Positions 1 through 64,000 of a stretch of DNA of 64,000 nucleotides are shown here, piece by piece. The DNA lies in NCBI GenBank assembly GCA_038884575.1, contig JAWABQ010000001.1, forward strand, positions 33,730 through 97,729. The letters are read 5' to 3'. The position numbers and the translations under genes were made by a program. Source of the DNA: Candidatus Woesearchaeota archaeon (GTDB taxonomy: Archaea > Nanobdellota > Nanobdellia > Woesearchaeales > ARS49). Within the stretch, counting starts at the first letter, position 1. The number at the start of each line of letters is the position of its first letter. The notes under the pieces are model-generated. The model ran no database searches, was not told where the DNA came from, and saw only the letters and a list, made by a program, of their open reading frames with translations.

Positions 1-1
1 G

Positions 2-214
2 CGAGCAGAATGAGTTGGGGTCAGGCTGAAGCAAAGGGTCAAGGAACTGGCTTATTGCCTCAAGCCTTTCGCCAATCTTCCGCCTTATATTTCTAAGGAG
101 GAACACCGGCTTTTCTATTGATGATATTTCAAACTCCCTGTCTACGATGCTGAAATCAGGAAGGCTGAGCTTTTTCTTCAGCTCATTGTAGTGGTGCTCT
201 ATGTCGGTTGGCAT
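2..214 (-). CDS. hypothetical protein, N-terminal fragment (gene continues beyond the left edge)
   Basis: My own reverse-complement translation gives an ATG at 214-212 followed by 71 open codons to the edge (MPTDIEHHYNELKKKLSLPDFSIVDREFEISSIEKPVFLLRNIRRKIGERLEAISQFLDPLLQPDPNSFCS). It is not in the ORF track because it is truncated. No family recognised. Confidence 0.35.
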   Translation of the reverse strand, partial: MPTDIEHHYNELKKKLSLPDFSIVDREFEISSIEKPVFLLRNIRRKIGERLEAISQFLDPLLQPDPNSFCS

Positions 215-293
215 GATGCGTTGCTTGATACAGGGGTATTTATTGGTTGCGGTAAGCGAATGGTTTATAAAACAGGCGCTGTTGCACAAAATC

Positions 294-653
294 ATGGCTT
301 ACCAGCAGAAATGCATAGCATGCAGGAAGAATATGGTCTTGATTACTTATTACAAGCAGCGGCCCGTCTGCCTGGAATGCGAGATGAAGGACATCAGCGA
401 TGAGATAACCGACAAGAAATGGAAAAAATTCTTTGACATTGACCCTGAATTGTACAAGAAAAGCTCTTTTTTGCGGAGCATCAAGAGGAATTATTTGCGG
501 CAGGGTATGCTGACAGCAAAGCAGAAGGAAATGTTCCTGAAAGTCGTCAAGGAAGGCGCGCAGGGGCTGCCGAAAAGGAAGAAAAATGAGGACAAAAATA
601 CTGAAAGCGAACAGGCAGGCAATAGCCAAAGCAGCGAAAATTCTGAAGAATAA
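294..653 (+). CDS. small zinc-ribbon protein with a basic/acidic low-complexity tail
   Basis: The internal ATG at 294 of ORF 201..653 gives MAYQQKCIACRKN...RPVCLECEMKD, i.e. CxxC...CxxC. A TATA-like ggtttataaaa sits at about 264-274, 20-25 nt upstream, which fits a leaderless start. The 3' end overlaps the sua5 start by 68 nt. Confidence 0.5.
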   Translation: MAYQQKCIACRKNMVLITYYKQRPVCLECEMKDISDEITDKKWKKFFDIDPELYKKSSFLRSIKRNYLRQGMLTAKQKEMFLKVVKEGAQGLPKRKKNEDKNTESEQAGNSQSSENSEE

Positions 654-1569
654 CGGGATAGTTGCCTTTCCAACAGAAACGGTTTACGGGCTTGGCGCTG
701 ACGCGTTCAATGCCGCTGCTGTCAGAAAGGTTTTTGCTGCAAAAGGGAGGCCTGCAGACGACCCTTTAATCGTCCATGTCAGCTCAGTATCTGATGCTGA
801 AAAGGCGGTGAAGAAAATCCCTGCTGTTGGCCGCAGGCTGATGAAAAAATACTGGCCGGGACCTTTGACGCTCGTGATGCCAAAATCCAAAAGAGTGCCT
901 GCAGTTGTGACTGCAGGCCTGCCGACAGTTGCTGTTCGAATGCCTTCGCATCCTGTTGCGCTTGCGCTGTGCAGGGCGGTTGGGCCAATCGCGGCGCCAA
1001 GCGCAAACACTTTTGGAAAACCATCACCGACAAGGGCGATGCACGTTTATGAGGACTTGAAAGGAAAAATACCCCTAATCATTGACGGCGGAAGCACAGA
1101 CATCGGTGTTGAGTCAACAATTGTCTCACTTGCAGGAAAACCAAGATTGTTAAGGCCTGGAAAAATAACAATTGAGCAGCTGCAAAAGTTTTTGCCTGAC
1201 ATTGAGATTGTCACAAAAGCCGTAAAAAAGCCCCTTGCTCCAGGAATGAAATACAGGCATTATTCACCGAAAACGCCGGTTGTTCTTGTCTTGAAGCCAA
1301 CCGCAAGGAAAATTGCAGGGCTTGTGAAAAAAGAGCAGGGCAAGGGCAAAAAGGTCGGGCTTTTGTGCGCAGGAAGGTATCATGCTGGTGCCGAAAGGGT
1401 TATAATAATCGGCAAAACGCCAGAGGCATTTGCAAAAAGGCTTTTTGAAGCACTAAGGTGGCTTGACTCGCAGAAGCTTGACGTAATAATTGCAGAAGGA
1501 CTGCCTGAAAAAGGATTTGGGCATGCAGTAATGAACAGATTGAGAAGGGCTGCCTCAAGAGTTATTTGA
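586..1569 (+). CDS. sua5: threonylcarbamoyl-AMP synthase (Sua5/YwlC/TsaC family, long form with Sua5 C-terminal domain)
   Basis: 327 aa. It shows the typical N-terminal VAFPTETVYGLGADA, KGRPADDPLIVHV and the PSAN motif region, plus a C-terminal extension. Confidence 0.9.
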   Translation: MRTKILKANRQAIAKAAKILKNNGIVAFPTETVYGLGADAFNAAAVRKVFAAKGRPADDPLIVHVSSVSDAEKAVKKIPAVGRRLMKKYWPGPLTLVMPKSKRVPAVVTAGLPTVAVRMPSHPVALALCRAVGPIAAPSANTFGKPSPTRAMHVYEDLKGKIPLIIDGGSTDIGVESTIVSLAGKPRLLRPGKITIEQLQKFLPDIEIVTKAVKKPLAPGMKYRHYSPKTPVVLVLKPTARKIAGLVKKEQGKGKKVGLLCAGRYHAGAERVIIIGKTPEAFAKRLFEALRWLDSQKLDVIIAEGLPEKGFGHAVMNRLRRAASRVI

Positions 1570-1612
1570 ACAAGAATCTTTAAATACCCTCTGCTTAGAA
1601 GGTTTCCTTATC

Positions 1613-1684
1613 GCCTCCGTAGCTTAGTAGCATAGCACCTGCCTTGTAAGCAGGAGGTCAGGGGTGCAAATCCCCTCGGAGGCT
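1613..1684 (+). tRNA. tRNA-Thr (anticodon UGU)
   Basis: Hand-folded cloverleaf. The acceptor is GCCTCCG/CGGAGGC with discriminator T. The anticodon stem is CCTGC/GCAGG with loop CTTGTAA. The T-arm is AGGGG-TGCAAAT-CCCCT, so the T-loop reads TGC where TTC is expected (G at position 55). CCA is not encoded. Confidence 0.85.
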
Positions 1685-1685
1685 T

Positions 1686-2186
1686 TCAAAATCTTTCCAG
1701 ATTGAGGTATGCCTTTACCTGGTTCTTTGCATCAAGGGTGTCATTGCGCACGCTTGTTATGAAGCCGCTAAGGAATGGCGTGTAAACATACTTCTCGAAC
1801 AAGGACCTGAGCACATAGAATACGGGTTGTGTTTCCCACTTGTGCTCATAGTCTGTTTCAAGCCAGGAATCAAAAGTCACAACAACCTTTCCCTTCTGCA
1901 TCTTCTTCTTGTGGCCGTCCTTTGTGATCTCAACATCAGTGAGGTTGTGGCATGTCAGGTGTATGCGTATGACGCTTTTTGCATAGTCAGTGAACTTCTT
2001 GTACGGCTCAAGCTCAAGCTCAACATGCTTTCCTGCCTTTGTCACGCTCTCCATTGCGCGCTTTTCAATAGGACCATAACCCTTGTCGCTGATCCAGCCA
2101 TATAAAGTCTTGTAAAGCTCCTTCAGGCTGAATATGCCCTCGTAAACCACTTGCTCGTGCTCTATTACCGGCCGCTTTTCAACCAT
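1686..2186 (-). CDS. hypothetical protein, member 1 of a tandem three-paralog family
   Basis: 166 aa. It shares a pattern with the next two genes: F..(K)ELY..L..W...GY, a central ...DVE(I/V).KDG.KKKM..G.V.. block, and DY..K.. C-terminal helices. Its start overlaps the upstream stop by 1 nt (TGATG). Confidence 0.7.
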   Translation of the reverse strand: MVEKRPVIEHEQVVYEGIFSLKELYKTLYGWISDKGYGPIEKRAMESVTKAGKHVELELEPYKKFTDYAKSVIRIHLTCHNLTDVEITKDGHKKKMQKGKVVVTFDSWLETDYEHKWETQPVFYVLRSLFEKYVYTPFLSGFITSVRNDTLDAKNQVKAYLNLERF

Positions 2187-2677
2187 CAGCTCACCTCTAC
2201 GCCAAGCACTTCCTTGATTGCTGCCAATAGCTCTGTCTGCTTTAGGAGGAGGTCATCCTCCCAAACATCCTTTATGGTCTGCCTTATAATATACTTTTGG
2301 TAAATGTCATGCAGCCACTGAATGAACTTATTGCCCTTGAACCTCTTTGAGTAATCAAACTCAAGGTATGCGCCAAGCTCAAGCTGGATGTTGCCCTCAT
2401 CCATCTTTTTCTTCTCCCCATCCTTAATGACCTCGATTTCCTTGAGGTCGCGAACCCATATGTGGAGCTCAATAACATACCTTACATATTCTGTGACTTC
2501 GCGCTCGCCCTTTATTTCATATTCTGCCTCATCAGCCTTTATCTTGTACTTTGAGGCGTGGAACTTGTACCTGTTGTCAGTAAACCAGTTATGAATAACA
2601 TCCATCATTTCTTTTTTGCTGAAAACGCCCTTGTGCTTCAAATAAAGCGTGGGGGAAGGGTCTTTTTCCATCGCCAT
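2186..2677 (-). CDS. hypothetical protein, member 2 of the tandem three-paralog family
   Basis: 163 aa with the same motif pattern (EIEVIKDGEKKKMDEGNIQLELGAYLEFDY). Confidence 0.7.
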   Translation of the reverse strand: MAMEKDPSPTLYLKHKGVFSKKEMMDVIHNWFTDNRYKFHASKYKIKADEAEYEIKGEREVTEYVRYVIELHIWVRDLKEIEVIKDGEKKKMDEGNIQLELGAYLEFDYSKRFKGNKFIQWLHDIYQKYIIRQTIKDVWEDDLLLKQTELLAAIKEVLGVEVS

Positions 2678-2711
2678 GGATGGAAGAATTCAATTAGTGC
2701 CTATTTAAATC

Positions 2712-3314
2712 TTACTCGGGAACGCGCTTTGGCCAGAATTCAGGCACTTCCTTTGTGGGAAGGAAAGTCTCAATTGTCAAATACGTGTTGAGCGCATCGC
2801 GGAACTGCATTGCCTCATTGTACAGCTCCTTCTCAAGCATGTCAAACTGCTGCTTCCAAAGCCTGTTAAAAAGCAGCTTCTTGATGTCCTTGAAAGCACC
2901 CTTCTCAAGCATTTTCTCAGGGTCCTTCACAAGGTTTGCAACAACGCTTATCTCAACCTCGCCCTGCTGCGCCTTGTACTTTTTCCCTGCGATGACAACC
3001 TCAACATCCTTCATCGTCAGGACGTGGACATCTATGTCAAGGTCAAAGCGCCAGAGCTTGTTGTTTTCCAGCGGCTGCTTTGTCGGGCGCCAGCGCCACC
3101 ATATCTCCTTGCCGCCAAATGTCGGGCCTTCCTTGTGAAGGTAGTATTTTTCAGGAAAAGCTGAGTCGTCCCTTGAGGCATAGCCGTGCTCCACAAGCCA
3201 CTCATGCATCAAAAGGTAAAGGTTGGCCATATGGAAGACATCCTTGCGGTCAACCACGTATTTAGTAACAGTCTTGTAATCCATCCCTGTATAGCGGTGC
3301 CTTACGAGCGCCAT
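2712..3314 (-). CDS. hypothetical protein, member 3 (divergent, longer) of the tandem three-paralog family
   Basis: I chose the ATG at 3314 (MALVRHRYTG...) over the ORF-track start at 3380. That leaves a 78-nt divergent promoter region containing agtttataag before the GTPase gene. It shares the LMHEWLVEHGY and DVEVVIAGKKYKAQQGEVEI blocks. Confidence 0.6.
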   Translation of the reverse strand: MALVRHRYTGMDYKTVTKYVVDRKDVFHMANLYLLMHEWLVEHGYASRDDSAFPEKYYLHKEGPTFGGKEIWWRWRPTKQPLENNKLWRFDLDIDVHVLTMKDVEVVIAGKKYKAQQGEVEISVVANLVKDPEKMLEKGAFKDIKKLLFNRLWKQQFDMLEKELYNEAMQFRDALNTYLTIETFLPTKEVPEFWPKRVPE

Positions 3315-3392
3315 TGTGTCCAAACTTTGTCGAACAGGTTTAAAAGACTTTCTACGCAAAAGTTTATAAGAAACATTCAAGAAGCCTTATTT

Positions 3393-4583
3393 ATGCAAGT
3401 CGGAGTGGTTGGCAAGGCAAATGTTGGAAAGAGCACCTTCTTCAAGGCGCTGACAATGGCAGAAGTGCTCATAGCAAACTATCCCTTTGCAACGATAGAG
3501 CCGAACAAGGGGTTTGCATTTGTCAGGGTGGAATGTGTTGACAGGGATTTTGGCGTGCAGTGCAACCCTCGGTTTGGGCACTGCGTAAACGGCACAAGGT
3601 TTGTGCCGGTTGAAGTGATGGATGTTGCAGGGCTTGTGCCAGGCGCGCACCTTGGAAAAGGGATGGGAAACCAGTTCCTTGATGACCTCAGGCAGGCGCA
3701 CGCGCTCATACATGTTGTTGACATGGCAGGCACAACAAATGAGAAAGGCGAGCCCATAGAGCCAGGCACGTATGACCCTGCATTTGATGTAAAATTCCTT
3801 GAAGTGGAGCTTGACTACTGGTACCTTGCAATCCTGAAAAAAGGGTGGGACAAGCTTGCCAGAAATCTGCAGCACGAGCACAAGGAGATTGCAAAGGCGC
3901 TCGCAACCCAGCTGTCAGCGCTTGGGGTCACAGAGGCGATGGTTGGTGACGCGATAAAGCAGCTCAGCCTGAGCGGGGACGCAACAGCATGGACAGAGGA
4001 GCAGATGCTGCAGATGTCAACAATTCTCAGGAAGAAAACAAAGCCAATGCTCATAGTCGCCAACAAGATGGACATCCCCACCGCAAAAGCCAACCTTGAG
4101 CGCGTAAGAAAGCAGTTCCCTGACTACATCTTTGTACCTTGCTCCTCAGAAAGCGAGCTTGCGCTGAAAGAGGCCTCAAGAAAAGGGCTCATAGAATACT
4201 TGCCTGGGGGAAAGGACTTCAAGCCAACAGGCCAGATGCAGCCAGCGCAGGAAAATGCGCTGCGGTTCATAAAGGAAAACGTGCTTGATGCTTTTGGCTC
4301 AACAGGAATCCAGCAGGCAATCGATACAGCAGTATTTGAGCTCCTGAAATACATCGCAGTATTCCCAGGAGGGGTCACAAAGCTCGCAGACCAGTTTGGA
4401 AACGTGCTGCCTGACTGCTTTTTGCTGCCCTCAGGGAGCACAGCGCTTGACTTTGCAGCAAAAATCCACACAGACCTTGCAAAGAACTTTGTCGCTGCAA
4501 TTGACGTAAAGACAAAAAGAAAAGTCGGAAGGGACCATATCCTCAAGCACAGGGATGTTATTGAGATACTGACAAGCAAATAA
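3393..4583 (+). CDS. Obg-family P-loop NTPase (YchF/Ygr210-like) with a C-terminal TGS domain
   Basis: The start at ATG 3393 gives MQVGVVGKANVGKSTFFKALT (G1 motif), followed by DVAGLV (G3) and NKMD (G4). The C-terminal region looks TGS-like (...GSTALDFAAKIHTDLAKNF...). The ORF-track N-terminal extension (3186-3392) overlaps the divergent gene and is not protein-like. Confidence 0.85.
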   Translation: MQVGVVGKANVGKSTFFKALTMAEVLIANYPFATIEPNKGFAFVRVECVDRDFGVQCNPRFGHCVNGTRFVPVEVMDVAGLVPGAHLGKGMGNQFLDDLRQAHALIHVVDMAGTTNEKGEPIEPGTYDPAFDVKFLEVELDYWYLAILKKGWDKLARNLQHEHKEIAKALATQLSALGVTEAMVGDAIKQLSLSGDATAWTEEQMLQMSTILRKKTKPMLIVANKMDIPTAKANLERVRKQFPDYIFVPCSSESELALKEASRKGLIEYLPGGKDFKPTGQMQPAQENALRFIKENVLDAFGSTGIQQAIDTAVFELLKYIAVFPGGVTKLADQFGNVLPDCFLLPSGSTALDFAAKIHTDLAKNFVAAIDVKTKRKVGRDHILKHRDVIEILTSK

Positions 4584-5570
4584 CTATCTGGCTTTTCCAA
4601 TTCCTGACGCCTGCTGAATGTCTATGACTCCAAGCGCCCTGTCAAGGATTAAGAAGTTCCTTGTCTGGTTCTTGCCGTTGTTCTTTGCAACATACAAAGC
4701 CCTGTCAGCCTCCTTCAGCAAAGTCTCAGGGGAAACAGAGGCATTCATGCAGGTCGCAATGCCTATGGATATTGTTGTCGGGAATTTCTCCATAACAAGT
4801 CCCCTCAGGCGCTCTGCAAAGGCAAAAGCATGGTCATGCTGGGTTTCAGGAAGGATGATTGCGAATTCCTCGCCGCCATAGCGCGCAGGGACATCAATTG
4901 CGCGAATGGTTGCCCTCAAAACCTCGCCAAGCTGCTTGAGCAGGTTGTCGCCCTCAACATGGCCGTAAGTGTCATTGTGCTCCTTGAAATTGTCAAAGTC
5001 AAAAATAACAAGCGAGATCGGCCTTTGCGACCTCTGCGAGCGCGCAACCTCATTCTTCAGGGCCTCAAGGAAGTATGCCTTGTTGTACAGGCCTGTCAGG
5101 GCGTCTGTCATTGCAGAATGCTGGGCATTCTGGTAGCGCTGGGCCCTGCCAAGCGCAATGGAAAGCTTGTCAAGAAGCATGGAAATTATGTCTGTGCTGA
5201 GCAATTGCGCTGAAAAGCCAAGCACAAGAGTGGCAGCGTGCTTTCCCTGCAGCCTTACAGGAAAAGCATAAAGCTGCGCCTTTACCTGCTCTGCATCAGG
5301 CACATGGGAGGTAAGCACGTCCTTTGCTGCATTGGCGACAATGACAAGCGTATTGTTCTGGCTCACATGGGTATGCAATGCCCTGCTCACAGCGAGGAAA
5401 ATGTTGCTTGCAGGCACTTCTGAAATGTTTGTGCCATTCACCCAGAAAGCGCAATGGTCTGGCTTGAAAACGCGGCTCATGAAGTCAGCTGTCTGCTGCA
5501 GCAACTGCTCCACTGTGGTGGCAGAATTAAGGCAGTCAAGATAATTCAGAAGGATGTCTTTCTGGTCCAT
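4584..5570 (-). CDS. diguanylate cyclase (N-terminal GAF-like sensor plus GGDEF domain)
   Basis: 328 aa. The motif string is DALTGLYNKAYF...ISLVIFDFDNFKEHNDTYGHVEGDNLL...IRAIDVPARYGGEEFAIILPET, which contains the GGEEF active site and an RxxD I-site exactly 5 residues upstream. A TATA-like catttatac (read on the minus strand) lies about 25 nt upstream of the ATG. Confidence 0.9.
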   Translation of the reverse strand: MDQKDILLNYLDCLNSATTVEQLLQQTADFMSRVFKPDHCAFWVNGTNISEVPASNIFLAVSRALHTHVSQNNTLVIVANAAKDVLTSHVPDAEQVKAQLYAFPVRLQGKHAATLVLGFSAQLLSTDIISMLLDKLSIALGRAQRYQNAQHSAMTDALTGLYNKAYFLEALKNEVARSQRSQRPISLVIFDFDNFKEHNDTYGHVEGDNLLKQLGEVLRATIRAIDVPARYGGEEFAIILPETQHDHAFAFAERLRGLVMEKFPTTISIGIATCMNASVSPETLLKEADRALYVAKNNGKNQTRNFLILDRALGVIDIQQASGIGKAR

Positions 5571-5670
5571 ACTGCCCTCTTATGTGTTGCTGTATAAATG
5601 GATTATTGTATTGCAGGGATAAGAATAGAAAAATAACTAAAAAAACAAAAAACAATGCGATTACAGCTGC

Positions 5671-6141
5671 TTATGGCGTGCAGCAGTAAAAGTCTTCGTA
5701 GCCTGCAGGAACCCTGCCTTCGCTGCCCACATTCGGGTTTTCGCCTGACCTTATGCAGTTTTCTCCAGCGTTTGGCGCTGTCATCTTAACCACATATGGC
5801 GGGTACGGGCACGGGTTGTCCTTTATGGGCCCTGTGCGCTTGTAGTCAGAGTCATATGTCGGCACAGGGACTGGCGCTCCGCCTGTGTCCTGAATGCGCT
5901 CAGGGAACACATACCCTGCTCCTGCATAGACCCTGTTGTCGCTATAGCGTACAAAACCCATTGGGTCCTGGTACTGGTCAAGGTCGTGAGCGATTTCTCC
6001 GCCGCCGTAAACCTTTGCGTACTGATTTGCAGCAGCCACTTTTGCTGTTGCCCCCTTGAACAAAAGGACAAGGCCGACAACTGCAATAACCGCGACTATT
6101 CCGAGAATCGCATACGCAACTCCCTTGCTTTCTTCTGCCAT
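5671..6141 (-). CDS. small N-terminally membrane-anchored Cys-containing protein (paralog of 9231..9686)
   Basis: 156 aa beginning MAEESKGVAYAILGIVAVIAVVGLVLLF, with a C-terminal ...EDFYCCTP. GAGGTGA lies 7 nt upstream of the ATG. Confidence 0.7.
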   Translation of the reverse strand: MAEESKGVAYAILGIVAVIAVVGLVLLFKGATAKVAAANQYAKVYGGGEIAHDLDQYQDPMGFVRYSDNRVYAGAGYVFPERIQDTGGAPVPVPTYDSDYKRTGPIKDNPCPYPPYVVKMTAPNAGENCIRSGENPNVGSEGRVPAGYEDFYCCTP

Positions 6142-6148
6142 GGTTTAT

Positions 6149-7303
6149 TCACCTCTTTGGTTGTTCTTGATTTGGTTGATTAGTATATAAATTTTTGCTC
6201 AGCATATCAATAATGCGCTGCCTGAATCTCTGCAAATCAGCAGGCCTGAAGTGCGCGCCTGCGGCAGGGATGTGGCCTCCGCCTGCAGAGTCCTTAAGCC
6301 CCTTAACGGCATTCTTGAGCAGCTCGTTCATTTTGATGCGCCTGCTCCTGCACCTTCCGGAAACCCTGATGATGTCCCTGTTCTTCTCAACAAGGATTAT
6401 TGCGAAATCCTCGTATTTCGGGTTAAGCGAGAGCATTGTGGAAACAGGCGAGTTAATGTGGTATTTTGGAGTTATTTCATACCATATCATCCTGAGCTTG
6501 TCATCCTTTTGCATAAGCTTTGGCGCATTTTTTATCCACGCGCTTACCTCCTTCTCAAACGACTTCCTGAGCCCGACAAGCTTTTTGTTCTTGAGGATAT
6601 CAGCCGGCGATTTTGCCTTCATAAGGGCATCATAACAGTAATTGATGAACTTGTCGTCGATAATCATCGCGGCAAGCAGCAGCTCTGAAACCTCGCCAAG
6701 CTCAGTCCTGAACCAGTCCTTTGGGTTTGGCTTGAGATTATGGCGCTCAAAAACCTGTGCAAGGAATTCAGGCCATGCGCTTCCTGCCATGTCACCAATG
6801 AGGCCGACTGATGCAATCCAGCCAAACTCCTCCATTCCCGCATGCCTGTTCGCAAGGTCATATGCAATCTTGCTTGCAGGATACCTTGAAGGGTCAATGT
6901 CGTCTGCCAGCAGCTGGGGCATTGCAAGCACAGCCCTTTCAGACGTTATGTCCTGGAAAAAAGTGTGGTGGTCAATTATCAATGCCTCGCACTGTTTTTC
7001 AAGGCGCTTCAGAGACGCTGCATCCTCGTGCACAGGCAGGTCTGTAAAAATGGCTTTGGAGACTTTTTTTGATTTCAGGAGCTTCAGGAGCTCGGGTGAA
7101 ACAGAATTGCGCACAAACTTCCTTGTCGCATAATGAAAATCAGCAGGCTTTCCCCGCAGGCGCTCAATCATCCTGCTGAGGACAACTGCAGAGCACAGCC
7201 CGTCAGGGTCTGCATCATGGATTATTGCAATCCTTTCTTTTGGCGAGAATGACATGAGAAATTTGTCAATTCGCGCCCATTGCTCAGGGTTTTTCGGCAG
7301 CAT
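6149..7303 (-). CDS. DHH/DHHA1-family phosphoesterase (NrnA/RecJ-like)
   Basis: 384 aa with the motifs IIHDADPDGLCS (DxD), LIIDHH (DHH) and GGGHIPAAGAHF (DHHA1 GGGH). Confidence 0.85.
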   Translation of the reverse strand: MLPKNPEQWARIDKFLMSFSPKERIAIIHDADPDGLCSAVVLSRMIERLRGKPADFHYATRKFVRNSVSPELLKLLKSKKVSKAIFTDLPVHEDAASLKRLEKQCEALIIDHHTFFQDITSERAVLAMPQLLADDIDPSRYPASKIAYDLANRHAGMEEFGWIASVGLIGDMAGSAWPEFLAQVFERHNLKPNPKDWFRTELGEVSELLLAAMIIDDKFINYCYDALMKAKSPADILKNKKLVGLRKSFEKEVSAWIKNAPKLMQKDDKLRMIWYEITPKYHINSPVSTMLSLNPKYEDFAIILVEKNRDIIRVSGRCRSRRIKMNELLKNAVKGLKDSAGGGHIPAAGAHFRPADLQRFRQRIIDMLSKNLYTNQPNQEQPKR

Positions 7304-7328
7304 ACGGCATCACAGCCCGCTGCAGAAT

Positions 7329-7371
7329 AAAAAAGGGGCGCGTACCAGAACTAGAATTGGCGATACGCGCC
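7329..7371 (-). terminator. hairpin plus oligo-U terminator-like element at the 3' end of the ncRNA candidate
   Basis: On the minus strand, GGCGCGUA...UACGCGCC forms an 8-bp perfect stem (7337-7344 pairs with 7364-7371). It is followed by CC and UUUUUU (plus-strand A-run 7329-7334). Confidence 0.5.
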
Positions 7372-7722
7372 TGGTGAGAGAGGGGGATGAATGTGATTTC
7401 ATTTTTTTCCTCATGAGTGTGATCCAGGACAGGCATTTCCTGCCCTGGGGTGATTTTTCGGGGTGGCTGCGCCCTGTGCGCGCCAACGCAACTCACGCAA
7501 TGCCACGCCGTGATGCCTTTGGTTCTCTGTTATCACTGCTACCCGGCCCTGTTATCTCCACTGTTTCTTGAGCGGGATTATCTTTGCGATGAACAAGCTG
7601 AAAGGGATGTGCCCGGGCCTTAGCGGTTGTGTGTTGGCGCTCAGCAGCCGGGTCAATGGTCCGCGAACGCAAGTTTGTGCGCCGTTGCATCGTGCGCTCG
7701 CGCCCTATTTGTTTTTGCTCAT
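7329..7722 (-). ncRNA. structured ncRNA candidate of unknown class (size range of RNase P RNA or SRP RNA)
   Basis: This is an ORF-poor gap of about 520 nt in an otherwise packed genome, and it is visibly GC-richer than its flanks. I found a long-range helix by hand: plus-strand 7633-7649 is complementary to 7465-7487, giving 6+8 bp around an internal loop on the minus-strand RNA. There are several local hairpins (for example 7424-7448), a terminal hairpin with a U-run, and a TATA-like gtatatataat (minus strand, about 7747-7756) upstream. The class could not be assigned by eye. Confidence 0.55.
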
Positions 7723-7760
7723 CTGGATGTGTATTAGGCAAAAGAATTATATATACATAA

Positions 7761-7784
7761 CGTACTTATAATATTATTAGTACG
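7761..7784. promoter_or_regulatory. 24-bp near-perfect palindrome (candidate operator) in the promoter of the AbrB-PhoU-like gene
   Basis: CGTACTTATAAT|ATTATTAGTACG has 11 of 12 symmetric positions paired. It lies about 40 nt upstream of ATG 7826, inside the AT-rich divergent promoter region. Confidence 0.45.
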
Positions 7785-7825
7785 GCTAATATATACTATT
7801 AATAGTGCAGAAAGAGGTGGTTTTG

Positions 7826-8758
7826 ATGCACATAAGAAGGCTGGTAAAGGCAGGGCAGACAAGTCATACTGTTTCGCTGCCAAAAGCTTGGCTTGAAAAG
7901 AACAGCCTTGAAAAAGGGGCAACGCTGTACATCCATGAAAAGTCAGATTCTGAGCTGGTTATCACGCCTGTGCTGGCTGAGCAAAAACCACTCAAGCAAA
8001 AAACAGTAACAATCAATGTTGACGGAAAACAGCCTGACACAATCCAAAGGGAAATCTCTGCAGCCTACCTTAACAATGCAGGTACAATTGACCTCGTTGG
8101 CGAAAGCATCACGCAAAACGCAAAGGAAATCCGCAGGATGATCCATGACTTTGTGGCGCTGGAGATTTCAGAGCAAAGCGCAAACAGGATTTCTGCAAAA
8201 GACCTGCTGAACCTCAAGGAAATTTCTGTTGACAAGAGCATCAAGCGCATGGACATCATAACAAGGACAATGCTGAATGACTGCAGGCAGACAGCATCAG
8301 GAAAAGATATGAGCGAGAGCGTCGGGCTCAGGGATTATGATGTTAACAGGCTTTACTTCCTGCTCACGCGGCTGCTCAAGAGCGCGCTGTCAAACCCTGA
8401 AATGGCATCATTGCTTGAGCTTGAGCCTGCGCGGGTGTTGGGCAAATGGATGCTTGTCCACTACATTGAGGAGCTCGCAGACGCTGTAAAGGTGCTTTGC
8501 AAGGAATGCGCCTCCCTGAATGCATCAGAAAGGAAGGGAATAACAGAGCTGATACGCCAGCTCGAGCAAGATTATCTTGACGTGATGAAAGCGCTGCACG
8601 AGGGAAACAGGCAGCTTGCTGACGATGTCGCCAGAAGAAGGGCAGGCAGGATGGCATTATGCGCTGAAATAAGAAAGCTGCCCGAGATTTCGCACAGTTG
8701 CAGCGCAATAGCATCGCTGCTGTCAGACATCTCACGGCTCGTTATTGACGAGAACTAG
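7826..8758 (+). CDS. AbrB/SpoVT-domain plus PhoU-like regulator (archaeal phosphate-uptake-regulator-like)
   Basis: I preferred the start at ATG 7826 because GAGGTGG lies 6-12 nt upstream. The N-terminus is IRRLVKAGQTSHTVSLPKAWLEKNSLEKGATLYI (an AbrB swapped hairpin), followed by two PhoU-like helical repeats. Confidence 0.75.
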   Translation: MHIRRLVKAGQTSHTVSLPKAWLEKNSLEKGATLYIHEKSDSELVITPVLAEQKPLKQKTVTINVDGKQPDTIQREISAAYLNNAGTIDLVGESITQNAKEIRRMIHDFVALEISEQSANRISAKDLLNLKEISVDKSIKRMDIITRTMLNDCRQTASGKDMSESVGLRDYDVNRLYFLLTRLLKSALSNPEMASLLELEPARVLGKWMLVHYIEELADAVKVLCKECASLNASERKGITELIRQLEQDYLDVMKALHEGNRQLADDVARRRAGRMALCAEIRKLPEISHSCSAIASLLSDISRLVIDEN

Positions 8759-9126
8759 ACAAGCATCTGCGGCGGCTGGATAGTCTGGTATACAGGCGAT
8801 GAAAGGCACTCCAGCTGGACTTTCAGCTTTGAATAATACATGCAGTCTGCCTTAAGCCCCTGCCTGCCTGGGTTCAAATAGTCGCACTGGCGCTGGATGA
8901 ACGTGTCCAATGACGCTGCCCTCTGGCGGGCAAGCTGGCAGACGCCCTCATCAACAGTTATAAGCTGCGCAGGGTCTTTCTGGTAAACTATCTCCCCCTG
9001 CCCCCTTACCTGCTGGTAAGCAGATACCATCCCTGTTGTGGATGCTGAGAAAGTGATTGCAATGCCTGCTATTGCAACAACAAGGACTGCGCCGACAATC
9101 ATAAGCATAATTGCCCTGTCTTCCAT
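8755..9126 (-). CDS. small N-terminally anchored Cys-containing protein
   Basis: 123 aa beginning MEDRAIMLMIVGAVLVVAIAGIAITF, with 4 Cys in the ectodomain. TATA and SD-like signals lie upstream. Confidence 0.6.
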   Translation of the reverse strand: MEDRAIMLMIVGAVLVVAIAGIAITFSASTTGMVSAYQQVRGQGEIVYQKDPAQLITVDEGVCQLARQRAASLDTFIQRQCDYLNPGRQGLKADCMYYSKLKVQLECLSSPVYQTIQPPQMLV

Positions 9127-9230
9127 ATTATCACTCTTTTTTTGACTTAATTTGTCACATTGCTATATAAACATTTTCATTGCAGGCTAGCTAGGATTAA
9201 CAAAAAATAAGAAAAAGAAGAGATAAAAAA

Positions 9231-9686
9231 TTATCTCTCTATTACGTATGGTCCGACTGGCACGCCTACATCGCGCTCGTTCGGCACGCCTGCAAAGTCA
9301 TTGAATGGCGGTCCCTTAACAAGCGACTGGTCGCCATGGAGGACGCTCTTATCGTTCACTGTCGGGCAGCAGCAGTACAGGTTGTCATCGCCGCTCACCA
9401 GAACGCCTGGGTAGCGCGGGTCCTGATATCCTGTCTTGAAGCAGCTCTTGCCGAATGCCTTTTCAAAGTCATCCTTCTGGTACAATGCATCGCGCTCTGT
9501 CGGTCCCATGAGCACTGGCGTGCACGGGCTGTCGCACATCGGCTTTCCGCCAAGCGCAGGAACATTAAGTATCTGGCCTGTCTTGGCTGCCTTTCCGCCT
9601 GACAGCAGCAGGACCAAGCCCACCACTGCAATAATTGCAACTATGCCCAGAATCACGAGACTCAGGTTTCTGCCTTCTTCAGCCAT
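9231..9686 (-). CDS. small N-terminally membrane-anchored Cys-rich protein (paralog of 5671..6141)
   Basis: 151 aa beginning MAEEGRNLSLVILGIVAIIAVVGLVLLL, with a DNLYCCCP motif. GAGGTGAT lies upstream of the ATG. Confidence 0.7.
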   Translation of the reverse strand: MAEEGRNLSLVILGIVAIIAVVGLVLLLSGGKAAKTGQILNVPALGGKPMCDSPCTPVLMGPTERDALYQKDDFEKAFGKSCFKTGYQDPRYPGVLVSGDDNLYCCCPTVNDKSVLHGDQSLVKGPPFNDFAGVPNERDVGVPVGPYVIER

Positions 9687-9765
9687 TGAGTATCACCTCT
9701 TGATACAGATGTTTATTTGTTTTACTTTACTCATATATAAACTTTTCCGTAAATCGACGAGAATC

Positions 9766-10080
9766 CTATTTGGCTGTTGCAGTCCCGACAGAAGGGCTTG
9801 CGCGCCACTCTTCATATGGAAGGCAGCAGTCTGCTGTCCTTGAGCAACAGGGAGTCACTCCGTCATAGCCGAAAAAGCACCTGTGGCCAAGGCGCTGGTA
9901 CCACTGCACCTCTTTTGCGTACACCCCCTTGCCTTCTGCAAGCACAGGCGCAGAGCCCTGCGGGCAGATTCCTGTGCTTACAGCGCCCGTGATTGACGGG
10001 CGGAGGATGTAAAAAAGCAGCAGAATTGCGAATACTGCAACAATGGCAACAATGCAAATGCATACAGCCCTGAAATTCAT
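9766..10080 (-). CDS. small N-terminally anchored Cys-rich protein
   Basis: 104 aa beginning MNFRAVCICIVAIVAVFAILLLFYIL, with ectodomain ...GVTPCCSRTADCCLPY. Confidence 0.55.
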   Translation of the reverse strand: MNFRAVCICIVAIVAVFAILLLFYILRPSITGAVSTGICPQGSAPVLAEGKGVYAKEVQWYQRLGHRCFFGYDGVTPCCSRTADCCLPYEEWRASPSVGTATAK

Positions 10081-10460
10081 TTCTTCCTTAGCCTCCTGAA
10101 TGTCTCTGCAATGTCAATGATGTACTTGCCGTCTGCAAGCTTGAAAATCAGAGGCTCGCCCTTGAACAGCTGCACCAGGTCAATCTCATACTTGCCCGGC
10201 TTCAGGACCCTGACGCTTTCCAAATCAAGCACAACAGGCTCCTCTGCCTCCTTGACGCCGAGCACGTTAAGAACGTCGCTCTCTATCTGCTTGCGCTCCT
10301 CAACAGAAACTTCAGGAGGCTTTTCATCAGCCTTTTTCAGCTGCTCAAGCCGTTCCTTCCTGATGAAGAAAAAAAGCCTTGCGCCGCACGGGCAGCCCTT
10401 GAGAATTACGTCATTCCCGTCCTCATAGAACGTGTTGCAGCGCACGCATTGGTGTGGCAT
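10077..10460 (-). CDS. Zn-ribbon protein of the conserved archaeal GTPase/DUF2073/Zn-ribbon triad (DUF2072, OapC-like)
   Basis: 127 aa beginning MPHQCVRCNTFYEDGNDVILKGCPCGARLFFF (CxxC...CxC). It overlaps or abuts its neighbours and is the last gene of the triad. Confidence 0.7.
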   Translation of the reverse strand: MPHQCVRCNTFYEDGNDVILKGCPCGARLFFFIRKERLEQLKKADEKPPEVSVEERKQIESDVLNVLGVKEAEEPVVLDLESVRVLKPGKYEIDLVQLFKGEPLIFKLADGKYIIDIAETFRRLRKK

Positions 10461-10463
10461 GAG

Positions 10464-10847
10464 TCACCGTCTGCGCTTCCGCTTGTCAGAGGTGAGCAGC
10501 TCAATCTTGTTCGGGTCCTTCTTTATCTGCTTGACAACGCTTGCCGGTCCAATGATTGTAAGACCCTGCCTGTCGCCGAGAACTGCGCCGATGATGTCAT
10601 TCCTGAACTTTTGCAGCCCTGTCAGGTTTGCAGCGTTTGGGTTGATTACTGCGAGCTCAATGCCCTTGAATTCCTTGTTTATCTCCTCCATTGTCACCTT
10701 TATGAGCTCTGTCTCCTCATCCTTTCTTAGCCTGCCCTGCAAAAGGACTATCTTGTCCTGCTTTGCAATGTTTAGCAGCTTCCTTATCCTTCCGACTGAA
10801 CTGAGCGCCTCGATTTCAGTGTATGGAAGCAGTTGTATCGTGACCAT
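10464..10847 (-). CDS. DUF2073-like protein (OapB-like), middle gene of the triad
   Basis: 127 aa, MVTIQLLPYTEIEALSSVGRIRKLLNIAKQDKIVLLQGRLRKDEETELIKVTMEEI.... It lies between the GTPase and the Zn-ribbon with gaps of 1-3 nt. Confidence 0.65.
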   Translation of the reverse strand: MVTIQLLPYTEIEALSSVGRIRKLLNIAKQDKIVLLQGRLRKDEETELIKVTMEEINKEFKGIELAVINPNAANLTGLQKFRNDIIGAVLGDRQGLTIIGPASVVKQIKKDPNKIELLTSDKRKRRR

Positions 10848-10848
10848 C

Positions 10849-11493
10849 TTATTTCACCAGCTTGAAAATTTTTTCGTACAAATCCTTGACGTGCCTGCCG
10901 TACTTTGCAGAGATTCCAATGACGTCGTACTGCGGGAATGCAGCCTGCACTTTTTTCATGTTGGCCTTCTTGAGGTCAACCTTGTTGGCGACAATCAGGA
11001 CAGGTATGTTCCTTGCCTGCAGGTTGCCGATGATTGTGACATTGACCTGGGAGTAAGGGTCCTGGGTTGCATCAAGCACGACAAGAACAGCATCCATCTC
11101 ATCCAGCCATTTTATTGACTCAATAACTCCCTTTGTTGCCTCCCTTGCGCGCTTCTTTGCCTTGCTTTCTGACATGCCTGCCTTCAGGAAGTCCTCGTAG
11201 TCAATCTTCGTGGCAATGCCTGGAGTGTCAACAAGGTTGAACATCAGCTCCTTGCCATTCTTGCTCTTGATTGAAACCTGCTCCTTGATCTGTATCTCCC
11301 GAGTCTCATGGGCAAGCGGGCTTACTTTTCCAAGCTCCTCGCCAACCCAGTCAAGGCATATCTTATTTGCTAAAGTCGTCTTGCCCGAATTCGGCGGGCC
11401 ATACAAGCCAAGCTTCAAGTCCTTCCGGCTACCGAAGAAATCCTTCATGAACCTGTTGAAAATCTGCTTTACAAAACTGAATGCCACAATCAA
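10849..11493 (-). CDS. small GTP-binding protein (OapA-like), first gene of the triad
   Basis: 214 aa with G1 GPPNSGKTT, G3 DTPG and G4 NKVD. Confidence 0.8.
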   Translation of the reverse strand: MIVAFSFVKQIFNRFMKDFFGSRKDLKLGLYGPPNSGKTTLANKICLDWVGEELGKVSPLAHETREIQIKEQVSIKSKNGKELMFNLVDTPGIATKIDYEDFLKAGMSESKAKKRAREATKGVIESIKWLDEMDAVLVVLDATQDPYSQVNVTIIGNLQARNIPVLIVANKVDLKKANMKKVQAAFPQYDVIGISAKYGRHVKDLYEKIFKLVK

Positions 11494-11608
11494 CCACTCT
11501 CTTGTTTTTTGCCGTTTCTATTGCTATCCCCACTGGCGAGTCGCTGTCTATTTATACTTTTCGGAAGTCCAAAATAAGAATATAATAAAAAGAAAAAAAG
11601 CGGCTTTT

Positions 11609-11842
11609 TTATCTGCCGCCGCGTGCCATCTTTGCGCGCGAGATGTCGCCGTGCTTGTCGATGAAGTAAAGGTATCCCTTTGCCTTCTTGACTCCGACCT
11701 TTGCGACCTTCTCAGGCCTTCCGCCCGCGCCCTTCTTTCGGCCGCGTGCCATCTTTGCGCGTGAGACGTCTCCTGACTTGTCAACGAAGTACAGGTATCC
11801 CACAGCCTTCCTGACTCCTACCTTTGCAACTTTTTCTGCCAT
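11609..11842 (-). CDS. small basic protein made of two tandem 32-aa repeats
   Basis: The start at ATG 11842 has AAGGAGGA 6 nt upstream. The protein contains EKVAKVGV(R/K)KA(V/K)GYLYF(V/I)DK(S/H)GD(V/I)SRAKMARG twice, and the duplication is also obvious at the DNA level. Confidence 0.65.
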   Translation of the reverse strand: MAEKVAKVGVRKAVGYLYFVDKSGDVSRAKMARGRKKGAGGRPEKVAKVGVKKAKGYLYFIDKHGDISRAKMARGGR

Positions 11843-11990
11843 TGTAGATTCCTCCTTTTTGGAAACCACCTGGTGAACCAGATGACCCCCCACAAATGAT
11901 TTCGTCGATAATCTGCCCTGAAAATACTATTCCTTTATAAACTTTTCGTCGGAGAGAGTCTGTTTTACCGACGAGTAACAACCAAAAAAT

Positions 11991-12230
11991 CTATTTTTTC
12001 CTGCGCCTTTTCGGCAGAGTGGATGGGATTTTTGCCTTTTTCGCAGGCTTGTCAATATCTTTTACGAACCATTCAGGCTTAAGTATCTTGTTCAAGCGCC
12101 TTGCCTCCTCAACCGTTTCCTTGTAAATCCCTGCAATCTCCTCTTTTGTCGGCTCAGGAATCTTTTCAAGCTTTTTTGCAGCGGCAAGCGCCCTCTTTTC
12201 AATGCAGTTCTTCTTGTGCCTGTATTCCAT
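11991..12230 (-). CDS. small lysine-rich hypothetical protein
   Basis: 79 aa ending ...KKAKIPSTLPKRRRKK. No recognised family. Confidence 0.45.
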   Translation of the reverse strand: MEYRHKKNCIEKRALAAAKKLEKIPEPTKEEIAGIYKETVEEARRLNKILKPEWFVKDIDKPAKKAKIPSTLPKRRRKK

Positions 12231-12347
12231 AAGAAGGAGAGATAATAATACATATAAAATAGTTTGGGTGGCTTACAGCCACAGAGACCAACCATAATTG
12301 AACTTCTTCACACAAATCTTTATAATTACCTCTTTGCTAAAAGTTTT

Positions 12348-13553
12348 GTGAAGTTCGCGCATCTTGCAGACGTGCACCTTGGAGGGTGGAGGGAGCCAAA
12401 GCTCAGGGAATTGAACACGCAGAGCTTTGTTTATGCAGTTGACAAATGCATTTCTGAAAAAGTCGATTTTGTGCTCATTGCAGGAGACCTCTTCAACACA
12501 GCCCTGCCTTCAATGGACGCCCTCAGGATTTGCGTGCAAAAGCTGAAGGAGCTTAAGGACCAAAACATTTCTGCCTACCTTATTCCCGGCTCCCATGATT
12601 TCTCGCCTAGCGGAAAAACAATGATAGACATACTCGAACACGCAGGGCTTGCTGTCAATGTCGCAAAAGAGGATACTGTTGATGGCAGGCTCAGGCTGGG
12701 TTTTGTTTCCGACCCAAGGACAGGGGCAAAGATAACAGGAATATTCGGCAAGAAGGGAGGGCTGGAAAAGCATTATTACGAGAAGCTGAACAAGGAAAGC
12801 CTTCAATCAGAGCAGGGCACAAAGATTTTCCTGTTCCACTCAGCCATTGCAGAGCTGATGCCTCCCTCGCTTTCATCTGTTGATGCAGTGCCTGTGTCCT
12901 CAATGCCGCGCGGCTTTGCGTATTATGCAGGCGGGCACATACACATTGTAAGCGAAAAATTCGTGGACGGCTACGGCATGTTTGTTTATCCGGGGCCTGT
13001 GTTTCCAAATAGCTTTTCAGAGCTTGAGGAGCTTGGCTGCGGAAGCTTTGTCATTTACGAAAACGGGAAAGTGAGGCATGAAAAAATATTGCTGCATCCC
13101 GTAGTTAGCATAAGTGTTGATGCAAAAGACAAGACTGCTGCAGAAGTGGAAAAGGAAATCCAGAACAGGCTGAACATGGCAGATGTAAAAAATGCAATTG
13201 TCCTTATCAGGGCTGGCGGGGAATTAAGGCAGGGAAAGCCAGGAGATATAAACTTTGGCGCGCTGATTGACTCGTGCATGCTCAAGGGCGCGCACATCGT
13301 GCAAAAAAACACTTACAGCCTCGGAAGCAGGGAGTTTGAGGAAATAAAGGTCAGCAAGGGCACAGTTGATGAAATCGAGGAAAGCATCATCGCAAAGCAT
13401 GCGGGCCAGCTCAAAATAATGCCAAAGGAAAAGGAGGAGGCGCTCGCAAAAGAGCTTATGAGAATCCTCAGCGCGGAAAAGGATGAGGGTGAAAAGGTTG
13501 CTGACTTTGAAAAAAGAATATCGCAGGATGTGGATAAGCTGCTGGGGATTTAA
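12348..13553 (+). CDS. mre11: Mre11/SbcD-family metallophosphoesterase nuclease
   Basis: The motifs are FAHLADVHLG, IAGDLFN, GSHD and GGHIH. I preferred the GTG at 12348 (VKFAHLADVHLG) because TATA-like ctttataatt lies 20-28 nt upstream. The ORF-track start at 12264 would add a 28-aa non-conserved leader. Confidence 0.8.
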   Translation: MKFAHLADVHLGGWREPKLRELNTQSFVYAVDKCISEKVDFVLIAGDLFNTALPSMDALRICVQKLKELKDQNISAYLIPGSHDFSPSGKTMIDILEHAGLAVNVAKEDTVDGRLRLGFVSDPRTGAKITGIFGKKGGLEKHYYEKLNKESLQSEQGTKIFLFHSAIAELMPPSLSSVDAVPVSSMPRGFAYYAGGHIHIVSEKFVDGYGMFVYPGPVFPNSFSELEELGCGSFVIYENGKVRHEKILLHPVVSISVDAKDKTAAEVEKEIQNRLNMADVKNAIVLIRAGGELRQGKPGDINFGALIDSCMLKGAHIVQKNTYSLGSREFEEIKVSKGTVDEIEESIIAKHAGQLKIMPKEKEEALAKELMRILSAEKDEGEKVADFEKRISQDVDKLLGI

Positions 13554-13756
13554 AATTTCTTAATCCAAACCTGCACAACCGGCTTACTGCGCTTTTTCCT
13601 GTAAAAAAGCGAGACAAGCCATGCAATAATTGCAGCCACTATTGTTACAGGGATTAGCAGGACAACCACGTTGAGCACGAAGATGAGGATTACAAGCCCG
13701 AGCATGGCTATCAGGAAAAAAACAATAAGCCCCTTTAATCCCCTGAACTCTGCCAT
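13550..13756 (-). CDS. small two-TM membrane protein
   Basis: 68 aa, very hydrophobic, with a basic C-terminus. Its start shares 1 nt with the dedA stop (TAATG). Confidence 0.5.
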   Translation of the reverse strand: MAEFRGLKGLIVFFLIAMLGLVILIFVLNVVVLLIPVTIVAAIIAWLVSLFYRKKRSKPVVQVWIKKF

Positions 13757-14388
13757 TAATCCCTCTTGGAGACCTCAAGTATAAAATTCCTTATGGTTTT
13801 CCTGAAAAGGCAGACAATAATTGCAAACATCACAAAAAGTATCATTAAAATAATAGGGATTGCGGCATCCAGAGAATACACAAAATGGAATGCCTTCTCA
13901 ACCTGGGGGCCAAGGGCTTTGCCAACCCAGACCAATGCTATTATCTGGATGGCTGCACTGAAAAAATCTGCAAAAAAGAATTTTTTCTGCCTCATTCCAG
14001 AGGTTCCTGCAACCCATGCTGTAACAACGCGCGTGCCAGGAATAAACCGGGCAAAAAACACTGCATAAGGGCCGTGCAGGTCAACAGCCTTTTGCACTCG
14101 CGCCATTAATTTCCTGCTGATGAAGCGCCTCAAGATGCTGTGGCCGTGGCTTGCGAGGTAAAAATGAATGTTGTCAACAACAAGAACGCTGATCAGCGCA
14201 ACAAGAACAGCAGGCCAAAAGCTGAAAACATTCTCAAAAACAAGGCAGCCTATTATGAGAAGGATGATTTCCTCAGGTATTGGCAGGAATCCTGAGCTGT
14301 TCAGAAGTATTACAACAAATATTGCAAGATATGAAAACTCTGCGATGTAAGGTATTGCCATCCCTGCCGCCATCATAAGCACGCCCAA
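13756..14388 (-). CDS. dedA: DedA/SNARE-associated family membrane protein
   Basis: 210 aa with ...FARFIPGTRVVTAWVAGTSGM... and multiple TM segments. Confidence 0.8.
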   Translation of the reverse strand: MGVLMMAAGMAIPYIAEFSYLAIFVVILLNSSGFLPIPEEIILLIIGCLVFENVFSFWPAVLVALISVLVVDNIHFYLASHGHSILRRFISRKLMARVQKAVDLHGPYAVFFARFIPGTRVVTAWVAGTSGMRQKKFFFADFFSAAIQIIALVWVGKALGPQVEKAFHFVYSLDAAIPIILMILFVMFAIIVCLFRKTIRNFILEVSKRD

Positions 14389-14405
14389 TAATGCTCGTTT
14401 TAAAG

Positions 14406-15788
14406 CTATTGCTTCAAGGCAGCCTTCAGGAGCTCAAGGACATCTTTTTCCTTTGCCCTTCCTTTGCTTGCCCTGATTACCTGCCCTACAAGGAACTGCA
14501 TTGCCTTTTCCTTGCCTGACTTGATGTCATTGACAGCAGCAGGGTTTTCTTTGACTGCCTTTTCAACAAGCGCTTTTGTCTCTTGCTGGCTGAGTGCAAG
14601 CAGGCCAAGCCTTTCTGCCGCTTTTCTTGCAGGCTCCGGCTTCATCACAAGCTCGCGGAGAAGAAGCTCTGCACCGCGCTTTGAGACCTCGCCTGATGAA
14701 AGCAATGAAAGGAACTCAATCATGTTTTCTGCCCTGAACCCTGTCTTGTCAAACCTGACGGCATTGAAGTTCAGGATTTTCTGCACGTAAGAATACCACA
14801 TTGCCGCGAGCGCAGGGTCTGACTTTTTCACAACCCCCTCAAACTGGTCTGCAAGCGCGCGCTCTGACATCAATGACTCTGCCTGCTCCTGCTTTATCTT
14901 GTACTGCCTGACAAAGCGCGCAATCCTCTGCCTTGGGGGCTCTGGCATTTCTGACATTATTTTTTTCAATTGTGCATCCGTGACTGTCAAAGGCGGAAGG
15001 TCTGGTTCTGGAATGTAGCCGTATTCCTCCTCTGTCTCCTTGTGCCTCATACTGTCTGTTGTGCCTGTGCGCTGGTCAAACGCGCGCGTCTCTGTAATGC
15101 CCTGCTCGCCGCGCGCCACAATGCTTTCCTGGCGGATTATTTCAAACTGCGCAGCGCGCTCAACATCACGGAAGCTTGTAATGTTCTTGACCTCAACCCT
15201 CGGGTGCCCCTCTATTGAAACGTTCACGTCTGCCCGAATTTTGCCCTCCTGCGCGTCAAAAATTCCGATGTAGTCTGCAAGGCGCATAAGCTCCTCAAGG
15301 AATTCGCGGGCTTCTGCAGGGCTTGAAAAAACAGGAGGGGTAACGATTTCGCACAACGGCGTTCCTGAGCGGTTATAGTCAATCAGCACATATTCTGTCC
15401 CTTTCTTGCTTTCAACATGCTTCAGTGATGCAGGGTCTTCCTCGATGTGAATCCTGGTCAGCGGTATTTTCTTGTCCTTTAATTCCAATGCGCCCCCTGT
15501 GGCAAACGGCTGGTCATACTGCGTTATCTGGAAGTCCTTTGGAAGGTCAGGATAAAAGTAAGTCTTTCTCGCAAAATAAGACACGTTCTGGATTTTGCAG
15601 TTCATTGCCAAAGCAAGCTTCAGTGCGGCAATGAACGCGTCAGTGTTCAGCCTTGGCTTTGAGCCGGGCATGCCCATGCAGGTCTGGCAGACTTTTGTGT
15701 TCGGCTCAACCCCTTCTGTCGAGCAGGAGCAGAATAATTTGCTCCTTGTGTTCGGCTGCAAGTGGATTTCAAGCCCGATCTTAACCAT
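14406..15788 (-). CDS. gatB: Asp/Glu-tRNA amidotransferase subunit B
   Basis: The start at ATG 15788 (MVKIGLEIHLQ...) overlaps the gatA stop in ATGGTTAA. The protein contains typical GatB blocks (RADVNVS, C-terminal YqeY-like tail). Confidence 0.95.
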   Translation of the reverse strand: MVKIGLEIHLQPNTRSKLFCSCSTEGVEPNTKVCQTCMGMPGSKPRLNTDAFIAALKLALAMNCKIQNVSYFARKTYFYPDLPKDFQITQYDQPFATGGALELKDKKIPLTRIHIEEDPASLKHVESKKGTEYVLIDYNRSGTPLCEIVTPPVFSSPAEAREFLEELMRLADYIGIFDAQEGKIRADVNVSIEGHPRVEVKNITSFRDVERAAQFEIIRQESIVARGEQGITETRAFDQRTGTTDSMRHKETEEEYGYIPEPDLPPLTVTDAQLKKIMSEMPEPPRQRIARFVRQYKIKQEQAESLMSERALADQFEGVVKKSDPALAAMWYSYVQKILNFNAVRFDKTGFRAENMIEFLSLLSSGEVSKRGAELLLRELVMKPEPARKAAERLGLLALSQQETKALVEKAVKENPAAVNDIKSGKEKAMQFLVGQVIRASKGRAKEKDVLELLKAALKQ

Positions 15789-17064
15789 AAGCCTCACCTG
15801 CCTGGACCAAAAGCTCGTCATTGCCGTGGTCTGCCATCAAGTGCAGGCCGACAGGCATTCCTTTTGCCTTTCCGCAGGGAATGCTCAGCTGCGGCAGGCC
15901 TGCAAGGTTTGCCGGAACAGTCAAAACATCCATTGAGTACTCTTCCAATGGCGAGAGCTTTTTTATTTCCTCAAAAGTCGGCGCAATAATCGGCATTGTC
16001 GGAGCCGCAATGATATCAACCTCATTGAATGCCTTCTTGAAGTCATCAATGAGAAGCTGCCTGACTTTCTGGGCTTGTATGTAATACTTGTCGCAATACC
16101 CCGCCATCCTCACGAAAGTTCCAAGCAGAATCCTTCGCTTTGCCTCATCGCCAAAATATTTTCCGCGGACTTTGCTAAAATATTCCCAGTACTCCCCGCC
16201 GCCTTCCAATGGCAGAGTTGAGCCATACCTTAATCCGCAGTATTTGGCAAGGTTTGTTGACGCCTCCGCAAGCGCAATGATGTAATACGCCGAGAGCGCA
16301 TAAGGAGTTGATGGAATGCTGACTTCCTTTATTGTCATCCCAAGCGATTCAATCTTTTTGACTGCCTCATCAAAACATTTTTTGACTTCATGGTCGATCT
16401 TTTGCTGGAGCCATTCTTTCGGGATTCCGATTGTGATTTTCTTTGAGAGCTTCGGAGGATCCTTGAAAGGCTTTCCCTGACAGGTCTCGTCTTTTCCGTC
16501 AGGTCCTGAAATTATTTCCAATGCCCTGCTCGCATCACGGACTGTCTTTGCAACAATGCCGATTTTGTCCAGTGAGTTTGCATAGTCAATCAGGCCGTAA
16601 CGCGAGACCCGCCCATAAGTCGGGGTCAGGCCAACGACCCCGCAAAATGCAGCAGGAGCTGATATTGAGCCGCCTGTCGACTGTGCAAGCGCAAACTTTG
16701 CATGCTTTGATGCGGCAATGTAGCCAGCGCTTCCGCCTGACGAGCCGCCGCAGGAGCGCTTTGGGTCATGCGGGTTTTTCGGCACGCGGAAAGTATTTGC
16801 TGAAAAAGTCCCAAAGCCGAACTCATCCATTGCCGTCTTTCCAAGCACGCTGTAACCTGCCTTTTTCAGGCGCTCAACCACTGTCGCGTCAAAGACAGGA
16901 ATGTACGGCTCAAGTATTTTTGAGCCTGCGCTCGTGGGAATGCCTTTTGTGCAGATGTTGTCCTTTATTGCAATCGGAATCCCTTCCTGCGGATGCTTTA
17001 GCGTGATGAAAAAGTTGTACTGCTCGTCAAGCTTTTTTGCCTCGTCAACGATGTCGCTGCTCAT
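15781..17064 (-). CDS. gatA: Asp/Glu-tRNA amidotransferase subunit A (amidase)
   Basis: 427 aa carrying the amidase signature ...GGSSGGSAGYIAA... and KDNICTKGIPTSAGSKIL. Confidence 0.95.
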   Translation of the reverse strand: MSSDIVDEAKKLDEQYNFFITLKHPQEGIPIAIKDNICTKGIPTSAGSKILEPYIPVFDATVVERLKKAGYSVLGKTAMDEFGFGTFSANTFRVPKNPHDPKRSCGGSSGGSAGYIAASKHAKFALAQSTGGSISAPAAFCGVVGLTPTYGRVSRYGLIDYANSLDKIGIVAKTVRDASRALEIISGPDGKDETCQGKPFKDPPKLSKKITIGIPKEWLQQKIDHEVKKCFDEAVKKIESLGMTIKEVSIPSTPYALSAYYIIALAEASTNLAKYCGLRYGSTLPLEGGGEYWEYFSKVRGKYFGDEAKRRILLGTFVRMAGYCDKYYIQAQKVRQLLIDDFKKAFNEVDIIAAPTMPIIAPTFEEIKKLSPLEEYSMDVLTVPANLAGLPQLSIPCGKAKGMPVGLHLMADHGNDELLVQAGEAYG

Positions 17065-17336
17065 TTGGTCGGCGGGCCCTTGACAAACCCTTCCTCCTTA
17101 AGCTCTGTGTTCCTCAATGCCTCATCGCGGCTCAGCCCTTCTGCAACAATATCCTTTCTTTCCATTGGCGCAAGAACAACAGGGTGCGTTGCAGGCTTGA
17201 TTCCCTTTGTCGGAGCCTTTGAAATTATGTCAAATGCCTTCAGAATGCTGTCTAATTCCTTTGCAAACCTCTCACGCTCCTCTTTTGTGAGGTCAAGTCT
17301 TGCTATTTTTGCAAGCTTGTCGATAGGCTCATCCAT
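17061..17336 (-). CDS. gatC: Asp/Glu-tRNA amidotransferase subunit C
   Basis: The start at ATG 17336 gives 91 aa (MDEPIDKLAKIARLDLTKEERERFAKELDSILKAFD...). The ORF-track N-terminal extension runs through the tRNA gene and is rejected. It overlaps gatA by 4 nt. Confidence 0.9.
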   Translation of the reverse strand: MDEPIDKLAKIARLDLTKEERERFAKELDSILKAFDIISKAPTKGIKPATHPVVLAPMERKDIVAEGLSRDEALRNTELKEEGFVKGPPTK

Positions 17337-17338
17337 AA

Positions 17339-17428
17339 CGCCCGAGGCAGGACTCGAACCTGCGACTTCCTGGTTTCTTCCCAACAGAGGATAACAGCCA
17401 GGCGCTCTACCTGCTGAGCTACTCGGGC
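17339..17428 (-). tRNA. tRNA-Asn (anticodon GUU) with a 17-nt intron after position 37
   Basis: Reverse-complement fold: GCCCGAG TA GCTC AGCAGGTA GAGC G CCTGG CTGTTA[tcctctgttgggaagaa]A CCAGG AAGTC GCAGG TTCGAGT CCTGC CTCGGGC G. All stems are canonical. The 3' end is 2 nt from the gatC ATG. Confidence 0.85.
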
Positions 17429-17455
17429 AGGATAAGAAAACAATGTTTGGAGAGT

Positions 17456-17464
17456 CTATAAAAA
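17456..17464 (-). promoter_or_regulatory. TATA box of the tRNA-Asn/gatCAB transcription unit
   Basis: The minus strand reads cctTTTTATAGactc. The TATA ends 28 nt upstream of the tRNA 5' end (17428), which puts the expected TSS within a few nt of the mature 5' end. Confidence 0.5.
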
Positions 17465-17503
17465 GGTTGCGCCAGCGACTCCGCCGGCTTTGCCGGCGAC
17501 AGG

Positions 17504-17968
17504 TCATGCCTGCGCCACGTCAACAACAACAGGCCTGACTGATTTCTTGTAGTCTGCGAGGCTCATTGAGAAGCTCGTGTCATGCCTGCCTGCATTAAAA
17601 TTTATAATCGGGCTGCGCTCAAGCGATTTGTCCATATAGACAGGAATGTTCACAAGGTTGCCGAAAGGCGGAACGCTTCCAATTTCGCAGCCCATCACCT
17701 TCAGGACTTCCTCAGGGCTTGCAAGCGAGAGGCTGCTGCTGTTAATCACGCTTTTTACTTTCTTGAAATCAATCTTCTTGTCTCCTGCAATGACAACCAT
17801 CAAAAAATTTCCCTCGCTGCGGAAAACCATTGCCTTTGCCCCTGACTCCAAAGGCTCATTCCTTACTTTTGCAGCCTGCTCTGAAGTGTAAACAGGCTCG
17901 TGAACAGCGGACTTGTACTGTATTTTTCTGTCGTCAAGAAACTTTTTCAGCTCATCTATCAGGCTCAT
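17504..17968 (-). CDS. YbaK/ProX-family aminoacyl-tRNA trans-editing (deacylase) domain protein
   Basis: 154 aa with ...GAKAMVFRS....MVVIAGDKKIDFKKV....GCEIGSVPPFG... and a typical YbaK/EbsC layout. It overlaps aspS by 4 nt (ATGA). Confidence 0.75.
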   Translation of the reverse strand: MSLIDELKKFLDDRKIQYKSAVHEPVYTSEQAAKVRNEPLESGAKAMVFRSEGNFLMVVIAGDKKIDFKKVKSVINSSSLSLASPEEVLKVMGCEIGSVPPFGNLVNIPVYMDKSLERSPIINFNAGRHDTSFSMSLADYKKSVRPVVVDVAQA

Positions 17969-19275
17969 GGCTCCAATCTCTCAGGGTCCCTTGGGAAAAG
18001 CACTGCCTCCCTGACATTCTCAAGCTGGCATATTGTCTGCACCATCCTGTCCATGCCAATGCCAAATCCGCCGTGGGGCGGGATGCCGTACTTGAACGCG
18101 TCAAGGTAGAACTCAAAATTGTCAGGATTCATCTTTTTGTCACTAATCTGCTGCCTCAAGACCTCATAGCGGTGCTCGCGCTGGCCTCCAGAGGCAAGCT
18201 CAAGCCCGCGGTACATAAAGTCAAATCCCCTGCAGTACTCGCCGTCATTCATTATGTAGAACGCCCTGACTTTTGTCGGAAACTTTGTCAGGAAGTAAGC
18301 GCTCGCGCCAAACTTCTTTTGAACAAGCTTTCCGAGCTTCTTTTCATCCTCCGACCCCAGGTCCTCGCCAAGCCTCATCTTTGAGCCGGATGCATTGAGC
18401 ATCTCAACACCCTCCTTGTAAGTGACCCTTGGAAACGGAAATTTTGGAATGTCAAGCTTGAGCCCAAGCAATGCAAGTTCGTCCTTGCAGTTTTTCTCAA
18501 TGTCCTTCATCACGTGGACAAACATGCGCTCAATGACCTTCAGAACATCATCCTCGTCATCAATGTAAGCCATTTCAAGGTCAAAATGGGTGAATTCTGT
18601 CAAATGCCTTGTCGTGTGGGATTTCTCGGCGCGGAACGTTGGACCAATCTCAAAGACCTTTTCAAATCCTGCAGCAAGCATCATTTGCTTGTACAATTGC
18701 TGGCTCTGGCTCAGGAATGCCTTTTTGTTGTAATAAACCACAGGGAACAATGTTGCACCCCCTTCCGCCCCTGCAGAGATAAGCTTGGGAGTCTGCATTT
18801 CAATAAACCCTTCGCCAATAAGGAATTCCCTTACTGCCATGTTTATACGGCTGCGTATTTTGAAAATCGCAAGGACTTTCGGGTTTCTCAGGTCAAGAAT
18901 ACGGAAGTCAAGGCGCTTGTCAAGGTTGGTTGGAATCTTGCCTGTGAAATCAATCGGCAGGTTTGGCTGCGCAGCAGTTATAACATCAAGCTCTTCCAAT
19001 TGCAGCTCTTTTGCGCCGCTCTTGAGCTTGCTTGCCTTGACTTTTCCCTTGACGGCAATCACGCTTTCCTTTGTTATTCCCTTTATGTCATTGAAATGGT
19101 GGCTCTCAGGGGTTGCGACTATCTGCACTGTTCCTGAGCGGTCTCGCAAAGTGATGAATGCAATCTTGCCCATTTCCTTTGCATCAGCAGCAAAGCCAGC
19201 AACAATGACTTCATCTCCTTCCTTCTTTTTCTGCACTTCTGCTGTGAAAATCCTCTTTGAAAGCTTTAATGCCAT
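17965..19275 (-). CDS. aspS: aspartyl-tRNA synthetase, archaeal type
   Basis: 436 aa with an N-terminal OB fold and class II motifs (FRAE..., GGQREHRYEVL, GIGMDRM). Confidence 0.95.
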   Translation of the reverse strand: MALKLSKRIFTAEVQKKKEGDEVIVAGFAADAKEMGKIAFITLRDRSGTVQIVATPESHHFNDIKGITKESVIAVKGKVKASKLKSGAKELQLEELDVITAAQPNLPIDFTGKIPTNLDKRLDFRILDLRNPKVLAIFKIRSRINMAVREFLIGEGFIEMQTPKLISAGAEGGATLFPVVYYNKKAFLSQSQQLYKQMMLAAGFEKVFEIGPTFRAEKSHTTRHLTEFTHFDLEMAYIDDEDDVLKVIERMFVHVMKDIEKNCKDELALLGLKLDIPKFPFPRVTYKEGVEMLNASGSKMRLGEDLGSEDEKKLGKLVQKKFGASAYFLTKFPTKVRAFYIMNDGEYCRGFDFMYRGLELASGGQREHRYEVLRQQISDKKMNPDNFEFYLDAFKYGIPPHGGFGIGMDRMVQTICQLENVREAVLFPRDPERLEP

Positions 19276-19316
19276 AAGAAGAAGGCGAACAGATGTTGTT
19301 ATTTAAAGGTTTTGAA

Positions 19317-19898
19317 CTATTTTTTCTTCATCTTTAATTGCAGCGCGAGGTCCTCAAGCTTTTCAAGCCCGTACTTTATGCTGTCAAACTTCCTCCTAAC
19401 AGGGGAATTCCGGAAGTCAAATAGACCAAGCTCCTGGTGCAGTTGGCTTACAAAGTCGCGGATTTCAAGCGCTGTCCTGTTGTCGCCCCTTATTGCGCTG
19501 TTGATCGCCTTTCTGACAAGCTCGCCAACAAGGTCGCACAGCCCGATAAGATAAGTGTCTATGCCCACCCTGAGCTGTTTTGGATGGGGAAGGGCTTTTT
19601 TTGCCATCAGGGACAGATAGCACGCAGCCTCAACATATTCCTCCAATGCCTCAAGGTATGCGCCTGTTGTTGCAAGGTGCAAGTCCTTTTTGATGAGCTT
19701 CTCCAGCCTTGCTATTGTTTTTTGTGCCTCAGCCAGCTGTTTTTTGGCTTTTTTTGCCTCATTCCTGTGCAGGGAATAAATTGTTTTCTTGCTCAGGGCG
19801 AGGATGTCGCGCGAAAGCCTTATGATTTGCTCGCGCATTGCATCATAGGCTGCCATATGCTTCCGCATTAATGCAAATGCTTTCTTGTCAACCTTCAT
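19317..19898 (-). CDS. translin-family nucleic-acid-binding protein
   Basis: 193 aa with ...YLEALEEYVEA....YLIGLCDLVGELVRKAI.. in a translin-like helical pattern. TATA (cctatataaaac on the minus strand) lies 19-26 nt upstream, suggesting a leaderless start. Confidence 0.7.
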   Translation of the reverse strand: MKVDKKAFALMRKHMAAYDAMREQIIRLSRDILALSKKTIYSLHRNEAKKAKKQLAEAQKTIARLEKLIKKDLHLATTGAYLEALEEYVEAACYLSLMAKKALPHPKQLRVGIDTYLIGLCDLVGELVRKAINSAIRGDNRTALEIRDFVSQLHQELGLFDFRNSPVRRKFDSIKYGLEKLEDLALQLKMKKK

Positions 19899-19912
19899 TT
19901 TGCACCGACGAA

Positions 19913-19925
19913 AGTTTTATATAGG
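19913..19925. promoter_or_regulatory. shared divergent BRE/TATA region (cgacgaaagttttatatagg)
   Basis: A TATA element sits between the divergent genes 19898(-) and 19964(+). The same gaaaagtttata(t/a)a motif recurs upstream of several other genes (6181-6195, 9161-9176, 9731-9747, 11931-11949). Confidence 0.5.
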
Positions 19926-19963
19926 AACGTATTTAAAGTTATCGCAGAAAAAGAAGTGAAAGT

Positions 19964-20554
19964 ATGGCAGCACCAACCGTGTTAGGAAATGTTCTTTTGT
20001 TCTTCCAGCGTATTGGCATTTATGACGTGGTGCTGCCTTTCCTCCTGACATTCACAATCGCTTTTGCCATATTCGAAAAGAGCAGGATACTGGGGGTAGA
20101 AAAGATTGACGACAAGGAATACACCAAGAAGAACCTTAATGCAATGGCTGCATTTGTCATCGCATTCATGGTAGTGGCATCAAGCAAGCTTGTCGCCACA
20201 ATAACAAGGGTCAGCTCCAACATCATCATCCTTGTCCTGCTGGGCGTATTTTACCTGCTGCTTGTCGGCACATTCTGGGTGCCGAAAGACAAGGAAAAAG
20301 AGCCCTGGACAGGCCTCACAGAAGGGTGGAACAAGCTGTTCATGGTAATAATGTTCATCGGCATAGTCATAGTATTTTTGGACGCGATCAGGGACGAGTC
20401 AGGAAGAAGCTGGCTTGACGCATTCTGGGAGTACGTGAGCCAGTTCTGGACATCTGCTGCTGTAGCATCGATAATTTTAATAATATTCCTTATTGTCTTC
20501 GTGTACTGGATGGCAAAAGGCGGAGAAAAAGAAGAGGAAAAGAAATCCAAATAA
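19964..20554 (+). CDS. polytopic membrane protein, member 1 of a tandem three-paralog set
   Basis: 196 aa. A conserved N-terminal block, GIYDVVLPFLLTFTIAFAIFEKSRILG, is shared with the next two genes. It has about 4 TM segments and a lysine/glutamate tail. Confidence 0.65.
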   Translation: MAAPTVLGNVLLFFQRIGIYDVVLPFLLTFTIAFAIFEKSRILGVEKIDDKEYTKKNLNAMAAFVIAFMVVASSKLVATITRVSSNIIILVLLGVFYLLLVGTFWVPKDKEKEPWTGLTEGWNKLFMVIMFIGIVIVFLDAIRDESGRSWLDAFWEYVSQFWTSAAVASIILIIFLIVFVYWMAKGGEKEEEKKSK

Positions 20555-20566
20555 ACGAGGTGTCAA

Positions 20567-21220
20567 ATGGTGCTATTCCAATTTTTTGGCGGATACCGCG
20601 GATGGAGCGGCTGGGGAGGAGGGGGCTATTTCAGCAATTTTGTGTACTGGCTTGACTACTGGGGAGTCCGCGACATAATACTGCCATTCGTGCTGCTGTT
20701 TACGATTTTCTTTGCAATGCTGCAAAAGATAGGATTGTTTGGCGCAGGAAACAAAAAATACAACCTTGTGATTTCACTTGCAATATCCCTGCTCGTGGTC
20801 ATTCCGCATGCATTAGGGCTGTATCCTCCAGAGGCTGATGTAATCAACATAATCAATGACTCAATCCCTGAGGTCGCGCTTCTTGTGGTTGTTGTCGTGC
20901 TTGTGCTTATGCTTCTGGGAATGGTTGCAGGCAAGGAAGTCAAGTTTGCAGGGGTATTGCCCTGGGTGGCAGGGGTTTCAGTCATAATCCTCCTGCTCAT
21001 CTTTGCAAACGCAATATTCCCGCTGCCTGTGCTTTCGTACATCGACCCTGCAATACAGGCATTGCTTGTCATATTGCTCGTGTTTGGGCTGCTGATTTAC
21101 TGGTTTGCAGGAGAGCCAAGCCCGCCAGGAAAGGCGCATGCATTCTGGCTCGGCCCGGTACCTGAAAGCGAATATAAGGAATGGATGACCGGCAAGAAGG
21201 AAGGCGGCGGGGGCGGCTAA
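20567..21220 (+). CDS. polytopic membrane protein, member 2 of the tandem three-paralog set
   Basis: 217 aa with the block GVRDIILPFVLLFTIFFAMLQKIGLFG. Both the N- and C-termini are Gly-rich. Confidence 0.65.
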   Translation: MVLFQFFGGYRGWSGWGGGGYFSNFVYWLDYWGVRDIILPFVLLFTIFFAMLQKIGLFGAGNKKYNLVISLAISLLVVIPHALGLYPPEADVINIINDSIPEVALLVVVVVLVLMLLGMVAGKEVKFAGVLPWVAGVSVIILLLIFANAIFPLPVLSYIDPAIQALLVILLVFGLLIYWFAGEPSPPGKAHAFWLGPVPESEYKEWMTGKKEGGGGG

Positions 21221-21778
21221 ATGGCCACGCCGCTTGACATCGGGCTGTTGCAGAAGTTCGATGTAATATTCCCATTCCTGTTCGTGCTCGTGATAGTGTA
21301 TGCTGTGCTTTCAAGGACAGAATGGTTCAAGGAAAAGCAGGCTCTTGCATTCCTGCTGGCCTTTGTGCTTGCAATAATGACCTTGTTCAGCAATATTGCA
21401 GTCAAGACAATAAACAGGATGGCCCCGTGGTTCATAATACTCATAATTTTTGCAGTTCTGCTCTTGCTTGCGTACCAGGCAATGGGAATCCAGGAAAAGA
21501 AAATACTTGAAGTCATAACAGGGACAAACTACGGCAACACAGTGGCATACTGGGTGCTTGCGCTGATGCTCATAATAGGGATTGGCTCGCTGACATCAGT
21601 TGTGTCAGAGGAAAAGCAGTTCACAACCCTTGCAGCAGGCGAGAATGTGACAGCAGTAACTGGCACTGGCGAGCAGATAGGGTTCTGGGCGACAATATTC
21701 CACCCCAAGGTGCTTGGCTTGGCATTGATACTGCTCATAGCAATGTTTACCATAAACAAGCTCGCATCACATGATTAG
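21221..21778 (+). CDS. polytopic membrane protein, member 3 of the tandem three-paralog set
   Basis: 185 aa with the block KFDVIFPFLFVLVIVYAVLSRTEWF. It starts immediately after the previous stop. Confidence 0.65.
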   Translation: MATPLDIGLLQKFDVIFPFLFVLVIVYAVLSRTEWFKEKQALAFLLAFVLAIMTLFSNIAVKTINRMAPWFIILIIFAVLLLLAYQAMGIQEKKILEVITGTNYGNTVAYWVLALMLIIGIGSLTSVVSEEKQFTTLAAGENVTAVTGTGEQIGFWATIFHPKVLGLALILLIAMFTINKLASHD

Positions 21779-21794
21779 CTCAAGAATTCCAAGA

Positions 21795-22469
21795 TTATTT
21801 CTTTTTGGCAGGCGCAGCAGGCTTTGCCTTTGCTGTCTTTGTAATCCTTGAAAGCTCAGCCACAGAGCCTGTAAGCTCAGGAAGGACTTTCTGGAAGACC
21901 TTTTCCATTGCCTTTATTTCAGTGCCGACATCAAGCAGGTTTTTGTCATACTCTGAAATCTTGCTGACTATTGCCTTGTGGAGGTTGTCAAGGTCTGACT
22001 TCATGTCAGAAAGCAACTGGTCAATCTTGTCAAGCCTTGAGGAGGTTGCATCCTTCCACTCATTCATCTTGCCAAGCTCGCGCGTGAACTCCTGCCATTT
22101 CTCCTCAACAACAGCCTCTGCTATTTCCTCAAATCCCTTGGGAGCCTCTGGCCGCGGGCCGGGCATCCCGCCTGCTGCCGGGAATTCCCCTGGCGCTGCG
22201 CTCGGAGCCTCAGGCATCGGCTCTGCACCGCCCTTGAGCTCTGCCTGCGCCATGGCATCATAAATCTGCTGGGGCTGGTATCCCTGCCTCTGCAGTGTCT
22301 GGATTATCTGGTTGTTTGTAAGCCCCTGCTGCTGCATTGAAAGAACCTGGTCTGTCGGAACCTCAGGCGGCATTGGTCCTGCAACAGGCATGCCCATAGG
22401 CACAGGATAACCTACAGCCGGAGCTGCTTCTGCAGCAGGCTTCTTCCTGAAAATGTCCAAAAGCCCCAT
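21795..22469 (-). CDS. coiled-coil protein with an N-terminal amphipathic peptide, Pro-rich linkers and a small helical G(L)xxxxIIxxLxxxGY module
   Basis: 224 aa: MGLLDIFRKK..., then ...QQGLTNNQIIQTLQRQGYQPQQIYDAMAQAE..., then a roughly 100-aa coiled coil and a Lys/Ala/Pro tail. Confidence 0.6.
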   Translation of the reverse strand: MGLLDIFRKKPAAEAAPAVGYPVPMGMPVAGPMPPEVPTDQVLSMQQQGLTNNQIIQTLQRQGYQPQQIYDAMAQAELKGGAEPMPEAPSAAPGEFPAAGGMPGPRPEAPKGFEEIAEAVVEEKWQEFTRELGKMNEWKDATSSRLDKIDQLLSDMKSDLDNLHKAIVSKISEYDKNLLDVGTEIKAMEKVFQKVLPELTGSVAELSRITKTAKAKPAAPAKKK

Positions 22470-22502
22470 TTTTTACCTCTTTTCACCTGTTTGCTCGCCG
22501 GA

Positions 22503-23018
22503 TTACTTATTAAATGTTTTGGTCTCCTGGCTTTTTCCCAGCTTTTCCTCAACAATTTCGCGCGCAATCTTCTCTGCAAAATCCGCAGTCACAAACTTGA
22601 CAGGGTCCCAGAGCTCGATGTAGCGCTTCATCACATCCATGTCGCTTTTCCTGGCAGTGAGCCGCAATTCCTTGATTATCGTGACAACCCTTTCCCCAAC
22701 CTCGTCAAGCCTGTGCCTGAGCTCGTCTATCTCCTCATTGGATGACTTTATCTCCGAAAGCGCCTTCTTGTGGTTGCTGAGCATATTCTGCTCTATGAAA
22801 AAAAGCTTTTTGCGGAGCTCATTGAATCGCTCCTCAGAAACCCGCATCCTTGCGGCAAGTGCGTTAATCTGCTCTGAAAGCCCTGTTATCTCGGGCGCAG
22901 GCGCTGGGGCTGGCTTTGGCGTGCCGAAGAGCCCTTTTTTCGGGGGCGGCGCAGGCATCGCGCCAAAAACAGCCTGTTCTGAGTATGATGCAGCTTCGCC
23001 TGCCATATGTGTGCGCAA
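22503..23018 (-). CDS. coiled-coil hypothetical protein
   Basis: 171 aa with a Pro/Ala-rich N-terminus followed by heptad-like ...INALAARMRVSEERFNELRKKLFFIEQNMLSNHKKALSEIKSSNEEIDELRHRLDEV.... The start may instead be the second M (23006). Confidence 0.55.
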   Translation of the reverse strand: MRTHMAGEAASYSEQAVFGAMPAPPPKKGLFGTPKPAPAPAPEITGLSEQINALAARMRVSEERFNELRKKLFFIEQNMLSNHKKALSEIKSSNEEIDELRHRLDEVGERVVTIIKELRLTARKSDMDVMKRYIELWDPVKFVTADFAEKIAREIVEEKLGKSQETKTFNK

Positions 23019-23083
23019 ATGCGAGGATATACTTTAACTTTGTGGTGCTCTTGCGGAGTGGTTAATTATATTATAAAATATAT

Positions 23084-23111
23084 GTTTTCTTATTTAGTAT
23101 GTTAAGAAAAC
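23084..23111. promoter_or_regulatory. 9-bp perfect inverted repeat (gttttctta-N10-taagaaaac), candidate operator upstream of the RHH/ATPase operon
   Basis: The arms are at 23084-23092 and 23103-23111. They lie immediately upstream of the AT-rich TATA region (23115-23136) that precedes the RHH gene. Confidence 0.45.
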
Positions 23112-23151
23112 ACAAAATATATAAAATAATATATTTGCCTGCGTGTCCAGA

Positions 23152-23295
23152 GTGAAAAAACCGATATCTGCCACAATAGAGGAAGACCTGATAGCATGGA
23201 TAGACAAAAAGGTCACCAAGGAGAGCAAGAAGTACAGGAACAAGTCGCACCTGATAGAGGTCGCGCTTGAGCGGCTGCGCGAGGAGGAGGACTGA
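23152..23295 (+). CDS. ribbon-helix-helix (CopG/Arc/MetJ-like) small DNA-binding protein
   Basis: Not in the ORF track because it is under 60 aa. My translation from GTG 23152 (or in-frame GTG 23143) is (M)KKPISATIEEDLIAWIDKKVTKESKKYRNKSHLIEVALERLREEED*, which has a beta-strand/helix/helix RHH pattern. Its stop overlaps the ATPase start (TGATG). Confidence 0.65.
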   Translation: MKKPISATIEEDLIAWIDKKVTKESKKYRNKSHLIEVALERLREEED

Positions 23296-25568
23296 TGGAG
23301 GCACAGTGCGGAGCAAGTGAGGTGGTAAGGGAGGGCGAGGATGTAATTGTCAGGATAGACTGCGAGCTGTGCCCGTTCTTCCCGTCGCTTGAAGACGACC
23401 CCAGAGTCATGGCAATGGCGATTGAAGCGCTCGCAGAGGCAGGGGCTGCCACAAAGCTCGTGCTGGTGCAAAAGCGCGATTATGAGTATGATTACAACCA
23501 GACATCAATGCTGCTTGAGATTTCAAGGCTATTCAGGCAGCTAAGCAAGGAAAGGCTTTCTGCAGGCATGCTTGCAGACCCCTTGACAAGGAGGTTTGTC
23601 GAGGGAAAATACATAGAGCTCCAAAACATAATCCACCGTTCTCTGAAATCCGACCCCCTTGGCGCCTATGTGGAGCTGGTTCGAATAGCCCGCCGGGAAC
23701 GAACCCAGCTAGAGCAAGGCGCCATACCTCGAGAAGGTGTACCCTGCATCCAAACTTTCTTGGGCTTGGTTGAGACCCTGGCCAGCCGGCTTGAAAAAAC
23801 CCGGCTGGTAACCTTGGCCAAGCCCGCCCTGGCGGGTTATACCATTGGGGACCGCGGGATTTACAGGCGGTTTCTTTCGCCGCTCGTAAAACCTGACTTC
23901 ATGTTCACAAAGCTGCAGGCAAGCTACCCTGCAGAAGGCGAGGAAATAGGAGGGTACACAGTGGGAGGGAGCGAGGTCACCATATTCTCAATCCCCGCAA
24001 CAGTACAGTACCTTTACCACCTCTCACCGCCAGAGTTCAGGCTGAATGAGGAAAAATACGAGCTGCTTGACGCGGCAAGGAAAATACTCTCTGAGCACAA
24101 ACCGAAAAGGAGCGAGTTTGTAGACCCTGAGAGGATGAGGCAAGTATTCACAAATGTGGGCTCAGACCTTCTTGAAGAGCTCGCCGGTTACCGCGGAATC
24201 AGGCTCAGGGAAAAAGAGCTTGACGAGCTCACAAAAATACTTGTTAGGTACACTGTCGGATTCGGGCTCATTGAAGTTCTGCTTGAGGACGAGCAGGTGC
24301 AGGACATCACAATAAACAGCCCAATGGGCCGCACTCCTATGTTCATTGTACACGGGGAATATGGCGACTGCATGACAAACATAATACCAACAGTAACAGA
24401 AGCTGAAAGCTGGGCCTCAAAGCTCAGGATGATTTCAGGAAGACCTCTTGATGAGGCAAACCCGATACTTGACACAGAGCTTGTGCTGCCGACAGCGCGC
24501 GCAAGGGTCGCGTCAATAACCTCGCCGCTCAACCCGACAGGCCTTGCATACGCTCTAAGGAGGCACAGGGACAAGCCATGGACCCTCCCGCTGTTCATCA
24601 AGAACAGGATGATGACCCCGCTAGCAGCAGGAATAATCAGCTTCCTTATTGACGGCTCAAGGACAATGCTTGTTGCAGGCACAAGGAGCGCAGGAAAGAC
24701 ATCTGTGCTCGGCTCTGTGATGGCTGAAATAATGCGCAAAGGCAGGATTGTGACGATTGAGGACACGCTTGAACTCCCTGTTGATGCGCTGAGAAAGCTC
24801 AATTACAACATCCAGAGCATGAAAGTCGCAAGCGCGCTCACAAGGGGCACAACAGAAGTGAGCGCTGACGAGGGTATAAGGACCACACTGCGCCTCGGCG
24901 ATTCCTCGCTGATAGTCGGAGAGGTCAGGAGCGTTGAGGCAAAGGCTTTGTACGAGGCAATGCGCGTAGGCGCCCTCGCAAATGTTGTTGCGGGAACAAT
25001 CCATGGAGACTCCCCTTATGGCGTGTTCGACAGGGTTGTAAATGACCTTGGGGTGCCAAGGACATCGTTCAAGGCAACAGATGTGATCATTGTGGCAAAC
25101 CCTGTGCGCTCGCCTGACGGGCTCCACAGGTTTAGGAGGATAACACAGATTACAGAAGTGAGGAAGAAATGGGAGGAGGACCCGCTGAGAGAGAATGGGT
25201 TTGTTGATTTGATGAAGTATGACAGCAAGGAGGATGCCCTCCAGCCAAGCCGCGACCTTCTCGCAGGCGACTGTGATGTCATCAAGGCTGTTGCAGGCTC
25301 TGTAAGGGAATGGGCGGGCAACTGGGACGCTGTCTGGGACAACATACTGCTGCGCGCAAACATTAAGCAAGAGCTGGTCAGCACTGCAGACAAGCTCAAA
25401 AAACCAGAACTGCTTGAGGCAAGCTTCACAGTCCTGGCAAATGACGAGTTCCACCGCATCAGCGAGCAGGTGAGGGATGAGGTCGGTGCGCTCGACAGCA
25501 AGAAAATATTTGCAGAATGGTCTGAATGGCTCAAGCGCGCAGCAAGGAAGCCGGTGCTTCTCCAATGA
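23295..25568 (+). CDS. type IV pilus/archaellum-type secretion ATPase (FlaI/PilB/VirB11 superfamily) with a long N-terminal region
   Basis: 757 aa with Walker A VAGTRSAGKTS, Asp box RIVTIEDTLELP, Walker B SLIVGEVRSVEA and His box AGTIHGDSP. Confidence 0.85.
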   Translation: MEAQCGASEVVREGEDVIVRIDCELCPFFPSLEDDPRVMAMAIEALAEAGAATKLVLVQKRDYEYDYNQTSMLLEISRLFRQLSKERLSAGMLADPLTRRFVEGKYIELQNIIHRSLKSDPLGAYVELVRIARRERTQLEQGAIPREGVPCIQTFLGLVETLASRLEKTRLVTLAKPALAGYTIGDRGIYRRFLSPLVKPDFMFTKLQASYPAEGEEIGGYTVGGSEVTIFSIPATVQYLYHLSPPEFRLNEEKYELLDAARKILSEHKPKRSEFVDPERMRQVFTNVGSDLLEELAGYRGIRLREKELDELTKILVRYTVGFGLIEVLLEDEQVQDITINSPMGRTPMFIVHGEYGDCMTNIIPTVTEAESWASKLRMISGRPLDEANPILDTELVLPTARARVASITSPLNPTGLAYALRRHRDKPWTLPLFIKNRMMTPLAAGIISFLIDGSRTMLVAGTRSAGKTSVLGSVMAEIMRKGRIVTIEDTLELPVDALRKLNYNIQSMKVASALTRGTTEVSADEGIRTTLRLGDSSLIVGEVRSVEAKALYEAMRVGALANVVAGTIHGDSPYGVFDRVVNDLGVPRTSFKATDVIIVANPVRSPDGLHRFRRITQITEVRKKWEEDPLRENGFVDLMKYDSKEDALQPSRDLLAGDCDVIKAVAGSVREWAGNWDAVWDNILLRANIKQELVSTADKLKKPELLEASFTVLANDEFHRISEQVRDEVGALDSKKIFAEWSEWLKRAARKPVLLQ

Positions 25569-27715
25569 GCAATCCAACAATTCCGGCAGACCTTGTACAA
25601 AAATACAAGGAAAGGCTACAGAAGCAGCTTGAGCTTTCTGCAGTCGAGCCGCTGCCTGTTGTAAGCAGGGAATACACTGCATTCAGGCAGGAATCAATTG
25701 CCGCACATGCGAGCCTTTATGAAAAAGGGTGCACGCTGGCAGGAAAAATCCTCAAGATACAGGTGGACCCAAAGCGAGCAGGCCAGCTGCAGGAGTCAAT
25801 TGACATTGCACACCTGGGCATCACCCCTGCAAGCGTCATTGCATTCAGCACCCTGTTCCCGCTCGCATACATGATACTTGGCTGCGTGCTCAGCCTTGCA
25901 TTTGAAACCTCGCTGTTCTTCACCATATTTTTCCTTGCTTCAGGGGTTGCCCTGATGGCTGTGTTAGGCAAATACCCTATATTCCTTGCCAACAACTGGC
26001 GCATGAAGGCAAGCAACCAGATGGTGCTCTGCATATTCTATGTTGTGACATACATGCGCCACACAAGCAACCTTGAGCTCGCAATAGAGTTTGCATCAGA
26101 GCATTTGACCCCTCCGCTTGCCCTTGACCTGAAAAAAGTGCTCTGGGATGTTGAAACCCAGAAGTATGAGAGCGTGAAGGAAAGCCTTGAGATGTACCTT
26201 GAATCGTGGAGGAAGTGGAACAATGAGTTTGTGGAATCATTCCACCTCATCGTAAGCTCGCTTTACGAGACATCAGAGGACAGGAGGCTTTTGCTGCTTG
26301 ACAAGTCGCTTGATGTCATACTTGAGGAGACATACGAAAGGATGCTGCACTATGCCCAGAACCTCAAAGGGCCAATCACAATGCTGCACATGCTTGGCGT
26401 AATCCTGCCCATACTCGGTCTGGTAATCCTGCCGCTTGTTGTCAGCTTCATGGGCGATGTCAAATGGTACCACATCGCAACGCTTTACAACATAATCCTG
26501 CCTCTTGTTGTCTATGTCCTTGGCAGGAACATACTAAGCAAGCGCCCAACAGGCTACGGGGACACAGACCTTGCGGAAATAAACCCTGCGCTGAAAAAAT
26601 ACCGCAACATAATCATAAAGGTTGGAAAAACAGAGCTGCAAATACATCCCATATTCATCTGCGCGCTGGTTGGCGGCCTGTTCCTTTTTGCCGCGCTGCT
26701 TCCTGTAATCCTGCACGCAATCCAGCCTGACCCAAGCTATGACTTTGCCCTGCCGTTCAACTGGAAACTGCTCGAATACCGCACGCACCCAAAGACAGGC
26801 GAGATTATCGGACCGTTCGGAATGGGCGCATCGCTCCTGAGCCTTGCATTCCCGCTCACGCTGGCATTCGGGATAGGGCTTTACTTCATGCTCAGGTCCC
26901 AGAATGTAATCAAGATAAGGGAGCAGGCAAAAAAGCTTGAGGACGAGTTCGCAAGCGCATTGTTCCAGCTGGGAAACAGGCTTGGAGACGGCGTGCCTGC
27001 AGAGATCGCATTCTCAAAAGTCGCAACTGTGATGCCTGACACTGTAAGCGGGAGGTTTTTTGAGGTTGTTGCAACAAACATAGCAAAGCTGGGAATGGGA
27101 GTGAAGGATGCCTTGTTCAACCCGCGCACAGGCGCCCTTGTCTACTTCCCGAGCAACATAATCCAAAGCTCAATGAAAGTGCTTGTCGAGGGCATAAAAA
27201 AGGGACCAATAATCGCTGGGCAGGCATTGCTGAACATCTCAAGGTACATAAAGGAAATCCACAAGGTCAATGAGCGCCTCAGGGACCTGATGGCAGACGT
27301 GATTTCAGACATGAAATCGCAAATCAGCTTCCTGACTCCGGCAATAGCAGGGATTGTTATTGCAATAACAAGCATGATAACATACATCCTTGGGAAGCTG
27401 CAAACAAGCATTGAGCTTACGGCAAGCTCAGAGCTGTCGGCGAGGATAAGCGACATCGCAGACATGTTCAGCATTGGAATCCCCACTTATTACTTCCAGC
27501 TTGTTGTCGGCGTTTATGTCTTTGAGATAATCTACATCCTCACGATAATGGCAAACGGAATTGAGAACGGCGCTGACAAGCTTCAGGAGCGCTACAGCCT
27601 TGGGAACAACCTGATAAAAAGCACAATCCTCTACTGCGGCCTCAGCTTTGTGATGATGATAATTTTCAACCTCATCGCAGGCAAGATAGTTGAAGTCAGC
27701 GGGACTTTTGGCTGA
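25565..27715 (+). CDS. polytopic platform protein (FlaJ/TadC/PilC-like)
   Basis: The start at ATG 25565 overlaps the ATPase stop (ATGA). It is 716 aa with two blocks of TM helices separated by cytoplasmic helical domains, the typical partner arrangement after a FlaI-like ATPase. Confidence 0.7.
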   Translation: MSNPTIPADLVQKYKERLQKQLELSAVEPLPVVSREYTAFRQESIAAHASLYEKGCTLAGKILKIQVDPKRAGQLQESIDIAHLGITPASVIAFSTLFPLAYMILGCVLSLAFETSLFFTIFFLASGVALMAVLGKYPIFLANNWRMKASNQMVLCIFYVVTYMRHTSNLELAIEFASEHLTPPLALDLKKVLWDVETQKYESVKESLEMYLESWRKWNNEFVESFHLIVSSLYETSEDRRLLLLDKSLDVILEETYERMLHYAQNLKGPITMLHMLGVILPILGLVILPLVVSFMGDVKWYHIATLYNIILPLVVYVLGRNILSKRPTGYGDTDLAEINPALKKYRNIIIKVGKTELQIHPIFICALVGGLFLFAALLPVILHAIQPDPSYDFALPFNWKLLEYRTHPKTGEIIGPFGMGASLLSLAFPLTLAFGIGLYFMLRSQNVIKIREQAKKLEDEFASALFQLGNRLGDGVPAEIAFSKVATVMPDTVSGRFFEVVATNIAKLGMGVKDALFNPRTGALVYFPSNIIQSSMKVLVEGIKKGPIIAGQALLNISRYIKEIHKVNERLRDLMADVISDMKSQISFLTPAIAGIVIAITSMITYILGKLQTSIELTASSELSARISDIADMFSIGIPTYYFQLVVGVYVFEIIYILTIMANGIENGADKLQERYSLGNNLIKSTILYCGLSFVMMIIFNLIAGKIVEVSGTFG

Positions 27716-27727
27716 CAAGAAAAAATA

Positions 27728-27801
27728 TGGGAACGGCCGGATTTGAACCGACGATTCCACCGGCTTCAGCGGTGTGTTCTCCCAGGCTAAACTACGTTCC
27801 C
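27728..27801 (-). tRNA. tRNA-Phe (anticodon GAA)
   Basis: Reverse-complement fold: GGGAACG TA GTTT AGCCTGGGA GAAC A CACCG CTGAAGC CGGTG GAATC GTCGG TTCAAAT CCGGC CGTTCCC A. Confidence 0.9.
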
Positions 27802-27845
27802 GTTGATAAACATTCGATAAATAAGGGCTTTAAAAGTCTTTTGCT

Positions 27846-29342
27846 TCAAATCTGGCTGAACTGCTTCTGCCCTGTATAAAGCTCGTAAATCGCGTTCTTC
27901 AAATCCTTTATCTTTACGCGCTTCTGCTCTGTTGTATCGCGGTCGCGCAGGGTCACGTCCTCATTCTTCAAAGAGTCAAAGTCAATCGTGACAGCCCATG
28001 GGCAACCAACCTCGTCCATCCTTGCATAGCGCTTTCCGATGCTTCCTGACTCATCATAGAATGCATCAAAGCACTGCAGGACTGAGTAAACCTCGCAAGC
28101 CTTTTTCTTCAGCTCTTCCTTGTTGCTCAGCAAAGGGAATACTGCAACAGTCAATGGCGCAAGCTGGGGCTTTATGCCAAGCACTATGCGCTTTTCACCG
28201 TTCTTTTCCTCCTCGCGGTAAGCATGCTCAATTGCCGCATAGAACGTCCTGTCCAGGCCTATTGAAATTTCCCAAATGTGCGGAATAATCTTTTTACCAT
28301 CAGGGTAAACATATTCAAGTGCCTGCTTGCTTCCTGCTGCGTGGCCTTTTATGTCATAATCAGTGCGGTTGTTGTTTGCCACAAGCTCAACCCAGCCCAG
28401 CGAGGTTTCGACCTCAAAGTCCCAGGTTTCCTTGCTGTAGAACGGCCTTTCATCACTGCCAACCTCCCTAAACCTCATCTTTTCCCTTGGAATGCCCAGT
28501 GATTCAAAGAAGCGCTGTGTATGCGCCATGAAGTATGCAATCATTTTCCCTGATACAACGCCCTTATCCACCAGCGAGCGCGCAAATATTGGCTCTATTT
28601 TTTCAGAGCCAATGCGCATAACCTGTATTGGGTGGTCTTTTATTTCATCAAACCCCTCAACCTCGTTTATGGATGCAGGGTCAAAGAAAACCTCTGCCTC
28701 CATCTGCGAAAACTCAACCTGCCTTAGCAGAGTCTGGCGCGGGGAAATTTCATTCCTGAAAGACCTTCCGACCTGCGCGATTCCCTGCGGAAGCTTGATG
28801 CGCATTGTTTTCATCAGCCTCTGCCAGTCGCAGAATATGCTCTGGCAGGTTTCTGGCCGCAAATAAGTGTCTGCCTTTGTCGAAACACCGACTTCTGTGC
28901 GGACCATCATGTTAAACCGCCTTACAGGGCTGAGAGCGCCCTTGCATTTTGGGCAGGCAAGCTTGTGGGACTGAATTTCCTTGTCAAACTGCTCATTGCT
29001 CATTGCCTCTGGAAAATGCTCCCCTGTCGCGTCCTCGAGCAGTTTGTCTGCGCGGTGGATTGTATTGCATTTTGCGCACTGCGTGACAGGGTCGTTGAAA
29101 GAGGCAAGGTGTCCTGAGCTCTTGAAAACATCAGCAGGCATTATCTGGCAGCCGTAAATCTCAAGCATTCCGGTCTTCTGAACAAGCTCCTTTCGCCAAA
29201 CATCAATGATTCTTCTTCTTATTGCCGCGCCGTAAGGGCCGAAGTCATAAAATCCTGCAGGGGCATTTGCATAAATCTCGCTCGCGGGGAAGAATATGCC
29301 CCTGCGCAATGCCCAGTTGACAACATCATCGTATTTGCTCAT
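27846..29342 (-). CDS. glyS: glycyl-tRNA synthetase (archaeal/eukaryotic-type class II)
   Basis: 498 aa beginning MSKYDDVVNWALRRGIFFPASEIYANAPAGFYDFGPYG..., with FRNEISPR and GIGLDR motifs. Confidence 0.95.
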   Translation of the reverse strand: MSKYDDVVNWALRRGIFFPASEIYANAPAGFYDFGPYGAAIRRRIIDVWRKELVQKTGMLEIYGCQIMPADVFKSSGHLASFNDPVTQCAKCNTIHRADKLLEDATGEHFPEAMSNEQFDKEIQSHKLACPKCKGALSPVRRFNMMVRTEVGVSTKADTYLRPETCQSIFCDWQRLMKTMRIKLPQGIAQVGRSFRNEISPRQTLLRQVEFSQMEAEVFFDPASINEVEGFDEIKDHPIQVMRIGSEKIEPIFARSLVDKGVVSGKMIAYFMAHTQRFFESLGIPREKMRFREVGSDERPFYSKETWDFEVETSLGWVELVANNNRTDYDIKGHAAGSKQALEYVYPDGKKIIPHIWEISIGLDRTFYAAIEHAYREEEKNGEKRIVLGIKPQLAPLTVAVFPLLSNKEELKKKACEVYSVLQCFDAFYDESGSIGKRYARMDEVGCPWAVTIDFDSLKNEDVTLRDRDTTEQKRVKIKDLKNAIYELYTGQKQFSQI

Positions 29343-29375
29343 AACCGCCTCAGGGAGAAGGGTTGCTTAAAAAGC

Positions 29376-30590
29376 TTACTTCTTCAGCCACTCAACTTCC
29401 TCATCGTCCAAGTCAAGCTCTTCTGCAAGAATCTTTTCCTGCTCCTGGTTATTCCTGATAACTACCTGAAGCGCTGGAAGGGTGTGGTGTAGTGCTGTTT
29501 TGCTTGAAGAGTGCGTTGCGTCTGCAATCTTCTGCGCTATTGCCTTGCGCTTGCTGTACTTCATGTTAGCCATCCAAATCTTGAGCAGCCTTGATGACCG
29601 CTCATACTTTGGCGGGTTCTTTGACTTGGCATCTTTTGCAACAGCAATTCCTGCAGTAAGCAGCTCAAAAATGTGGCTGAGGAAGCGCCAGTGCTGCTGC
29701 CTCCTTATTCTTCCGCGGAAAACATCTGCCCTGCTCAGGATGTCATAAGCCCGCACCCTGTCTTTCGGATTCTCATATTCCCTTGCAAGGTTGTGGTCAA
29801 GCCAAAGGAAAATCTCGTCAATGTCAGTGTCTGTCTGGTCAAAAGCGCCCAATGCAAGCAATGGGTCTGAGTTCTTGAAAACCTTGACCAATGCAGTCTC
29901 AATCTGCTCAAGCCTATTCCTTTCACCAAGCACAGCAAGCGAATCCTGTGTCAGCTTTCCTGAGCCCTCTGAAAGCAGCTGCAGGTCATTGATTGCAGAG
30001 CGCATGTCCCCGCCTGACCGCCTTGCTATTGCCTTGACTGCAGGCTGCTCTGCCATGACCTTTTCCTTTGAGCAAATCTCCTGAAGCACAGAAACAATTG
30101 AGTCTGCCGGCAGGGAAGGAAACTCAACAAGCACAGACTTGCTCCTCAAGGCTGAGAATTTCTTGTCCCAGGGGTCCTGCGCTGTCATTATTATTGGAAA
30201 TCTTGTTTTTGCAATCAGGTCCACAAGCGCAGTGATTCCTCCCCTGTCATCCGTCCCAGAGACTCCATCAATCTCATCGACAAGGATGAGCTTTCCCGCA
30301 AAGAACAATGAGCGCTGCTTTAACGCGTTCCCAAGCCTTTCATTTATCTGCTCCTCATTCCTGACATCAGATGCATTTACCTCAACGATTTCCCAGTTCA
30401 GGTCCCTTGCCAGTGCATGCACTGCGCAGCTTTTGCCAGTGCCGGAAGGACCATAAAGGAGCATTGCCTTCTTTTTCTGCTTTGAAAACGTATTCACGAA
30501 CTGCGCAAGCTTTATTATCCCCTCAGGCTGGGGGACAGACTTCAAAGTGCTTGGCCTGTGGTGATGTATCCATAACCTGCTCTCCCCCAT
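29376..30590 (-). CDS. rfcL: replication factor C large subunit-like AAA+ ATPase
   Basis: 404 aa with LWIHHHRPSTLKSV (W..KYRP-like), Walker A LYGPSGTGKS, and Walker B LVDEIDG followed by DRGG. Confidence 0.8.
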   Translation of the reverse strand: MGESRLWIHHHRPSTLKSVPQPEGIIKLAQFVNTFSKQKKKAMLLYGPSGTGKSCAVHALARDLNWEIVEVNASDVRNEEQINERLGNALKQRSLFFAGKLILVDEIDGVSGTDDRGGITALVDLIAKTRFPIIMTAQDPWDKKFSALRSKSVLVEFPSLPADSIVSVLQEICSKEKVMAEQPAVKAIARRSGGDMRSAINDLQLLSEGSGKLTQDSLAVLGERNRLEQIETALVKVFKNSDPLLALGAFDQTDTDIDEIFLWLDHNLAREYENPKDRVRAYDILSRADVFRGRIRRQQHWRFLSHIFELLTAGIAVAKDAKSKNPPKYERSSRLLKIWMANMKYSKRKAIAQKIADATHSSSKTALHHTLPALQVVIRNNQEQEKILAEELDLDDEEVEWLKK

Positions 30591-30695
30591 ATTACAACAA
30601 TACTATTTATGTGTTTAAAATGCTTATGGTTGGTCACTGCGCTGTAAGCGCCCAATTAGCAATCTTTAAAAATTCATCCATTGTCTCATTCCCAT

Positions 30696-31088
30696 ATGAA
30701 ATCTGTCGCAGTAAAGTTTGTAAGCGCTGATGTTGCAGCGTTTAATGCCCGCGATGAGCACCTTGAAGTAAGGGTTGTCCTGAATGACGGCAGGGACAAG
30801 CAGATGATAAAGCAAATGAGGCTTGAAGACCCAGTGCACCAGGCTGACGAAATAATAAGGGAAGTCAGGGACAAGCTCAAGAAAGCGCATTCATCAGGAC
30901 CAAGCTATGACGATGACCCATTGGCAGGGGTTGTGCACATAAAGTGGATGCAGGATGAGGAACTAGTGCAGGAAAAGCTTGCAAAATTCCTTGCTGCGCT
31001 AAGGGAAAAAATAAGGAATGCAAAGCGGAAGAACATAAGCTATTATGACCTTGAGCAGCAGATGAGACTCCTTAAGACTGAATTTTAG
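30696..31088 (+). CDS. hypothetical protein
   Basis: I preferred the ATG at 30696 (MKSVAVKF...) to the TTG at 30681. 130 aa. No family recognised. Confidence 0.45.
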   Translation: MKSVAVKFVSADVAAFNARDEHLEVRVVLNDGRDKQMIKQMRLEDPVHQADEIIREVRDKLKKAHSSGPSYDDDPLAGVVHIKWMQDEELVQEKLAKFLAALREKIRNAKRKNISYYDLEQQMRLLKTEF

Positions 31089-33491
31089 CTAGAATTCTAT
31101 TGTCGCCCTAATTCCCTTTGAAATCTCCTCCTTGCCTTTGCCCCTTTCTATCTTCTGGGCGCAGGCTGTTGACTGCAAATCAGCAAGCGCAGGCGCAATG
31201 TCAACTTCACTCTCAACAATTATTTTTTTGACAGGCGCCTTCATCGAGAGCTTTTTCTCCGACTTTTTCCTCCTCACTGCGCCAAGGACTGCAACAACAA
31301 CCGCGCCGACCTTTCCTGCATCCTCGTATTTCTTCGGCGCTTTTGGCCACCCTGAAACATGGACACTTGGGAAACCCTCTGAAGCATGCAAATAGGCATG
31401 ATAAACCTCCTCTGTTATGAATGGTGTGAATGGCGCAAACAGCCTGACAAGCGCGCTCAGGCACTTTGCAACCATAATCTGCGCACTTTCCTTGTCCTCT
31501 GGCTTCTTTGGCTCATACAATCTCTGCTTTGAAAGCTCCAGGTAATTGTCGCAGAAATCACTCCAGAAGAACTTCTCAATAACTTCCTTTGCCCTTGAGT
31601 ACTCATAAGCATCAAAGTGCGCAGTTGCCTGCTCAATTGTTTCTGCAAGCCTGTGCTGAATCCACTTGTCAATCTCTGCAGTGGGCTCTTTCTTTGCAAG
31701 AGCCTTAATGTCAGCGCCTTTCAGGTGCATTGCTGCAAACTTTGCAGCATTCCAGAATTTCGTGACAAACTTGTCGCCTGTAATAAGCTCCTTCTCCTGG
31801 TAGGCAATATCCTCCCCGAGCTTGCAGCTGCCTGCCCAGTAGCGAAGGGCATCAGCGCTGTATTTCGCAAGGATTGTCTGTGGCTCCACAATATTGCCCT
31901 TGCTCTTGCTCATCTTTTCGCCAAGGGGGTCAAGCACATATCCTGAAATCATGACTTCCTTCCACGGGTTGCACTTGTAATGCAAACGGCTCTTGATGAG
32001 CGTGTTGAAAAGCCAGAAAGTGATGATATCATGGGCTTGCGGCCTCAAGCTCATCGGAAAAATTTTTTTGTGATATTTCTCCGGAACAAGCTGGACTGCA
32101 AGCTGAGGAGTCATGCTTGAAGTGGCCCACGTGTCAAGCACGTCTTTTTCAGGAACAAATGACGTGTTCCTGCATTTCGGGCAGGCTTTTGCCGGAGCCT
32201 TGTCCTTCAATGGGTCAACAGGAAGATTTTTTTCATCAGCAAAAACAGGCTCATCACATTTTGAGCAATACCATACAGGGAAAGGAACTCCAAAGAACCT
32301 CTGCCGCGAGATAAGCCAGTCCCACTGCAGGCCCTTCACCCAGTTGTCAAAACGGTGCTTCATGAATTCAGGATGCCACTTGAGCTCTGAACCCCATCTG
32401 AGCATGTCCTCGCGAAGATCCAAGTACTTGATAAACCACTGCTTGCTATTAATAATTTCGATTTCAGTACCGCAACGCTCGTGCACCTTAACTTCGTGTA
32501 TGATCGGCTTTTGCGTTTTCAACAACCCTGCTGCCTTCAAATCATCAATAATAGCCTTGCGCGCCTTGTGCAAATGCATTCCCTTGTACTTTCCGGCAAT
32601 TTCAGCCATGCTGCCATTTTTGTCAATTGCCTGCTTGAGCGGAAGCTTGTGAGCAAGATACCACGCAATGTCTGTTGTGTCACCGAATGTGCAACACATC
32701 ACAATCCCTGTGCCTTTCTTTGGGTCTGCACGCTCATCTGCGATAATTGGAACCTCGAAGTCAAACAAAGGCACTTTTGCCTTTTTGCCAAACAATTTTT
32801 TGTACCTTTCATCATCAGGATGGGCAAATACTGCAACACAGGCAGGAAGAAGCTCAGGCCTTGTTGTTGCAATTACTAAATCCTTGCCATCTGCCTTGAA
32901 AACGACATCATTGAACGTGCTGTTCTTTTCCTCATCCCTGCACTCAACCTGCGAGATTGCTGTGCCGCAAAGGGGGCACCACAATGCAGGAGCCTCCTTG
33001 CGGTACGCCCTACCCATCTTCTGAAGTTCCAGGAAAGACCACTGCGAAATCCTCCTGCAGTGCTCATTTATTGTGCTGTAAAACAGGCTGAAGTCGCAGC
33101 TCAGCCCAACACGTTTAAAGTCAGAAACAAATGCAGGACGTATCTCCTTCAGCGTGTCCTCGCAAAGCTTGATAAATGCCTGCCTTTCCATTGCAGCACC
33201 CTTTACATTCTTCAGCTTCTCAACAAGGCGCTCTGTTGGGAGGCCATTGTCATCTGTGCCGAATGGATAAAAGATGTTAAAGCCGCGCAGGCGCTTGTAA
33301 CGGGCGATTATATCCTTGTGAACATAGCTGCACGCATGGCCAATATGCATTTTTCCAGAAACCGTCGGCGGAGGGGTGTCTATACTGAAGACCTCGCCTT
33401 TTGCATCAGGGTTAAAGGCAAATACGTTTTCCTTTTCCCAGTACTGCATCCACTTGGGCTCCTCAACCTTAGCATCATAGCGCTCTGCCAT
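31089..33491 (-). CDS. valS: valyl-tRNA synthetase
   Basis: 800 aa with HIGH region PPPTVSGKMHIGHA, KMSKS (GEKMSKSKGN) and the ValRS-typical ATTRPELL...HPDDERY block. Confidence 0.85.
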   Translation of the reverse strand: MAERYDAKVEEPKWMQYWEKENVFAFNPDAKGEVFSIDTPPPTVSGKMHIGHACSYVHKDIIARYKRLRGFNIFYPFGTDDNGLPTERLVEKLKNVKGAAMERQAFIKLCEDTLKEIRPAFVSDFKRVGLSCDFSLFYSTINEHCRRISQWSFLELQKMGRAYRKEAPALWCPLCGTAISQVECRDEEKNSTFNDVVFKADGKDLVIATTRPELLPACVAVFAHPDDERYKKLFGKKAKVPLFDFEVPIIADERADPKKGTGIVMCCTFGDTTDIAWYLAHKLPLKQAIDKNGSMAEIAGKYKGMHLHKARKAIIDDLKAAGLLKTQKPIIHEVKVHERCGTEIEIINSKQWFIKYLDLREDMLRWGSELKWHPEFMKHRFDNWVKGLQWDWLISRQRFFGVPFPVWYCSKCDEPVFADEKNLPVDPLKDKAPAKACPKCRNTSFVPEKDVLDTWATSSMTPQLAVQLVPEKYHKKIFPMSLRPQAHDIITFWLFNTLIKSRLHYKCNPWKEVMISGYVLDPLGEKMSKSKGNIVEPQTILAKYSADALRYWAGSCKLGEDIAYQEKELITGDKFVTKFWNAAKFAAMHLKGADIKALAKKEPTAEIDKWIQHRLAETIEQATAHFDAYEYSRAKEVIEKFFWSDFCDNYLELSKQRLYEPKKPEDKESAQIMVAKCLSALVRLFAPFTPFITEEVYHAYLHASEGFPSVHVSGWPKAPKKYEDAGKVGAVVVAVLGAVRRKKSEKKLSMKAPVKKIIVESEVDIAPALADLQSTACAQKIERGKGKEEISKGIRATIEF

Positions 33492-33515
33492 AACGACGAA
33501 GGACAGCCACCCTAT

Positions 33516-33962
33516 TTAAAAACGTTTTGCCCTTCTTTCTCTTCTCAAGAAATCTCCAATGTCATAATAGTTCTTGACGCCTTTTCCATCAAAAATGCCA
33601 TAACCAATGCATTCATCGCGCTCTGTAAGCACAAGCACAAGATCTCCCTGGTTTGCATTTGTTTTGACAACGCTTTGTGCAAGAGCAGGGCGCCTGCACA
33701 CAAACATCCAAACCCCTTTTTCATTCAGCCAGACCTTTTTCGCACTGGTTTTTGAAAGCATTTGCAGCAAATCAAGCGATGGCTTTGCTGTTTTCTCCTG
33801 AAACCTGCCAAGGTAAAGCCCTGCGCTTAATGGCGGAAGCCTGATTTTTTTCATGATGGATGCGATTTCCGGCTTTACAAGGAAGAAGTCATTGCCCATA
33901 CTTTTGACATCTGAATCATCAAACAATTGCTGCTTTGTGAACTGTTCAATAAAAGCTTTCAT
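33516..33962 (-). CDS. PUA-domain protein (NIP7/UPF0113-like)
   Basis: 148 aa. The C-terminal ...GDLVLVLTERDECIGYGIFDGKG... looks PUA-like. It overlaps the upstream NOL1/NOP2/Sun gene by 4 nt. Confidence 0.55.
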   Translation of the reverse strand: MKAFIEQFTKQQLFDDSDVKSMGNDFFLVKPEIASIMKKIRLPPLSAGLYLGRFQEKTAKPSLDLLQMLSKTSAKKVWLNEKGVWMFVCRRPALAQSVVKTNANQGDLVLVLTERDECIGYGIFDGKGVKNYYDIGDFLRRERRAKRF

Positions 33963-34849
33963 TTTCGCACCTTTGCAATGAAAAACCCCTCTGTTCCTGT
34001 CTTGTGGGGCCAGAAGCGCCTGCAGTTTGCAATTGACTTGTGAAGCTCCTGGCCAAACACACGTGTGATTCCCTTGTCGCCGATTGAAACATTGACAGGC
34101 TCAATCTTTGCATTGCAGTTGTCAATCAGCCACTGCATGTTCAGCTCTGTTTCCTCGGGCTCAAGAGTGCAGACGCTGTAAACCAGAATTCCGCCCGGCT
34201 TGAGCATTTCAAGGCATGCAGAAAGTATTTCGCGCTGAAACCTTGAGCTCTTTCTTATATCTTCAATATTCCTTTTGATAAACCAGTCCTTGTCCCCTGC
34301 GTAATTGCCAGAACAGGGAGCATCAACAAGAATTTTGTCAAACTTTATGCCCAACTGCGATGCTTTCACGGCATCAAGATGATATATAATGACATTAGAT
34401 GCGCCCATCCGCTCAATATTGTTCCTCAGCGAAAGAAGCCTGTGTGATTTTTTCTCAAGCGCGATTACTGCGCCATTGTTATGCATCAACTGCGCGAGCT
34501 GGGTTGCCTTTCCCCCAGGCGCAGCACAGCAGTCAAGTATTATTTCCCCTGGCTTTGGGCCAAGCACTTCAACAGGAAGCTGGGCAGCGGCCTCCTGGAT
34601 GTAAAAATAGCCAAGCAGGAACTCAACACTTGCGCCAAGCGAGAACATTGAGTGTTCAACAAAATATCCGTGCTGCAGCCAGGATATTTTTGACAGCTTT
34701 ACACCCAAAGAATTCAGCCGGTTTATTAGGACATCCTCAGGGATGCGCAAAGTATTTGCCCTTATTGCCTGCTTTATCTCAATTTTTTCAGGAACAATCT
34801 CACCCAGCTGTGCATACCTGCCAAGAAAATACTTCAGGCTCGCTTCCAT
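33959..34849 (-). CDS. NOL1/NOP2/Sun-family RNA cytosine-C5 methyltransferase
   Basis: 296 aa with the SAM motif DCCAAPGGKATQL and catalytic motifs DAPCSG and TCT(L). Confidence 0.9.
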   Translation of the reverse strand: MEASLKYFLGRYAQLGEIVPEKIEIKQAIRANTLRIPEDVLINRLNSLGVKLSKISWLQHGYFVEHSMFSLGASVEFLLGYFYIQEAAAQLPVEVLGPKPGEIILDCCAAPGGKATQLAQLMHNNGAVIALEKKSHRLLSLRNNIERMGASNVIIYHLDAVKASQLGIKFDKILVDAPCSGNYAGDKDWFIKRNIEDIRKSSRFQREILSACLEMLKPGGILVYSVCTLEPEETELNMQWLIDNCNAKIEPVNVSIGDKGITRVFGQELHKSIANCRRFWPHKTGTEGFFIAKVRK

Positions 34850-36234
34850 CTAACACCCTGCGGTGAATCCTCAAGAATAATCCCCTTTTCCCTAAGCTTG
34901 TCGCGGATTTCGTCTGATTTCTTCCAGTCCTTTGCTTCCCTTGCCCTTTCGCGCTCATTAATCAGCTTTTGCAGCTCTTTTGGCAAAGGCTTTTCCTTCT
35001 TTTTGAGGATTCCCAAAACTTTGTCAACATCCTCAAATGCAGCCCTTAATGCATTTCCATCCTCTGCGCTAAGCGAATTATTTGCAATCATGACATTTAT
35101 GTCCTTGACAAACTCAAACAGCGCGGCAAGCGCGGGCGGCGTGTCAAGGTCATTGTCCATTGCATCTGTAAATTCCTTCTTTAGCTGTTCAATCCGTTTG
35201 TGCACTTCTGGATTGTGCTTTGGTGCACTAACATCTAAAAGCTTGTCATAGCAGTCCCATATCCTGTTCAATGACTGCTTTGCAGCATCAAGCCCTGCAA
35301 AAGTGAAGTTAAACTGCTGGCGGTAATGGGTGCCAAGGTAAAGATACCGTATAGCAAGAGGGTCATGGCCCTTATCCAGCACATCCCTGAGGCTGTAAAA
35401 ATTGCCAAGGCTCTTTCCCATCCTTTTTCCATCAACAAGGAGCCATTCGTTGTGCAGCCAGTACTTCACGAACTGCTTTCCTGTTGCGCCTTCGCTCTGC
35501 GCAATCTCATTCTGATGGTGGGGGAAGATAAGGTCAATCCCGCCCGTGTGAATGTCAAACTGCTCGCCAAGGTATTTCATGCTCATAGCCGAGCACTCAA
35601 TGTGCCAGCCAGGACGGCCTTTACCAAATGGAGCCTCCCAGAAGACATCGCCGTCTTCAGGCGTGTAGAATTTCCACAAGGCAAAGTCATGCGCATTCTC
35701 CTTTGCATACTCATCAGCCTTTACGCGGCCTGAAGCGCCTGCCTCAAGCTCTCCAAGCTTTATGTGCGCAAATTTGCCATAATTCTTGAACTTCCTTATT
35801 GAATAGTATATGCCGTCATCGCTCTTGTACGCATATCCCTTGTCAATGAGCTTCTGTACAAGCGCAATCATTTCCTTGATGTGCTCTGTCGCCCTTGAGA
35901 AAACATTTGCAGGCAGAATGTTCAGGGTTTCAAGGTCCTCAAAAAAGGCGTTCTCGTATTTTTGCGTGAACTCTTTCAGGGAAACTTTTTGCTTCTGCGA
36001 ATCGCGAATTGTCTTGTCATCAACATCAGTAATATTCATTACGTGAGTGACATCAAACCCTTTGTACTTCAGGTAGCGCTTCAAAAGGTCGCCAAAAACA
36101 TAAGCCCTGTAGTTGCCGATGTGGGGATAATTGTAAACAGTCGGCCCGCAGGTGTACAAGCCAACTTTTGGCGGATTAAGAGGGACAAACTCCTCCTTTT
36201 TCCTTTTCAGCGTATTAAAGACTTTCAGAGCCAT
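34834..36234 (-). CDS. cysS: cysteinyl-tRNA synthetase
   Basis: 466 aa with [14 protein letters not shown] (HIGH), WHIECS and KMGKSLGN (KMSKS). Confidence 0.95.
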
Positions 36235-36271
36235 AGCAAGAACTCACCACGTGCAGTTTAAATACTTTTGC

Positions 36272-38083
36272 TCACTGCAACGGCTCTTTCTTTGGGGCTG
36301 ACTTGGCAAGGTATTTTGAGAATGCCTTGTTCTTCAGGCCGAAATAAGCAAGGAGGACAAGCCCTATTGAAACAATTGCAAATACTGCAAGAAGCACAAG
36401 GTTTGCCCAGATTTCACTTAATGAGGCATTGAATAGTATTGTTCGGCGCAAAAGGTCGCTTCCAATAACCAGCGGGTTAAACTTTGCGACAGCCATTACT
36501 GCCGCAGGCATACTTTCAAGCGGAATGATAATGTCAGAAATGAAAAGGAGTATGCTCCCAAATGCCATGGATGCAAGCATTGCCGTCGACTCTGAGTTGA
36601 AAAGGTATCCGATAATCATGCCAAGGCAGATGTAGAGTGTCATCATCAGCGCAAGCACAACAAGGGTATAGGCAAAGGCATTCAATATCTGGGTGAAGAA
36701 TACGCCTGCGATTGCAAGTATTATCAGGAGCTGGACAACAAGCAGGAATGCAGTGGTCGCAAACACAGAGCCCATGAAAACAATGTCGCTTGTCGGGGTC
36801 ATGAAATTGCGGAAATAAGCAGGCGAGTTGCGCTCAAACAATATCAGCGTCGGCGCAAGAAGCAGCGCAGTGAACAGCATGACAAGCGCGATAAGCGTTG
36901 GGAAGATATAGTTCAGGTAGCTTTTTTCTGCAACAACAGGGACTATTGTTGTCTGCACAGGCTGGACTATTGCCTGCGGGTCTGTCACCTGGATTGCGCC
37001 GATTATCTTGTCAATCTCATTAAGCGATTTTTGAAGCGTGAGGATGTTAAGCAGCGCCTGGTCAAGCAGCTTGTTGATAATGCTGATTTCGTCAAGGGTA
37101 AACACCTTTGCATCAACTGCAAGGTCAATCTGCGCCTTTGTCTGCGTAATCCTGCCTGCGATGTGGTCGATCAGGCTGCTAAGCTGCTCATATTCGCCCT
37201 GCATTATCTCCTCTGTCTTGGTAAGCCTGTCCCTTAGCTCGGCAATTTCAATAACGCTTGCCTGCAGGGAAGATGCCAGGCTGCTGCCCACCTGCTGGCC
37301 CGCAGGGCTTTTCTTCACGAGGTCATCGACGGCATTGATGAAATGCTGAGCCTCATCAAGCGAGCTCTTCCCAAGGCTGAGCGAATTGTCAACCCAGTGC
37401 TTGACAATGCTCTTGGAGCTTGTCAGGTTTGAAATCCCAAACTCCCCAGGGTCAAGCCCGAGCTCAACCTCAAGCAGCTCTGCCTGTATGTTTGCAAGCC
37501 TCTGGCCGATTTCATCATTCTCCGTGGTAAGTGCAACAAGGTTCTGCCTCCTGTCCTTCACAGCAGTCCTGGTAAAATCAACAGCATGCACAAGGATTGC
37601 AGTAAGGTTTTTGCTCAGCTCTGTTGTGCGCGCAGAAATGCTTGTAGTCATAACATTGAGGATTGTCCATACAAGGTTAATCTGCGAATAGTCAACAGCG
37701 AATTTTATTTCGTTCGAGCCGTTTTTGCCTATTGTAAAGTCCGGCGGGAACATAATGCATGTGTGTGTTTCGCCACGCCTTATTCCCTGTATGCAAAGCT
37801 CTTCTGTCGGATAGCGCGTTATCTTGAACTGCTTCTCAGAAAGCTTCTCAATGAATGAGTTTGACAGGTCGTTGTAGGCTGGCGAATGCGTGCCTATCCT
37901 GACTGCATAAAGGCTGGTATTATCGAATGCAAGCCCTGCCAGGAAGATTATAAGCAATGGCCCAAGTATCACAACGAGCGCTGACGCCCTTGCCCTGACA
38001 AGGAGCTTTAGGTTTTTCTGTACCAGAACAACAAGGTTTTCAATCCCCCTGCGGGTCATTTCAGTGGAGCGGGTGGGTGCCAT
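36272..38083 (-). CDS. ABC-2-type transporter permease with a large extracytoplasmic/coiled-coil loop
   Basis: 603 aa with an N-terminal TM, a roughly 350-aa loop and then 5 C-terminal TM segments. An alternative start at ATG 38059 would abut the ATPase stop rather than overlap it. Confidence 0.7.
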   Translation of the reverse strand: MAPTRSTEMTRRGIENLVVLVQKNLKLLVRARASALVVILGPLLIIFLAGLAFDNTSLYAVRIGTHSPAYNDLSNSFIEKLSEKQFKITRYPTEELCIQGIRRGETHTCIMFPPDFTIGKNGSNEIKFAVDYSQINLVWTILNVMTTSISARTTELSKNLTAILVHAVDFTRTAVKDRRQNLVALTTENDEIGQRLANIQAELLEVELGLDPGEFGISNLTSSKSIVKHWVDNSLSLGKSSLDEAQHFINAVDDLVKKSPAGQQVGSSLASSLQASVIEIAELRDRLTKTEEIMQGEYEQLSSLIDHIAGRITQTKAQIDLAVDAKVFTLDEISIINKLLDQALLNILTLQKSLNEIDKIIGAIQVTDPQAIVQPVQTTIVPVVAEKSYLNYIFPTLIALVMLFTALLLAPTLILFERNSPAYFRNFMTPTSDIVFMGSVFATTAFLLVVQLLIILAIAGVFFTQILNAFAYTLVVLALMMTLYICLGMIIGYLFNSESTAMLASMAFGSILLFISDIIIPLESMPAAVMAVAKFNPLVIGSDLLRRTILFNASLSEIWANLVLLAVFAIVSIGLVLLAYFGLKNKAFSKYLAKSAPKKEPLQ

Positions 38084-39182
38084 CTTTCACAAGCGACTCA
38101 AATACCTCTGCTATTGAAGGCCTGTCAACATTCACATACGTGACAGCGATCTTGCTTTTTGCCAGGAAGCTGAGCAGTTCCTTAAGCGCCTCCCTTGGCT
38201 GCGATGTCTGCACAACAAAATAGCCCTCTTTTTCAGCTGCATCCGAATAAAGCATGCGCTTTTTGCTGCAGAATGCCTTTAGCGGGGAGTATTCCCCCTG
38301 CGCAGTCCCGATGAAAATCACGTATCTCTTGGAGTAAATATCACGCAACTGCGTTGTTGTGCCTTCCTCTGTGATTTTCTGGTTCCTGAGTATTGCAATC
38401 CTGCTGCAGTACTTCTCAAGCTCTGAAACAACATGGGAAGCAACAATAATGGTGGTGCCCTCCTTGTTGATGCGGCTTATCAAATCCCAAATCTGGTTGC
38501 GGATGATTGGGTCAAGGTCTGCAGTGGGCTCGTCAAGTATCAGGATTGAGGGGTCGTGCACTATTGCGCAAGCAATGTCAAGGCGCTTCTGCATCCCTCC
38601 TGAAAGGTTTTGCGAAAGCGTATGCTGCGCATTCCACAGCCCGACAAGCTTCAGGAGGCTGTCGCACTTTGAAATCCGCTCCCCTGGCGGAATATTGTAA
38701 AGCGAGGCAAAATGCTCAATGTTCTCGCGCACAGTAAGCTTGCCGTAGAATGAAGGCACCTGTGCTGCAAACCCAAACATCCTCTTGGCAATTTCTTTTG
38801 CCTTTAGCACAGGCACTTCTGTCTTGTCAGGAAGCTGGAGCGAAACCTCACCCTCATCAGGCTCTATGAATCCAACCAGAGTGTTAAGGAGAGTGGTTTT
38901 TCCAACACCGCTAAGCCCGATAATCCCGAAAAGCTCCCCTGGCGGAATCTCAAGGTCAATATGGTCAAGTACTAAATTCTCGCCAAAGCGCTTTGTAACA
39001 CCCCGCATCCTTACAAGAGCAGGACCTTTCGGCATAACTGCCGCCTGGGCCTCGCCGAGGTATTCCTCAACAGCCTCCTTTGGCCAGCCTGCTGCCACAA
39101 GAAGCTTCTCAAGGTCTTTTCGCTGCGCCCCGCGTGCAATAGCCTCCATTATGTGCTCGCGCAGGGCTTCCGCTGTTGCCAT
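38061..39182 (-). CDS. ABC transporter ATP-binding protein with extra N- and C-terminal domains
   Basis: 373 aa with Walker A GLSGVGKTT, signature LSGGMQKR and Walker B ILILDEPT. The N-terminal roughly 45 aa (..RGAQRKDLEKLLVAAGWPKEAVEEYL) resembles the helical module in 21795..22469. Confidence 0.85.
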   Translation of the reverse strand: MATAEALREHIMEAIARGAQRKDLEKLLVAAGWPKEAVEEYLGEAQAAVMPKGPALVRMRGVTKRFGENLVLDHIDLEIPPGELFGIIGLSGVGKTTLLNTLVGFIEPDEGEVSLQLPDKTEVPVLKAKEIAKRMFGFAAQVPSFYGKLTVRENIEHFASLYNIPPGERISKCDSLLKLVGLWNAQHTLSQNLSGGMQKRLDIACAIVHDPSILILDEPTADLDPIIRNQIWDLISRINKEGTTIIVASHVVSELEKYCSRIAILRNQKITEEGTTTQLRDIYSKRYVIFIGTAQGEYSPLKAFCSKKRMLYSDAAEKEGYFVVQTSQPREALKELLSFLAKSKIAVTYVNVDRPSIAEVFESLVKDGTHPLH

Positions 39183-39301
39183 GCCTGAATCCGAGCTATT
39201 TTCTTTTAAAAGCTAATAGGACTACTGCCGAATAGTCACTGTCCGGCTTTCCGAGTTAAAAAACGGAAATTTATTTAAACCTGTGAAAATGAGCCAATTG
39301 C

Positions 39302-39748
39302 ATGAATTGCGAAATGTGCGGCAAGGATACAGAGCTTTTCACAGCAATGATTGAAGGAAGCCAGCTACGCGTCTGCGCAGCCTGCGGAAGGTTTGGAAAA
39401 ATCCTGAAGAAAGTAAAGCTTTCTGCAAGCGCAAAGCCTGCTGCAAAAAGCGAGCCTGCCCAGGTCGAGCAGGTCGTAAGCGATTACGGCCAGCGCATAA
39501 AGGCAGCAAGGGAAAAGCTGGGCATGACGCAGAAGGACTTTGCAAAACTGGTTGCAGTAAAGGAATCCCTGATACATAAGATGGAAACAGGGCATTTTGA
39601 GCCGCCGATAGACATGGCGCGCAAGATGGAAAAAATACTCCGCATAATCCTTGTTGAAGTCCGCGAGGAAGGCGTGGTTGCCAGCGAAGGAAAGGAAAAG
39701 CGACCTGAAGGAATGACAATAGGCGACATAATAAACCTTAAGCGCTAG
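39302..39748 (+). CDS. mbf1: multiprotein bridging factor 1 (Zn-ribbon plus XRE-type HTH)
   Basis: 148 aa with CEMCG...CAACG and then ...IKAAREKLGMTQKDFAKLVAVKESLIHKMETG. TATA-like aaatttatttaaacc lies 20-30 nt upstream. Confidence 0.85.
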   Translation: MNCEMCGKDTELFTAMIEGSQLRVCAACGRFGKILKKVKLSASAKPAAKSEPAQVEQVVSDYGQRIKAAREKLGMTQKDFAKLVAVKESLIHKMETGHFEPPIDMARKMEKILRIILVEVREEGVVASEGKEKRPEGMTIGDIINLKR

Positions 39749-41166
39749 CGGGCATAAATCGAATACCAGCACTGGCCTGACTGGTCAAAGAAAACCTGCC
39801 TGAAATTCTCATTCAGGAATGCACGCATCTTCTCAATCTCAACAGGGCATTGCTCATCATCAGGCGAGCAGACAAGGCCGCCGCCGCAGTTGTCAAGCAG
39901 CACAGCGCCAACTTTTTCTGAATTTTCCATCAGGTACCTGTTGAAGTCTGCTGCTGTCTCACGGCCGTAAATAGGATAGTAAATCTTGCTTATTTTCTGG
40001 TCTGTGTAAGCTGCAACAACAGGGTTTGATGCCCAGATTTCTCCATCAATGTGCCTGCCTTCAAGCCATTTGAAGTAGCGCTCTGCTGCAGGGTCAGGGG
40101 TCCTCGGCTCGTTGCTGTGATAAAATATGACTGCATGACTTGCAGAAACGGCAAAAACAACAATAAGCACAACAACCCAGACATAGCTCGCAATTTTCTT
40201 TCTTTTTTCCAGCCAACCTGTTACTGCATCAATGCCGTGGCCTGTGAAAAGAACAACAAAAGGCAGGAAAAGCAGAAGATAGCGGTAATCACGGCAGTGC
40301 AAAGGCAGGTAGTAAGCCAAAGGAATCAAAACAGAAAGTGCAGGCAAAATGTACTGCTTTTTCCAGCTTCTCACGGCAGCAATTATTCCAACAATTGCAA
40401 ACGCGTTAAGGATATTGTCAAACAAAATCCAGCCAAAATACTGGTACCATGGCTTGTAGCGCAGGATATTGCAGCCAACCACCAAGAGTATGCTCTTGTG
40501 CGCCTCAATTACAGGCTTTAGTAGCGAGCCGTACATCATTTTGTTGAAAATAAGGAAAGGAATGACAGGCAAAACAAAGCCGATTGTGAGCGGCACAAGC
40601 TTTTTCCAGCGCTTTTGAAAGACGATGCAGGCGCCAAGGATAACTATGAATATCCCTGCAGGGAATTTGTCAAGGAATGCAAGCCCTGCAAAAATTCCTG
40701 AAATCCAATAGCGCCCGCTGATAAGGGCAAGCGCTGCCGCGAGCACAAGAGTGATTTCAGGAATTTCCGTGTACTCGTGAAACCCGAGGTAAAATAAAAT
40801 CTGGCTGAAAGCCCATATTATTGAAGAAACAACAGCTGCGCGCTTGGAAAAAACCCTTTTTGCTATTCCATAAACAAGCGCAATCGAAATAAGGGAAAGC
40901 AGGAATTCCAAAATCCTCGCAAACCAGACAATGCTGATATTAAGCACCCAGCCCGCGCCAATAACAAAGGGCCACAATACAGGCCTTATCGGCTCCCAAA
41001 GCCCTGAATTTCCCGCAGACCACAAGTACTTTGCCATTCCGAAATAAACCCCTGAGTCCCACCAGATTTCATGCCAGTCAAATAGGTAAAGCAGGCGCGC
41101 CAATGCAGCAACAAAAATCACTGAATAAAAAGTCAAATTCTGCCTCAAATGGCTTTGCACGCTCAT
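39745..41166 (-). CDS. GT-C-fold membrane glycosyltransferase (ArnT/PMT, GT39/GT83-like)
   Basis: 473 aa with about 11 TM segments, a first-loop motif ...EIWWDSGVYFGMAKYL and a C-terminal soluble domain. It is the last gene of the six-gene operon. Confidence 0.6.
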   Translation of the reverse strand: MSVQSHLRQNLTFYSVIFVAALARLLYLFDWHEIWWDSGVYFGMAKYLWSAGNSGLWEPIRPVLWPFVIGAGWVLNISIVWFARILEFLLSLISIALVYGIAKRVFSKRAAVVSSIIWAFSQILFYLGFHEYTEIPEITLVLAAALALISGRYWISGIFAGLAFLDKFPAGIFIVILGACIVFQKRWKKLVPLTIGFVLPVIPFLIFNKMMYGSLLKPVIEAHKSILLVVGCNILRYKPWYQYFGWILFDNILNAFAIVGIIAAVRSWKKQYILPALSVLIPLAYYLPLHCRDYRYLLLFLPFVVLFTGHGIDAVTGWLEKRKKIASYVWVVVLIVVFAVSASHAVIFYHSNEPRTPDPAAERYFKWLEGRHIDGEIWASNPVVAAYTDQKISKIYYPIYGRETAADFNRYLMENSEKVGAVLLDNCGGGLVCSPDDEQCPVEIEKMRAFLNENFRQVFFDQSGQCWYSIYAR

Positions 41167-43256
41167 CTGGCATACCTCGGATTGGGGTCGTCAAAGCTTG
41201 TCTGCCCAGGGAATTCCTTGAGCAGCAAATAACCATACGGGTATGATGCTGAGTGGAACAGTATTGCACGGTTTCCAGGAGATGACTGGAGCCATTGCTT
41301 AAGCACTGAGTAATCATTTGAGTTGAAAACCCTTGCTGCAATGACTTTTGCCCTTGATTCCTTTGCCTTTTGCACCACTTTTTCCATCTGGTTGAAGCCA
41401 TTAACCTGGACATAATAAAGATTTAGCGGAATTGATTCCTGCAATGCGCTGAAATAGTTTGCAGGAGTCTGGTAGTACCAAACCGCATAAGGCAAGTCTG
41501 TTGAATTCATAACAACAACCGGCTCCTTTGCTGAAATCTCAACAGGCTGGCTGCCAATGATGATTTTGTCTCCAAAGCGCTTCATTGGAGGGCTGCCGAC
41601 AATGCTGAGGTTATGCCCCAATGCAAGGCCGAGATACTTGTCAGTCAGGCATATTGCAGGAATTCCTTTCTTTGCAAGATAAGCGGCAGCCTTTATTTTC
41701 CCAGGATGGTCGCAGCAGCCCATAACCGCAGATACATTATTCCTTATTGCCTGCTCAACAAGCATATTAATTCCGTGAGTATCCATTATAACTGCAATGT
41801 CTTCCCTCAAAAACCTTGTTGTTGGGTATTGCAATTTGTCAAGTGGGACCTCGAACCTGAACACTCCGTTCTCATCAGAAGCATACCATTTGTTATTCAG
41901 CCTGGCAACAAGCGCGCCATAGGCAACAACAGGCTCTATTCCTGCTGCAGCAAGCTCTTCCATGCGCCCCCCTTCATGCCATCCAATGTCTTCCCTGAGC
42001 TCTGACTTGTTGTAAGAGAGCCTCTCCGAAAATGTTGTGAGAACATGGCTGCCGAAGATGTCTTTTTCAGCCTGCAGGCCAAGCCAGTCCCTTTTCACGC
42101 GGTCTGCCTGGGTCATGACTTTGCCGCCCTGATAAATGGCAATGGATGTTTCACCAATGATTATGCCTGAAGCATCCTGCATCTGCGCGAGCTCTGGCTC
42201 AATGCTGCCTGTTTCAAATTTTAGGTTGATTTTTTTTGACAATGCAAGGCTTTCATCAAGCTTTGCCCTTGCGGTGTTGTTAAGGGACTTCCAAAGCCTT
42301 GCAGCCTCAAGCAAAAATGCTTTTTTGTTTCTTCCGCAGTCAATTGATGCAATTGTTTCATAGATGAGCGCCTGCTTTTCTGAATTTTTGGTCTCCTTTA
42401 CTGCGAGGTCATAATACTGCAGGCTCTCGCAAATCATTGAATCATTCTTAGTAATCCTCCCAAGCATCAGCATCAGGTCTGCGCGTGCATATGCAGAAAT
42501 TTTTCCTGAAAGCATTTCAGAAAGGTTTTTGGCAAATTCATCTGCATCAATTCCGGCAGAGTCCAGCACATAAGTGAAGCCATATGCCTGCCCTGACGGG
42601 TCTGCGCGCCTGAGCAAATTCCTTATTGTTGCATTAAGCTCGCCTGCATAAACAAGCCCTTCCTTTTTCTGGCTGTCAAATATGATTGTCGGCGCTGTGG
42701 TGATATTGTACTTGGCTGCAAGGAGCTGGACAAGCGGCTCATCCTTGTAGTCCTTGTCAATTGAAAGGACAACAACCTCCTGCTCATAGTCCTTGCTCAG
42801 GTCAGCAAGGATAAATCCCTGCCTTTCGCTCAAATCGTCATCAATCTTGTAAAAGAATATTATCGGGATATAGGGGCGGTTGCACTCATTGTTCAGCTGC
42901 TCGATAAGCGTGAGGAAGCGCAGCTCAAGCAGGAAATACTTGCGCTTCAGGTAGTCGTAATCCTTTTTCTTGAAAAAACTGAATGAGCTGTAGCTGCCAA
43001 GGTCTGCGCCAACAGTCTTTATCTCCTCTTTTAGCTGCGCGATGCGGGCATTCATTGCCTCACACCTGTTTCCTCCAAATGAGTCTGTGAACTCCTGCTC
43101 TGCGAGGTAGGCAGCAGTATTCAGCTCATGCTGGCTCATCACATCTGCAATGGCGTCTATCCGCATAAAATCCAGGCTGTAATTCAGGAGTATGCCAAGC
43201 GCAAAGATTAGAATGGTCAGGAGGAGGCTGCTGACAATTATCCTGGTCCGCACCAT
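41163..43256 (-). CDS. N-terminally anchored protein: thioredoxin-like module (paralog of 43259..43891) plus a roughly 450-aa unknown domain
   Basis: 697 aa. The first roughly 215 aa align by eye with the neighbouring 210-aa protein (MVR..., ...YLAEQEF..., ...YDYLKRKYFLLELR..., ...IIFFYKIDDD..., ...YNITTAPTIIF...). Confidence 0.6.
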   Translation of the reverse strand: MVRTRIIVSSLLLTILIFALGILLNYSLDFMRIDAIADVMSQHELNTAAYLAEQEFTDSFGGNRCEAMNARIAQLKEEIKTVGADLGSYSSFSFFKKKDYDYLKRKYFLLELRFLTLIEQLNNECNRPYIPIIFFYKIDDDLSERQGFILADLSKDYEQEVVVLSIDKDYKDEPLVQLLAAKYNITTAPTIIFDSQKKEGLVYAGELNATIRNLLRRADPSGQAYGFTYVLDSAGIDADEFAKNLSEMLSGKISAYARADLMLMLGRITKNDSMICESLQYYDLAVKETKNSEKQALIYETIASIDCGRNKKAFLLEAARLWKSLNNTARAKLDESLALSKKINLKFETGSIEPELAQMQDASGIIIGETSIAIYQGGKVMTQADRVKRDWLGLQAEKDIFGSHVLTTFSERLSYNKSELREDIGWHEGGRMEELAAAGIEPVVAYGALVARLNNKWYASDENGVFRFEVPLDKLQYPTTRFLREDIAVIMDTHGINMLVEQAIRNNVSAVMGCCDHPGKIKAAAYLAKKGIPAICLTDKYLGLALGHNLSIVGSPPMKRFGDKIIIGSQPVEISAKEPVVVMNSTDLPYAVWYYQTPANYFSALQESIPLNLYYVQVNGFNQMEKVVQKAKESRAKVIAARVFNSNDYSVLKQWLQSSPGNRAILFHSASYPYGYLLLKEFPGQTSFDDPNPRYAR

Positions 43257-43258
43257 CC

Positions 43259-43891
43259 CTACTCCTTGCGGACCAGCGCCGCGAGTTCATCATATGGTGT
43301 GAGGCCCTTGCGCACAGTGCCAAAGTCCACGACAACAGAAGGCGTTCCTGCAATGTCGTAATACTCCTCAAGGAACCTGAGCTCAGGGGAATAGTTGTAT
43401 TCAATGGCAAAGACCTTGGCATCAAATTCACCGACAAGCCTGTCAAGTATGACCCCCTGCTCCTGGGATTTTGCATCATTCTGGCTGTAATAAAACAGCA
43501 GGACCGGCACTTCAACAGCACAGTCCTGCTTAAGCCTATGGTAAAGCGTGTAAGTCTTTATCTGCATCAGGTGGAATTTGCGCTTCAGGAAGTTATAATT
43601 AGCCTCTCCAAGGTCCTGTTTTGCTGTTTCAGAACCAAGCATCTTGCCAAGCTGCCAAAGCTCGCTTGACAGCGCAGAAAGCCTTAGCTTTGCAAGGTCG
43701 CAGTTTTTTTCCATCCCTGAAAACAATTCCTGCTCAATCAAATAGGATTCTGTCGTCAGCTCGCTTTGTTTTATGAAGTTATTGACATCAGAGAGCTCGG
43801 AATTACTCATGCTCCTGCCGACGATTATTCCAACTGCGAATACCAGAATCAGGAGCAAAATCATTGACAAGTATGTCTGGCGCCTTACCAT
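43259..43891 (-). CDS. N-terminally anchored thioredoxin-like protein lacking CxxC
   Basis: 210 aa with ...VLLFYYSQNDAKSQEQG..., where a Trx fold would carry CxxC, and ...YDIAGTPSVVVDF (a cis-Pro-loop-like region). It overlaps the GT2 gene by 7 nt. Confidence 0.55.
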   Translation of the reverse strand: MVRRQTYLSMILLLILVFAVGIIVGRSMSNSELSDVNNFIKQSELTTESYLIEQELFSGMEKNCDLAKLRLSALSSELWQLGKMLGSETAKQDLGEANYNFLKRKFHLMQIKTYTLYHRLKQDCAVEVPVLLFYYSQNDAKSQEQGVILDRLVGEFDAKVFAIEYNYSPELRFLEEYYDIAGTPSVVVDFGTVRKGLTPYDELAALVRKE

Positions 43892-45129
43892 TTTTTCCTT
43901 GTTCCAAGCGCCTCATGCACTATTGCTGAAATCCAGTGGATGGTGGTGACATATGGCGCAATAAATGTGTAGAGTGCAATGTGGGGCACGTGCCTGAGGA
44001 AGCGTTCATTGAATTCGCGATGCGCCAGGTATGTCAAATAAAGCCCAAGCGCAATCCCCAGCACAATGGGTATTGTGACCTGCACGTTCTGAGCGAGCAG
44101 GAGCTTCTTGAAGCCAGGAAAGTCAAGGATGTAATTGAAAAAATATCCCTTGATTGTCAGGCTCCTGTAAAGCGTCTCGTAAAGGTTGCCAAGAGTGCCA
44201 TATGCCACAAGGGTTACGGTAAGGAGCAAAAGGAAAATGCTGAGCACATTGATTGGCATCTGGAACAAGCCATAAAGCCCGTATGCCTTCTTGAACAACA
44301 GCCTGCGGTATTTCCAGTGGTTGACTGCGAATCCGCGGTACCACCTTATGCGCTGCCTCCACAAGGCAGCCCATCCCTCAGGCACTTTTGTAAACAATAC
44401 TGCCTTTGGGTCCATCTGGACGCCATAGCCGTTTGAGCGGAGCCTCAGGGCGATCTCAAGGTCTTCTGTCAGCCCGCCCTGTGAAAAGCCGCCAACCTTT
44501 TTCAGAACTGAAGTATTAAACATTGACAGCGCGCCGCCAGGGGCTATTGCGAGGGTCCCAAGTGATGACATCATCCTGCGGATAAAATTGCTTATGATGT
44601 ATTCGATACGCTGCATTTTTTCATAAAAGTTCTTTGGCTCATCAACCTTGACCTGGCCTATGACTGCGCCAAGGCCCGGGTCTGAGAAATGCGGGACAAG
44701 GTTGTTAAGAGCCTCGGGATGCACCCTTGTATCGCCATCAAGGCATGTGAAAAGCGCCCCTTTGGCGTGCGCAAGGGCAGTATTGACAGCAGCTGACTTG
44801 CCCATGTTCTTTTTGTGCTTGTAGACTTCAATCAGCATCTGCGGGTACTGTTTCTGCAGCTTCTTTGCCTCTGCAAAAGTCCTGTCAGTGGAGCAATCAT
44901 CAACTATGATTACCTGAAGGAGGCTTTTGGGATAGTTAAGCTCAGACAGCGAGCGGATTGTTTTTGCAATGCAGTTTTCCTTGTTATAGCACGGTAGTGC
45001 AACTGTAACACGCGGCAGTTTCCTGGGCATTGTTCGCCTTGGGATTGGCTCGAAAACTAGCATATTCAGCCATATCAGCGATATCCAGAGGCTTATGAAT
45101 GAAACGCCCCATAATACGTATTGTATCAT
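43885..45129 (-). CDS. processive family-2 glycosyltransferase (PgaC/IcaA/NodC/cellulose-synthase-like)
   Basis: 414 aa with an N-terminal TM, then PCYNKE, DDCSTD, DGDT, TEDLE and the QRIRWYRG (QxxRW) motif, then C-terminal TM helices. Confidence 0.8.
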   Translation of the reverse strand: MIQYVLWGVSFISLWISLIWLNMLVFEPIPRRTMPRKLPRVTVALPCYNKENCIAKTIRSLSELNYPKSLLQVIIVDDCSTDRTFAEAKKLQKQYPQMLIEVYKHKKNMGKSAAVNTALAHAKGALFTCLDGDTRVHPEALNNLVPHFSDPGLGAVIGQVKVDEPKNFYEKMQRIEYIISNFIRRMMSSLGTLAIAPGGALSMFNTSVLKKVGGFSQGGLTEDLEIALRLRSNGYGVQMDPKAVLFTKVPEGWAALWRQRIRWYRGFAVNHWKYRRLLFKKAYGLYGLFQMPINVLSIFLLLLTVTLVAYGTLGNLYETLYRSLTIKGYFFNYILDFPGFKKLLLAQNVQVTIPIVLGIALGLYLTYLAHREFNERFLRHVPHIALYTFIAPYVTTIHWISAIVHEALGTRKKW

Positions 45130-45130
45130 G

Positions 45131-46579
45131 TCACATTTTGGGCAGAATCACTGCCCAAATATCGACGGATGAGGAGTTATATGCTTTTTTAAAGGTTTCG
45201 TTGTTTCTCAGAAGGAAAAGAAGGTCCTGCTCAGGCAAATCCCAGACAAGCCCGTTTTTCATGTCCTCGGTGATGACAATGGCACCTATTTTGTTCTTGA
45301 ACAGAAGCGACCTTGCATTTGTTATGTCCTGAGAGTGCCAGATTGCCTGTGCTGCAGCCCATTTCTGTGCAATTCTTGGCGTTATTGCCGGCCAGCTGTC
45401 AAGGAAAACCTGCCTGCCAGACCAGTACTCAAGCCAAAAGCCATTGTCAGGGTGCGACAGCAGCACGGCATCCTCAGGAAGCACTGCTTTTGCAGCAAGC
45501 GCTGATTCCCTGATATCATTTGATGGCATCCCCCTGGCAAGCGCAAGGCAATGGGCAAGCGTTGAGAACAGCAGGCCGCACACAAGCACAAGCATGGTAA
45601 GCGCCCTTATGTCATCAAATGACCATTTCCTTTGGGCGAGGAATGCAAATGCATATCCTGCAAGGAATGATATGAGCAGGTGGGCAGCGGGAAGCGCAGA
45701 AGGCATTATCAATGCGGCAACAAGCGTGATACCTGCCGCAATCATCACAGCATAATATTTTTTCTTGAACTGCCACAACAGCACAAACCCTATGAATGCA
45801 AGCAGCCATGCAAAGAGGCTCAGCCCGCCTGCACCTCCAAAGTCGCTTATTGCCTGAACCACAGGAACAGGCTTTCCAAAGGGAACCTGCTCGTTGTGCA
45901 GGAATACAGGCAGGGCAACCGCAACAAGCACTATGAATGCGGCAATGCTTGAGCTGACAGCTGCAGCAGGCACCTTTTTGCTCAAAGTGCGCAACAGCAT
46001 CGGCACAACAAATGCAGCTGCTGCAGGGATTATCCCAAATGTTGCGACAAGCCCTGCAATAATTATTGAGATAATAGTAATAATTATGGTTATCCTTGCA
46101 GGACGCTTTTCAGCAGCAGGGGAAAGCAGAAAAACAAGCAGGGAAAGCAAAAAAACCTCAAGAGATGTTTGTGTTGCCTGGGCAAATGTGTTTACAAAAA
46201 AAGGCGAAAGCACAAAGACAAGCATTACAGAAACCGCGGTTGGCCTGGGAAGCTTCCATTTCCTCACAGCTGCAAAAACACACAAAATAGACAGCATCCC
46301 AAGCACCAATGGCAGAATTACTGCTGCAGCACCTACCCCTGCCAGCATTGCTGTCCCTGCAAGCAAAAGGTCAAATGCATTAATTGCATACTTTCTCTCA
46401 GGCACTGCAGGGTCATATGAGGGAATTCCTTCCTTTGCAATTATCCCAGCAATCCTCGCGTGCCCATATCCCTCGCTTCCAGGCATTACAGGCTTGTCAT
46501 TCAGCATCCTTATTGATGCAGGCAGCACCATAAGCAATATTCCGAAGACAATTATTGCAAGCATCAGCAGCCTTTTCAT
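45131..46579 (-). CDS. polytopic membrane protein, divergent STT3/AglB-like (GT-C), paralog of 46576..48081
   Basis: 482 aa with a first-loop motif GSEGYGHAR....GIPSYDP and a C-terminal ...GFWLEYWSGRQVFLDS, which is reminiscent of a degenerate WWDYG...D block. Confidence 0.5.
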   Translation of the reverse strand: MKRLLMLAIIVFGILLMVLPASIRMLNDKPVMPGSEGYGHARIAGIIAKEGIPSYDPAVPERKYAINAFDLLLAGTAMLAGVGAAAVILPLVLGMLSILCVFAAVRKWKLPRPTAVSVMLVFVLSPFFVNTFAQATQTSLEVFLLSLLVFLLSPAAEKRPARITIIITIISIIIAGLVATFGIIPAAAAFVVPMLLRTLSKKVPAAAVSSSIAAFIVLVAVALPVFLHNEQVPFGKPVPVVQAISDFGGAGGLSLFAWLLAFIGFVLLWQFKKKYYAVMIAAGITLVAALIMPSALPAAHLLISFLAGYAFAFLAQRKWSFDDIRALTMLVLVCGLLFSTLAHCLALARGMPSNDIRESALAAKAVLPEDAVLLSHPDNGFWLEYWSGRQVFLDSWPAITPRIAQKWAAAQAIWHSQDITNARSLLFKNKIGAIVITEDMKNGLVWDLPEQDLLFLLRNNETFKKAYNSSSVDIWAVILPKM

Positions 46580-48081
46580 TCAACAACACCAACATGGCAG
46601 TATGGCAGCCTCACAAACACGTCATAGCCGCCTTCTGAAAAAGTCTGAGAAAAGCACTCGCTTCCCTTAACATACCTCAACGTATTGATATGAAACCTTT
46701 TTTTTGTTTGAGGTGAGAGAAGGATGACATTGGCATTGTAACGCTCCATAAGCTCCGCAGCCTCAACCCCAAGCACGGTGCTGTAAATCCGTTCAACATC
46801 ATGAAGGCGCTGCTTTGCATCCTGCTTGTGCAGGAAATGGCTATCAATCACGTTTTTCCTCTGCGCCAGCCCTGCAATCTTATGGCCCTCATCAACATAG
46901 CCAACAACAGCAAATTCAGAGGGCGTCTGGATGCGTATCCATTCATAGGCATTGACGCCTGCAGGACTTAATGCCTCACTCTGGACTGCCCAAGCAGCCT
47001 TCCAGGAAGGCAGGATTGCAGTCAAGGCAAATGCAGCCACAAGCAGGAGCACAAACAAAGGCGCAAATTTGTGCAACCGGGTTGTTGGAATGTATGAAAG
47101 GAAAAAATCAATCCACCTGCTGAACAAGACAAGAAGGAACATGCCAAGCATCATCATTCCCAGCCGCACAGGAATAAGCTTGAACCAGAGCAGGACTGCA
47201 GCAGCAAGCGTGAATGATATGAGGAAGTATGTCATCTTGTGCTTCCTCCTGAAAAGATACCGGTACACAACGAAAATGCCGTAAAGCACAGGCAGGATTC
47301 CAATCTGGTAAATTGCGCTGATAATGGTGACATTTGCGAACTGCAGCGAAAGCAGCGCAGGCGGGATGTTCTGCCAGACGACATTAGGGCCGTAGGCAAG
47401 GATAAAGTTTTTGTAAAGCAAAAATTGGCTCCAAAGCACGAAAAAAACAGAGAACAATGATATTTCAAGCTCTGCGCGCTCCATCTTCATCCGCTCGACA
47501 AGCATAAGGAACATGTAAAAAACCAGGCCAAGGACAAACAAAAGCGCAAGCGGATGCGTGAATGACAGCAGGATGAGCCCTGCAAGGTAAAGGTAGCGCC
47601 ACTTTGGCTCCTGAACCCTCATCAGGGAATAAATCAGGAAGAAGAGAAGCGGTGTTGCAAGCACAACCGGCGAAAGCGTGTTAATCGTGTAGCCAAACCA
47701 CACAGGAACAAAGGCTGAAAATACAGCCGTGAATAATGCAATGCCATTGTTCTTTGTAATCCTGCACACTATGCAGTAGATTATTGGGAGAAGCAGGATG
47801 GCAAGAATGTTCGGAACAACCTTTACAGCAATGCTTACAGGCATGACCAGAGAGCCTGCCGCAACAACATAATGGAAAACTGGGCTAAAAAAGTACTGCC
47901 TGCCTCCCCAGCTCAATGGGTCGTCGTATAATGGCAGGCCTGTATGCCTGATGTGTTCCACCTGGCGAAGGTGGAAATATGCATCGTCACTGCTCAAGCC
48001 AGGGGTGCTGGAAGCAATCCAAAACCGCAGTGCAAATACCAGAATGCATGCAATCGCAAGCAGCCATGCGGTCCATTTCAT
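46576..48081 (-). CDS. polytopic membrane protein, divergent STT3/AglB-like (GT-C)
   Basis: 501 aa with a first-loop motif SSDDAYFHLRQVEHIRHTGLPLYDDP (compare STT3 DPxFNxR). The C-terminal VGYVDEGHKIAGLAQRKNVIDS aligns by eye with the STT3 block WWDYG(Y/H)xI..xAxR..xxDN. A leaderless-type TATA lies 23 nt upstream. Confidence 0.5.
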   Translation of the reverse strand: MKWTAWLLAIACILVFALRFWIASSTPGLSSDDAYFHLRQVEHIRHTGLPLYDDPLSWGGRQYFFSPVFHYVVAAGSLVMPVSIAVKVVPNILAILLLPIIYCIVCRITKNNGIALFTAVFSAFVPVWFGYTINTLSPVVLATPLLFFLIYSLMRVQEPKWRYLYLAGLILLSFTHPLALLFVLGLVFYMFLMLVERMKMERAELEISLFSVFFVLWSQFLLYKNFILAYGPNVVWQNIPPALLSLQFANVTIISAIYQIGILPVLYGIFVVYRYLFRRKHKMTYFLISFTLAAAVLLWFKLIPVRLGMMMLGMFLLVLFSRWIDFFLSYIPTTRLHKFAPLFVLLLVAAFALTAILPSWKAAWAVQSEALSPAGVNAYEWIRIQTPSEFAVVGYVDEGHKIAGLAQRKNVIDSHFLHKQDAKQRLHDVERIYSTVLGVEAAELMERYNANVILLSPQTKKRFHINTLRYVKGSECFSQTFSEGGYDVFVRLPYCHVGVVE

Positions 48082-48154
48082 GAAAAGCTTGAGAACAGGC
48101 GCGTTTATAAAAGCTTCGTAGCAATATTTTTAAACATGCCCAGCGTCAGCATCC

Positions 48155-48829
48155 ATGATGGAGGGCCGGATATCCACTGGAACAGAAGTCCTTGATGACC
48201 TGCTCGAAGGAGGGTATGAAAACGACGCAATCACGACAATTTACGGCCCTGCAGGGGCTGGAAAAACAAATTTGGCACTTCTTGCTGCTGTTTCTACGGC
48301 TTCCAAAGGCAAAAAAGTGATTTACATAGACACAGAAGGCGGCTTTTCTGCTGCAAGGCTCAAGCAGATTGTGGCTAATCCCAAAAAAGTGCTTGAAAAA
48401 ATAATGTTTTTGCGCCCGACTAATTTTGAGGAGCAAAAAAAGGCATTTGCAAAGCTGAAAGGCATTCGCAAGGGAAAAATTGGCCTGATTGTTGTTGATA
48501 CAATAGCCATGCTTTACAGATTGCAGAAAAGCAATGAGGATTTCAAGGAAGTAAACCAGGCATTAAGCAGCCAGATAGGAATACTAAACGAGATTTGCAG
48601 GAAAAACAAGATACCGGTGGTTATCACAAACCAGGTTTATTCTGAATTTGCAACAAACCGTGTAAACATGGTTGGCGGGGATATCCTGAAGTATGGAAGC
48701 AAGTGCCTGTTGGAGCTGCAGCCGCTTGCATCTGGCTGGAGAAAAGTTGTCCTCAGGAAGCACCGCAGCATTGCTGGCGAGAAAGAGGCAATGTTCCAGA
48801 TAGTTGATAAAGGGATTTCTGGGAAGTGA
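48155..48829 (+). CDS. radB: RadB recombinase paralog
   Basis: 224 aa with STGTEVLDDLLEGG, Walker A GPAGAGKTN and Walker B LIVVDT. It lacks the RadA N-terminal HhH domain. Confidence 0.85.
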   Translation: MMEGRISTGTEVLDDLLEGGYENDAITTIYGPAGAGKTNLALLAAVSTASKGKKVIYIDTEGGFSAARLKQIVANPKKVLEKIMFLRPTNFEEQKKAFAKLKGIRKGKIGLIVVDTIAMLYRLQKSNEDFKEVNQALSSQIGILNEICRKNKIPVVITNQVYSEFATNRVNMVGGDILKYGSKCLLELQPLASGWRKVVLRKHRSIAGEKEAMFQIVDKGISGK

Positions 48830-49060
48830 TTATTTCCAGTTCTTGATTAGTTCATAAACAGACCCAAGAACCCATGCAGCATTCAGAATCAGGAATGGAA
48901 TGCTGTTGAGAAAGTATGCGTAATAAGCGAGCAGGGCGCTGCCGATTATGTTTGCTGCGAGGAATGCCTTGTTGTAAGGGTCAATGTGCTCAAAAAGCTC
49001 GAGCAGATAGGCTATGAGTATAATTGCTCCGCCTACTGCTCCAATGATTAACGGCTCCAT
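48830..49060 (-). CDS. small membrane protein
   Basis: 76 aa with 2-3 hydrophobic helices. It starts immediately after the rps2 stop. Confidence 0.45.
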   Translation of the reverse strand: MEPLIIGAVGGAIILIAYLLELFEHIDPYNKAFLAANIIGSALLAYYAYFLNSIPFLILNAAWVLGSVYELIKNWK

Positions 49061-49660
49061 TTATTCCTCAGTAAAGTCCTCAATCGTGAACTTGGGCTCC
49101 TCATCCTTGCCCAGCACGCCCCTGCCGCGCAAATACTCCCTTGCGAGCAGGTAGAACAGCAAGCCAAGTGACTTCTTTCCCTTGTTGTTGCATGGGACAA
49201 TAAAGTCAACCTCATTTGCCTGGTTGTTTGTGTCGCACAATGCTATGACGGGTATTCCGACAAGCATTGCGTCCTTGATTGCATTCCTGTCAGGCCATGC
49301 ATCTGTAACAAGGATAAGCTTCACTTCCATATAGCTCTCGAGCTGCGGGTTTGTCAGGATACCTGGAGGATACCTGCCTGCAAAAACCTTGCACGCAGTG
49401 TTTTTTCCAAATGCCTTGACTGCTTTCCAGCCATTCTCGCGCCTTGAGCAGATAAGAATATCCTGAGGCTCATACTGCGAAAGGATGTTTGCTGCCATCC
49501 TGATGCGCTCGTCAATTTTCTGCAAGTTAAGGACGGAAAGCCCGTCCGGCCTTGTCTTGTAGATGAAAGGCTCCATGTACTTTGTGCGAAACTTTGTGCC
49601 TATGTGTATCCCTGACTTTAGGTAAGTGTCCTGCGGGACAAGGAATTGCGGTTCTGCCAT
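49061..49660 (-). CDS. rps2: 30S ribosomal protein uS2
   Basis: The start at ATG 49660 gives [29 protein letters not shown]..., 199 aa, an archaeal/eukaryotic-type uS2. The ORF-track extension upstream is not conserved-looking. Confidence 0.9.
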
Positions 49661-49793
49661 TTTGTTTTTCTCCGCCACGATTATTTGTTGCCTCACGTGG
49701 CCTTGCGTTGCACCCAGCCGGCGCAAAAGCATTGGCAATATGCCTGATTCCACCTGCAGGATTTATAAAGGTTCGCTTCTTACTCTAATAAAA

Positions 49794-50264
49794 ATGAAAA
49801 AAGAGGAGAAGGAGGCAAAGAAGGCAGAGCCGAAGCCGTCAAAAGAGCCTTTGCAATGGCTTGTTGAGCCGCAGTCAGTCCTTGTCCATCCTCCTGGCGA
49901 GCTTTTCAAGGACTCAATAATATTCGTCATGCTTGCACTTGCAACATTCCTTGTTTCAATTTACCTTTATGCAATCAACTTTATTTTCTTCTTCATCAGG
50001 GTCGGCTCGCTGGCATTGCTTATACTTTCCATGGCAACACTGGTTTATGCGCTGAAAATGGTTGCGCACCTGATACATGGCATTGCAAGGCTGAGAAAAC
50101 CATACAAGCTCGTTATTTTTGTCCTTGTAATAATCGCGGCAGTCCTTGTCGTGATATACAATAATGCAATAATACCGCCAGTTATCCGCTGGCTATGGAA
50201 CCTGCCCTGGGGCAGCCTTAACCCGTTCTCATTCTGGTTCTGGTATCCGCCTTACTGGTGGTAA
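49794..50264 (+). CDS. membrane protein (hypothetical)
   Basis: The start at ATG 49794 (MKKEEKEAKK...) has TATA-like atttataaag about 25 nt upstream. 156 aa with about 4 TM segments. Confidence 0.55.
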   Translation: MKKEEKEAKKAEPKPSKEPLQWLVEPQSVLVHPPGELFKDSIIFVMLALATFLVSIYLYAINFIFFFIRVGSLALLILSMATLVYALKMVAHLIHGIARLRKPYKLVIFVLVIIAAVLVVIYNNAIIPPVIRWLWNLPWGSLNPFSFWFWYPPYWW

Positions 50265-50266
50265 GA

Positions 50267-50791
50267 TTATTGCGCCACAATCTCCATTAATGGCTCGTGC
50301 GTTGCTCCCTTTGGGCTGAGCTGGCTTTTGAAAAGAATAATCTTGTTCACTTCAAATGTCAAAGGCTCAACCTTGATTTTCTTTAATTCGTCCAAGAATT
50401 TCTTTTTGTCCTCCACATATTTCACCCTTGCTATTGTCAGGTGGGCCTGAAAGCGCTTTTCCTTTTGGAATAATTTTTCAAGCACATTATCAGCAAGAAC
50501 ATGCAATTCCTCAAACTTTTCAGAAGGAGTCAGTCCAACCCAGACAACCCTTATGAAGTCCTCAGTAAAAACTCCAATGCCATTAAGCATTGCCTTGAAA
50601 GGCTTGAACCTAAGCTCTGAAAGCTTCTGCTTTATTTCCTCAAGCTTTGTGTCAGGGACATCACCAAGAAATTTTATCGTAAGGTCAATGTTCTTTGGCA
50701 CCGAGACTTTTGCCTCTGGCAGCTGCTTTGCCAATGCATGGATGTAACCAGAAATCTCCTGCGGTATTTCGCAAGATATAAAGAGCCTCAT
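50267..50791 (-). CDS. ligT: 2H-phosphoesterase (LigT/ThpR 2'-5' RNA ligase family) with a non-canonical first motif
   Basis: 174 aa. The second HxT motif is present (AHLTIARV). The first motif reads IDLTIKFLG, with D where H is expected. Confidence 0.7.
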   Translation of the reverse strand: MRLFISCEIPQEISGYIHALAKQLPEAKVSVPKNIDLTIKFLGDVPDTKLEEIKQKLSELRFKPFKAMLNGIGVFTEDFIRVVWVGLTPSEKFEELHVLADNVLEKLFQKEKRFQAHLTIARVKYVEDKKKFLDELKKIKVEPLTFEVNKIILFKSQLSPKGATHEPLMEIVAQ

Positions 50792-50821
50792 GATAATAAA
50801 AAAATAAAATAAAAAACGAGC

Positions 50822-51238
50822 TTACTGCCCGCCTTCTTCCTCACCAAAGCTCTCTGAGTCCTCTGCAGATTCCTCTGCCTCCTCAGGAGCCTCTTCTGCA
50901 GGCGCTTCCTCAGCGCCTTCTTCAGCAGGCGCTTCTGCTGCAGGAGCTGCCTCGCTGCCCTTTCCAACAACTTCTGCAAATCCAACCTTTCGCAGAACTT
51001 TTGTGATGCGGATCCTGACCTTATCGCCCTGCTTTACGCCAGGCACGAACAGAACAAACCCGTCCTTTTTGGCAATTCCGTCTCCTTTTTCGCCGACTGC
51101 CTCGATCGTAACCTCGAGCTCATCACCGACCTTCACAGGGGCTGTGCTTTGCCTGTAGCCTCCCCCATATCCTCCGCCATAGCCACCATCTCCGCCATAG
51201 CCACCTCGATCTCCTCCACGTCCTCTATTTCCATACAT
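50822..51238 (-). CDS. TRAM-domain RNA-binding protein with an N-terminal RGG/GY-rich region and an acidic Ala/Glu/Pro tail
   Basis: I preferred the start at ATG 51238 because GGTGA lies 9 nt upstream. The protein is MYGNRGRGGDRGGYGGDGGYGGGYGGGY..., then the TRAM core VGDELEVTIEAVGEKGDGIAKKDGFVLFVPGVKQGDKVRIRITKV, then ...EAPAEEGAEEAPAEEAPEEAEE.... Confidence 0.75.
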   Translation of the reverse strand: MYGNRGRGGDRGGYGGDGGYGGGYGGGYRQSTAPVKVGDELEVTIEAVGEKGDGIAKKDGFVLFVPGVKQGDKVRIRITKVLRKVGFAEVVGKGSEAAPAAEAPAEEGAEEAPAEEAPEEAEESAEDSESFGEEEGGQ

Positions 51239-51523
51239 TTTTCTTTTCACCTACCAATTCAATCAATCTCGCGGCTTATGCCGCGATAAACACATCCTGT
51301 ATACTGCAGTTTTTAAAAGTTGTGTATTTCGGGTCTGCATTAAGCGAACACTGCTAATTGCGGCCCCTTACAGTCGCGGTGCCAACGATAATTAAAAATC
51401 TTCTTCTATTATTTTCTCCGAACTCGCAAGCCTGAATGAAGTTCGGCTCGCATGAGTGAGGAGCGTCTTATTGCGCCGCAGCGCCTTTTGTAGTTGTTGT
51501 TTTCTGCTGAATAAAAAGAAAAA

Positions 51524-52534
51524 TCAGACATCCTTTATGCCCGAGTCCTCAACGATGAACGTTGCCTCTGTCTCGGCAAGGTTAGGCGCATCAACCATCT
51601 TTGCAACCCTTGTGCCTTTTTTGCCGCGGCGCAAATACACGCGGTAAGTTGAGTTGTGGCCGACAATGTGCCCGCCAATAGCTTCTGTCGGGTCGCCAAA
51701 GAATGTGTCAGGCTTTGCCATCACCTGGTTTGTCACGTAAACAGCAAGGTTGTACTTGTCAGCGAGCTTCATCAGCGCATGCATGTGCTTGTTGATTTTT
51801 TGCTGCCTGTCTGCAAGCGTTCCCCTGCCGATAAACTCTGCCCTGAAGTGGGCTGTCAGGGAATCAACCACGACAAGCTTGACAGGAACGCCCTGCTTTT
51901 TTATCAGGTCCTCAATCTTCTCTGCAAGCAATGCCTGGTGGTCGCTGTTGAAAGCCCTTGCAACCTTGATGTTCTTCAGCACTTCCTCGGGGTCAAGCCC
52001 AAGACCTTTCGCAATCTGCACCACCCTTTCAGGGCGGAAAGTGCTTTCTGTGTCAATGAACACGCAGGCACCATTTGCCCCGCCTTTCTCGACAGGCAAT
52101 TGGCAACGCACTGCAAGGACATGCGCAATCTGAGACTTTCCGGCGCCATACTGGCCATAAGCCTCTGTAATCCCTCCAGTCTCAAAACCGCCGCCCATAA
52201 GCTTGTCCAATTCCTTGCTGCCTGTGGTAATCCTGATGCACTGCTCACGCTTCTTGAGCACATCAGTTCCTGAAAGGAATTCCATTTCAAGGTTTGAACG
52301 CGCAATAGCAATGACTTTCTTTGCAGTGGCCTCGCTCATCTCTGTTGCGCCAACAAGCTCCCCTGGCGTGGCTACAGCAATGCTCATAAGGTCAGTGAAT
52401 CCTGCTGCCTCAAGCTTCTCAATAGTTGCAGGACCTATGCCCGGCAGGTCTGAAACAGACTGCACTTTCTTTTGGGTGACCTTTGGCCCGTTCTCATCCA
52501 TCTCGATTTCCACCACTTGCGTCATTTTAAGCAC
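51524..52534 (-). CDS. radA: RadA recombinase
   Basis: 336 aa with an N-terminal HhH ([18 protein letters not shown]), Walker [10 protein letters not shown] and Walker B LVVVDS. GAGGTG lies upstream. Confidence 0.95.
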
Positions 52535-52606
52535 CTCGTTTTATATGATTTTCCATCCAAAACCCGGATAATTTCCGGATGTAAAAATAAAAAAAATGAA
52601 AAATGA

Positions 52607-52933
52607 TTATTCCACAACAACCTCTTCTGCCTGTGCGCCATTCAGCGTAAGATACTTGTAGGCTTCCTGGATGACCAAAGCAGCCTTTGGAAGGTCCTGC
52701 AGCCTCATTGAGCCTGCACTCTTCCAGTTTCCTGCCTGGTCCTTGTAGCTGCGCTCAAGGGAGATAGTATGGTAGGAGAAGCTCTCTCCTGTTGCGCGCT
52801 GGCGGTCATTTTTCCAGATTGTGGCGCACACAGCCCCTGCCCTGAACTTTTTCTCAGGCCCCTTTGACTCAGAAGGCACATGAGGCAGCCCTGTGCTCGT
52901 CTGGCCGCTCTGGCCCATTTGTATTGCTTGCAT
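52607..52933 (-). CDS. small hypothetical protein (possible PC4-like ssDNA-binding fold; weak)
   Basis: 108 aa with ...KFRAGAVCATIWKNDRQRATGESFSYHTISLERSYKDQAGNWKSAGSMRLQDLPKAALVIQEAYKYL. An SD-like AAGAGGT lies upstream. It sits between radA and the RPA-like gene. Confidence 0.5.
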   Translation of the reverse strand: MQAIQMGQSGQTSTGLPHVPSESKGPEKKFRAGAVCATIWKNDRQRATGESFSYHTISLERSYKDQAGNWKSAGSMRLQDLPKAALVIQEAYKYLTLNGAQAEEVVVE

Positions 52934-53114
52934 ATTTCATTTACCTCTTGCTTTCGCATTTTATTTCAGCTCTCCCTTGGAAACAGAGAGGAGGTCCCCC
53001 GGAAGAAGGCTCGTCCGGGGGGTTGCGCGGAGCAACACGTTCATAGATGACCGAATCATTTATATACGCTATCTGGCAATGTCCAGTGACCAGTGGACGG
53101 GATAATCCCATAAA

Positions 53115-53717
53115 ATGGCTAAAAAAGAGCGTGTTTTGGACTTTCTTGGATGGTTTTTTCTAGTGCTAGGGCTGGTTTCTGTTGTGTGGTACTTGTTTTT
53201 TTCAAGATGGCAATATGCAGTCTGGTTTTGCAATCACGCAATGCTTATCACAGGAATAGCAGTGCTTTGCAGGAACAAGTTCTGGCTTACTGCAATGCTC
53301 AACTGGGCATTAATACCAGTAAGCATATGGGCAATAGATTTTATCAGCGGAGTAATATTCAATTATTTCCCCTTTGGAATAACACAATACATGTTTGACG
53401 GCTCTATGCAGATAATCAGTTTGCAGCACCTTTTCACAGTGCCGCTGATGTTATATGCAATTTACTTGCTTGGAAAACCGGCAAAATTGGCATGGCTTGG
53501 CACAACAGCCCACGGAACAATATTATGGATAATCTCATACTTTATCATAACGCCTGACTACAATGTCAACTGCGCACACCAAGCATGTACGCTTCTGAAA
53601 GGGCTGCCATACTACGCCATACTGTGGCCAATAATTGCAATACTGATGTTCTTTGTGACAAACAAGTTCTTGTGCTGGGCGTTCAGTGCACCAAAAGCCA
53701 GGCATCGACAGCAATGA
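53115..53717 (+). CDS. polytopic membrane protein (hypothetical)
   Basis: 200 aa with about 6 hydrophobic helices. No family recognised. Confidence 0.55.
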   Translation: MAKKERVLDFLGWFFLVLGLVSVVWYLFFSRWQYAVWFCNHAMLITGIAVLCRNKFWLTAMLNWALIPVSIWAIDFISGVIFNYFPFGITQYMFDGSMQIISLQHLFTVPLMLYAIYLLGKPAKLAWLGTTAHGTILWIISYFIITPDYNVNCAHQACTLLKGLPYYAILWPIIAILMFFVTNKFLCWAFSAPKARHRQQ

Positions 53718-54138
53718 CTACAAAGAAGACAAGAGTTTCCATTACTGTGCCTGTCTGGACAGGCCCCCTGACTTTGTAATGGGCAATCGGGTTAAGGAAG
53801 CCCACTCCTGAGATAGTGAGGGCATCGCTGATTAAGTGCGAGACATAGCCGACAAATATTCCTGCGCCGTAGATGAAGCCCTGCCACCACCACAATCCAA
53901 CAAACACTAGCAAAGCTGCAAAAATGCTGTGAAAAAAACCGCGGTGGCCGAACAAGAGCGGAATAACCTTTGTCACATGCAATGACCTGTTGACCTTGCT
54001 GTCATAATGGTCAATGTCAGGAAGGAAAACGCCAACAATAACCAATGCTATGAACAAAAGCTGGTTTGAAATATCAACATACCTCAGGGTGACAAGTCCT
54101 GCAAGAATGCCAAATGCTATGTGCGTCTTTGCGAGCAT
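53683..54138 (-). CDS. membrane-bound metal-dependent hydrolase (YdjM/DUF457 family)
   Basis: 151 aa beginning MLAKTHIAFGILAG..., with ...LPDIDH... and ...SHLISDALT.... Confidence 0.7.
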   Translation of the reverse strand: MLAKTHIAFGILAGLVTLRYVDISNQLLFIALVIVGVFLPDIDHYDSKVNRSLHVTKVIPLLFGHRGFFHSIFAALLVFVGLWWWQGFIYGAGIFVGYVSHLISDALTISGVGFLNPIAHYKVRGPVQTGTVMETLVFFVVIAVDAWLLVH

Positions 54139-54170
54139 AAATGCATGTTTGGGACACTATTATATATACC

Positions 54171-55202
54171 CTACTGAGAAGGCGCTGGCGTTGTCGCCTG
54201 CAGTCTTGCCAGCTCTTCCTTGGGATCAGGGTTAAGGAAGACCATCTGGACATTGAACTCAAGCCTGTCAAAGAAAGTGTTCTTTTTTGCTTTTCCGACA
54301 AGCTTCACAATCTGGCCGAGCAATTCTGTCTTGATGGGGTCAAACTGCTCAGGAGTCTGGCGCAATGGAAGAAGCTGGTCAATTGTCCTGCCAAGCAGGC
54401 GCTCTGCCTGCTGGCGGAAAAGCACGCAGCGTATGTTGTCTGTTCCATCATCAAGGAAGACATTCATGACAAATGCAAAATCAGGCTTTACTGCGCCGTG
54501 CTTTTCGCACGTGAAAATTCCAGACCCCTGCTCCTGCTCGCGCGCCCTGCCGTTGCATGTCGGGCAGATTTCAAAAAATCGCGGGTCAAAAACCTGGACA
54601 ATCGTGCCAAGCAATTCAATATTTTCATCTCCATCCTGCAAAGCCTTTATTTCCTTCCTCACTGCAGCAGCCCTTTGCTGTATCTGCCTGACCTCGCCAA
54701 GCGCAATTCCTGCAGGATTGACAATCAGGTGGGCTTTTTCATTTACATGGACTTCAGGATAGCCGCGCTGGTTTTCCTTTGCCAGCCCGCCTGAAACCTT
54801 GACTATGTTACCTATTTCAAGCTTGCTCACCGCCTCCGCCTGCTCCCCCCAGCCAACAACCCTCATGATTCCTGTCTCGTCAGCAACCATGCAGCTTGAC
54901 ACCTTTCCCTCTGTGCCGTCCTGCCTTGAGAAAGTGTTAAGCGGATAGACTGCCTGAACCCTTCCGGCAAACTCAACACTGCGCATCCCTGCATAAACAT
55001 CCTTTATCTTTCCTGAATTTTCAAGAAGCTTTACCCCAAGCTCATTCGCAATTATGTGCGCTGCGCCCTCCTTGCTGATTAATCCTGAGAGCTGCTTGAG
55101 CTTTGCATCAATTTTTTCCTGAATCTGGTCTGGAGAAAGCCCTGTCTTCTGCCCGATTTTCGCGAGCATTTCTTCATATGGAATTCGTATCAGTGTAACC
55201 AC
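54171..55202 (-). CDS. replication protein A-like ssDNA-binding protein (OB folds plus Zn finger)
   Basis: It has N-terminal IPYEEMLAKIGQKTGLSPDQIQEKI, OB-fold blocks and CPTCNGR....FTCEKHG. I chose the start at GTG 55202 because TATA (tttatatcc on the minus strand) lies about 30 nt upstream. ATG 55169 is the alternative. The ORF-track start at 55286 would overlap the upstream gene. Confidence 0.75.
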   Translation of the reverse strand: MVTLIRIPYEEMLAKIGQKTGLSPDQIQEKIDAKLKQLSGLISKEGAAHIIANELGVKLLENSGKIKDVYAGMRSVEFAGRVQAVYPLNTFSRQDGTEGKVSSCMVADETGIMRVVGWGEQAEAVSKLEIGNIVKVSGGLAKENQRGYPEVHVNEKAHLIVNPAGIALGEVRQIQQRAAAVRKEIKALQDGDENIELLGTIVQVFDPRFFEICPTCNGRAREQEQGSGIFTCEKHGAVKPDFAFVMNVFLDDGTDNIRCVLFRQQAERLLGRTIDQLLPLRQTPEQFDPIKTELLGQIVKLVGKAKKNTFFDRLEFNVQMVFLNPDPKEELARLQATTPAPSQ

Positions 55203-55257
55203 CCTCTCTGTTATCCAAAGGAACAGGAACGGATATAAATAGTTTTGGTTTGCGCTG

Positions 55258-56106
55258 TTACTGCGGCGCATAAAGCGCAAAAACAATGTCGCTCATTGTG
55301 CCATAGGGGTTCTTTGCAGGGTTATTTGCGGCTGCTATCAGGTAGTCAGGGTTGTCAGCGCTTCTTGAAACAGTTAACAGCGCAAATGATGACTTTGCGC
55401 ATTCATCAGGTGAATACGCATTCACGCAGTCATAGAAAGCACGCACTTCTTTCTTCAGCAAAGCATAAGCGCTGATTTTTGTTGAAATATTCACAGTAAA
55501 CGACGGCTTGAAGTCATACTCGCCAACAGGAGCCATTGGCATCTGCACTGTTGTCCAGGGGATTGTTATGCCAATAAATTTTGCCATTATCATTTTCGGA
55601 GGCGGCTGAACCAGAACTATTGCAGGCATTATTGCAGTGCCAGTAACAGAATTGTCCTGGACAAATATTTCATAATTGTTCAACGGCAAGATTGCCCCGC
55701 GGTATTTTGCAAGATAAACAGCCATCTGGCCGTTCATAAGCTCGCCAAAAGCATCATAAGGCTGGACAGAGTCAGTGCAGTCAGCGCCGTGCTTTGTCCA
55801 CGCATAAATCTTCCTGCCTTTCTCTATTATTGTGCCGCAGTCATCAGACTTCATGCCCCCGCGCTGCGCAAGAGTGTCAAGCGCCTTGTATGCAGAGAAC
55901 TTTGCAGCCTGGTCAACAAAAAGCAAGGCATTCTCGCCCTGCTGGTATGCCTCAAGAAGCGCGACCTGATATTCCCCAATCCGGACCTCGAAAGGCTCAA
56001 GCTTTGCCGAAAGCCTGATGAAAAGATAAATTACAAGCACAACAACCACAATAACCATTACTGCAGCATAATCAAGCCCCTTTTTGCTGCGAAGCATTTT
56101 CATCAT
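55258..56106 (-). CDS. pilin-like protein (class III signal-type N-terminus)
   Basis: 282 aa with N-terminus MMKMLRSKKG-LDYAAVMVIVVVVLVIYLFI. It is the last gene of a six-gene minus-strand pilin-like operon. Confidence 0.6.
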   Translation of the reverse strand: MMKMLRSKKGLDYAAVMVIVVVVLVIYLFIRLSAKLEPFEVRIGEYQVALLEAYQQGENALLFVDQAAKFSAYKALDTLAQRGGMKSDDCGTIIEKGRKIYAWTKHGADCTDSVQPYDAFGELMNGQMAVYLAKYRGAILPLNNYEIFVQDNSVTGTAIMPAIVLVQPPPKMIMAKFIGITIPWTTVQMPMAPVGEYDFKPSFTVNISTKISAYALLKKEVRAFYDCVNAYSPDECAKSSFALLTVSRSADNPDYLIAAANNPAKNPYGTMSDIVFALYAPQ

Positions 56107-56495
56107 TTCTGCCCCACCTCAAGCCTGACCTTGGCAATCGAGCCGTCATACTTTGGCAGCAAGGCATCAATAGAAGCATCAGGGATGCCAATTTTCCGGC
56201 CTGCAACCAGGCTTGCATCAATGTAAAGCGCAAAATCAGCCTGCGGACCGTACACCGCGCTTACCAGCGGCCCGACACGCGCATAATTGCCGCTGCTGAT
56301 TTCATCCGCAAGCACAGACACCAGCAGGCGGAGCTGGCCTGAAGCCTTCAGCCCTGTGGTGCTTGCAGTGACATCAAATTCAGCCTTTTTATGGAACATC
56401 GACGAGGCAATGAAAAACCCGGCAAGCAAAAGCGCAATTACCCCTGCAGATGCAATAAAAGTTAATGCCCTTCCCATTGCAGCGCGCCTGTTCAT
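56103..56495 (-). CDS. pilin-like protein
   Basis: 130 aa with N-terminus MNRRAAMGRA-LTFIASAGVIALLLAGFFIA. It has 4-nt overlaps on both sides. Confidence 0.55.
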   Translation of the reverse strand: MNRRAAMGRALTFIASAGVIALLLAGFFIASSMFHKKAEFDVTASTTGLKASGQLRLLVSVLADEISSGNYARVGPLVSAVYGPQADFALYIDASLVAGRKIGIPDASIDALLPKYDGSIAKVRLEVGQK

Positions 56496-56980
56496 CTGAA
56501 CCCTCCTGGAGGCACAGGCGCATAAACCTGGTCAATGGTCATAAGCTCCAACATACCTGTATCCTGCACCCATACAGGCCTTGTCTCGACAAAACGCTTG
56601 TAGCGCAAAGGCGACAATGGCACCCATTCATTGTACCTTTCCTCCTGATAATAAGCAGTGTCAGAGCCAAGAGCGAGCTTTACTGCAAGCATCCTTGGAG
56701 TGCCCAAAGTGGTGAATGCGCCTGAAATCACCTGCTTGTCCCAGCCTGCTTTTGAAGGCAGGATTCCAGGATAAGCGCGGTGCGTCAAAGGCGACTGCCA
56801 GCTGGCTTTTGAATAAATGCGCTCTGCAAAAACAGCATTTTCAAGATTGTTTGTCTTTGTGAGCTCGGAAAATATTAATGAGGGGATTGTAACAACAACG
56901 TAAATGACAGCGCCTGTCAAAAAAAGGTAAAATATCCAGAATATCACTGCCTCGCCCAGCTGGGCCTTACGGTCTGGCAT
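56492..56980 (-). CDS. pilin-like protein
   Basis: 162 aa with N-terminus MPDRKAQ-LGEAVIFWIFYLFLTGAVIYVVV. Confidence 0.55.
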   Translation of the reverse strand: MPDRKAQLGEAVIFWIFYLFLTGAVIYVVVTIPSLIFSELTKTNNLENAVFAERIYSKASWQSPLTHRAYPGILPSKAGWDKQVISGAFTTLGTPRMLAVKLALGSDTAYYQEERYNEWVPLSPLRYKRFVETRPVWVQDTGMLELMTIDQVYAPVPPGGFR

Positions 56981-57908
56981 TTTTCACCCCTTGCGCTATC
57001 CTTAAAGCAACAGCCTCCTGCTTGTCAACAGAATCAAGCAGCTGCAAAGTGCCAAATTCAAGCAGTATTCCAACCTTTCCTTTTGAAAGGGCGTCATCAT
57101 CCCTTGATGCGGTATGCTCTGGGTTTATTGGGATAACAGCAGCGCCGATTACGCCTATATTCTGGCCCTCCCAGTGGCGCAGCAATGAGTTTGAAACCTC
57201 GCATGCAATCCTCTGGCTCTGCCTGAGAAGTTCAGGGGGATTTTCGCCATTCACATAGGCCTTGATGTACGTGGCATCTGGCGCAGTGCTGCCAATCCTA
57301 AGAACCACCAAAACCTCGCTGCCCTCAAAAATCTGCCCCTTGAGCACTGATGCAATGTTCTGCTCTGCCTGCATTTCAGGTCCACTGGCATGAGCAGGCT
57401 GTGCAACAGGCTTTCCCGCAATTCCTGCTGTGCCGCATGCAAGCACATTGCGCACATAAGTGTCTGGCTTTTTGTTGCGGTCATAGACATATATTGTACT
57501 GCCTTCCTTGTAAAAATCAGGGACAACCAAGACATCCCTGAATGAAAGTTCTGCCTCCTGGATTGAAACAGAAGGGTCAGGAGTGATATAAAACATGCCA
57601 GGGCTGCGGTCTTGGGGCCCGGACAGCACGCTGACAGAAGTCTTGTTGAACCTGAATGTGTAGTTTGTCCTGAACTTTGGTATCAGCGGAGGGGTGTAAA
57701 TTATATGGGCGCTGCCAGGCTGGGGCATTGCAGGAATTGTATCAATAAGCAGTGCAAGGTCTGTGGCAAGGAAGCGCTTCTCAAACGATGTCTGCTCATC
57801 AAGCCCGTGGATGAACCACATCAGGGAAATAAGCACGCAGACAGCAACAAAAGTCTCAAAAGCTGGATGAAGGACAAAACCAGTCCACGCGCCTTTTTTT
57901 GACATCAC
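56967..57908 (-). CDS. pilin-like protein with a larger C-terminal domain
   Basis: 313 aa with N-terminus MMSKKGA-WTGFVLHPAFETFVAVCVLISLMWFI. Confidence 0.55.
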   Translation of the reverse strand: MMSKKGAWTGFVLHPAFETFVAVCVLISLMWFIHGLDEQTSFEKRFLATDLALLIDTIPAMPQPGSAHIIYTPPLIPKFRTNYTFRFNKTSVSVLSGPQDRSPGMFYITPDPSVSIQEAELSFRDVLVVPDFYKEGSTIYVYDRNKKPDTYVRNVLACGTAGIAGKPVAQPAHASGPEMQAEQNIASVLKGQIFEGSEVLVVLRIGSTAPDATYIKAYVNGENPPELLRQSQRIACEVSNSLLRHWEGQNIGVIGAAVIPINPEHTASRDDDALSKGKVGILLEFGTLQLLDSVDKQEAVALRIAQGVKNARP

Positions 57909-58372
57909 GAGCAGGCATCTCCAATATGCAGCTCATTTGCCTTCCGGCATATTGTCACTGCGGTTCCTGCGCCTGCATATTCCTTTCCAAGGCTCTCGCC
58001 CTTTGGAGCGCAGATTCCTGAAGCGCAATCATTTGTTATTTTCGGCATTTGCGCGCATTTGACCTCCGTATTATCCACCACGCAGACACACGGCATCATG
58101 CTGCATTCCTTCTGCGAATTGCCGGTTCCAAACATTTGGATAAGGAACCTGCTTTTTGCTGCAGTGATTACCTGAAGCTTTTCATCAGGCTGGAGGTTCA
58201 TAAGCTCTGCTACCACTCTGTCCCTGTCGCGCACAATGTCAGAGGGCTTTTCCTTCCAGAATATTTCGTAAATACCATAGCCTATTGCAACAATAATGAG
58301 CGAAATAAAGACTGCTCTCAGCAGCTTGCCTGCATCCAAGACCTGCTCTGCAGCCTGACCTCTTTTGTCCAT
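57905..58372 (-). CDS. pilin-like protein
   Basis: The start at ATG 58372 gives MDKRGQ-AAEQVLDAGKLLRAVFISLIIVAIGYGIY (GQxxE-type). The ORF-track extension would overlap the upstream pilin gene. Confidence 0.6.
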   Translation of the reverse strand: MDKRGQAAEQVLDAGKLLRAVFISLIIVAIGYGIYEIFWKEKPSDIVRDRDRVVAELMNLQPDEKLQVITAAKSRFLIQMFGTGNSQKECSMMPCVCVVDNTEVKCAQMPKITNDCASGICAPKGESLGKEYAGAGTAVTICRKANELHIGDACS

Positions 58373-58409
58373 GACGACAAAAGCCAAGAAAACAGGGTTA
58401 TAAATGTTT

Positions 58410-58709
58410 CTATGTGGCCTCGCAGCAAACACTTTTTGGAGCCTGGCAGTCCTGCCACGAGCCTGAAAGCGGCTGGTAGTTTGCAGGACACTTTCCTGGC
58501 TCTGCACACTGCCTGCTGCGCAATGCAAAGATTGTCTCGCAGATATCCTTTGCCCTTGCCTCTTTCTCTGCCTCGCCTGTGATGTTCACATACTTCTGCG
58601 AGCCCTTTTGCAGCTGGGTGCGCACAATAAGTATGAGTAGGACAAGGACAACAAGCCCAAGGACCGCAAGAATGATTGTATTAATCGAAAGACCCTGTCC
58701 TCTTTTCAT
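58410..58709 (-). CDS. small type IV pilin-like protein (candidate major pilin)
   Basis: 99 aa with N-terminus MKRGQG-LSINTIILAVLGLVVLVLLILIV and a Cys-containing C-terminus (..CAEPGKCP...CQAPKSVCCEAT). It is the first gene after a divergent TATA-rich promoter. Confidence 0.7.
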   Translation of the reverse strand: MKRGQGLSINTIILAVLGLVVLVLLILIVRTQLQKGSQKYVNITGEAEKEARAKDICETIFALRSRQCAEPGKCPANYQPLSGSWQDCQAPKSVCCEAT

Positions 58710-58786
58710 AAAGCCTGCACATGCAAGCCATTATTTAAACCTTTTCTCCAGTAAGATTTAAATAGCAAACAAGGAACAAACTTTTC

Positions 58787-59413
58787 ATGAGCAAAAAAGT
58801 CGCGGTTGCCATAATTCTGATTGCCGCAATCATAATTGTCCTTGCGCTTGTCCTGCTTTTGACAAGGCCAAAGCCTGCTGTTTTCAGCGATGACCCAAAG
58901 GACTGGGTTGTCTCAGAAGGAAGGAACAGGACAGTGGATGTTGTCATTGCAACAAAAGGGGACAGCCACATGGATGCAAACGGCCAGCAGTATGACACAG
59001 CCACCATCGGCACGGTTTTTGCCTCGCAGGGATGGTACAGAGGGGTGCAGTTCAGGAACAGTTATGCGCAGAACGGCAAAACACTCATGCGCGTCGGCCC
59101 CTCAATGATTCCAAATGATGGCGTGCTTGACGGCTTCATAATGGAAAAGCTCGGGCAGGACGGTCCAAAGCTCTATGTCTTCCTTGACGAGGACTGGAAA
59201 AAGTCATTCCCAAGGGCTGCAGTCTATTGGGGCAAAAACTACCAGCTTGACATGCCTTTTGACTTCACAAAAAGCGTTGCAGACGGCATTTACCTTAACA
59301 TCGTGCCAGATGACCCGGAAAGGTTTGAGAACAATTATGCAATCCACCTGGGCGGAGCCTGGGCAGGGGACTTGCGCGACGACGAGACTTCTACACTAGT
59401 TGCATTAACCTAG
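58787..59413 (+). CDS. N-terminally anchored hypothetical protein
   Basis: 208 aa beginning MSKKVAVAIILIAAIIIVLALVLLL. It converges on, and overlaps by 4 nt, the giant gene. Confidence 0.6.
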   Translation: MSKKVAVAIILIAAIIIVLALVLLLTRPKPAVFSDDPKDWVVSEGRNRTVDVVIATKGDSHMDANGQQYDTATIGTVFASQGWYRGVQFRNSYAQNGKTLMRVGPSMIPNDGVLDGFIMEKLGQDGPKLYVFLDEDWKKSFPRAAVYWGKNYQLDMPFDFTKSVADGIYLNIVPDDPERFENNYAIHLGGAWAGDLRDDETSTLVALT

Positions 59414-62400
59414 AAGCATCCTGCTATGCTCGCAGTATGGTGGGGCCATGCAGCACACATCTCAAGTATGTATGCAGTTGCCATTCCTGCAACATCAACT
59501 GCAGTGGCAACAAATAATGCAGTAGCGCCAGCAGCAGTTCCGGCTGTCATTCCGGTAAGGGCAAGTCCTGCAGCAATCGAGGCAATTGTCAGTGTGGTGT
59601 CAACTGCCTTTACAAGCCCGCTCTTTGCAGTAAAGCAATAATTATTGCCATTATTGTACGAGGCATCAATGTTGCGGGGAATGATTATGAATGCAGGAAT
59701 TGTGGTTGTTAAATCAAGCCTTGTGCCGCGGTTTGACTGGGTTGGCGAAGGAGCAGCGGATTCATGGCAAAGCTTGACAGCAGTTGCAGTATCGCCGTTG
59801 TAATAATGATAAGTGAGTGAGCTTTCATTGGCTGTATCAATAAACCACTTTGTGTTGTACACCTTGAATGCAAGCATTCTGGCAAAATATGCCATCTCTG
59901 CAGAATCCCTGTTCGCAGCATACTCTTTCTGCACAGCCTTGTCCAGCTCATCCCAATTGATTTCAAGCTTTTCATAAGGCGCATTTGGGTTTTTCCACGG
60001 GCATGCAATGCCTGGCTTTAACTCGCATTTTTTGAATATAAACAAGTCAATAAAGGGGTGCGCATTTGGATTGAAGATATGAGCTCCGGCAGATGCTCCA
60101 GAGCCAAGGCTTGTCCACCAGTCCTCAAGAGTGTAATAAAGCACTGAGTTTTCATCCCTGCCTGGAGCCAAGCTTATGTCGCCGCCAAGCGGATATGCAG
60201 GGCTAAAGTCCTGCACAGAAAGCTTGTTTAGAAGCGCTGTCCTAAAGTCAATAAACTGCTCTGGCGTAAGATTCTTTACCTGGTCGAATCCTGCGCGGCG
60301 CAAGTCAACCCCCTTCAGCCCTGCTGCAAGAGTAAACGGCTGGACTTTCAGGCTCCTGACAAATGTTTCAGGGTCAGTGAACACTATTTCGCCAAATTCC
60401 TTAAAGGCAAGCGGGTCTTCCCTTATTGCAGTGCGGATGCCGTCAAAAGGCGAGTCCCAGTAAGGACCGCGGCTCTGGCTCCAGAATCCCTTTGAGCCGT
60501 CAATCAAGTAACTTACTTTCTGCTTTGAATCCATCTTGTCCCAGGCGCGCACTATTGTTATATTGCCCTTGCCTGCAATCGGCTCTATGCCCTGCAGGCG
60601 CACAATGCCCTTGGCGTCAGTAAAGTTGTAGATGTACTCATTGTGCCAGAAAGCACAGCCGCGATATGTTGCCAGCATATCATAGTCTGCCTTGCACGGG
60701 CTTGCTGCAAAGAACCTCACCCTTGAGTCATCCTCCTTGAGCATTTCAGAATAATAATGGTCAGAGCCAGGGGTGTCAAAAGTGTATTTCTTTGTCAGCT
60801 GGGGCGCAAGCGGCTTTATCAAGCCATAAGTGTTCTTGCCAACTCCAATGAACTTCTGGTTCTTGCTGTCCTCAAGCGCCATGAAATATGAAAGCCCCAC
60901 CAGTATCGGGAAATAATGGTCGCGGACAAATTTTGCGCACGTCCCAACCGTGCCTGTGGCAAGGCCTGCTAAAAGTGCGCCGCCAGCGCCAACAGCAACC
61001 CCTGCCTCTGGCTTGACTTTTGAAGCTTCTGCGCCCAAACCAACCCCAACGCCTGCAGGAATGACGCACCCAAGAGACCGTGCCTGGTTTTTGATGAACT
61101 CCTTTAGCATTTGGGGCGTGGTACCTGCAGGCAATGGCCCGCCTGCTTTCTGAATTGTTCCTGCCCACAAGCCCTTGCCCCATGTCTTTGCACTGAGCAG
61201 GTCACGCATTTCATCAACCTGAACGCCATATGCAGTGGGCTTTCCTGCATCATCAACACTCATCAGCAGCTTGCTCAGTGCGCTTTCAGAAGAATCATCA
61301 AGCAAGGCCTGGAAATTGATGTTGCCCAAATCATCAACATAAGAGCTTGCAAGCTCATCAGCCTGCTTTATCATTGTCTCATACATTCCAGGGTCTGTCT
61401 TTTTCAGCGCCTTAAGCCCCTTGACAGCATCTGTCAATGGCTTTTCCAGAGTGCCTTCCTTCAGCAATGCCTTTATTCCCTTCTTGAAGCCAACACGCCG
61501 CATCAGCAGCCCGACTGTTGAAAGATCTGCCTGCCCAAGCGCCCTGATTGCAGCGTCTTCTGCATTAACAGCAGATGAGCGCAAATAGTTTGCAACATCA
61601 TTTGCGCTTGCCAGCCCTGGTTTGCCAGCAGGCATTTCAGCCATTTTGATAAGCTCGTCAACCTGGGAGTCAGTCATGGCAATCTTTGCATCGCCAGCAA
61701 TTGTCTTGATTTCCCTGCGCAGCAATTCCTTTCCAGCATCTGTGAAAGTCCCGCTTACTGGAATTCTTGCCTCATCAAAAAGGCTTGGATTAAATAAATT
61801 GCCTTTTACAATTTTTGCTTCCGCAATATTAATGCTTTCTATGTTATTCTTTATACCTTGTATCCTTGACATTAGTCTGTTTGCAACATCATCAATGATT
61901 GATTCTGCAGGAAGCGAATTAATGCCTTTCATTGAAACCTTAACCAGGTCGCGGAGGCCATCTGTCAAAAAGCCAAGCTTTTCCAAATTATCAAGATATC
62001 CCTGGATTTTTATTGCGCGCGCCTGTTTCTGGGCATCAGAGAGCTTGTCAAACCCGACCAGTAATCTCTGTATGTTTTTTGAGGTTCTTGTCACAGCATC
62101 GCTTATCTTGACGACTTTCTTGAGAAGGGCAAAAGCCGCCTTGCCGCCAAGCGGAAGCATGGTAAGCGCCCCCTGCACGCCAAGAACAACAAAAAACACA
62201 GTCTTTGAGGAATACTGCCATGCCTTTTCCTCACCCTCTGGGAATTTTTCATAATACGCAAGGAACTTTGGGTCTCCTGAGCCGACAATAAGCTCTTCTG
62301 CCACAGATACCTTTTGCGGAAGCTCAAAAGAGCGGACTGTGCACTCCAACCTTTTGGCATGGTAAGCGCTTGCACTTAGCGGGCAAGCTAAAAGGTCTCG

Positions 62401-63210
62401 CGTAAGCAATACCTTGTTGCCTAAAAGCCTGTTTTCTGCACACAGGTAAAAGTCCTTGGCGCCTGATGCCAGCAGGCTCTCAATGTTCCATTCATAATCA
62501 CGCTTCCAATAGCTTGCCATGTCAGCGCCTAATGGACCGCTTGCAGAAAGCGCGTCACGATATTCTGCCATGGTAATTCCTGCCAGTCCTGATTTTGGAA
62601 CTGTTACCTGGCTGCAATATACGTTGTTGTAATTGTTTTCCTTGAATTTCTGGTAGCACCGCAGGGTTTCATCAACTATCTGGTTTATTGCATTTTGCTT
62701 GTTGCTGTCAAGCGTGATAGGGCGGAGAATGCTTGATGTTTCAGTGCATTCAACGCAGGTTGTGCCATAGGCAATGTCACCATTGCATGCTGGTGTCTGC
62801 GCTGCCATGCCTGTAAGTGCAACCACCTTGCCGGTTGCGGGCTGTGCAGGGGCTTTTGCAATATCTGCAGGAGAAGGCTGGGCAGGCGCAGCCCCTGTCT
62901 TGAGGATTGTGAACCCATCAGGGCACAGCGAAGGTGTCATTTCCCAGCCTGGCTTTCCTGCTGCCATACTGTTGATTGCGCAAACAAGCGCCTTCATTGA
63001 GTTAATCGCAATAAGCTCGTCATCCTCAATAGGAGAAACGCCTGGCACAAACTCCTTTGAAGGAAACTTTCCTGCAAGCACTCCGCGCTCGCCAAAGATT
63101 TTTTCCTTTGCAAACTGGTAGCCGACATTCCCAATGCCATAAATCAGCAAAAGGATTACGATAGAGCCGAGTATTATTGTGATGATTGCCGCGCCTTTTT
63201 TGCCTACCAT
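59410..63210 (-). CDS. giant (1266 aa) membrane protein with a pilin-like class III signal N-terminus
   Basis: The N-terminus is MVGKKGA-AIITIILGSIVILLLIYGI. It is followed by a Cys-containing ectodomain and further hydrophobic stretches near aa 340-365 and 745-800 and at the C-terminus (...TIASIAAGLALTGMTAGTAAGATALFVATAVDVAGMATAYILEM...). The frame is uninterrupted. No known domain recognised. Confidence 0.75.
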   Translation of the reverse strand: MVGKKGAAIITIILGSIVILLLIYGIGNVGYQFAKEKIFGERGVLAGKFPSKEFVPGVSPIEDDELIAINSMKALVCAINSMAAGKPGWEMTPSLCPDGFTILKTGAAPAQPSPADIAKAPAQPATGKVVALTGMAAQTPACNGDIAYGTTCVECTETSSILRPITLDSNKQNAINQIVDETLRCYQKFKENNYNNVYCSQVTVPKSGLAGITMAEYRDALSASGPLGADMASYWKRDYEWNIESLLASGAKDFYLCAENRLLGNKVLLTRDLLACPLSASAYHAKRLECTVRSFELPQKVSVAEELIVGSGDPKFLAYYEKFPEGEEKAWQYSSKTVFFVVLGVQGALTMLPLGGKAAFALLKKVVKISDAVTRTSKNIQRLLVGFDKLSDAQKQARAIKIQGYLDNLEKLGFLTDGLRDLVKVSMKGINSLPAESIIDDVANRLMSRIQGIKNNIESINIAEAKIVKGNLFNPSLFDEARIPVSGTFTDAGKELLRREIKTIAGDAKIAMTDSQVDELIKMAEMPAGKPGLASANDVANYLRSSAVNAEDAAIRALGQADLSTVGLLMRRVGFKKGIKALLKEGTLEKPLTDAVKGLKALKKTDPGMYETMIKQADELASSYVDDLGNINFQALLDDSSESALSKLLMSVDDAGKPTAYGVQVDEMRDLLSAKTWGKGLWAGTIQKAGGPLPAGTTPQMLKEFIKNQARSLGCVIPAGVGVGLGAEASKVKPEAGVAVGAGGALLAGLATGTVGTCAKFVRDHYFPILVGLSYFMALEDSKNQKFIGVGKNTYGLIKPLAPQLTKKYTFDTPGSDHYYSEMLKEDDSRVRFFAASPCKADYDMLATYRGCAFWHNEYIYNFTDAKGIVRLQGIEPIAGKGNITIVRAWDKMDSKQKVSYLIDGSKGFWSQSRGPYWDSPFDGIRTAIREDPLAFKEFGEIVFTDPETFVRSLKVQPFTLAAGLKGVDLRRAGFDQVKNLTPEQFIDFRTALLNKLSVQDFSPAYPLGGDISLAPGRDENSVLYYTLEDWWTSLGSGASAGAHIFNPNAHPFIDLFIFKKCELKPGIACPWKNPNAPYEKLEINWDELDKAVQKEYAANRDSAEMAYFARMLAFKVYNTKWFIDTANESSLTYHYYNGDTATAVKLCHESAAPSPTQSNRGTRLDLTTTIPAFIIIPRNIDASYNNGNNYCFTAKSGLVKAVDTTLTIASIAAGLALTGMTAGTAAGATALFVATAVDVAGMATAYILEMCAAWPHHTASIAGCF

Positions 63211-63371
63211 GGCAATTGTTCCAGGAAACTAACCTGCTTTTGCCCTGACTTGGCAATAATCCAAAAGCCCAAAAACAGGACAAAAATGCCGATAATCAGG
63301 GCTATCACATAAACCCATCCCGGCAGGTCTCCTTTCCTGCTTTTCCACATCGAATAAAGTGTTCGTATCAT
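63204..63371 (-). CDS. small pilin-like/membrane protein (55 aa)
   Basis: Not in the ORF track. My translation is MIRTLYSMWKSRKGDLPGWVYVIALIIGIFVLFLGFWIIAKSGQKQVSFLEQLPW*. It starts 2 nt after the upstream stop and overlaps the giant gene's start by 7 nt. Confidence 0.45.
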   Translation of the reverse strand: MIRTLYSMWKSRKGDLPGWVYVIALIIGIFVLFLGFWIIAKSGQKQVSFLEQLPW

Positions 63372-63372
63372 C

Positions 63373-64000
63373 TTAGTCGATTATCAGCGTGCATCCTATC
63401 CCGCTTGCAGGGTCAACGATATCCGTCTGGGTATAAGGGACAAGGAAAAGCATGTTATAGTCTTTTGGTTCAGGCGTTGTTATGCCAAAGGTTGCAGGAA
63501 TGCTTTGCAAATAACCTTTTACTGCGTGCTCATTGACCCGCGCATAAACCACAGCAAGGCCATTTGCATCGACTGAAAACTCATAATGGGGCACATCAGG
63601 CTGGCCTTCTGCAAGGAAATTCAAATAATCCTTGCTTGTCAATGGGACAGGGTTTGCCAGCATCCATTCATCCATTGAGGTTATTTTTGGCTTTGCCTTG
63701 AAGGCATTAATCACCTCAGGCATGAACTTTATGTGCGCGCACAAAATGCAGTTCACAGGCGGCCTTCCAAATGTGCCGGCAAAATTCTGAACTGCAGTTT
63801 CAGGATTGCGCTCAGTCTTGGACCAGGGAAAATCATAAAGCCTCCACCATTCGTCAAACAATGGCATTTTGCCCTTGAAGACTTTTTCCCAGCAGCTGAC
63901 CATTTCATCTGCAACAATTTTGTCAACAGCAAATTCGTTAAGCACAGCCTCATTGTCAGCCTTGTCAGGGGTAAATGTCCTGATAACATTCTGGTATTGT
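63373..64000 (-). CDS. hypothetical protein, C-terminal part (5' end beyond the right edge)
   Basis: The frame stays open upstream of the ORF-track GTG at 63945 all the way to the window edge (...QYQNVIRTFTPDKADNEAVLNEFAVDK...). No family recognised. Confidence 0.55.
   Translation of the reverse strand, partial: QYQNVIRTFTPDKADNEAVLNEFAVDKIVADEMVSCWEKVFKGKMPLFDEWWRLYDFPWSKTERNPETAVQNFAGTFGRPPVNCILCAHIKFMPEVINAFKAKPKITSMDEWMLANPVPLTSKDYLNFLAEGQPDVPHYEFSVDANGLAVVYARVNEHAVKGYLQSIPATFGITTPEPKDYNMLFLVPYTQTDIVDPASGIGCTLIID

Follow-up and report, generated by a model that had tools for sequence, protein, structure and literature searches.

Gene organization, predicted folds, and synteny of a six-gene membrane-protein cluster in Woesearchaeota, a plausible envelope-glycoconjugate locus

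Six minus-strand genes (G1 to G6; Table 1) in a 64,000-nucleotide stretch of a Candidatus Woesearchaeota archaeon genome (hereafter the window) are best read as a vertically inherited, probably co-transcribed Woesearchaeota locus for envelope-glycoconjugate assembly and transfer, consisting of two sub-modules; we place the probability of this reading at roughly 0.55. The products most likely act together to build or attach a cell-surface glycan. All six are labelled "hypothetical" in databases, and the proteins have no described function.

Cluster organization and conservation

Going from G1 to G6, neighbouring genes overlap by 4 nt, lie 1 nt apart, overlap by 7 nt (G3 stop and G4 start), lie 2 nt apart, and overlap by 4 nt; a hydropathy scan found approximately 11, 10, 3–4, 1, 1, and 12 hydrophobic segments in the respective products. 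The GC content of the cluster is about the same as that of the remaining window. A TATA-like element, TTTTATAAA, is a candidate archaeal promoter of the six-gene unit.

Table 1. Features of the cluster (positions in the window)
Feature	Position	Strand	Description
TATA-like TTTTATAAA	48104-48112	minus	centre ~27 nt upstream of G1 ATG; read from sequence
G1	46576-48081	minus	501 aa (ORF list)
G2	45131-46579	minus	482 aa (ORF list)
G3	43885-45129	minus	414 aa (ORF list)
G4	43259-43891	minus	210 aa (ORF list)
G5	41163-43256	minus	697 aa (ORF list)
G5 residues 1-215	42612-43256	minus	G4-module paralog: TM anchor, stalk, thioredoxin fold (130-215)
G5 residues 229-338	42243-42572	minus	helical-repeat (TPR-like) linker
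G5 residues 353-697, C-domain	41166-42200	minus	unannotated alpha/beta domain, ~345 aa, predicted extracytoplasmic
G6	39745-41166	minus	473 aa (ORF list)

The cluster is conserved across Woesearchaeota, tiny archaea known only as uncultured lineages. Among 53 species-level Woesearchaeal loci carrying G2 and G4, 13 were collinear as 1-2-3-4-5-6 and 22 as 1-2-4-5-6. The constant core is G1-G2-G4-G5-G6; G3, which encodes the GT2, was missing from 28 of the 53 clusters, and G4 and G5 were equally conserved in loci without it. Contrary to a sequence-only reading of the window, the cluster is thus no self-contained operon built around the synthase, and a sub-module comprising G3, G4, and G5 cannot depend on a GT2 encoded in cis. 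The other elements of that proposal stood up: the six genes are packed with overlaps or gaps of at most 2 nt, every product has TM segments, the motifs quoted for G1 to G5 are all in the translations, the genes are syntenic in relatives, and the identities assigned to the parts were recovered. The flanking genes (rpS2, RadB, MBF1, an ABC transporter, and CysRS) are collinear in relatives too, so synteny alone overstates functional linkage. Two relatives (L054 and L073) have a short Dol-P-hexose-synthase-like GT2 and an extra GT-C inserted in the cluster, and in a third (L065) the genes immediately upstream encode a canonical AglB and a sugar epimerase, with a surface protein of 1451 aa encoded downstream.

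The membrane GT2, the thioredoxin-fold modules, and the G5 C-domain

Judged by its motifs and profile matches, G3 is a membrane GT2 of the PgaC/NodC type, with one N-terminal and at least two C-terminal TM segments. DDCSTD, DGDT, TEDLE, and QRIRWYRG are all present in its translation; its motif set comprises DDxSxD, DxD, QRxEY, TED, and QRxRW, the last three of which are invariant in the family. Pfam matches were Glyco_tranf_2_3 (1.9e-32) and Chitin_synth_2 (1e-7), and the best NCBIfam model was PgaC_IcaA (1.3e-49), at 169 bits compared to an equivalog cut-off of 422 bits. Solved structures matching G3 include PcManGT (6yv7), BcsA, HAS, CHS, and ceramide GlcT; over the full length of the catalytic domain, the best match is the Pyrobaculum GT2 PcManGT, which is implicated in N-glycan biosynthesis. 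D,D,D,QxxRW with TED had been taken as a signature of processive synthases. These motifs are present, but G3 shares them with lipid glycosyltransferases that are not processive (ceramide glucosyltransferase, HpnI, CruG, and MftF also score against it), and G3 may or may not be processive. In the NCBIfam and PDB comparisons, G3 falls among the QxxRW membrane synthases rather than the Dol-P-sugar synthases.

A single-pass module with a thioredoxin fold is common to G4 and the N-terminal part of G5 (30% identity between G4 and G5 residues 1–213; BLASTP E 4e-30); in G4, this module consists of a TM anchor, a helical stalk, and then the thioredoxin-fold domain. The translations read YSQNDAKS in G4 and YKIDDDLS in G5; CxxC is replaced by QNDAKSQEQG in the former and by DDLS in the latter. 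The position of CxxC in the module is fixed by an Altiarchaeal homolog that retains CAGC, its KDCAGCREQG aligning with IDDDLSERQG of G5. In a motif census of the module (n = 182), 110 sequences had DxxS, 34 had QxxS, and one had CxxC; a conserved SxxQG motif is also present. A joint alignment of 42 G4 and 50 G5 orthologs showed Cys C64 and C124 and the cis-Pro P184 of G4 to be invariant, and G5 has the Cys pair C65/C125 and the cis-Pro P189. The thioredoxin fold was confirmed by a Foldseek comparison of the G5 AF2 model with thioredoxins (E ~2e-4, TMt 0.65–0.79); a weak Pfam TraF match of the module (3.8e-4) fell below the gathering threshold. The G5 linker, with secondary structure taken from AF2 (pLDDT 83–96), has an invariant Cys pair (C276/C307), and Foldseek aligned G5 over 260 columns with YbbN/CnoX, which combines thioredoxin and TPR. 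A GT2 gene followed by the thioredoxin module is found in the window as well as in inverted variants of the cluster (L052, L055, L058, L061, L063, L078, L068, and L074), and Altiarchaeales have a triad of GT2, thioredoxin module with CAGC, and C-domain.

The C-domain of G5, the most conserved element of the cluster, had gone unnoticed in the sequence-only reading, as had its wide association with G3-family GT2s. Residues D390, D492, G495, D516, D539, Y601, and R642 are invariant, and E428, K474, H494, K520, H668, and D690 nearly so. No sequence match was found in Pfam, NCBIfam, or PDB, and similarity to CE4, GH153, or GH166 was not detectable; Foldseek yielded weak PBP-type-I/LacI-like matches only (TMt 0.26–0.31), making for a weak fold assignment. 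A profile search retrieved 1184 relatives. Fusions of the domain with a PMT_2 GT-C occur in some Woesearchaeota (P0282 and L065), and elsewhere it is joined to a CE4 deacetylase, S-layer domains (S_layer_C), or TPR; stand-alone homologs have N-terminal signal anchors or Tat-like signals. In Altiarchaeales, C-domain genes neighbour GT2 genes of the PgaC-like kind. Unrelated metagenome loci, both archaeal and bacterial (each at least 6 kb), show the domain next to a G3-family GT2 (160–194 bits, QxxRW present) in 21 of 38 cases. In one homolog the fusion partner is an NAD-dependent sugar epimerase/dehydratase; domains of this type usually reside in the cytoplasm, and the fusion counts against the preferred reading of the locus.

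The widespread pairing of GT2 and C-domain, PgaC_IcaA as top NCBIfam model, the invariant QRxEY, TED, and QRxRW motifs, and fusions to CE4 deacetylase and TPR (the latter as in PgaA, BcsC, and PelB) would also fit a synthase-dependent exopolysaccharide system (PNAG-, chitin-, or hyaluronan-like), in which G3 would serve as processive synthase and translocon, G4 as a PgaD/IcaD/BcsB-like co-subunit, and the C-domain as a PgaB/IcaB/PelA-like modifier, the GT-C genes being incidental. We consider this unlikely, as more than half of the clusters (28/53) have no GT2 yet retain G4, G5, G1, G2, and G6, the G3 score falls far short of the PgaC cut-off, no resemblance of the C-domain to CE4, GH153, or GH166 was detectable, and the PMT_2::C-domain fusions link this domain to GT-C enzymes too.

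The GT-C genes G1, G2, and G6

On its profile matches, G6 is a PMT_2-type GT-C, in line with the ArnT/PMT-like protein originally proposed: the Pfam PMT_2 match (2.1e-12) is above the gathering score, GT22 matched at 2.3e-6, and the only solved sequence relative in a profile search against PDB was GPI mannosyltransferase 1 (1.8e-8). The EL1 WWD (D37) is invariant in the family, which also has conserved, predicted extracytoplasmic cysteines. Distant homology with G1 was detected by hhalign (probability 93.7).

SSDDAYFHLR/GLPLYDDP and VGYVDEGHKIAGLAQRKNVIDS are present in the G1 translation, and GSEGYGHAR/GIPSYDP and GFWLEYWSGRQVFLDS in that of G2. Family-level profile comparison indicates that the two are true paralogs (hhalign probability 99.9, E 9.3e-33, 449 columns); this paralogy is not visible by BLASTP (E 0.81). 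The STT3/AglB/PglB fold of G1 is confirmed at the level of profile and predicted structure, and the degenerate likeness read from the letters was thus not spurious: its profile matched STT3A (7.8e-7), PglB (3e-5), and the AglB-S2 C-domain (1.8e-4) in PDB, and its AF2 model (pLDDT 90, pTM 0.88) retrieved oligosaccharyltransferase (OST) catalytic subunits as all of the top 19 Foldseek matches (best 4.6e-13, TMq 0.73–0.76), with human and yeast STT3 as the best. In Pfam, G1 had no STT3 match, only PMT_2 at 2.3e-3. The G2 profile directly matched STT3A at just 0.07, in the same region as the G1 match.

WWDYG, the sequon clamp of the +2 Ser/Thr, is missing from both paralogs: G1 has lost WW and reads YVDEGH here and xxEG across the family, while G2 has DNGFW. 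In the comparison of the G1 profile with PDB, the non-acidic TINTLSP aligns with the STT3 DxD/DNE motif. These losses suggest that G1 and G2 may be inactive. On the other hand, G1 retains the acidic D33 and D54 in EL1, the catalytic EL1 Asp position holds D or E in 89% of G1 and 83% of G2 sequences, and both families have invariant polar residues in loops (R19, R39, D54, K87, E206, and a G1-specific WQNIP at 236–240 in G1; R42, D56, and D394 in G2), a pattern that argues for function.

A non-canonical multi-subunit OST is about as improbable as the exopolysaccharide system; here G1 and G2, derived from STT3 and perhaps paired as a heterodimer, would be active catalytic subunits that glycosylate proteins with altered site recognition, G4 and G5 would hold the acceptor like eukaryotic Ost3/Ost6, and the lipid-linked glycan would be assembled by G3 and G6. 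The absence of WWDYG from both paralogs and the non-acidic DxD-aligned position speak against it, even though the EL1 acidic residues are retained and human and yeast STT3 are the top structural matches of G1. PcManGT, presumably an N-glycan enzyme, as best full-domain solved relative of G3, and the L065 cluster abutting AglB, epimerase, and large surface protein, would also suit an OST; the same AglB, however, indicates that the primary OST is not G1 or G2, which are additional proteins of STT3 fold. In yeast OST, the thioredoxin domain of Ost3/6 faces the Stt3 active site (PMC8191290). G4 and G5 differ from Ost3/6 in having one N-terminal TM helix and no CxxC, and their module travels with GT2, not GT-C, in Altiarchaeales and the inverted variants.

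Less probable still, G1 and G2 could be dead AglB-derived pseudo-enzymes (scaffolds or lipid-linked-glycan binders) organizing G6 and G3 at the membrane. The motif losses and the canonical AglB of L065 are consistent with this, as is the rate of change, G1 and G2 being the fastest-evolving cluster genes and G2 the fastest of all (median identities 36% and 30%, compared to 51% for G5); but they lie side by side as intact ORFs in 47 of 54 loci, and their invariant polar loop residues and EL1 acidic position form a pattern usually seen where an active or binding site has been preserved. That the six genes form no functional unit and only happen to lie together in a core-genome segment of rigid collinearity, as the equally collinear housekeeping flanks could suggest, is very improbable in view of their single strand and overlapping stop and start codons, the PMT_2::C-domain fusions, the recurrence of GT2/thioredoxin-module/C-domain combinations in distant lineages with different surroundings, and the further glycosylation genes inserted at the cluster site in relatives.

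Proposed roles of the two sub-modules

In an envelope-glycoconjugate assembly and transfer locus, sub-module A (G3, G4, and G5) and sub-module B (G1, G2, and G6) could act in the following order, which, like the complexes it implies, we infer. G3 would act on the cytoplasmic side, using a nucleotide sugar to make a membrane-associated glycan. This product would be a glycolipid or else a beta-linked oligomer or polymer extruded across the membrane, and the single-pass partners would handle it on the outside. Since CxxC has decayed to DxxS or QxxS and the cis-Pro groove is kept, the paired thioredoxin-fold modules of G4 and G5 would have a binding rather than a redox role; the highly conserved C-domain, carried on a TPR-like stalk, may bind or modify the glycan, possibly in a metal-dependent manner. 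G1, G2, and G6 would be three GT-C enzymes using polyprenyl-phosphate-linked donors at the outer face, G6 as an ordinary PMT_2-type transferase and G1/G2 as an old duplicate pair of STT3/AglB fold. Loss of the sequon clamp means that G1 and G2 cannot recognise N-x-S/T canonically; they may transfer glycan to another acceptor or be a partly non-catalytic pair.

Comparison with known systems

G1 and, by homology, G2 share the overall multi-pass GT-C fold of STT3/AglB/PglB (CAZy GT66); in G1, the acidic residue conserved within the long EL1 lies in a DxYFxxR-like setting, a second acidic motif resembles WFDD, and the small C-terminal domain is of mixed alpha/beta type, as in AglB-S2. They differ from these enzymes in the replacement of WWDYG (G1 has xxEG(H), G2 has DNGFW), the non-acidic DxD/DNE position, short length (~500 aa) without a Pfam STT3 match, WQNIP in G1, their arrangement as two neighbouring paralogs, and the presence of a canonical AglB alongside them in at least one relative. 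An anchored thioredoxin-fold protein encoded together with an STT3-fold protein recalls Ost3/Ost6 (Tusc3/MagT1), but the single TM helix of G4/G5 is N-terminal where Ost3/Ost6 have four C-terminal ones, DxxS/QxxS stands for CxxC, the module is linked evolutionarily to GT2 rather than GT-C genes, and sequence homology of G4/G5 to Ost3/6 was not detected.

G3 resembles PgaC/IcaA, NodC, chitin and hyaluronan synthases, and BcsA in its catalytic motifs and its arrangement of N- and C-terminal TM segments. The cluster differs from PgaC systems in that the G3 score does not reach half the equivalog cut-off for PgaC, PgaA, PgaB, and PgaD homologs are absent, and the GT2 is paired with a thioredoxin-fold module and the C-domain; the motif set also occurs in non-processive lipid glycosyltransferases, and the best full-domain match is the archaeal PcManGT. 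G6, a GT-C of PMT_2 type whose EL1 Asp is invariant, is similar to Haloferax AglD/AglR/AglS, ArnC/ArnT, and GtrA/B/V systems and resembles outer-face enzymes whose donors are Dol-P or Und-P sugars; the role of Haloferax AglS in such a polyprenyl-phosphate-sugar pathway has been described (PMC3871713). The Dol-P-hexose-synthase-like GT2 and extra GT-C gained by two clusters (L054 and L073) strengthen this likeness, whereas the cluster in the window encodes no Dol-P-sugar synthase or flippase. Finally, F-plasmid TraF and E. coli YbbN/CnoX have likewise kept the thioredoxin fold and cis-Pro loop and lost CxxC, and YbbN shares the thioredoxin plus helical-repeat layout of G5; the G4/G5 module is set apart from both by its N-terminal anchor, long helical stalk, conserved Cys pair, SxxQG motif, and GT2 partner.

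Gene Layout and Composition of the Cluster

The six membrane-protein genes, G1 to G6, are numbered in the order of transcription. Adjacent genes overlap by 4 nt (G1/G2), 7 nt (G3/G4), and 4 nt (G5/G6) or are separated by 1 nt (G2/G3) and 2 nt (G4/G5). By hydropathy, about 11, 10, 3–4, 1, 1, and 12 hydrophobic segments were placed in G1 through G6, respectively, and all motifs that had been quoted in the sequence-only reading were found in the translations. A TATA-like element, TTTTATAAA, can be read approximately 27 nt 5′ of the G1 start codon. The cluster has a GC content (0.46–0.50) like that of the remainder of the window, which also holds genes for RadB, MBF1, and ribosomal proteins; horizontal transfer or an artefact as the origin of the cluster was ruled out by this native composition together with vertical synteny.

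Positions of the six clustered genes and of other features in the window
Feature	Position	Strand	Size	Source
G1, STT3-fold paralog	46576-48081	minus	501 aa	ORF list
G2, STT3-fold paralog	45131-46579	minus	482 aa	ORF list
G3, membrane GT2	43885-45129	minus	414 aa	ORF list
G4, thioredoxin-fold module	43259-43891	minus	210 aa	ORF list
G5, thioredoxin-fold module and C-domain	41163-43256	minus	697 aa	ORF list
G6, PMT_2-type GT-C	39745-41166	minus	473 aa	ORF list
TATA-like element	48104-48112			read from sequence
GGDEF-domain protein	4584-5570	minus	328 aa	
DHH/DHHA1 phosphoesterase	6149-7303	minus		
tRNA	17338-17429	minus	90-92 nt	
T2SSE-type ATPase and overlapping ORF	23295-27715	plus	757 and 729 aa	
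ABC-2 transporter pair	36272-39748 (span including the MBF1-like gene)			
MBF1-like gene	39302-39748	plus		
Large ORF	59410-63210	minus	1266 aa	

Elsewhere in the window, ARAGORN reported a tRNA without a name (anticodon call “gtta”; Rfam tRNA, 64.6 bits), which is probably an intron-containing archaeal tRNA. With the RadB, MBF1, and ribosomal protein genes, it marks the window as archaeal, and G5 shows 100% identity to a protein from a Candidatus Woesearchaeota MAG. A T2SSE-type secretion/pilus ATPase (Pfam, 1.8e-14) is followed by an overlapping ORF with no Pfam match, probably as a type-IV-pilus-like or archaellum-like assembly pair. The large ORF, which matched none of the Pfam families (E ≤ 0.001) and had no exact counterpart among the products of the assembly collection, may encode a large surface protein.

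G1 and G2 Are STT3-Fold Paralogs Lacking the WWDYG Motif

Searched as single sequences, neither G1 nor G2 matched the Pfam STT3 family (PF02516) at E ≤ 1; PMT_2 was their only Pfam match (2–3e-3, below the gathering score), and BLASTP of G1 against G2 was not significant (E = 0.81). At the family level, the two are homologous over their full length (hhalign probability 99.9, E = 9.3e-33). A G1 profile built from 36 orthologs matched human STT3A (7.8e-7), PglB (3e-5), and the C-terminal domain of A. fulgidus AglB-S2 (1.8e-4) in the PDB, while the G2 family profile reached STT3A at 0.07 only, in the same region. The AlphaFold2 model of G1 is confident (pLDDT 90, pTM 0.88), and the top 19 Foldseek matches of this model in the PDB were all catalytic subunits of oligosaccharyltransferases (OST), namely STT3A/B, yeast Stt3, AglB, and PglB (4.6e-13 ≤ E ≤ 2.7e-8; TMq 0.58–0.76). 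These included STT3A (4.6e-13, TMq 0.73), STT3B (TMq 0.76), AglB (4e-10), and PglB (6e-9), and they outranked DPY19, AftA, ALG12, and ArnT; the AglB-S2 C-domain matched the G1 model with a TMt of 0.59. As modeled, G1 combines a GT66-type GT-C membrane fold with a C-terminal extracytoplasmic α/β domain, an architecture that extends to G2 through its hhalign match to G1. The STT3-type profile and fold matches of G1, together with the homology of G2 to G1, bear out the sequence-only reading, which had called the two proteins degenerate STT3/AglB-like paralogs.

Profile alignment placed EFDPYFNYR of the first external loop (EL1) of STT3A with SDDAYFHLR of G1, and WFDDRAWYPLG of STT3A with LYDDPLSWGG of G1. 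In the column of the EL1 catalytic Asp (D56 in PglB, D49 in STT3A), 89% of G1 orthologs (D33) and 83% of G2 orthologs (E36) have D or E. In STT3, AglB, and PglB, the WWDYG motif clamps the +2 Ser/Thr of the sequon. This motif is absent from the aligned stretches of both G1 (SveeGhlitalakrknvidsn) and G2 (HPedGFWleywsgkqvllD); the WW is gone in both, and only the Gly is kept (G399, present in 97% of G1 orthologs, and G380 in G2). The SYDNEG of STT3A, which represents the second acidic, metal-binding motif (DxD/DNE) after TM3, lies opposite tin.tlSp in G1, a segment with no acidic residue in a low-confidence stretch of the HMM alignment. Each family has invariant polar residues of its own, including R19, R39, E206, and W236-QNIP in G1, and R42, D56, and D394 in G2.

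One locus of a distant Woesearchaeote (L065) presented, in order, a canonical AglB (Pfam STT3, 4e-14; WWDFG present), an NAD-dependent sugar epimerase, G1-G2-G3-G4, a 921-aa protein in which G6 is fused to the C-terminal domain of G5, and a 1451-aa fn3/Ig-like surface protein (locus positions 102-3848 and 8672-15841). Because a canonical AglB adjoins the cluster, G1 and G2 are extra STT3-fold proteins, and not the primary OST, at least in this locus. No canonical AglB, searched for as an ORF with WWD[YFW]G, was found in the window or in the 10 kb upstream.

G4 and G5 Carry Thioredoxin-Fold Modules Without CxxC

G4 and residues 1–213 of G5 share 30% identity (BLASTP, 4e-30). Single-sequence Pfam and NCBIfam searches gave only sub-threshold thioredoxin/TraF matches, and designed thioredoxins were the sole PDB sequence matches of the G5 profile. 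The G5 model (pLDDT 83, pTM 0.75) consists of an N-terminal anchor helix, a lower-confidence helical stalk, a thioredoxin fold (residues 130–215), a helical repeat (229–338), and an α/β region to the C-terminus; Foldseek matched thioredoxins to residues 130–215 (TMt 0.65–0.79, rmsd 1.9–4 Å) and aligned YbbN/CnoX, a thioredoxin without CxxC that carries TPR repeats, over 260 columns. Two Cys (C64/C124 in G4, C65/C125 in G5), an SxxQG motif, and the cis-Pro are invariant among 42 G4 and 50 G5 orthologs, with the cis-Pro loop of a thioredoxin fold represented by P184 in G4 and P189 in G5. The redox CxxC is absent from both proteins, the position reading DDLS in G5 and NDAKS (QxxS-type) in G4; among 182 family members, 110 have DxxS, 34 QxxS, 12 HxxS, and one CxxC. 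An Altiarchaeal homolog (hhalign probability 99.2) presents KDCAGCREQG opposite IDDDLSERQG of G5, and this CAGC at the aligned position identifies the conserved Ser, as judged from the alignment, as the replacement of the second Cys of an ancestral CxxC.

The G5 C-Domain Defines a Widespread, Predicted Extracytoplasmic Family

The C-terminal domain of G5 (about residues 353–697), which was absent from the remarks of the sequence-only reading, shows the highest conservation within the cluster; the median identity kept is 51% for G5, 36% for G1, and 30% for G2. The domain had no match in Pfam, in NCBIfam, or by sequence in the PDB, and Pfam showed no recurrent family among 28 diverse homologs; Foldseek with full-length G5 yielded only weak, PBP-type-I/LacI-like matches for this region. 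A profile search of 1.84 billion representatives retrieved 1184 relatives, with named members including Altiarchaeales and a Nitrospirota bacterium. The domain occurs alone (350–400 aa), in proteins of about 500 aa that also have TM and TPR segments, or fused to PMT_2 GT-C, S-layer domains, CE4 polysaccharide deacetylase, long TPR arrays, or YwiC. Divergent members share invariant D390, D492, G495, D516, D539, Y601, and R642 and nearly invariant E428, K474, H494, K520, H668, and D690, a residue pattern that suggests an enzyme, perhaps metal-dependent. Stand-alone members begin with signal anchors or Tat-like RRxFLK signals, which places the domain, by its predicted targeting, outside the cytoplasm. 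The neighborhoods of stand-alone C-domain genes at two loci (L066 and L081), of the YwiC fusion (L085), and of the Nitrospirota homolog (L083) were uninformative.

G3 Is a Membrane GT2 and G6 a PMT_2-Type GT-C Protein

G3 matched Pfam Glyco_tranf_2_3 (1.9e-32), Glyco_trans_2_3 (1.2e-27), Glyco_transf_21 (7.5e-17), and Chitin_synth_2 (1e-7). Its best NCBIfam model was PgaC_IcaA (1.3e-49), with 169.3 bits against a cut-off of 422.3, while the NodC model gave 78 bits against a cut-off of 550, so that neither equivalog cut-off was reached. D78/S80/D82, D131/D133, Q173xxE176Y177 (QRxEY), T221-E222-D223, and Q259-R260-x-R262-W263 are invariant or nearly so among 26 orthologs. In the PDB, the G3 family profile matched, through the QxxRW region, the archaeal GT2 PcManGT (6yv7; 1e-33), as well as BcsA (8e-25), hyaluronan synthase (3e-19), chitin synthase (2e-10), and the non-processive ceramide glucosyltransferase (4e-12). 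Only 3–4 hydrophobic segments are predicted in G3, and non-processive QxxRW enzymes match too. These matches and motifs place G3, at the level of sequence, among the membrane-embedded GT2s with QxxRW rather than among the Dol-P-sugar synthases.

The window also encodes a protein with a full GGDEF diguanylate-cyclase domain (Pfam PF00990, 1.3e-43), its GGEEF active site and RxxD I-site (RAID) both preserved. Cyclic di-GMP activates the bacterial PgaCD and BcsA synthases, and a link between this protein and the PgaC-like G3 may be considered, by analogy, as a lead. To our knowledge, the archaea studied so far almost entirely lack GGDEF proteins. A DHH/DHHA1 phosphoesterase gene (Pfam, 4.6e-7 and 1.9e-9) near the GGDEF gene could encode a nanoRNase, a cyclic-dinucleotide phosphodiesterase, or a RecJ-like protein. 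BLAST matches to GGDEF in DPANN and Asgard have been mentioned in passing (PMC8646023).

G6 matched Pfam PMT_2 (2.1e-12; 48.0 bits against a gathering cut-off of 26.1) and GT22 (2.3e-6), and its ortholog profile matched GPI mannosyltransferase 1 in the PDB (1.8e-8). In the first loop (EL1), where PMT_2-type GT-C proteins have their catalytic Asp, W36-D37 does not vary among 19 orthologs. BLASTP of G1 against G6 was not significant; hhalign showed a distant relationship (probability 93.7). Haloferax AglS transfers mannose from a Dol-P carrier at the outer face (PMC3871713), and by analogy the donor of G6 is probably a polyprenyl-phosphate sugar. Two loci (L054 and L073) carry, inserted between G5 and G6, an extra GT-C and a short GT2 like Dol-P-hexose transferases, ArnC, and AglJ.

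Synteny and Distribution

A synteny scan with the G5 profile, using one genome per species, returned 77 loci; those with names were all Woesearchaeota or Nanoarchaeia. The sequence-only reading had named synteny in relatives as a check, and the order RadB(-), G1, G2, [G3], G4, G5, G6, MBF1(-), ABC transporter indeed recurs throughout the Woesearchaeal loci. Among 53 species loci holding both G2 and G4, G3 lies between the two in 24 and is missing there in 28; 13 loci are collinear for 1-2-3-4-5-6 and 22 for 1-2-4-5-6. G3 is carried by the closest relatives of the window and by many distant ones, suggesting its loss or relocation in particular clades. In the window, an ABC-2 transporter pair (an ATPase with a DrrA-like C-domain and a 603-aa permease matching ABC2_membrane_3) lies just downstream of the cluster, with a convergent MBF1-like gene; in Woesearchaeal loci, the collinearity of the pair and the MBF1-like gene with the cluster is nearly always retained.

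More distant variants have the C-domain as a separate gene, with a GT2 followed by a thioredoxin-module gene nearby on the other strand (L052, L055, L058, L061, L063, L078, L068, and L074). Altiarchaeales IMC4 presents a GT2 (33% identity to G3 over the full length, 4e-76), a 411-aa thioredoxin-module protein with CAGC, a 130-aa gene, and a 361-aa C-domain protein, in that order; on one bacterial-looking contig, genes for Wzy_C, GT9, and GT4 adjoin those for a GT2, for a TPR protein, and for a TPR::C-domain fusion. When metagenomes were scanned with divergent stand-alone C-domains, 80 loci were retrieved; 38 of them span at least 6 kb, and 21 of these 38 contain a G3-family GT2 (160–194 bits against the G3 profile, with QxxRW present and PgaC_IcaA as the best NCBIfam model). 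In most cases the GT2 gene lies directly upstream of the C-domain gene and shares its strand, the two being −18 to +40 nt apart or separated by one small gene; G1, G2, G6, and the thioredoxin module are absent from these loci. In two bacterial-looking loci, the small gene encodes a class-E-like sortase (L089, 7249-7977) or a pilin-like, prepilin-type protein (L152, 6286-7515), a hint that cell-surface structures are the target of the GT2/C-domain pair in those loci. The Altiarchaeal and metagenomic pairs, the latter without G1, G2, or G6, indicate, by comparison of gene content, that the GT2/C-domain pairing is old and widespread and that the GT-C trio is a Woesearchaeal addition.

Discussion

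The reading best supported by these data (probability about 0.55) makes the cluster an envelope glycoconjugate locus composed of two sub-modules, whose products, donors, acceptors, and complexes we infer. One sub-module would comprise the PgaC-like GT2 and extracytoplasmic partners, i.e., redox-dead thioredoxin modules and the C-domain on a TPR stalk; the other would comprise three outer-face GT-C proteins, one ordinary and two STT3-derived without the sequon clamp. The PMT_2::C-domain fusions connect the two. A non-canonical multi-subunit OST, in which the thioredoxin folds of G4 and G5 would be Ost3/6-like subunits beside the STT3-fold pair, is unlikely; Ost3/Ost6 have a lumenal thioredoxin domain with CxxC followed by four TM helices, whereas G4 and G5 lack CxxC and have a single hydrophobic segment, at the N-terminus. 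An exopolysaccharide system of the plain synthase-dependent type, to which the PgaC_IcaA likeness of G3 would point, is similarly doubtful, and is weakened because the GT2 is absent from half of the clusters. That G1 and G2 are pseudo-enzymes is less probable still; loss of the WW of the clamp speaks for it, and the acidic EL1 residue kept in most orthologs speaks against it. Collinearity alone, with no function behind it, is very improbable.

A bolder reading, which we consider speculative and unlikely, holds that G1 and G2 form an unrecognized heteromeric, AglB-descended glycan transferase that gave up the N-x-S/T clamp and now passes its lipid-linked glycan on to a novel type of acceptor (which could be a protein site other than a sequon, a lipid, or a GT2-made polymer), with redox-dead G4 and G5 as acceptor-holding subunits and the C-domain as a new family of extracytoplasmic glycan-processing enzymes common to many bacteria. 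If true, archaea would have their own multi-subunit counterpart to the OST-Ost3/6 arrangement of eukaryotes, and one that arose outside the Asgard/TACK lineage.

Woesearchaeota are abundant, uncultured, small-genome archaea that are thought to depend on contact with other cells. Since the cluster occupies a collinear core-genome site, was retained in all species loci examined, and is made up of unannotated families throughout, it is a prime candidate for Woesearchaeal surface-glycoconjugate machinery. It also provides a natural example of an STT3 fold re-used after loss of the sequon clamp, a thioredoxin-fold family caught between CxxC and DxxS, and, as a concrete target for biochemistry, a widespread uncharacterized extracytoplasmic domain that partners PgaC-like GT2s in archaea and bacteria. 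Nearly all homologs are labeled “hypothetical” in databases, with a few G1 homologs auto-labeled “Stt3” or “glycosyltransferase family 39”, and in the literature searched, neither the cluster nor STT3-like proteins of Woesearchaeota were found described.

Compared with known systems, G3 shares the D, D, D (TED), and Q(R/Q)xRW motifs of PgaC, NodC, CHS, HAS, and BcsA but falls far under the curated equivalog scores of PgaC and NodC. Surface glycosylation by GT2 and GT-C proteins is already known as a kind of system; what is new in this cluster is its composition, i.e., paired WWDYG-less STT3-fold proteins, thioredoxin modules changed from CxxC to DxxS, and an unannotated GT2-partner domain.

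What the first reader, a model, noticed from the sequence alone, without database searches (positions are those of the whole stretch)
55258..64000. Cluster of eight pilin-like ORFs including a 1266-aa giant protein with a prepilin-type N-terminus
**Seen in sequence.**
- Eight minus-strand ORFs begin with a short basic segment ending in [KR][KR]G/A, followed by about 20 hydrophobic residues:
  - MKRGQG-LSINTIILAVLGLVVLVLL
  - MDKRGQ-AAEQVLDAGKLLRAVFISLIIV
  - MMSKKGA-WTGFVL..
  - MPDRKAQ-LGEAVIFWIFYLF
  - MNRRAAMGRA-LTFIASAGVIALLL
  - MMKMLRSKKG-LDYAAVMVIVVVVL
  - MVGKKGA-AIITIILGSIVILLL
  - ..SRKGD-LPGWVYVIALIIGIFVL
- Six of them form a tightly overlapping operon (58709 down to 55258, with overlaps of 4-14 nt).
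- The 1266-aa protein combines this N-terminus with a Cys-containing ectodomain, two internal hydrophobic regions and a hydrophobic C-terminus. I could recognise no domain in it.

**Established knowledge.** This N-terminal architecture is the archaeal class III signal processed by prepilin peptidases (PibD/FlaK/EppA).

**Inference.**
- The locus encodes a surface filament with an unusually large pilin-like or tip/anchor component. In a DPANN-type episymbiont this would be a candidate host-attachment apparatus.
- No prepilin peptidase is present in the window.
- The only ATPase and platform pair lies 30 kb away.
Basis: partly seen in the sequence, partly recalled or inferred. Interest (0 to 1): 0.7.

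Follow-up and report, generated by a model that had tools for sequence, protein, structure and literature searches.

The report
Woesearchaeal pilin-like surface-apparatus gene cluster
This is a conserved gene cluster of a tiny DPANN archaeon (Woesearchaeota) that encodes about ten prepilin-like surface proteins, among them a 1266-residue protein from a large uncharacterised family and a decayed cell-wall amidase, and it is most likely a pilus-like cell-contact apparatus.

Summary
Eight minus-strand ORFs between 55258 and 63371 start with M-x(1-10)-[KR][KR][GA] followed by a hydrophobic helix. No other real gene in the 64 kb window does. A ninth such gene runs off the window end.

The window comes from a Candidatus Woesearchaeota MAG. 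The whole cluster, in the same gene order and with the giant ORF intact, recurs in at least 13 other Woesearchaeota/Nanoarchaeia contigs.

New findings:
- **Giant family.** The giant belongs to a family with 528 representatives. Twelve of 15 sampled members carry the same N-terminal motif. The family has no Pfam, PDB-sequence or Foldseek match.
- **Giant topology.** It looks membrane-anchored at several points, so it is probably not an ordinary filament subunit.
- **Short pilin candidates.** The 99-aa protein belongs to a multi-copy family of short proteins with a highly conserved N-terminal helix. These are the best major-pilin candidates.
- **Pseudo-amidase.** The 313-aa protein is homologous to N-acetylmuramoyl-L-alanine amidases. 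The active site is intact in deeper relatives. The window copy lacks the Glu and second His zinc ligands.
- **DNA genes.** RPA always follows the last pilin-like gene, usually with YdjM and RadA after it.

A PilB/PilC-like pair is present at 23-28 kb. No prepilin peptidase is in the window. Processing and filament formation remain inferred.

Verdict: a new variant of a known kind (archaeal type IV filament locus).

The parts
63373..64000 (-). C-terminal approximately 209 codons of the 'up' protein. The gene continues beyond the window end. Orthologues are 290-340 aa with a prepilin-like N-terminus (e.g. MRKQGA|IDISIGTLLSLAVVG).
   Evidence: The frame is open to the window end.
63204..63371 (-). 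s55: mini-protein of 48-55 aa, (MIRTLYS)MWKSRKG|DLPGWVYVIALIIGIFVLFLG. It consists of one helix plus a short tail. It overlaps the giant's start by 7 nt.
   Evidence: It is conserved directly upstream of the giant in L001, L003, L007 and L010 and L018. It was called as 48 aa in L016.
59410..63210 (-). Giant protein, 1266 aa. Its parts in order:
- N-terminus MVGKKG|AAIITIILGSIVILLL.
- Cys-rich domain (residues about 60-330; 10 Cys).
- Conserved motifs FELPQ and DPKFLAYYEKFPxGEExAW.
- Conserved hydrophobic segment (about 335-356).
- Cys-free helical region (about 360-740).
- Second Cys-containing domain (about 790-1200; motifs RFFAASPCKxDY and YNNGNNYCF).
- Hydrophobic C-terminal helices with a conserved Asp.
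- C-terminal CxxWPxH..C tail.
   Evidence: - Sequence and alignment.
- Family size: 528 representatives at E<=1e-3 and 88 at E<=1e-30.
- N-termini of sampled members.
- No Pfam, NCBIfam or PDB-sequence hit.
- AlphaFold model: pLDDT 67, pTM 0.64.
- No fold match.
- Topology statistics.
58787..59413 (+). opp208: a conserved 203-227-aa partner of the giant. It has an ordinary N-terminal signal anchor (MSKKVAVAIILIAAIII) and a Cys-free ectodomain of about 175 aa (motifs SDDPKDW, DGIIEGFI, FLDEDWK, DDPERF). It is convergent with the giant and overlaps it by 4 nt.
   Evidence: It lies next to the giant in all 13 related loci that extend past the giant's 3' end (L010 stops inside the giant), on either strand. 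It has no Pfam or PDB hit.
58710..58786 (.). Divergent 77-nt intergenic region with two TTTAAA(T) TATA-like boxes. Each lies about 25-30 nt upstream of one of the two start codons (opp208 and p99).
   Evidence: Read directly from the sequence. The promoter function is inferred.
58410..58709 (-). p99: a short pilin-like protein, MKRG|QGLSINTIILAVLGLVVLVLLILIV, with a small 6-Cys head. It belongs to a multi-copy family (2-5 paralogues per locus in relatives). It is the best candidate for a major filament subunit.
   Evidence: A 27-member alignment gives the consensus M.KK[AG]QGLPxNTIIIAxLxLxVLVVLxxIFTG followed by C..C..CC. Pfam hits are only weak: Flp1_like in 2 members at E 8e-4 and Arch_flagellin in 1 member at E 0.02.
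57905..58372 (-). p154: a 155-aa pilin-like protein, MDKRG|QAAEQVLDAGKLLRAVFISLIIVAIGYGIY, with 8 Cys.
   Evidence: Orthologues are in L001, L003, L007 and L008.
56967..57908 (-). p313 (the same protein as NCBI QXM31_00925): a prepilin-like N-terminus, a middle domain and a degenerate Amidase_3 (N-acetylmuramoyl-L-alanine amidase) domain. The window clade lost about 35-50 residues that include the Glu zinc ligand. The SxH motif has become LRI, so the protein is probably catalytically dead.
   Evidence: - Orthologues in L004, L006 and L009 hit PF01520 at 69, 47 and 49 bits against a cut-off of 27.
- The family profile matches CwlV 1jwq (E 6e-8), AmiC 4bin and AmiB 3ne8.
- hhalign of the window clade against the amidase clade gives 99.4% probability, E 5e-22, over the full length.
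- Motif comparison.
- Identity with QXM31_00925.
56492..56980 (-). p162: a 162-aa pilin-like protein, MPDRKA|QLGEAVIFWIFYLFLTGAVIYVV.
56103..56495 (-). p130: a 130-aa pilin-like protein, MNRRAAMGRA|LTFIASAGVIALLL.
55258..56106 (-). p282: a 282-aa pilin-like protein, MMKMLRSKKG|LDYAAVMVIVVVVL. It has a conserved N-terminal module of about 170 aa (IGxxQxxLLxAxxxGxxxLLYxDQSA..). In relatives the same position holds proteins of 494-933 aa with added C-terminal modules.
   Evidence: Alignment. The L012 orthologue (933 aa) carries a 3D domain, PF06725, E 1.8e-11. The L017 orthologue (726 aa) has a faint fn3 hit.
54171..55170 (-). RPA-type single-stranded-DNA-binding protein (OB fold plus Rep_fac-A_C). 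It always lies directly downstream of the p282-family gene and in the same direction. In the window it is preceded by its own TATA-like box (ATTTATAT at about 55233-55240). It is linked to the cluster by position; a functional link is not shown.
   Evidence: Pfam hit. Linkage seen in 10 related loci, including the rearranged L017. Sequence read.
23295..27715 (+). PilB/ArlI-type secretion ATPase (757 aa, 23295-25568) and TadC/PilC-like platform protein (729 aa, 25526-27715). This is the only candidate assembly motor in the window.
   Evidence: T2SSE E 1.8e-14. T2SSF E 0.0016, below Pfam's cut-off. No pilin-like genes lie next to the pair.

Best explanation
The locus is the substrate and structural gene set of a type-IV-filament-like surface apparatus specific to Woesearchaeota and their relatives.

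**Proposed working (inferred).**
1. The nine proteins with the M-x-[KR][KR]-[GA] N-terminus are inserted into the membrane by their N-terminal helix. A prepilin (A24) peptidase encoded elsewhere in the genome trims them after the G/A.
2. The PilB/PilC-like pair at 23-28 kb polymerises the short, multi-copy p99-type subunits, and perhaps the 48-aa one-helix protein, into a pilus or a short pseudopilus.
3. The five co-directional, overlapping genes p154-p313-p162-p130-p282 supply a minor-subunit set that primes or caps the fibre and carries effector modules.
4. One effector module is derived from a murein amidase. It is still intact in deeper relatives and decayed here. The last gene of the set carries variable C-terminal modules in relatives.
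5. The 1266-aa protein and its constant partner opp208 form a membrane-anchored scaffold or adhesin at the base or side of the fibre, not a normal filament subunit.

**Proposed function (inferred).** Contact with another cell. The ancestral target was a peptidoglycan-walled bacterium.

**Shown.** The motif, its conservation, the synteny, the family sizes, the amidase homology and its decay, and the presence of the ATPase and platform.

**Inferred.** Cleavage, polymerisation, placement of the subunits, and the target.
For: - **Exclusive motif.** The motif occurs only in this cluster within the window. It is absent from the other signal peptides of the window.
- **Conservation of the G/A.** The G/A is kept in orthologues of all nine families. 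In the co-located signal-anchor protein opp208 the same position varies freely. This argues that the G/A is selected as a recognition site.
- **Short n-regions.** In 107 of the 135 motif-selected proteins from 14 related loci plus the window, the n-region is only 4-6 residues. The +1 residue is Gln in 36%. By my recollection this resembles substrates of the Methanococcus EppA peptidase.
- **Major-pilin candidate.** The p99 family has a near-invariant N-terminal helix, small variable Cys heads and 2-5 paralogues per locus. Major pilins show this pattern.
- **Operon structure.** Start/stop overlaps of 4, 14, 4 and 4 nt join p154 through p282.
- **Synteny.** The order is conserved across relatives in which the giant is only about 25% identical.
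- **Assembly motor.** T2SSE ATPase and T2SSF-like platform are in the same genome.
- **Amidase_3 homology of p313.**
- **Modular last gene.**
- **Literature, pilin sets.** ATPase/TadC pairs in archaea are known to serve pilin sets encoded elsewhere, and such loci often hold large signal-peptide proteins (PMC4858521).
- **Literature, lifestyle.** Woese- and Pacearchaeota are proposed to attach to or attack bacterial walls through large murein-hydrolase proteins (PMC8204110, PMC9723730).
Against: - No Pfam or NCBIfam pilin, archaellin or class III model is matched. No PDB pilin is matched by the p99 profile.
- Only 13 of 135 proteins, and only the giant within the window, pass the FlaFind-type regex as I remember it. 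Most have G, P or polar residues at +2 to +6. In p154 and p313 the hydrophobic core starts 11-14 residues after the G/A.
- No A24 peptidase is in the window, and the rest of the genome could not be searched.
- No structure prediction was available for the small proteins, so a pilin fold is untested.
- The giant's model shows no pilin head and has no structural neighbour.
- The amidase domain is degenerate in this genome, so a murein-directed activity cannot be claimed for the window itself.
Confidence: 0.6

Rival explanations
1. These are ordinary Sec-inserted, N-terminally anchored membrane and surface proteins. They would form a lineage-specific envelope or cell-contact complex (with the giant as a scaffold or S-layer-like protein). 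There would be no prepilin cleavage and no filament. The K-K-G/A start would be a lineage habit of signal anchors.
For: - There are no matches to pilin or class III models.
- Most fail the remembered FlaFind regex.
- The cluster is not next to the ATPase/platform pair, and no peptidase was seen.
- The giant appears to be held in the membrane at several points.
- opp208 in the same cluster is a plain signal anchor.
Against: - The G/A after the basic pair is conserved in nine different families and across distant orthologues. It is not conserved in opp208, nor in the window's other signal peptides.
- The p99 family's near-invariant N-terminal helix and its multi-copy state are hard to explain for a simple anchor.
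- Mini-proteins made of one helix (36-55 aa) are typical of pilin-like subunits.
Confidence: 0.2
2. The cluster is a competence-like DNA-uptake pseudopilus. The pilin-like set retracts DNA to the membrane. The giant multi-anchored protein, and possibly the YdjM membrane hydrolase, take DNA across. The adjacent RPA and RadA receive the single strand.
For: - RPA follows the last pilin-like gene co-directionally in the window and all 10 related loci with enough sequence, usually with YdjM and RadA after it.
- In L017 the whole second operon is inverted relative to the giant, and RPA and YdjM moved with it.
- In several loci the gap to RPA is only about 3-21 nt.
- By my recollection (not checked here), type IV-like pili are needed for natural transformation in Methanococcus, and DPANN archaea lack nucleotide synthesis.
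Against: - RPA and RadA are housekeeping genes that every archaeon needs.
- In the window RPA has its own TATA-like box and an 88-nt gap.
- No ComEC, ComEA or DprA-like domain was found in any cluster protein.
- Inherited gene order within one order-level lineage can explain most of the linkage.
Confidence: 0.1
3. The cluster is a type-II-secretion-like or bindosome-like display system. A short pseudopilus, not a long pilus, pushes out or presents enzymes and binding proteins that carry class III signals. The amidase-type subunit, the modular last protein and the giant would be examples.
For: - Several members are enzyme- or effector-like rather than plain structural subunits.
- Class III signals on non-pilin substrate-binding proteins are widespread in archaea (bioRxiv 10.64898/2026.04.22.720090).
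- The giant model has a flexible linker rather than a pilin head after the N-terminal helix.
Against: - Multi-copy short subunits with a conserved helix suggest a real polymer.
- No substrate-binding-protein domain or transporter is present in the cluster.
- This rival overlaps the best explanation and differs mainly in fibre length.
Confidence: 0.1

Closest known systems
Archaeal type IV pilus loci with minor-pilin sets and large signal-peptide proteins (Makarova, Koonin and Albers 2016, PMC4858521; Sivabalasarma and Albers 2026 preprint)
   Same: - A cluster of several class-III-type proteins of different sizes.
- Conserved cysteines.
[quoted passage not shown]
- An ATPase/TadC pair that may be encoded elsewhere in the genome.
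   Different: - None of the proteins matches the Pfam or NCBIfam pilin or adhesin models (arCOG profiles were not available to search). No DUF2341/PilY-like domain is present.
- The number of pilin-like genes is unusually high: at least 9 here, and 15-20 in the extended locus of relatives.
- The giant family, opp208 and the amidase-derived subunit are not described in those surveys. Neither paper holds the term 'Woesearchaeota' in connection with such a cluster.
Methanococcus maripaludis Epd pili and EppA substrates (DUF361 / Class_IIIsignal)
   Same: A short basic leader ending in K-G with Gln at +1 (from my recollection of this family). There are several minor pilins besides one small major pilin.
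   Different: There is no Pfam Class_IIIsignal hit. Positions +2 to +6 read G-L-P/S-x-N rather than the I-S-x-E-type sequence I recall. No EppA gene was seen.
Bacterial modular type IV pilins (Streptococcus sanguinis PilB/PilC, CofB, GspK; PMC8179133)
   Same: A pilin-type N-terminus carries a grafted functional module. Here p313 carries an Amidase_3-type module, and the p282 family carries variable C-terminal modules, including a 3D domain in L012.
   Different: - The leader is the archaeal type, not the bacterial G|FTLxE (IPR012902) motif.
- No amidase module is mentioned in that paper's text; its supplementary list was not read.
- The module is decayed in the window genome.
Minor-pilin/PilY1 tip complex of type IVa pili and the GspH-I-J-K tip of type II secretion
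   Same: An operon of four to five differently sized pilin-like genes sits next to a protein of more than 1000 aa.
   Different: - There is no sequence or fold similarity.
- The large protein itself has a prepilin-like N-terminus.
- The large protein also has further hydrophobic segments, so it is probably membrane-held.
Amidase_3 family (CwlV, AmiA/B/C; PF01520)
   Same: The p313 family is homologous across the whole catalytic domain. The DxGHG, E and SxH motifs and the catalytic LLE.G are present in L004, L006, L009 and L011 and in P0159, P0161 and P0164.
   Different: It is fused to a prepilin-like N-terminus in an archaeon without murein. In the window clade the Glu and second His zinc ligands are lost (pseudo-enzyme).
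Large murein-transglycosylase proteins of Woese- and Pacearchaeota (fam00969, PMC8204110; GH23 proteins, PMC9723730)
   Same: The lineages are the same. Both are large extracellular or envelope proteins thought to mediate contact with bacterial walls. Both are part of a lineage-specific set of mostly unknown protein families.
   Different: The giant here has no SLT/GH23 or any other known domain. The murein link in this cluster comes from a different enzyme class (amidase) on a different, small subunit.

Membership tests
Archaeal class III (prepilin-type) signal peptide substrates / type IV pilin-like proteins | A short positively charged n-region with K/R at -2 and G/A (or S) at -1 (criterion as stated in PMC3387779) | tested here: met
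   All eight window ORFs and their orthologues meet it. The n-region is 4-6 residues in 107 of 135 cluster proteins.
Archaeal class III (prepilin-type) signal peptide substrates / type IV pilin-like proteins | A hydrophobic helix of about 20 residues starting at or just after the cleavage site | tested here: met
   The hydrophobic window starts 0-2 residues after the G/A in 100 of 135 proteins. In p154 and p313 it starts 11-14 residues later.
Archaeal class III (prepilin-type) signal peptide substrates / type IV pilin-like proteins | Recognition by existing predictors or models (FlaFind-type motif; Pfam Class_IIIsignal, Pilin_N, Arch_flagellin; NCBIfam) | tested here: not met
   There are no significant Pfam or NCBIfam hits. 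The FlaFind regex as I remember it ([KRDE][GA][ALIFQMVED][ILMVTAS]x3) is passed by 13 of 135 proteins, and in the window only by the giant. The original paper was not available, and FlaFind itself was not run.
Archaeal class III (prepilin-type) signal peptide substrates / type IV pilin-like proteins | Cleavage by an A24 prepilin peptidase encoded in the same genome | not testable with these tools
   No Peptidase_A24 hit in any ORF of 200 aa or more in the window.
Archaeal class III (prepilin-type) signal peptide substrates / type IV pilin-like proteins | A secretion ATPase (PilB/ArlI type) and a polytopic platform protein (TadC/PilC/ArlJ type) in the genome | tested here: met
   T2SSE E 1.8e-14 at 23295-25568. 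T2SSF-like, weak (E 0.0016, below the cut-off), at 25526-27715.
Archaeal class III (prepilin-type) signal peptide substrates / type IV pilin-like proteins | Pilin fold: a long N-terminal alpha-helix packed on a beta-sheet head | tested here: inconclusive
Its model (pLDDT 67) shows a low-confidence linker after the membrane helix and no pilin head. No pilin appears among the Foldseek hits. The small proteins were not modelled.
Amidase_3 (PF01520, N-acetylmuramoyl-L-alanine amidase), for p313 at 56967-57908 | Homology to the Amidase_3 domain | tested here: met
   Orthologues score 47-69 bits against a cut-off of 27. The profile matches CwlV at E 6e-8. The window clade against the amidase clade gives hhalign 99.4%, E 5e-22. 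The window protein alone gives no Pfam hit.
Amidase_3 (PF01520, N-acetylmuramoyl-L-alanine amidase), for p313 at 56967-57908 | The zinc ligands His (GHG), Glu and His (SxH) | tested here: not met
   In the window copy PAHA replaces DxGHG, the Glu-bearing segment is deleted, and VLRIG replaces SLHIG. The motifs are intact in L004, L006, L009, L011, P0159, P0161 and P0164.
PilY1 / DUF2341-type pilus tip adhesins and S-layer proteins, for the giant | A recognisable PilY1 beta-propeller, DUF2341, S-layer or other adhesin domain | tested here: not met
   No Pfam or NCBIfam hit for the giant or for five long family members. No PDB sequence hit. Best Foldseek E-value is 3.0 in PDB and 0.42 in BFVD.
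Bacterial modular type IV pilins (IPR012902 N-terminus plus extra module) | The bacterial prepilin motif G|F/M-T-L-x-E | tested here: not met
   The N-termini are of the archaeal K-K-G/A type. No N_methyl or IPR012902-type hit.

The most novel reading that the evidence does not exclude
The extended locus is a cell-breaching and uptake machine of wall-less, nucleotide-dependent Woesearchaeota. In this reading:
- A type-IV-like pseudopilus carries tip subunits with murein-cutting modules: an amidase, and a 3D domain in some lineages.
- The fibre opens a bacterial wall.
- The giant multi-anchored protein of the 528-representative family, together with opp208, forms the membrane conduit or docking scaffold.
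- The invariably adjacent RPA, YdjM and RadA genes handle imported DNA.

The giant family would then be a new class of membrane component of type IV filament systems, and the first candidate for an archaeal DNA or cytoplasm-uptake port.
Probability: 0.1. Interest if true: 0.9.

Novelty: new variant of a known kind. Interest (0 to 1): 0.6.

Why it matters
No Woesearchaeote has been cultured, to my knowledge. How these very abundant, reduced archaea hold on to or exploit partner cells is unknown.

- **Concrete candidates.** The cluster gives a conserved set of candidate genes: major-subunit candidates, a minor-subunit operon, a giant membrane-anchored protein family with no known relative, and a constant partner protein. 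These can be searched for in metatranscriptomes, metaproteomes and cryo-ET data.
- **Bacterial partners.** One subunit family descends from a murein amidase that is intact in deeper lineages. This is independent support for the idea that some Woesearchaeota interact with peptidoglycan-walled bacteria rather than with archaea.
- **Annotation gap.** Current pilin models (Pfam, NCBIfam, FlaFind-type patterns) miss a whole lineage-specific repertoire of prepilin-like proteins. Surveys of archaeal type IV filament systems probably undercount DPANN.

Tried and rejected
- **Pfam and NCBIfam on all ten cluster proteins.** Nothing significant.
- **Word-indexed homology search with the giant.** It found only 5 proteins, and a profile of them found fewer, which suggested a tiny family. 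The exhaustive HMM search corrected this to 528 representatives.
- **Failed attempts at that HMM search.** Two attempts failed on length limits. I trimmed the N- and C-terminal hydrophobic ends to fit.
- **AlphaFold with 5 sequences.** Useless at pLDDT 39. With 40 family members it reached pLDDT 67 and pTM 0.64.
- **Foldseek of the giant model.** No match against PDB or BFVD. The model could not be cut into domains, and no AlphaFold DB library was available.
- **Paralogy of the two modules in relatives.** I asked whether the upstream module (adhesin plus 171/362/162/160/642 aa) and the one in the window (154/313/162/130/282 aa) are paralogous. hhalign found similarity only in the N-terminal helices, so paralogy is not supported. 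The first run timed out.
- **Profiles against PDB sequences.** The p99, p282 and opp208 families gave only transmembrane-helix or chance hits.
- **3D domain.** The domain found in the L012 member of the p282 family is an insertion of that member only. It is not a family feature and is absent from the window protein.
- **Three multi-pass membrane proteins at 19964-21778.** I considered them as a hidden prepilin peptidase. They gave no A24 hit and no GxGD-type motif on inspection.
- **Bacterial promoter/terminator scan.** Uninformative for an archaeon.
- **FlaFind paper.** The original paper could not be read, so the exact pattern is from memory.
- **Foreign island.** Not supported. GC is 0.48-0.50 in the cluster against 0.46-0.52 across the window.

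Full report
**1. What is in the sequence**

The window is archaeal. It encodes RadA, RPA, an RFC-like AAA+ clamp-loader subunit, aminoacyl-tRNA synthetases and OapB/OapC. One cluster protein is identical to NCBI 'MAG: hypothetical protein QXM31_00925 [Candidatus Woesearchaeota archaeon]'.

Between 55258 and 64000 the minus strand carries the genes below; opp208 interrupts them on the plus strand.

| Label | Coordinates | Strand | Length |
|---|---|---|---|
| up | 63373 to beyond 64000 | - | cut by the window end |
| s55 | 63204-63371 | - | 48-55 aa |
| giant | 59410-63210 | - | 1266 aa |
| opp208 | 58787-59413 | + | 208 aa |
| p99 | 58410-58709 | - | 99 aa |
| p154 | 57905-58372 | - | 155 aa |
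| p313 | 56967-57908 | - | 313 aa |
| p162 | 56492-56980 | - | 162 aa |
| p130 | 56103-56495 | - | 130 aa |
| p282 | 55258-56106 | - | 282 aa |

- s55 overlaps the giant's start by 7 nt.
- The giant and opp208 converge and overlap by 4 nt.
- p99 and p154 are separated by 37 nt.
- The junctions from p154 to p282 overlap by 4, 14, 4 and 4 nt.
- The 77-nt divergent spacer between opp208 and p99 holds two TTTAAA(T) boxes, each about 25-30 nt upstream of one start codon.
- GC content matches the rest of the window.

**2. Is the N-terminal pattern real?**

I scanned all 2204 start/ORF combinations of the window. The test was [KR][KR][GA] within the first 25 residues, followed within 15 residues by a 16-aa hydrophobic window.

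- Only the eight ORFs of the finding passed, plus one internal false start in a glycosyltransferase gene.
- Genuine exported or membrane proteins elsewhere in the window begin MKRLLML.., MKWTAW.., MRTRIIV.. or MVRRQTY.. and lack the G/A.
- opp208 serves as an internal control. It has an N-terminal anchor, but the residue after its K-K is V, W, A, I or K across twelve orthologues.
- In contrast, all nine pilin-like families keep G or A there in distant orthologues.
- Across 14 related loci plus the window, 135 proteins carry the motif. The n-region is 4-6 residues in 107 of them, and +1 is Gln in 36%.

Caveats:
- None of the proteins matches a Pfam or NCBIfam pilin, archaellin or class III model.
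- The FlaFind-type pattern as I remember it is passed by only 13 of 135 proteins. I could not obtain the original paper.
- The criterion quoted in PMC3387779 is met: a basic residue at -2, with -1 and +1 being decisive.

**3. Conservation and extent**

The giant's word-indexed search gave only five proteins. Its neighbourhoods in a JGI metagenome and in an NCBI Woesearchaeota MAG showed the same gene order, including RPA, YdjM and RadA downstream.

- A scan of GTDB species genomes found 11 loci. All are Woesearchaeota or Nanoarchaeia MAGs; two carry a 'Methanosarcinales' label from an automated binning project.
- Two more distant family members sit in the same arrangement.
- The consensus order is: 2-5 short p99-type genes, a 36-45-aa one-helix gene, up, s55, giant, opp208 (either strand), p99, p154, p313, p162, p130, p282.
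- Further upstream, where the contigs extend that far (at least seven of the related loci), lies a second module. It has a larger adhesin-like protein of at least 1500 aa (faint Big_13 and TSP3 hits) followed by four pilin-like genes. That region lies beyond the window end.
- Profile comparison did not support paralogy between the two modules beyond the N-terminal helices.
- The giant ORF is intact in every locus where the contig covers it whole.

**4. The short subunits**

p99 belongs to a family of 85-125-aa proteins. The N-terminus is nearly invariant: M.KK[AG]QGLPxNTIIIAxLxLxVLVVLxxIFTG. The heads are small and variable with conserved cysteines, and there are several paralogues per genome.

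This is the behaviour expected of major pilins, whose N-terminal helices form the fibre core. The alignment places the likely cleavage site after K-R-G or K-K-A, with Gln at +1.

**5. The amidase-derived subunit**

Pfam found nothing in the window's p313. Its orthologues in L004, L006 and L009 hit Amidase_3 at 47-69 bits over the full domain.

- A profile of nine orthologues matches the solved amidases CwlV, AmiC, AmiB and AmiA (E 6e-8 to 4e-3).
- The window clade aligns end to end with the amidase-bearing clade: hhalign 99.4%, E 5e-22.
- Database relatives about 30% identical to the window protein over 96-99% of its length carry PF01520.
- Those relatives keep DP[AS]HG, the Glu helix and SLHIG. 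They also share the prepilin-like start MFDSKRG|EALDLLMHPAFVIF...
- The window clade (301-317 aa) has lost 35-50 residues that include the Glu ligand. SLH has changed to LRI, VKI or IKL. It keeps the LLE.G motif.

The window protein is therefore a pseudo-amidase on a prepilin-like stem. Woese- and Pacearchaeota have been proposed to bind or degrade bacterial walls through large transglycosylase proteins (PMC8204110, PMC9723730). Neither paper mentions pili or pilins. In the papers I searched I found no description of an amidase module on an archaeal pilin-like protein.

The last gene of the operon is also modular. It has a conserved N-terminal module of about 170 aa. In relatives the C-terminal extensions bring the protein to as much as 933 aa, including a 3D domain in one case and a faint fn3 hit in another.

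**6. The giant**

An exhaustive HMM search found 528 representatives at E<=1e-3, 327 at E<=1e-10 and 88 at E<=1e-30. Most are 850-2000 aa.

- Twelve of 15 sampled members begin M..[KR][KR][GA] plus a hydrophobic helix. Thirteen of the 15 end with hydrophobic helices followed by a WPxH/WPxP-type motif.
- No Pfam domain was found, even in the longest members.
- There was no PDB sequence hit.
- With 40 family members AlphaFold gave pLDDT 67 and pTM 0.64. The confident parts are an alpha/beta domain (protein residues about 146-330), a beta-rich domain (about 794-890) and several helical blocks.
- Foldseek found nothing in PDB (best E 3.0) or BFVD (best E 0.42).

Family statistics bear on topology:

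| Region | Cys per 100 aa | Other feature |
|---|---|---|
| N-terminal domain | 2.95 | Cys counts mostly even |
| Central helical region (about 330 aa) | 0.12 | essentially Cys-free |
| C-terminal domain | 1.77 | Cys counts mostly even |

- The segment after the GEExxW motif is moderately hydrophobic. Its median 19-aa Kyte-Doolittle score is 1.75, and 68% of members reach 1.6 or more.
- That segment has acidic residues before it (K+R 1.5, D+E 3.0 in 15 aa) and basic residues after it (K+R 3.45, D+E 0.5). This is the signature of an out-to-in membrane helix.
- So the route by which the chain would return to the outside is unclear.
- The C-terminal helices carry a conserved Asp and often a Cys pair around WPxH.

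I conclude that the giant is held in or at the membrane at more than one point. It is unlikely to be lifted into a fibre like an ordinary pilin. Whether its centre is cytoplasmic remains open.

**7. Machinery**

A T2SSE-type ATPase (757 aa) and a weakly T2SSF-like 729-aa membrane protein lie at 23295-27715. No pilin-like gene is beside them. In archaea such pairs are thought to serve pilin sets encoded elsewhere (PMC4858521). No A24 peptidase was found in any ORF of 200 aa or more. The rest of the genome could not be searched.

**8. An unexpected linkage**

In the window and all ten related loci with enough downstream DNA, the p282-family gene is followed in the same direction by RPA, usually then by YdjM and RadA.

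- In L017 the second operon is inverted relative to the giant, and RPA and YdjM moved with it.
- In several genomes the gap to RPA is only about 3-21 nt.
- In the window the gap is 88 nt and contains an ATTTATAT box, so independent transcription is likely here.

This may be inherited gene order. It is also the basis for the speculative DNA-uptake reading.

**9. Verdict**

- The interpretation 'class III signal proteins forming a surface apparatus of a DPANN archaeon' is the best-supported one (0.6). Cleavage and polymerisation are inferred, not shown.
- The 'giant pilin' is better described as a giant prepilin-like, multiply anchored membrane protein of a large unknown family.
- Compared with known archaeal type IV filament loci this is a new variant. 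It has lineage-specific families invisible to current models, an amidase-derived subunit, a constant giant/opp208 pair and a fixed link to RPA.

Noticed in passing
window 51524-55170 (RadA 51524-52534, YdjM 53683-54138, RPA 54171-55170, all minus strand); also L001, L003, L004, L007, L008, L009, L012, L013, L014, L017: RPA always follows the last pilin-like gene in the same direction, usually with YdjM and RadA after it. The linkage survives an inversion of the operon in L017. Gaps to RPA range from about 3 to 88 nt. In the window RPA has its own TATA-like box.
   Followed up: partly
L001:1-5922, L003:1-6002, L007:17-5708, L009:4947-6999, L010:92-6091, L017:1-5693, L018:2-4164 (outside the window): At least seven related loci, where the contig extends far enough upstream, carry a second module. 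It has an adhesin-like protein of at least 1500 aa (2786 aa in L017; faint Big_13 and TSP3 hits) followed by four pilin-like genes (about 160-170, 345-362, 150-165 and 160-167 aa). In L001, L003, L007 and L010 a further protein of about 600-640 aa follows. No paralogy with the window module could be shown beyond the N-terminal helices.
   Followed up: partly
L012:13609-16410 and L017:18357-20537: The protein at the p282 position is 933 aa in L012, with a 3D domain (PF06725, E 1.8e-11; an MltA/Rpf-type murein-cleaving fold). In L017 it is 726 aa with a faint fn3 hit. The last gene of the operon is a variable, modular protein.
   Followed up: partly
window 59410-59600 (C-terminus of the giant) and family members P0002-P0015: The giant family ends with hydrophobic helices that carry a conserved Asp (..A.D.GS..). 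These are followed by a CxxWPxH...C or WPNH tail. No function can be assigned to this.
   Followed up: no
window 4584-5570 (-) and 6149-7303 (-): A GGDEF diguanylate-cyclase domain protein (E 1.3e-43) lies near a DHH/DHHA1 phosphoesterase. By my recollection, cyclic-di-GMP signalling genes are uncommon in archaea.
   Followed up: no
window 10077-10847 (-): Origin-associated proteins OapC and OapB sit side by side, next to a GTPase. A replication origin may be nearby.
   Followed up: no
window 19964-21778 (+): Three consecutive multi-pass membrane proteins (196, 217 and 185 aa) look paralogous: all share a D(V/I)(V/I)(L/F)PF(L/V)(L/F).. start of the first helix. They have no family assignment and lie about 1.5 kb upstream of the secretion ATPase. 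Two coiled-coil proteins (21795-23018, minus strand) lie between them and the ATPase.
   Followed up: partly
window 39745-48081 (-): A run of envelope-related genes, which may be the cell-surface or glycosylation locus:
- a PMT_2-type glycosyltransferase;
- a 697-aa protein with a Sec-type signal and a weak TraF/thioredoxin-like hit;
- a 210-aa protein;
- a GT2 glycosyltransferase;
- two unassigned proteins of 482 and 501 aa with Sec-type signals.
   Followed up: no
window 7805-8758 (+): A MazE/AbrB plus PhoU-domain protein (317 aa). A MazE-domain protein of similar size (291 and 304 aa) sits between the two pilin modules in L001 and L003. In the window this similar protein lies 47 kb away from the cluster; homology between them was not tested.
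   Followed up: no
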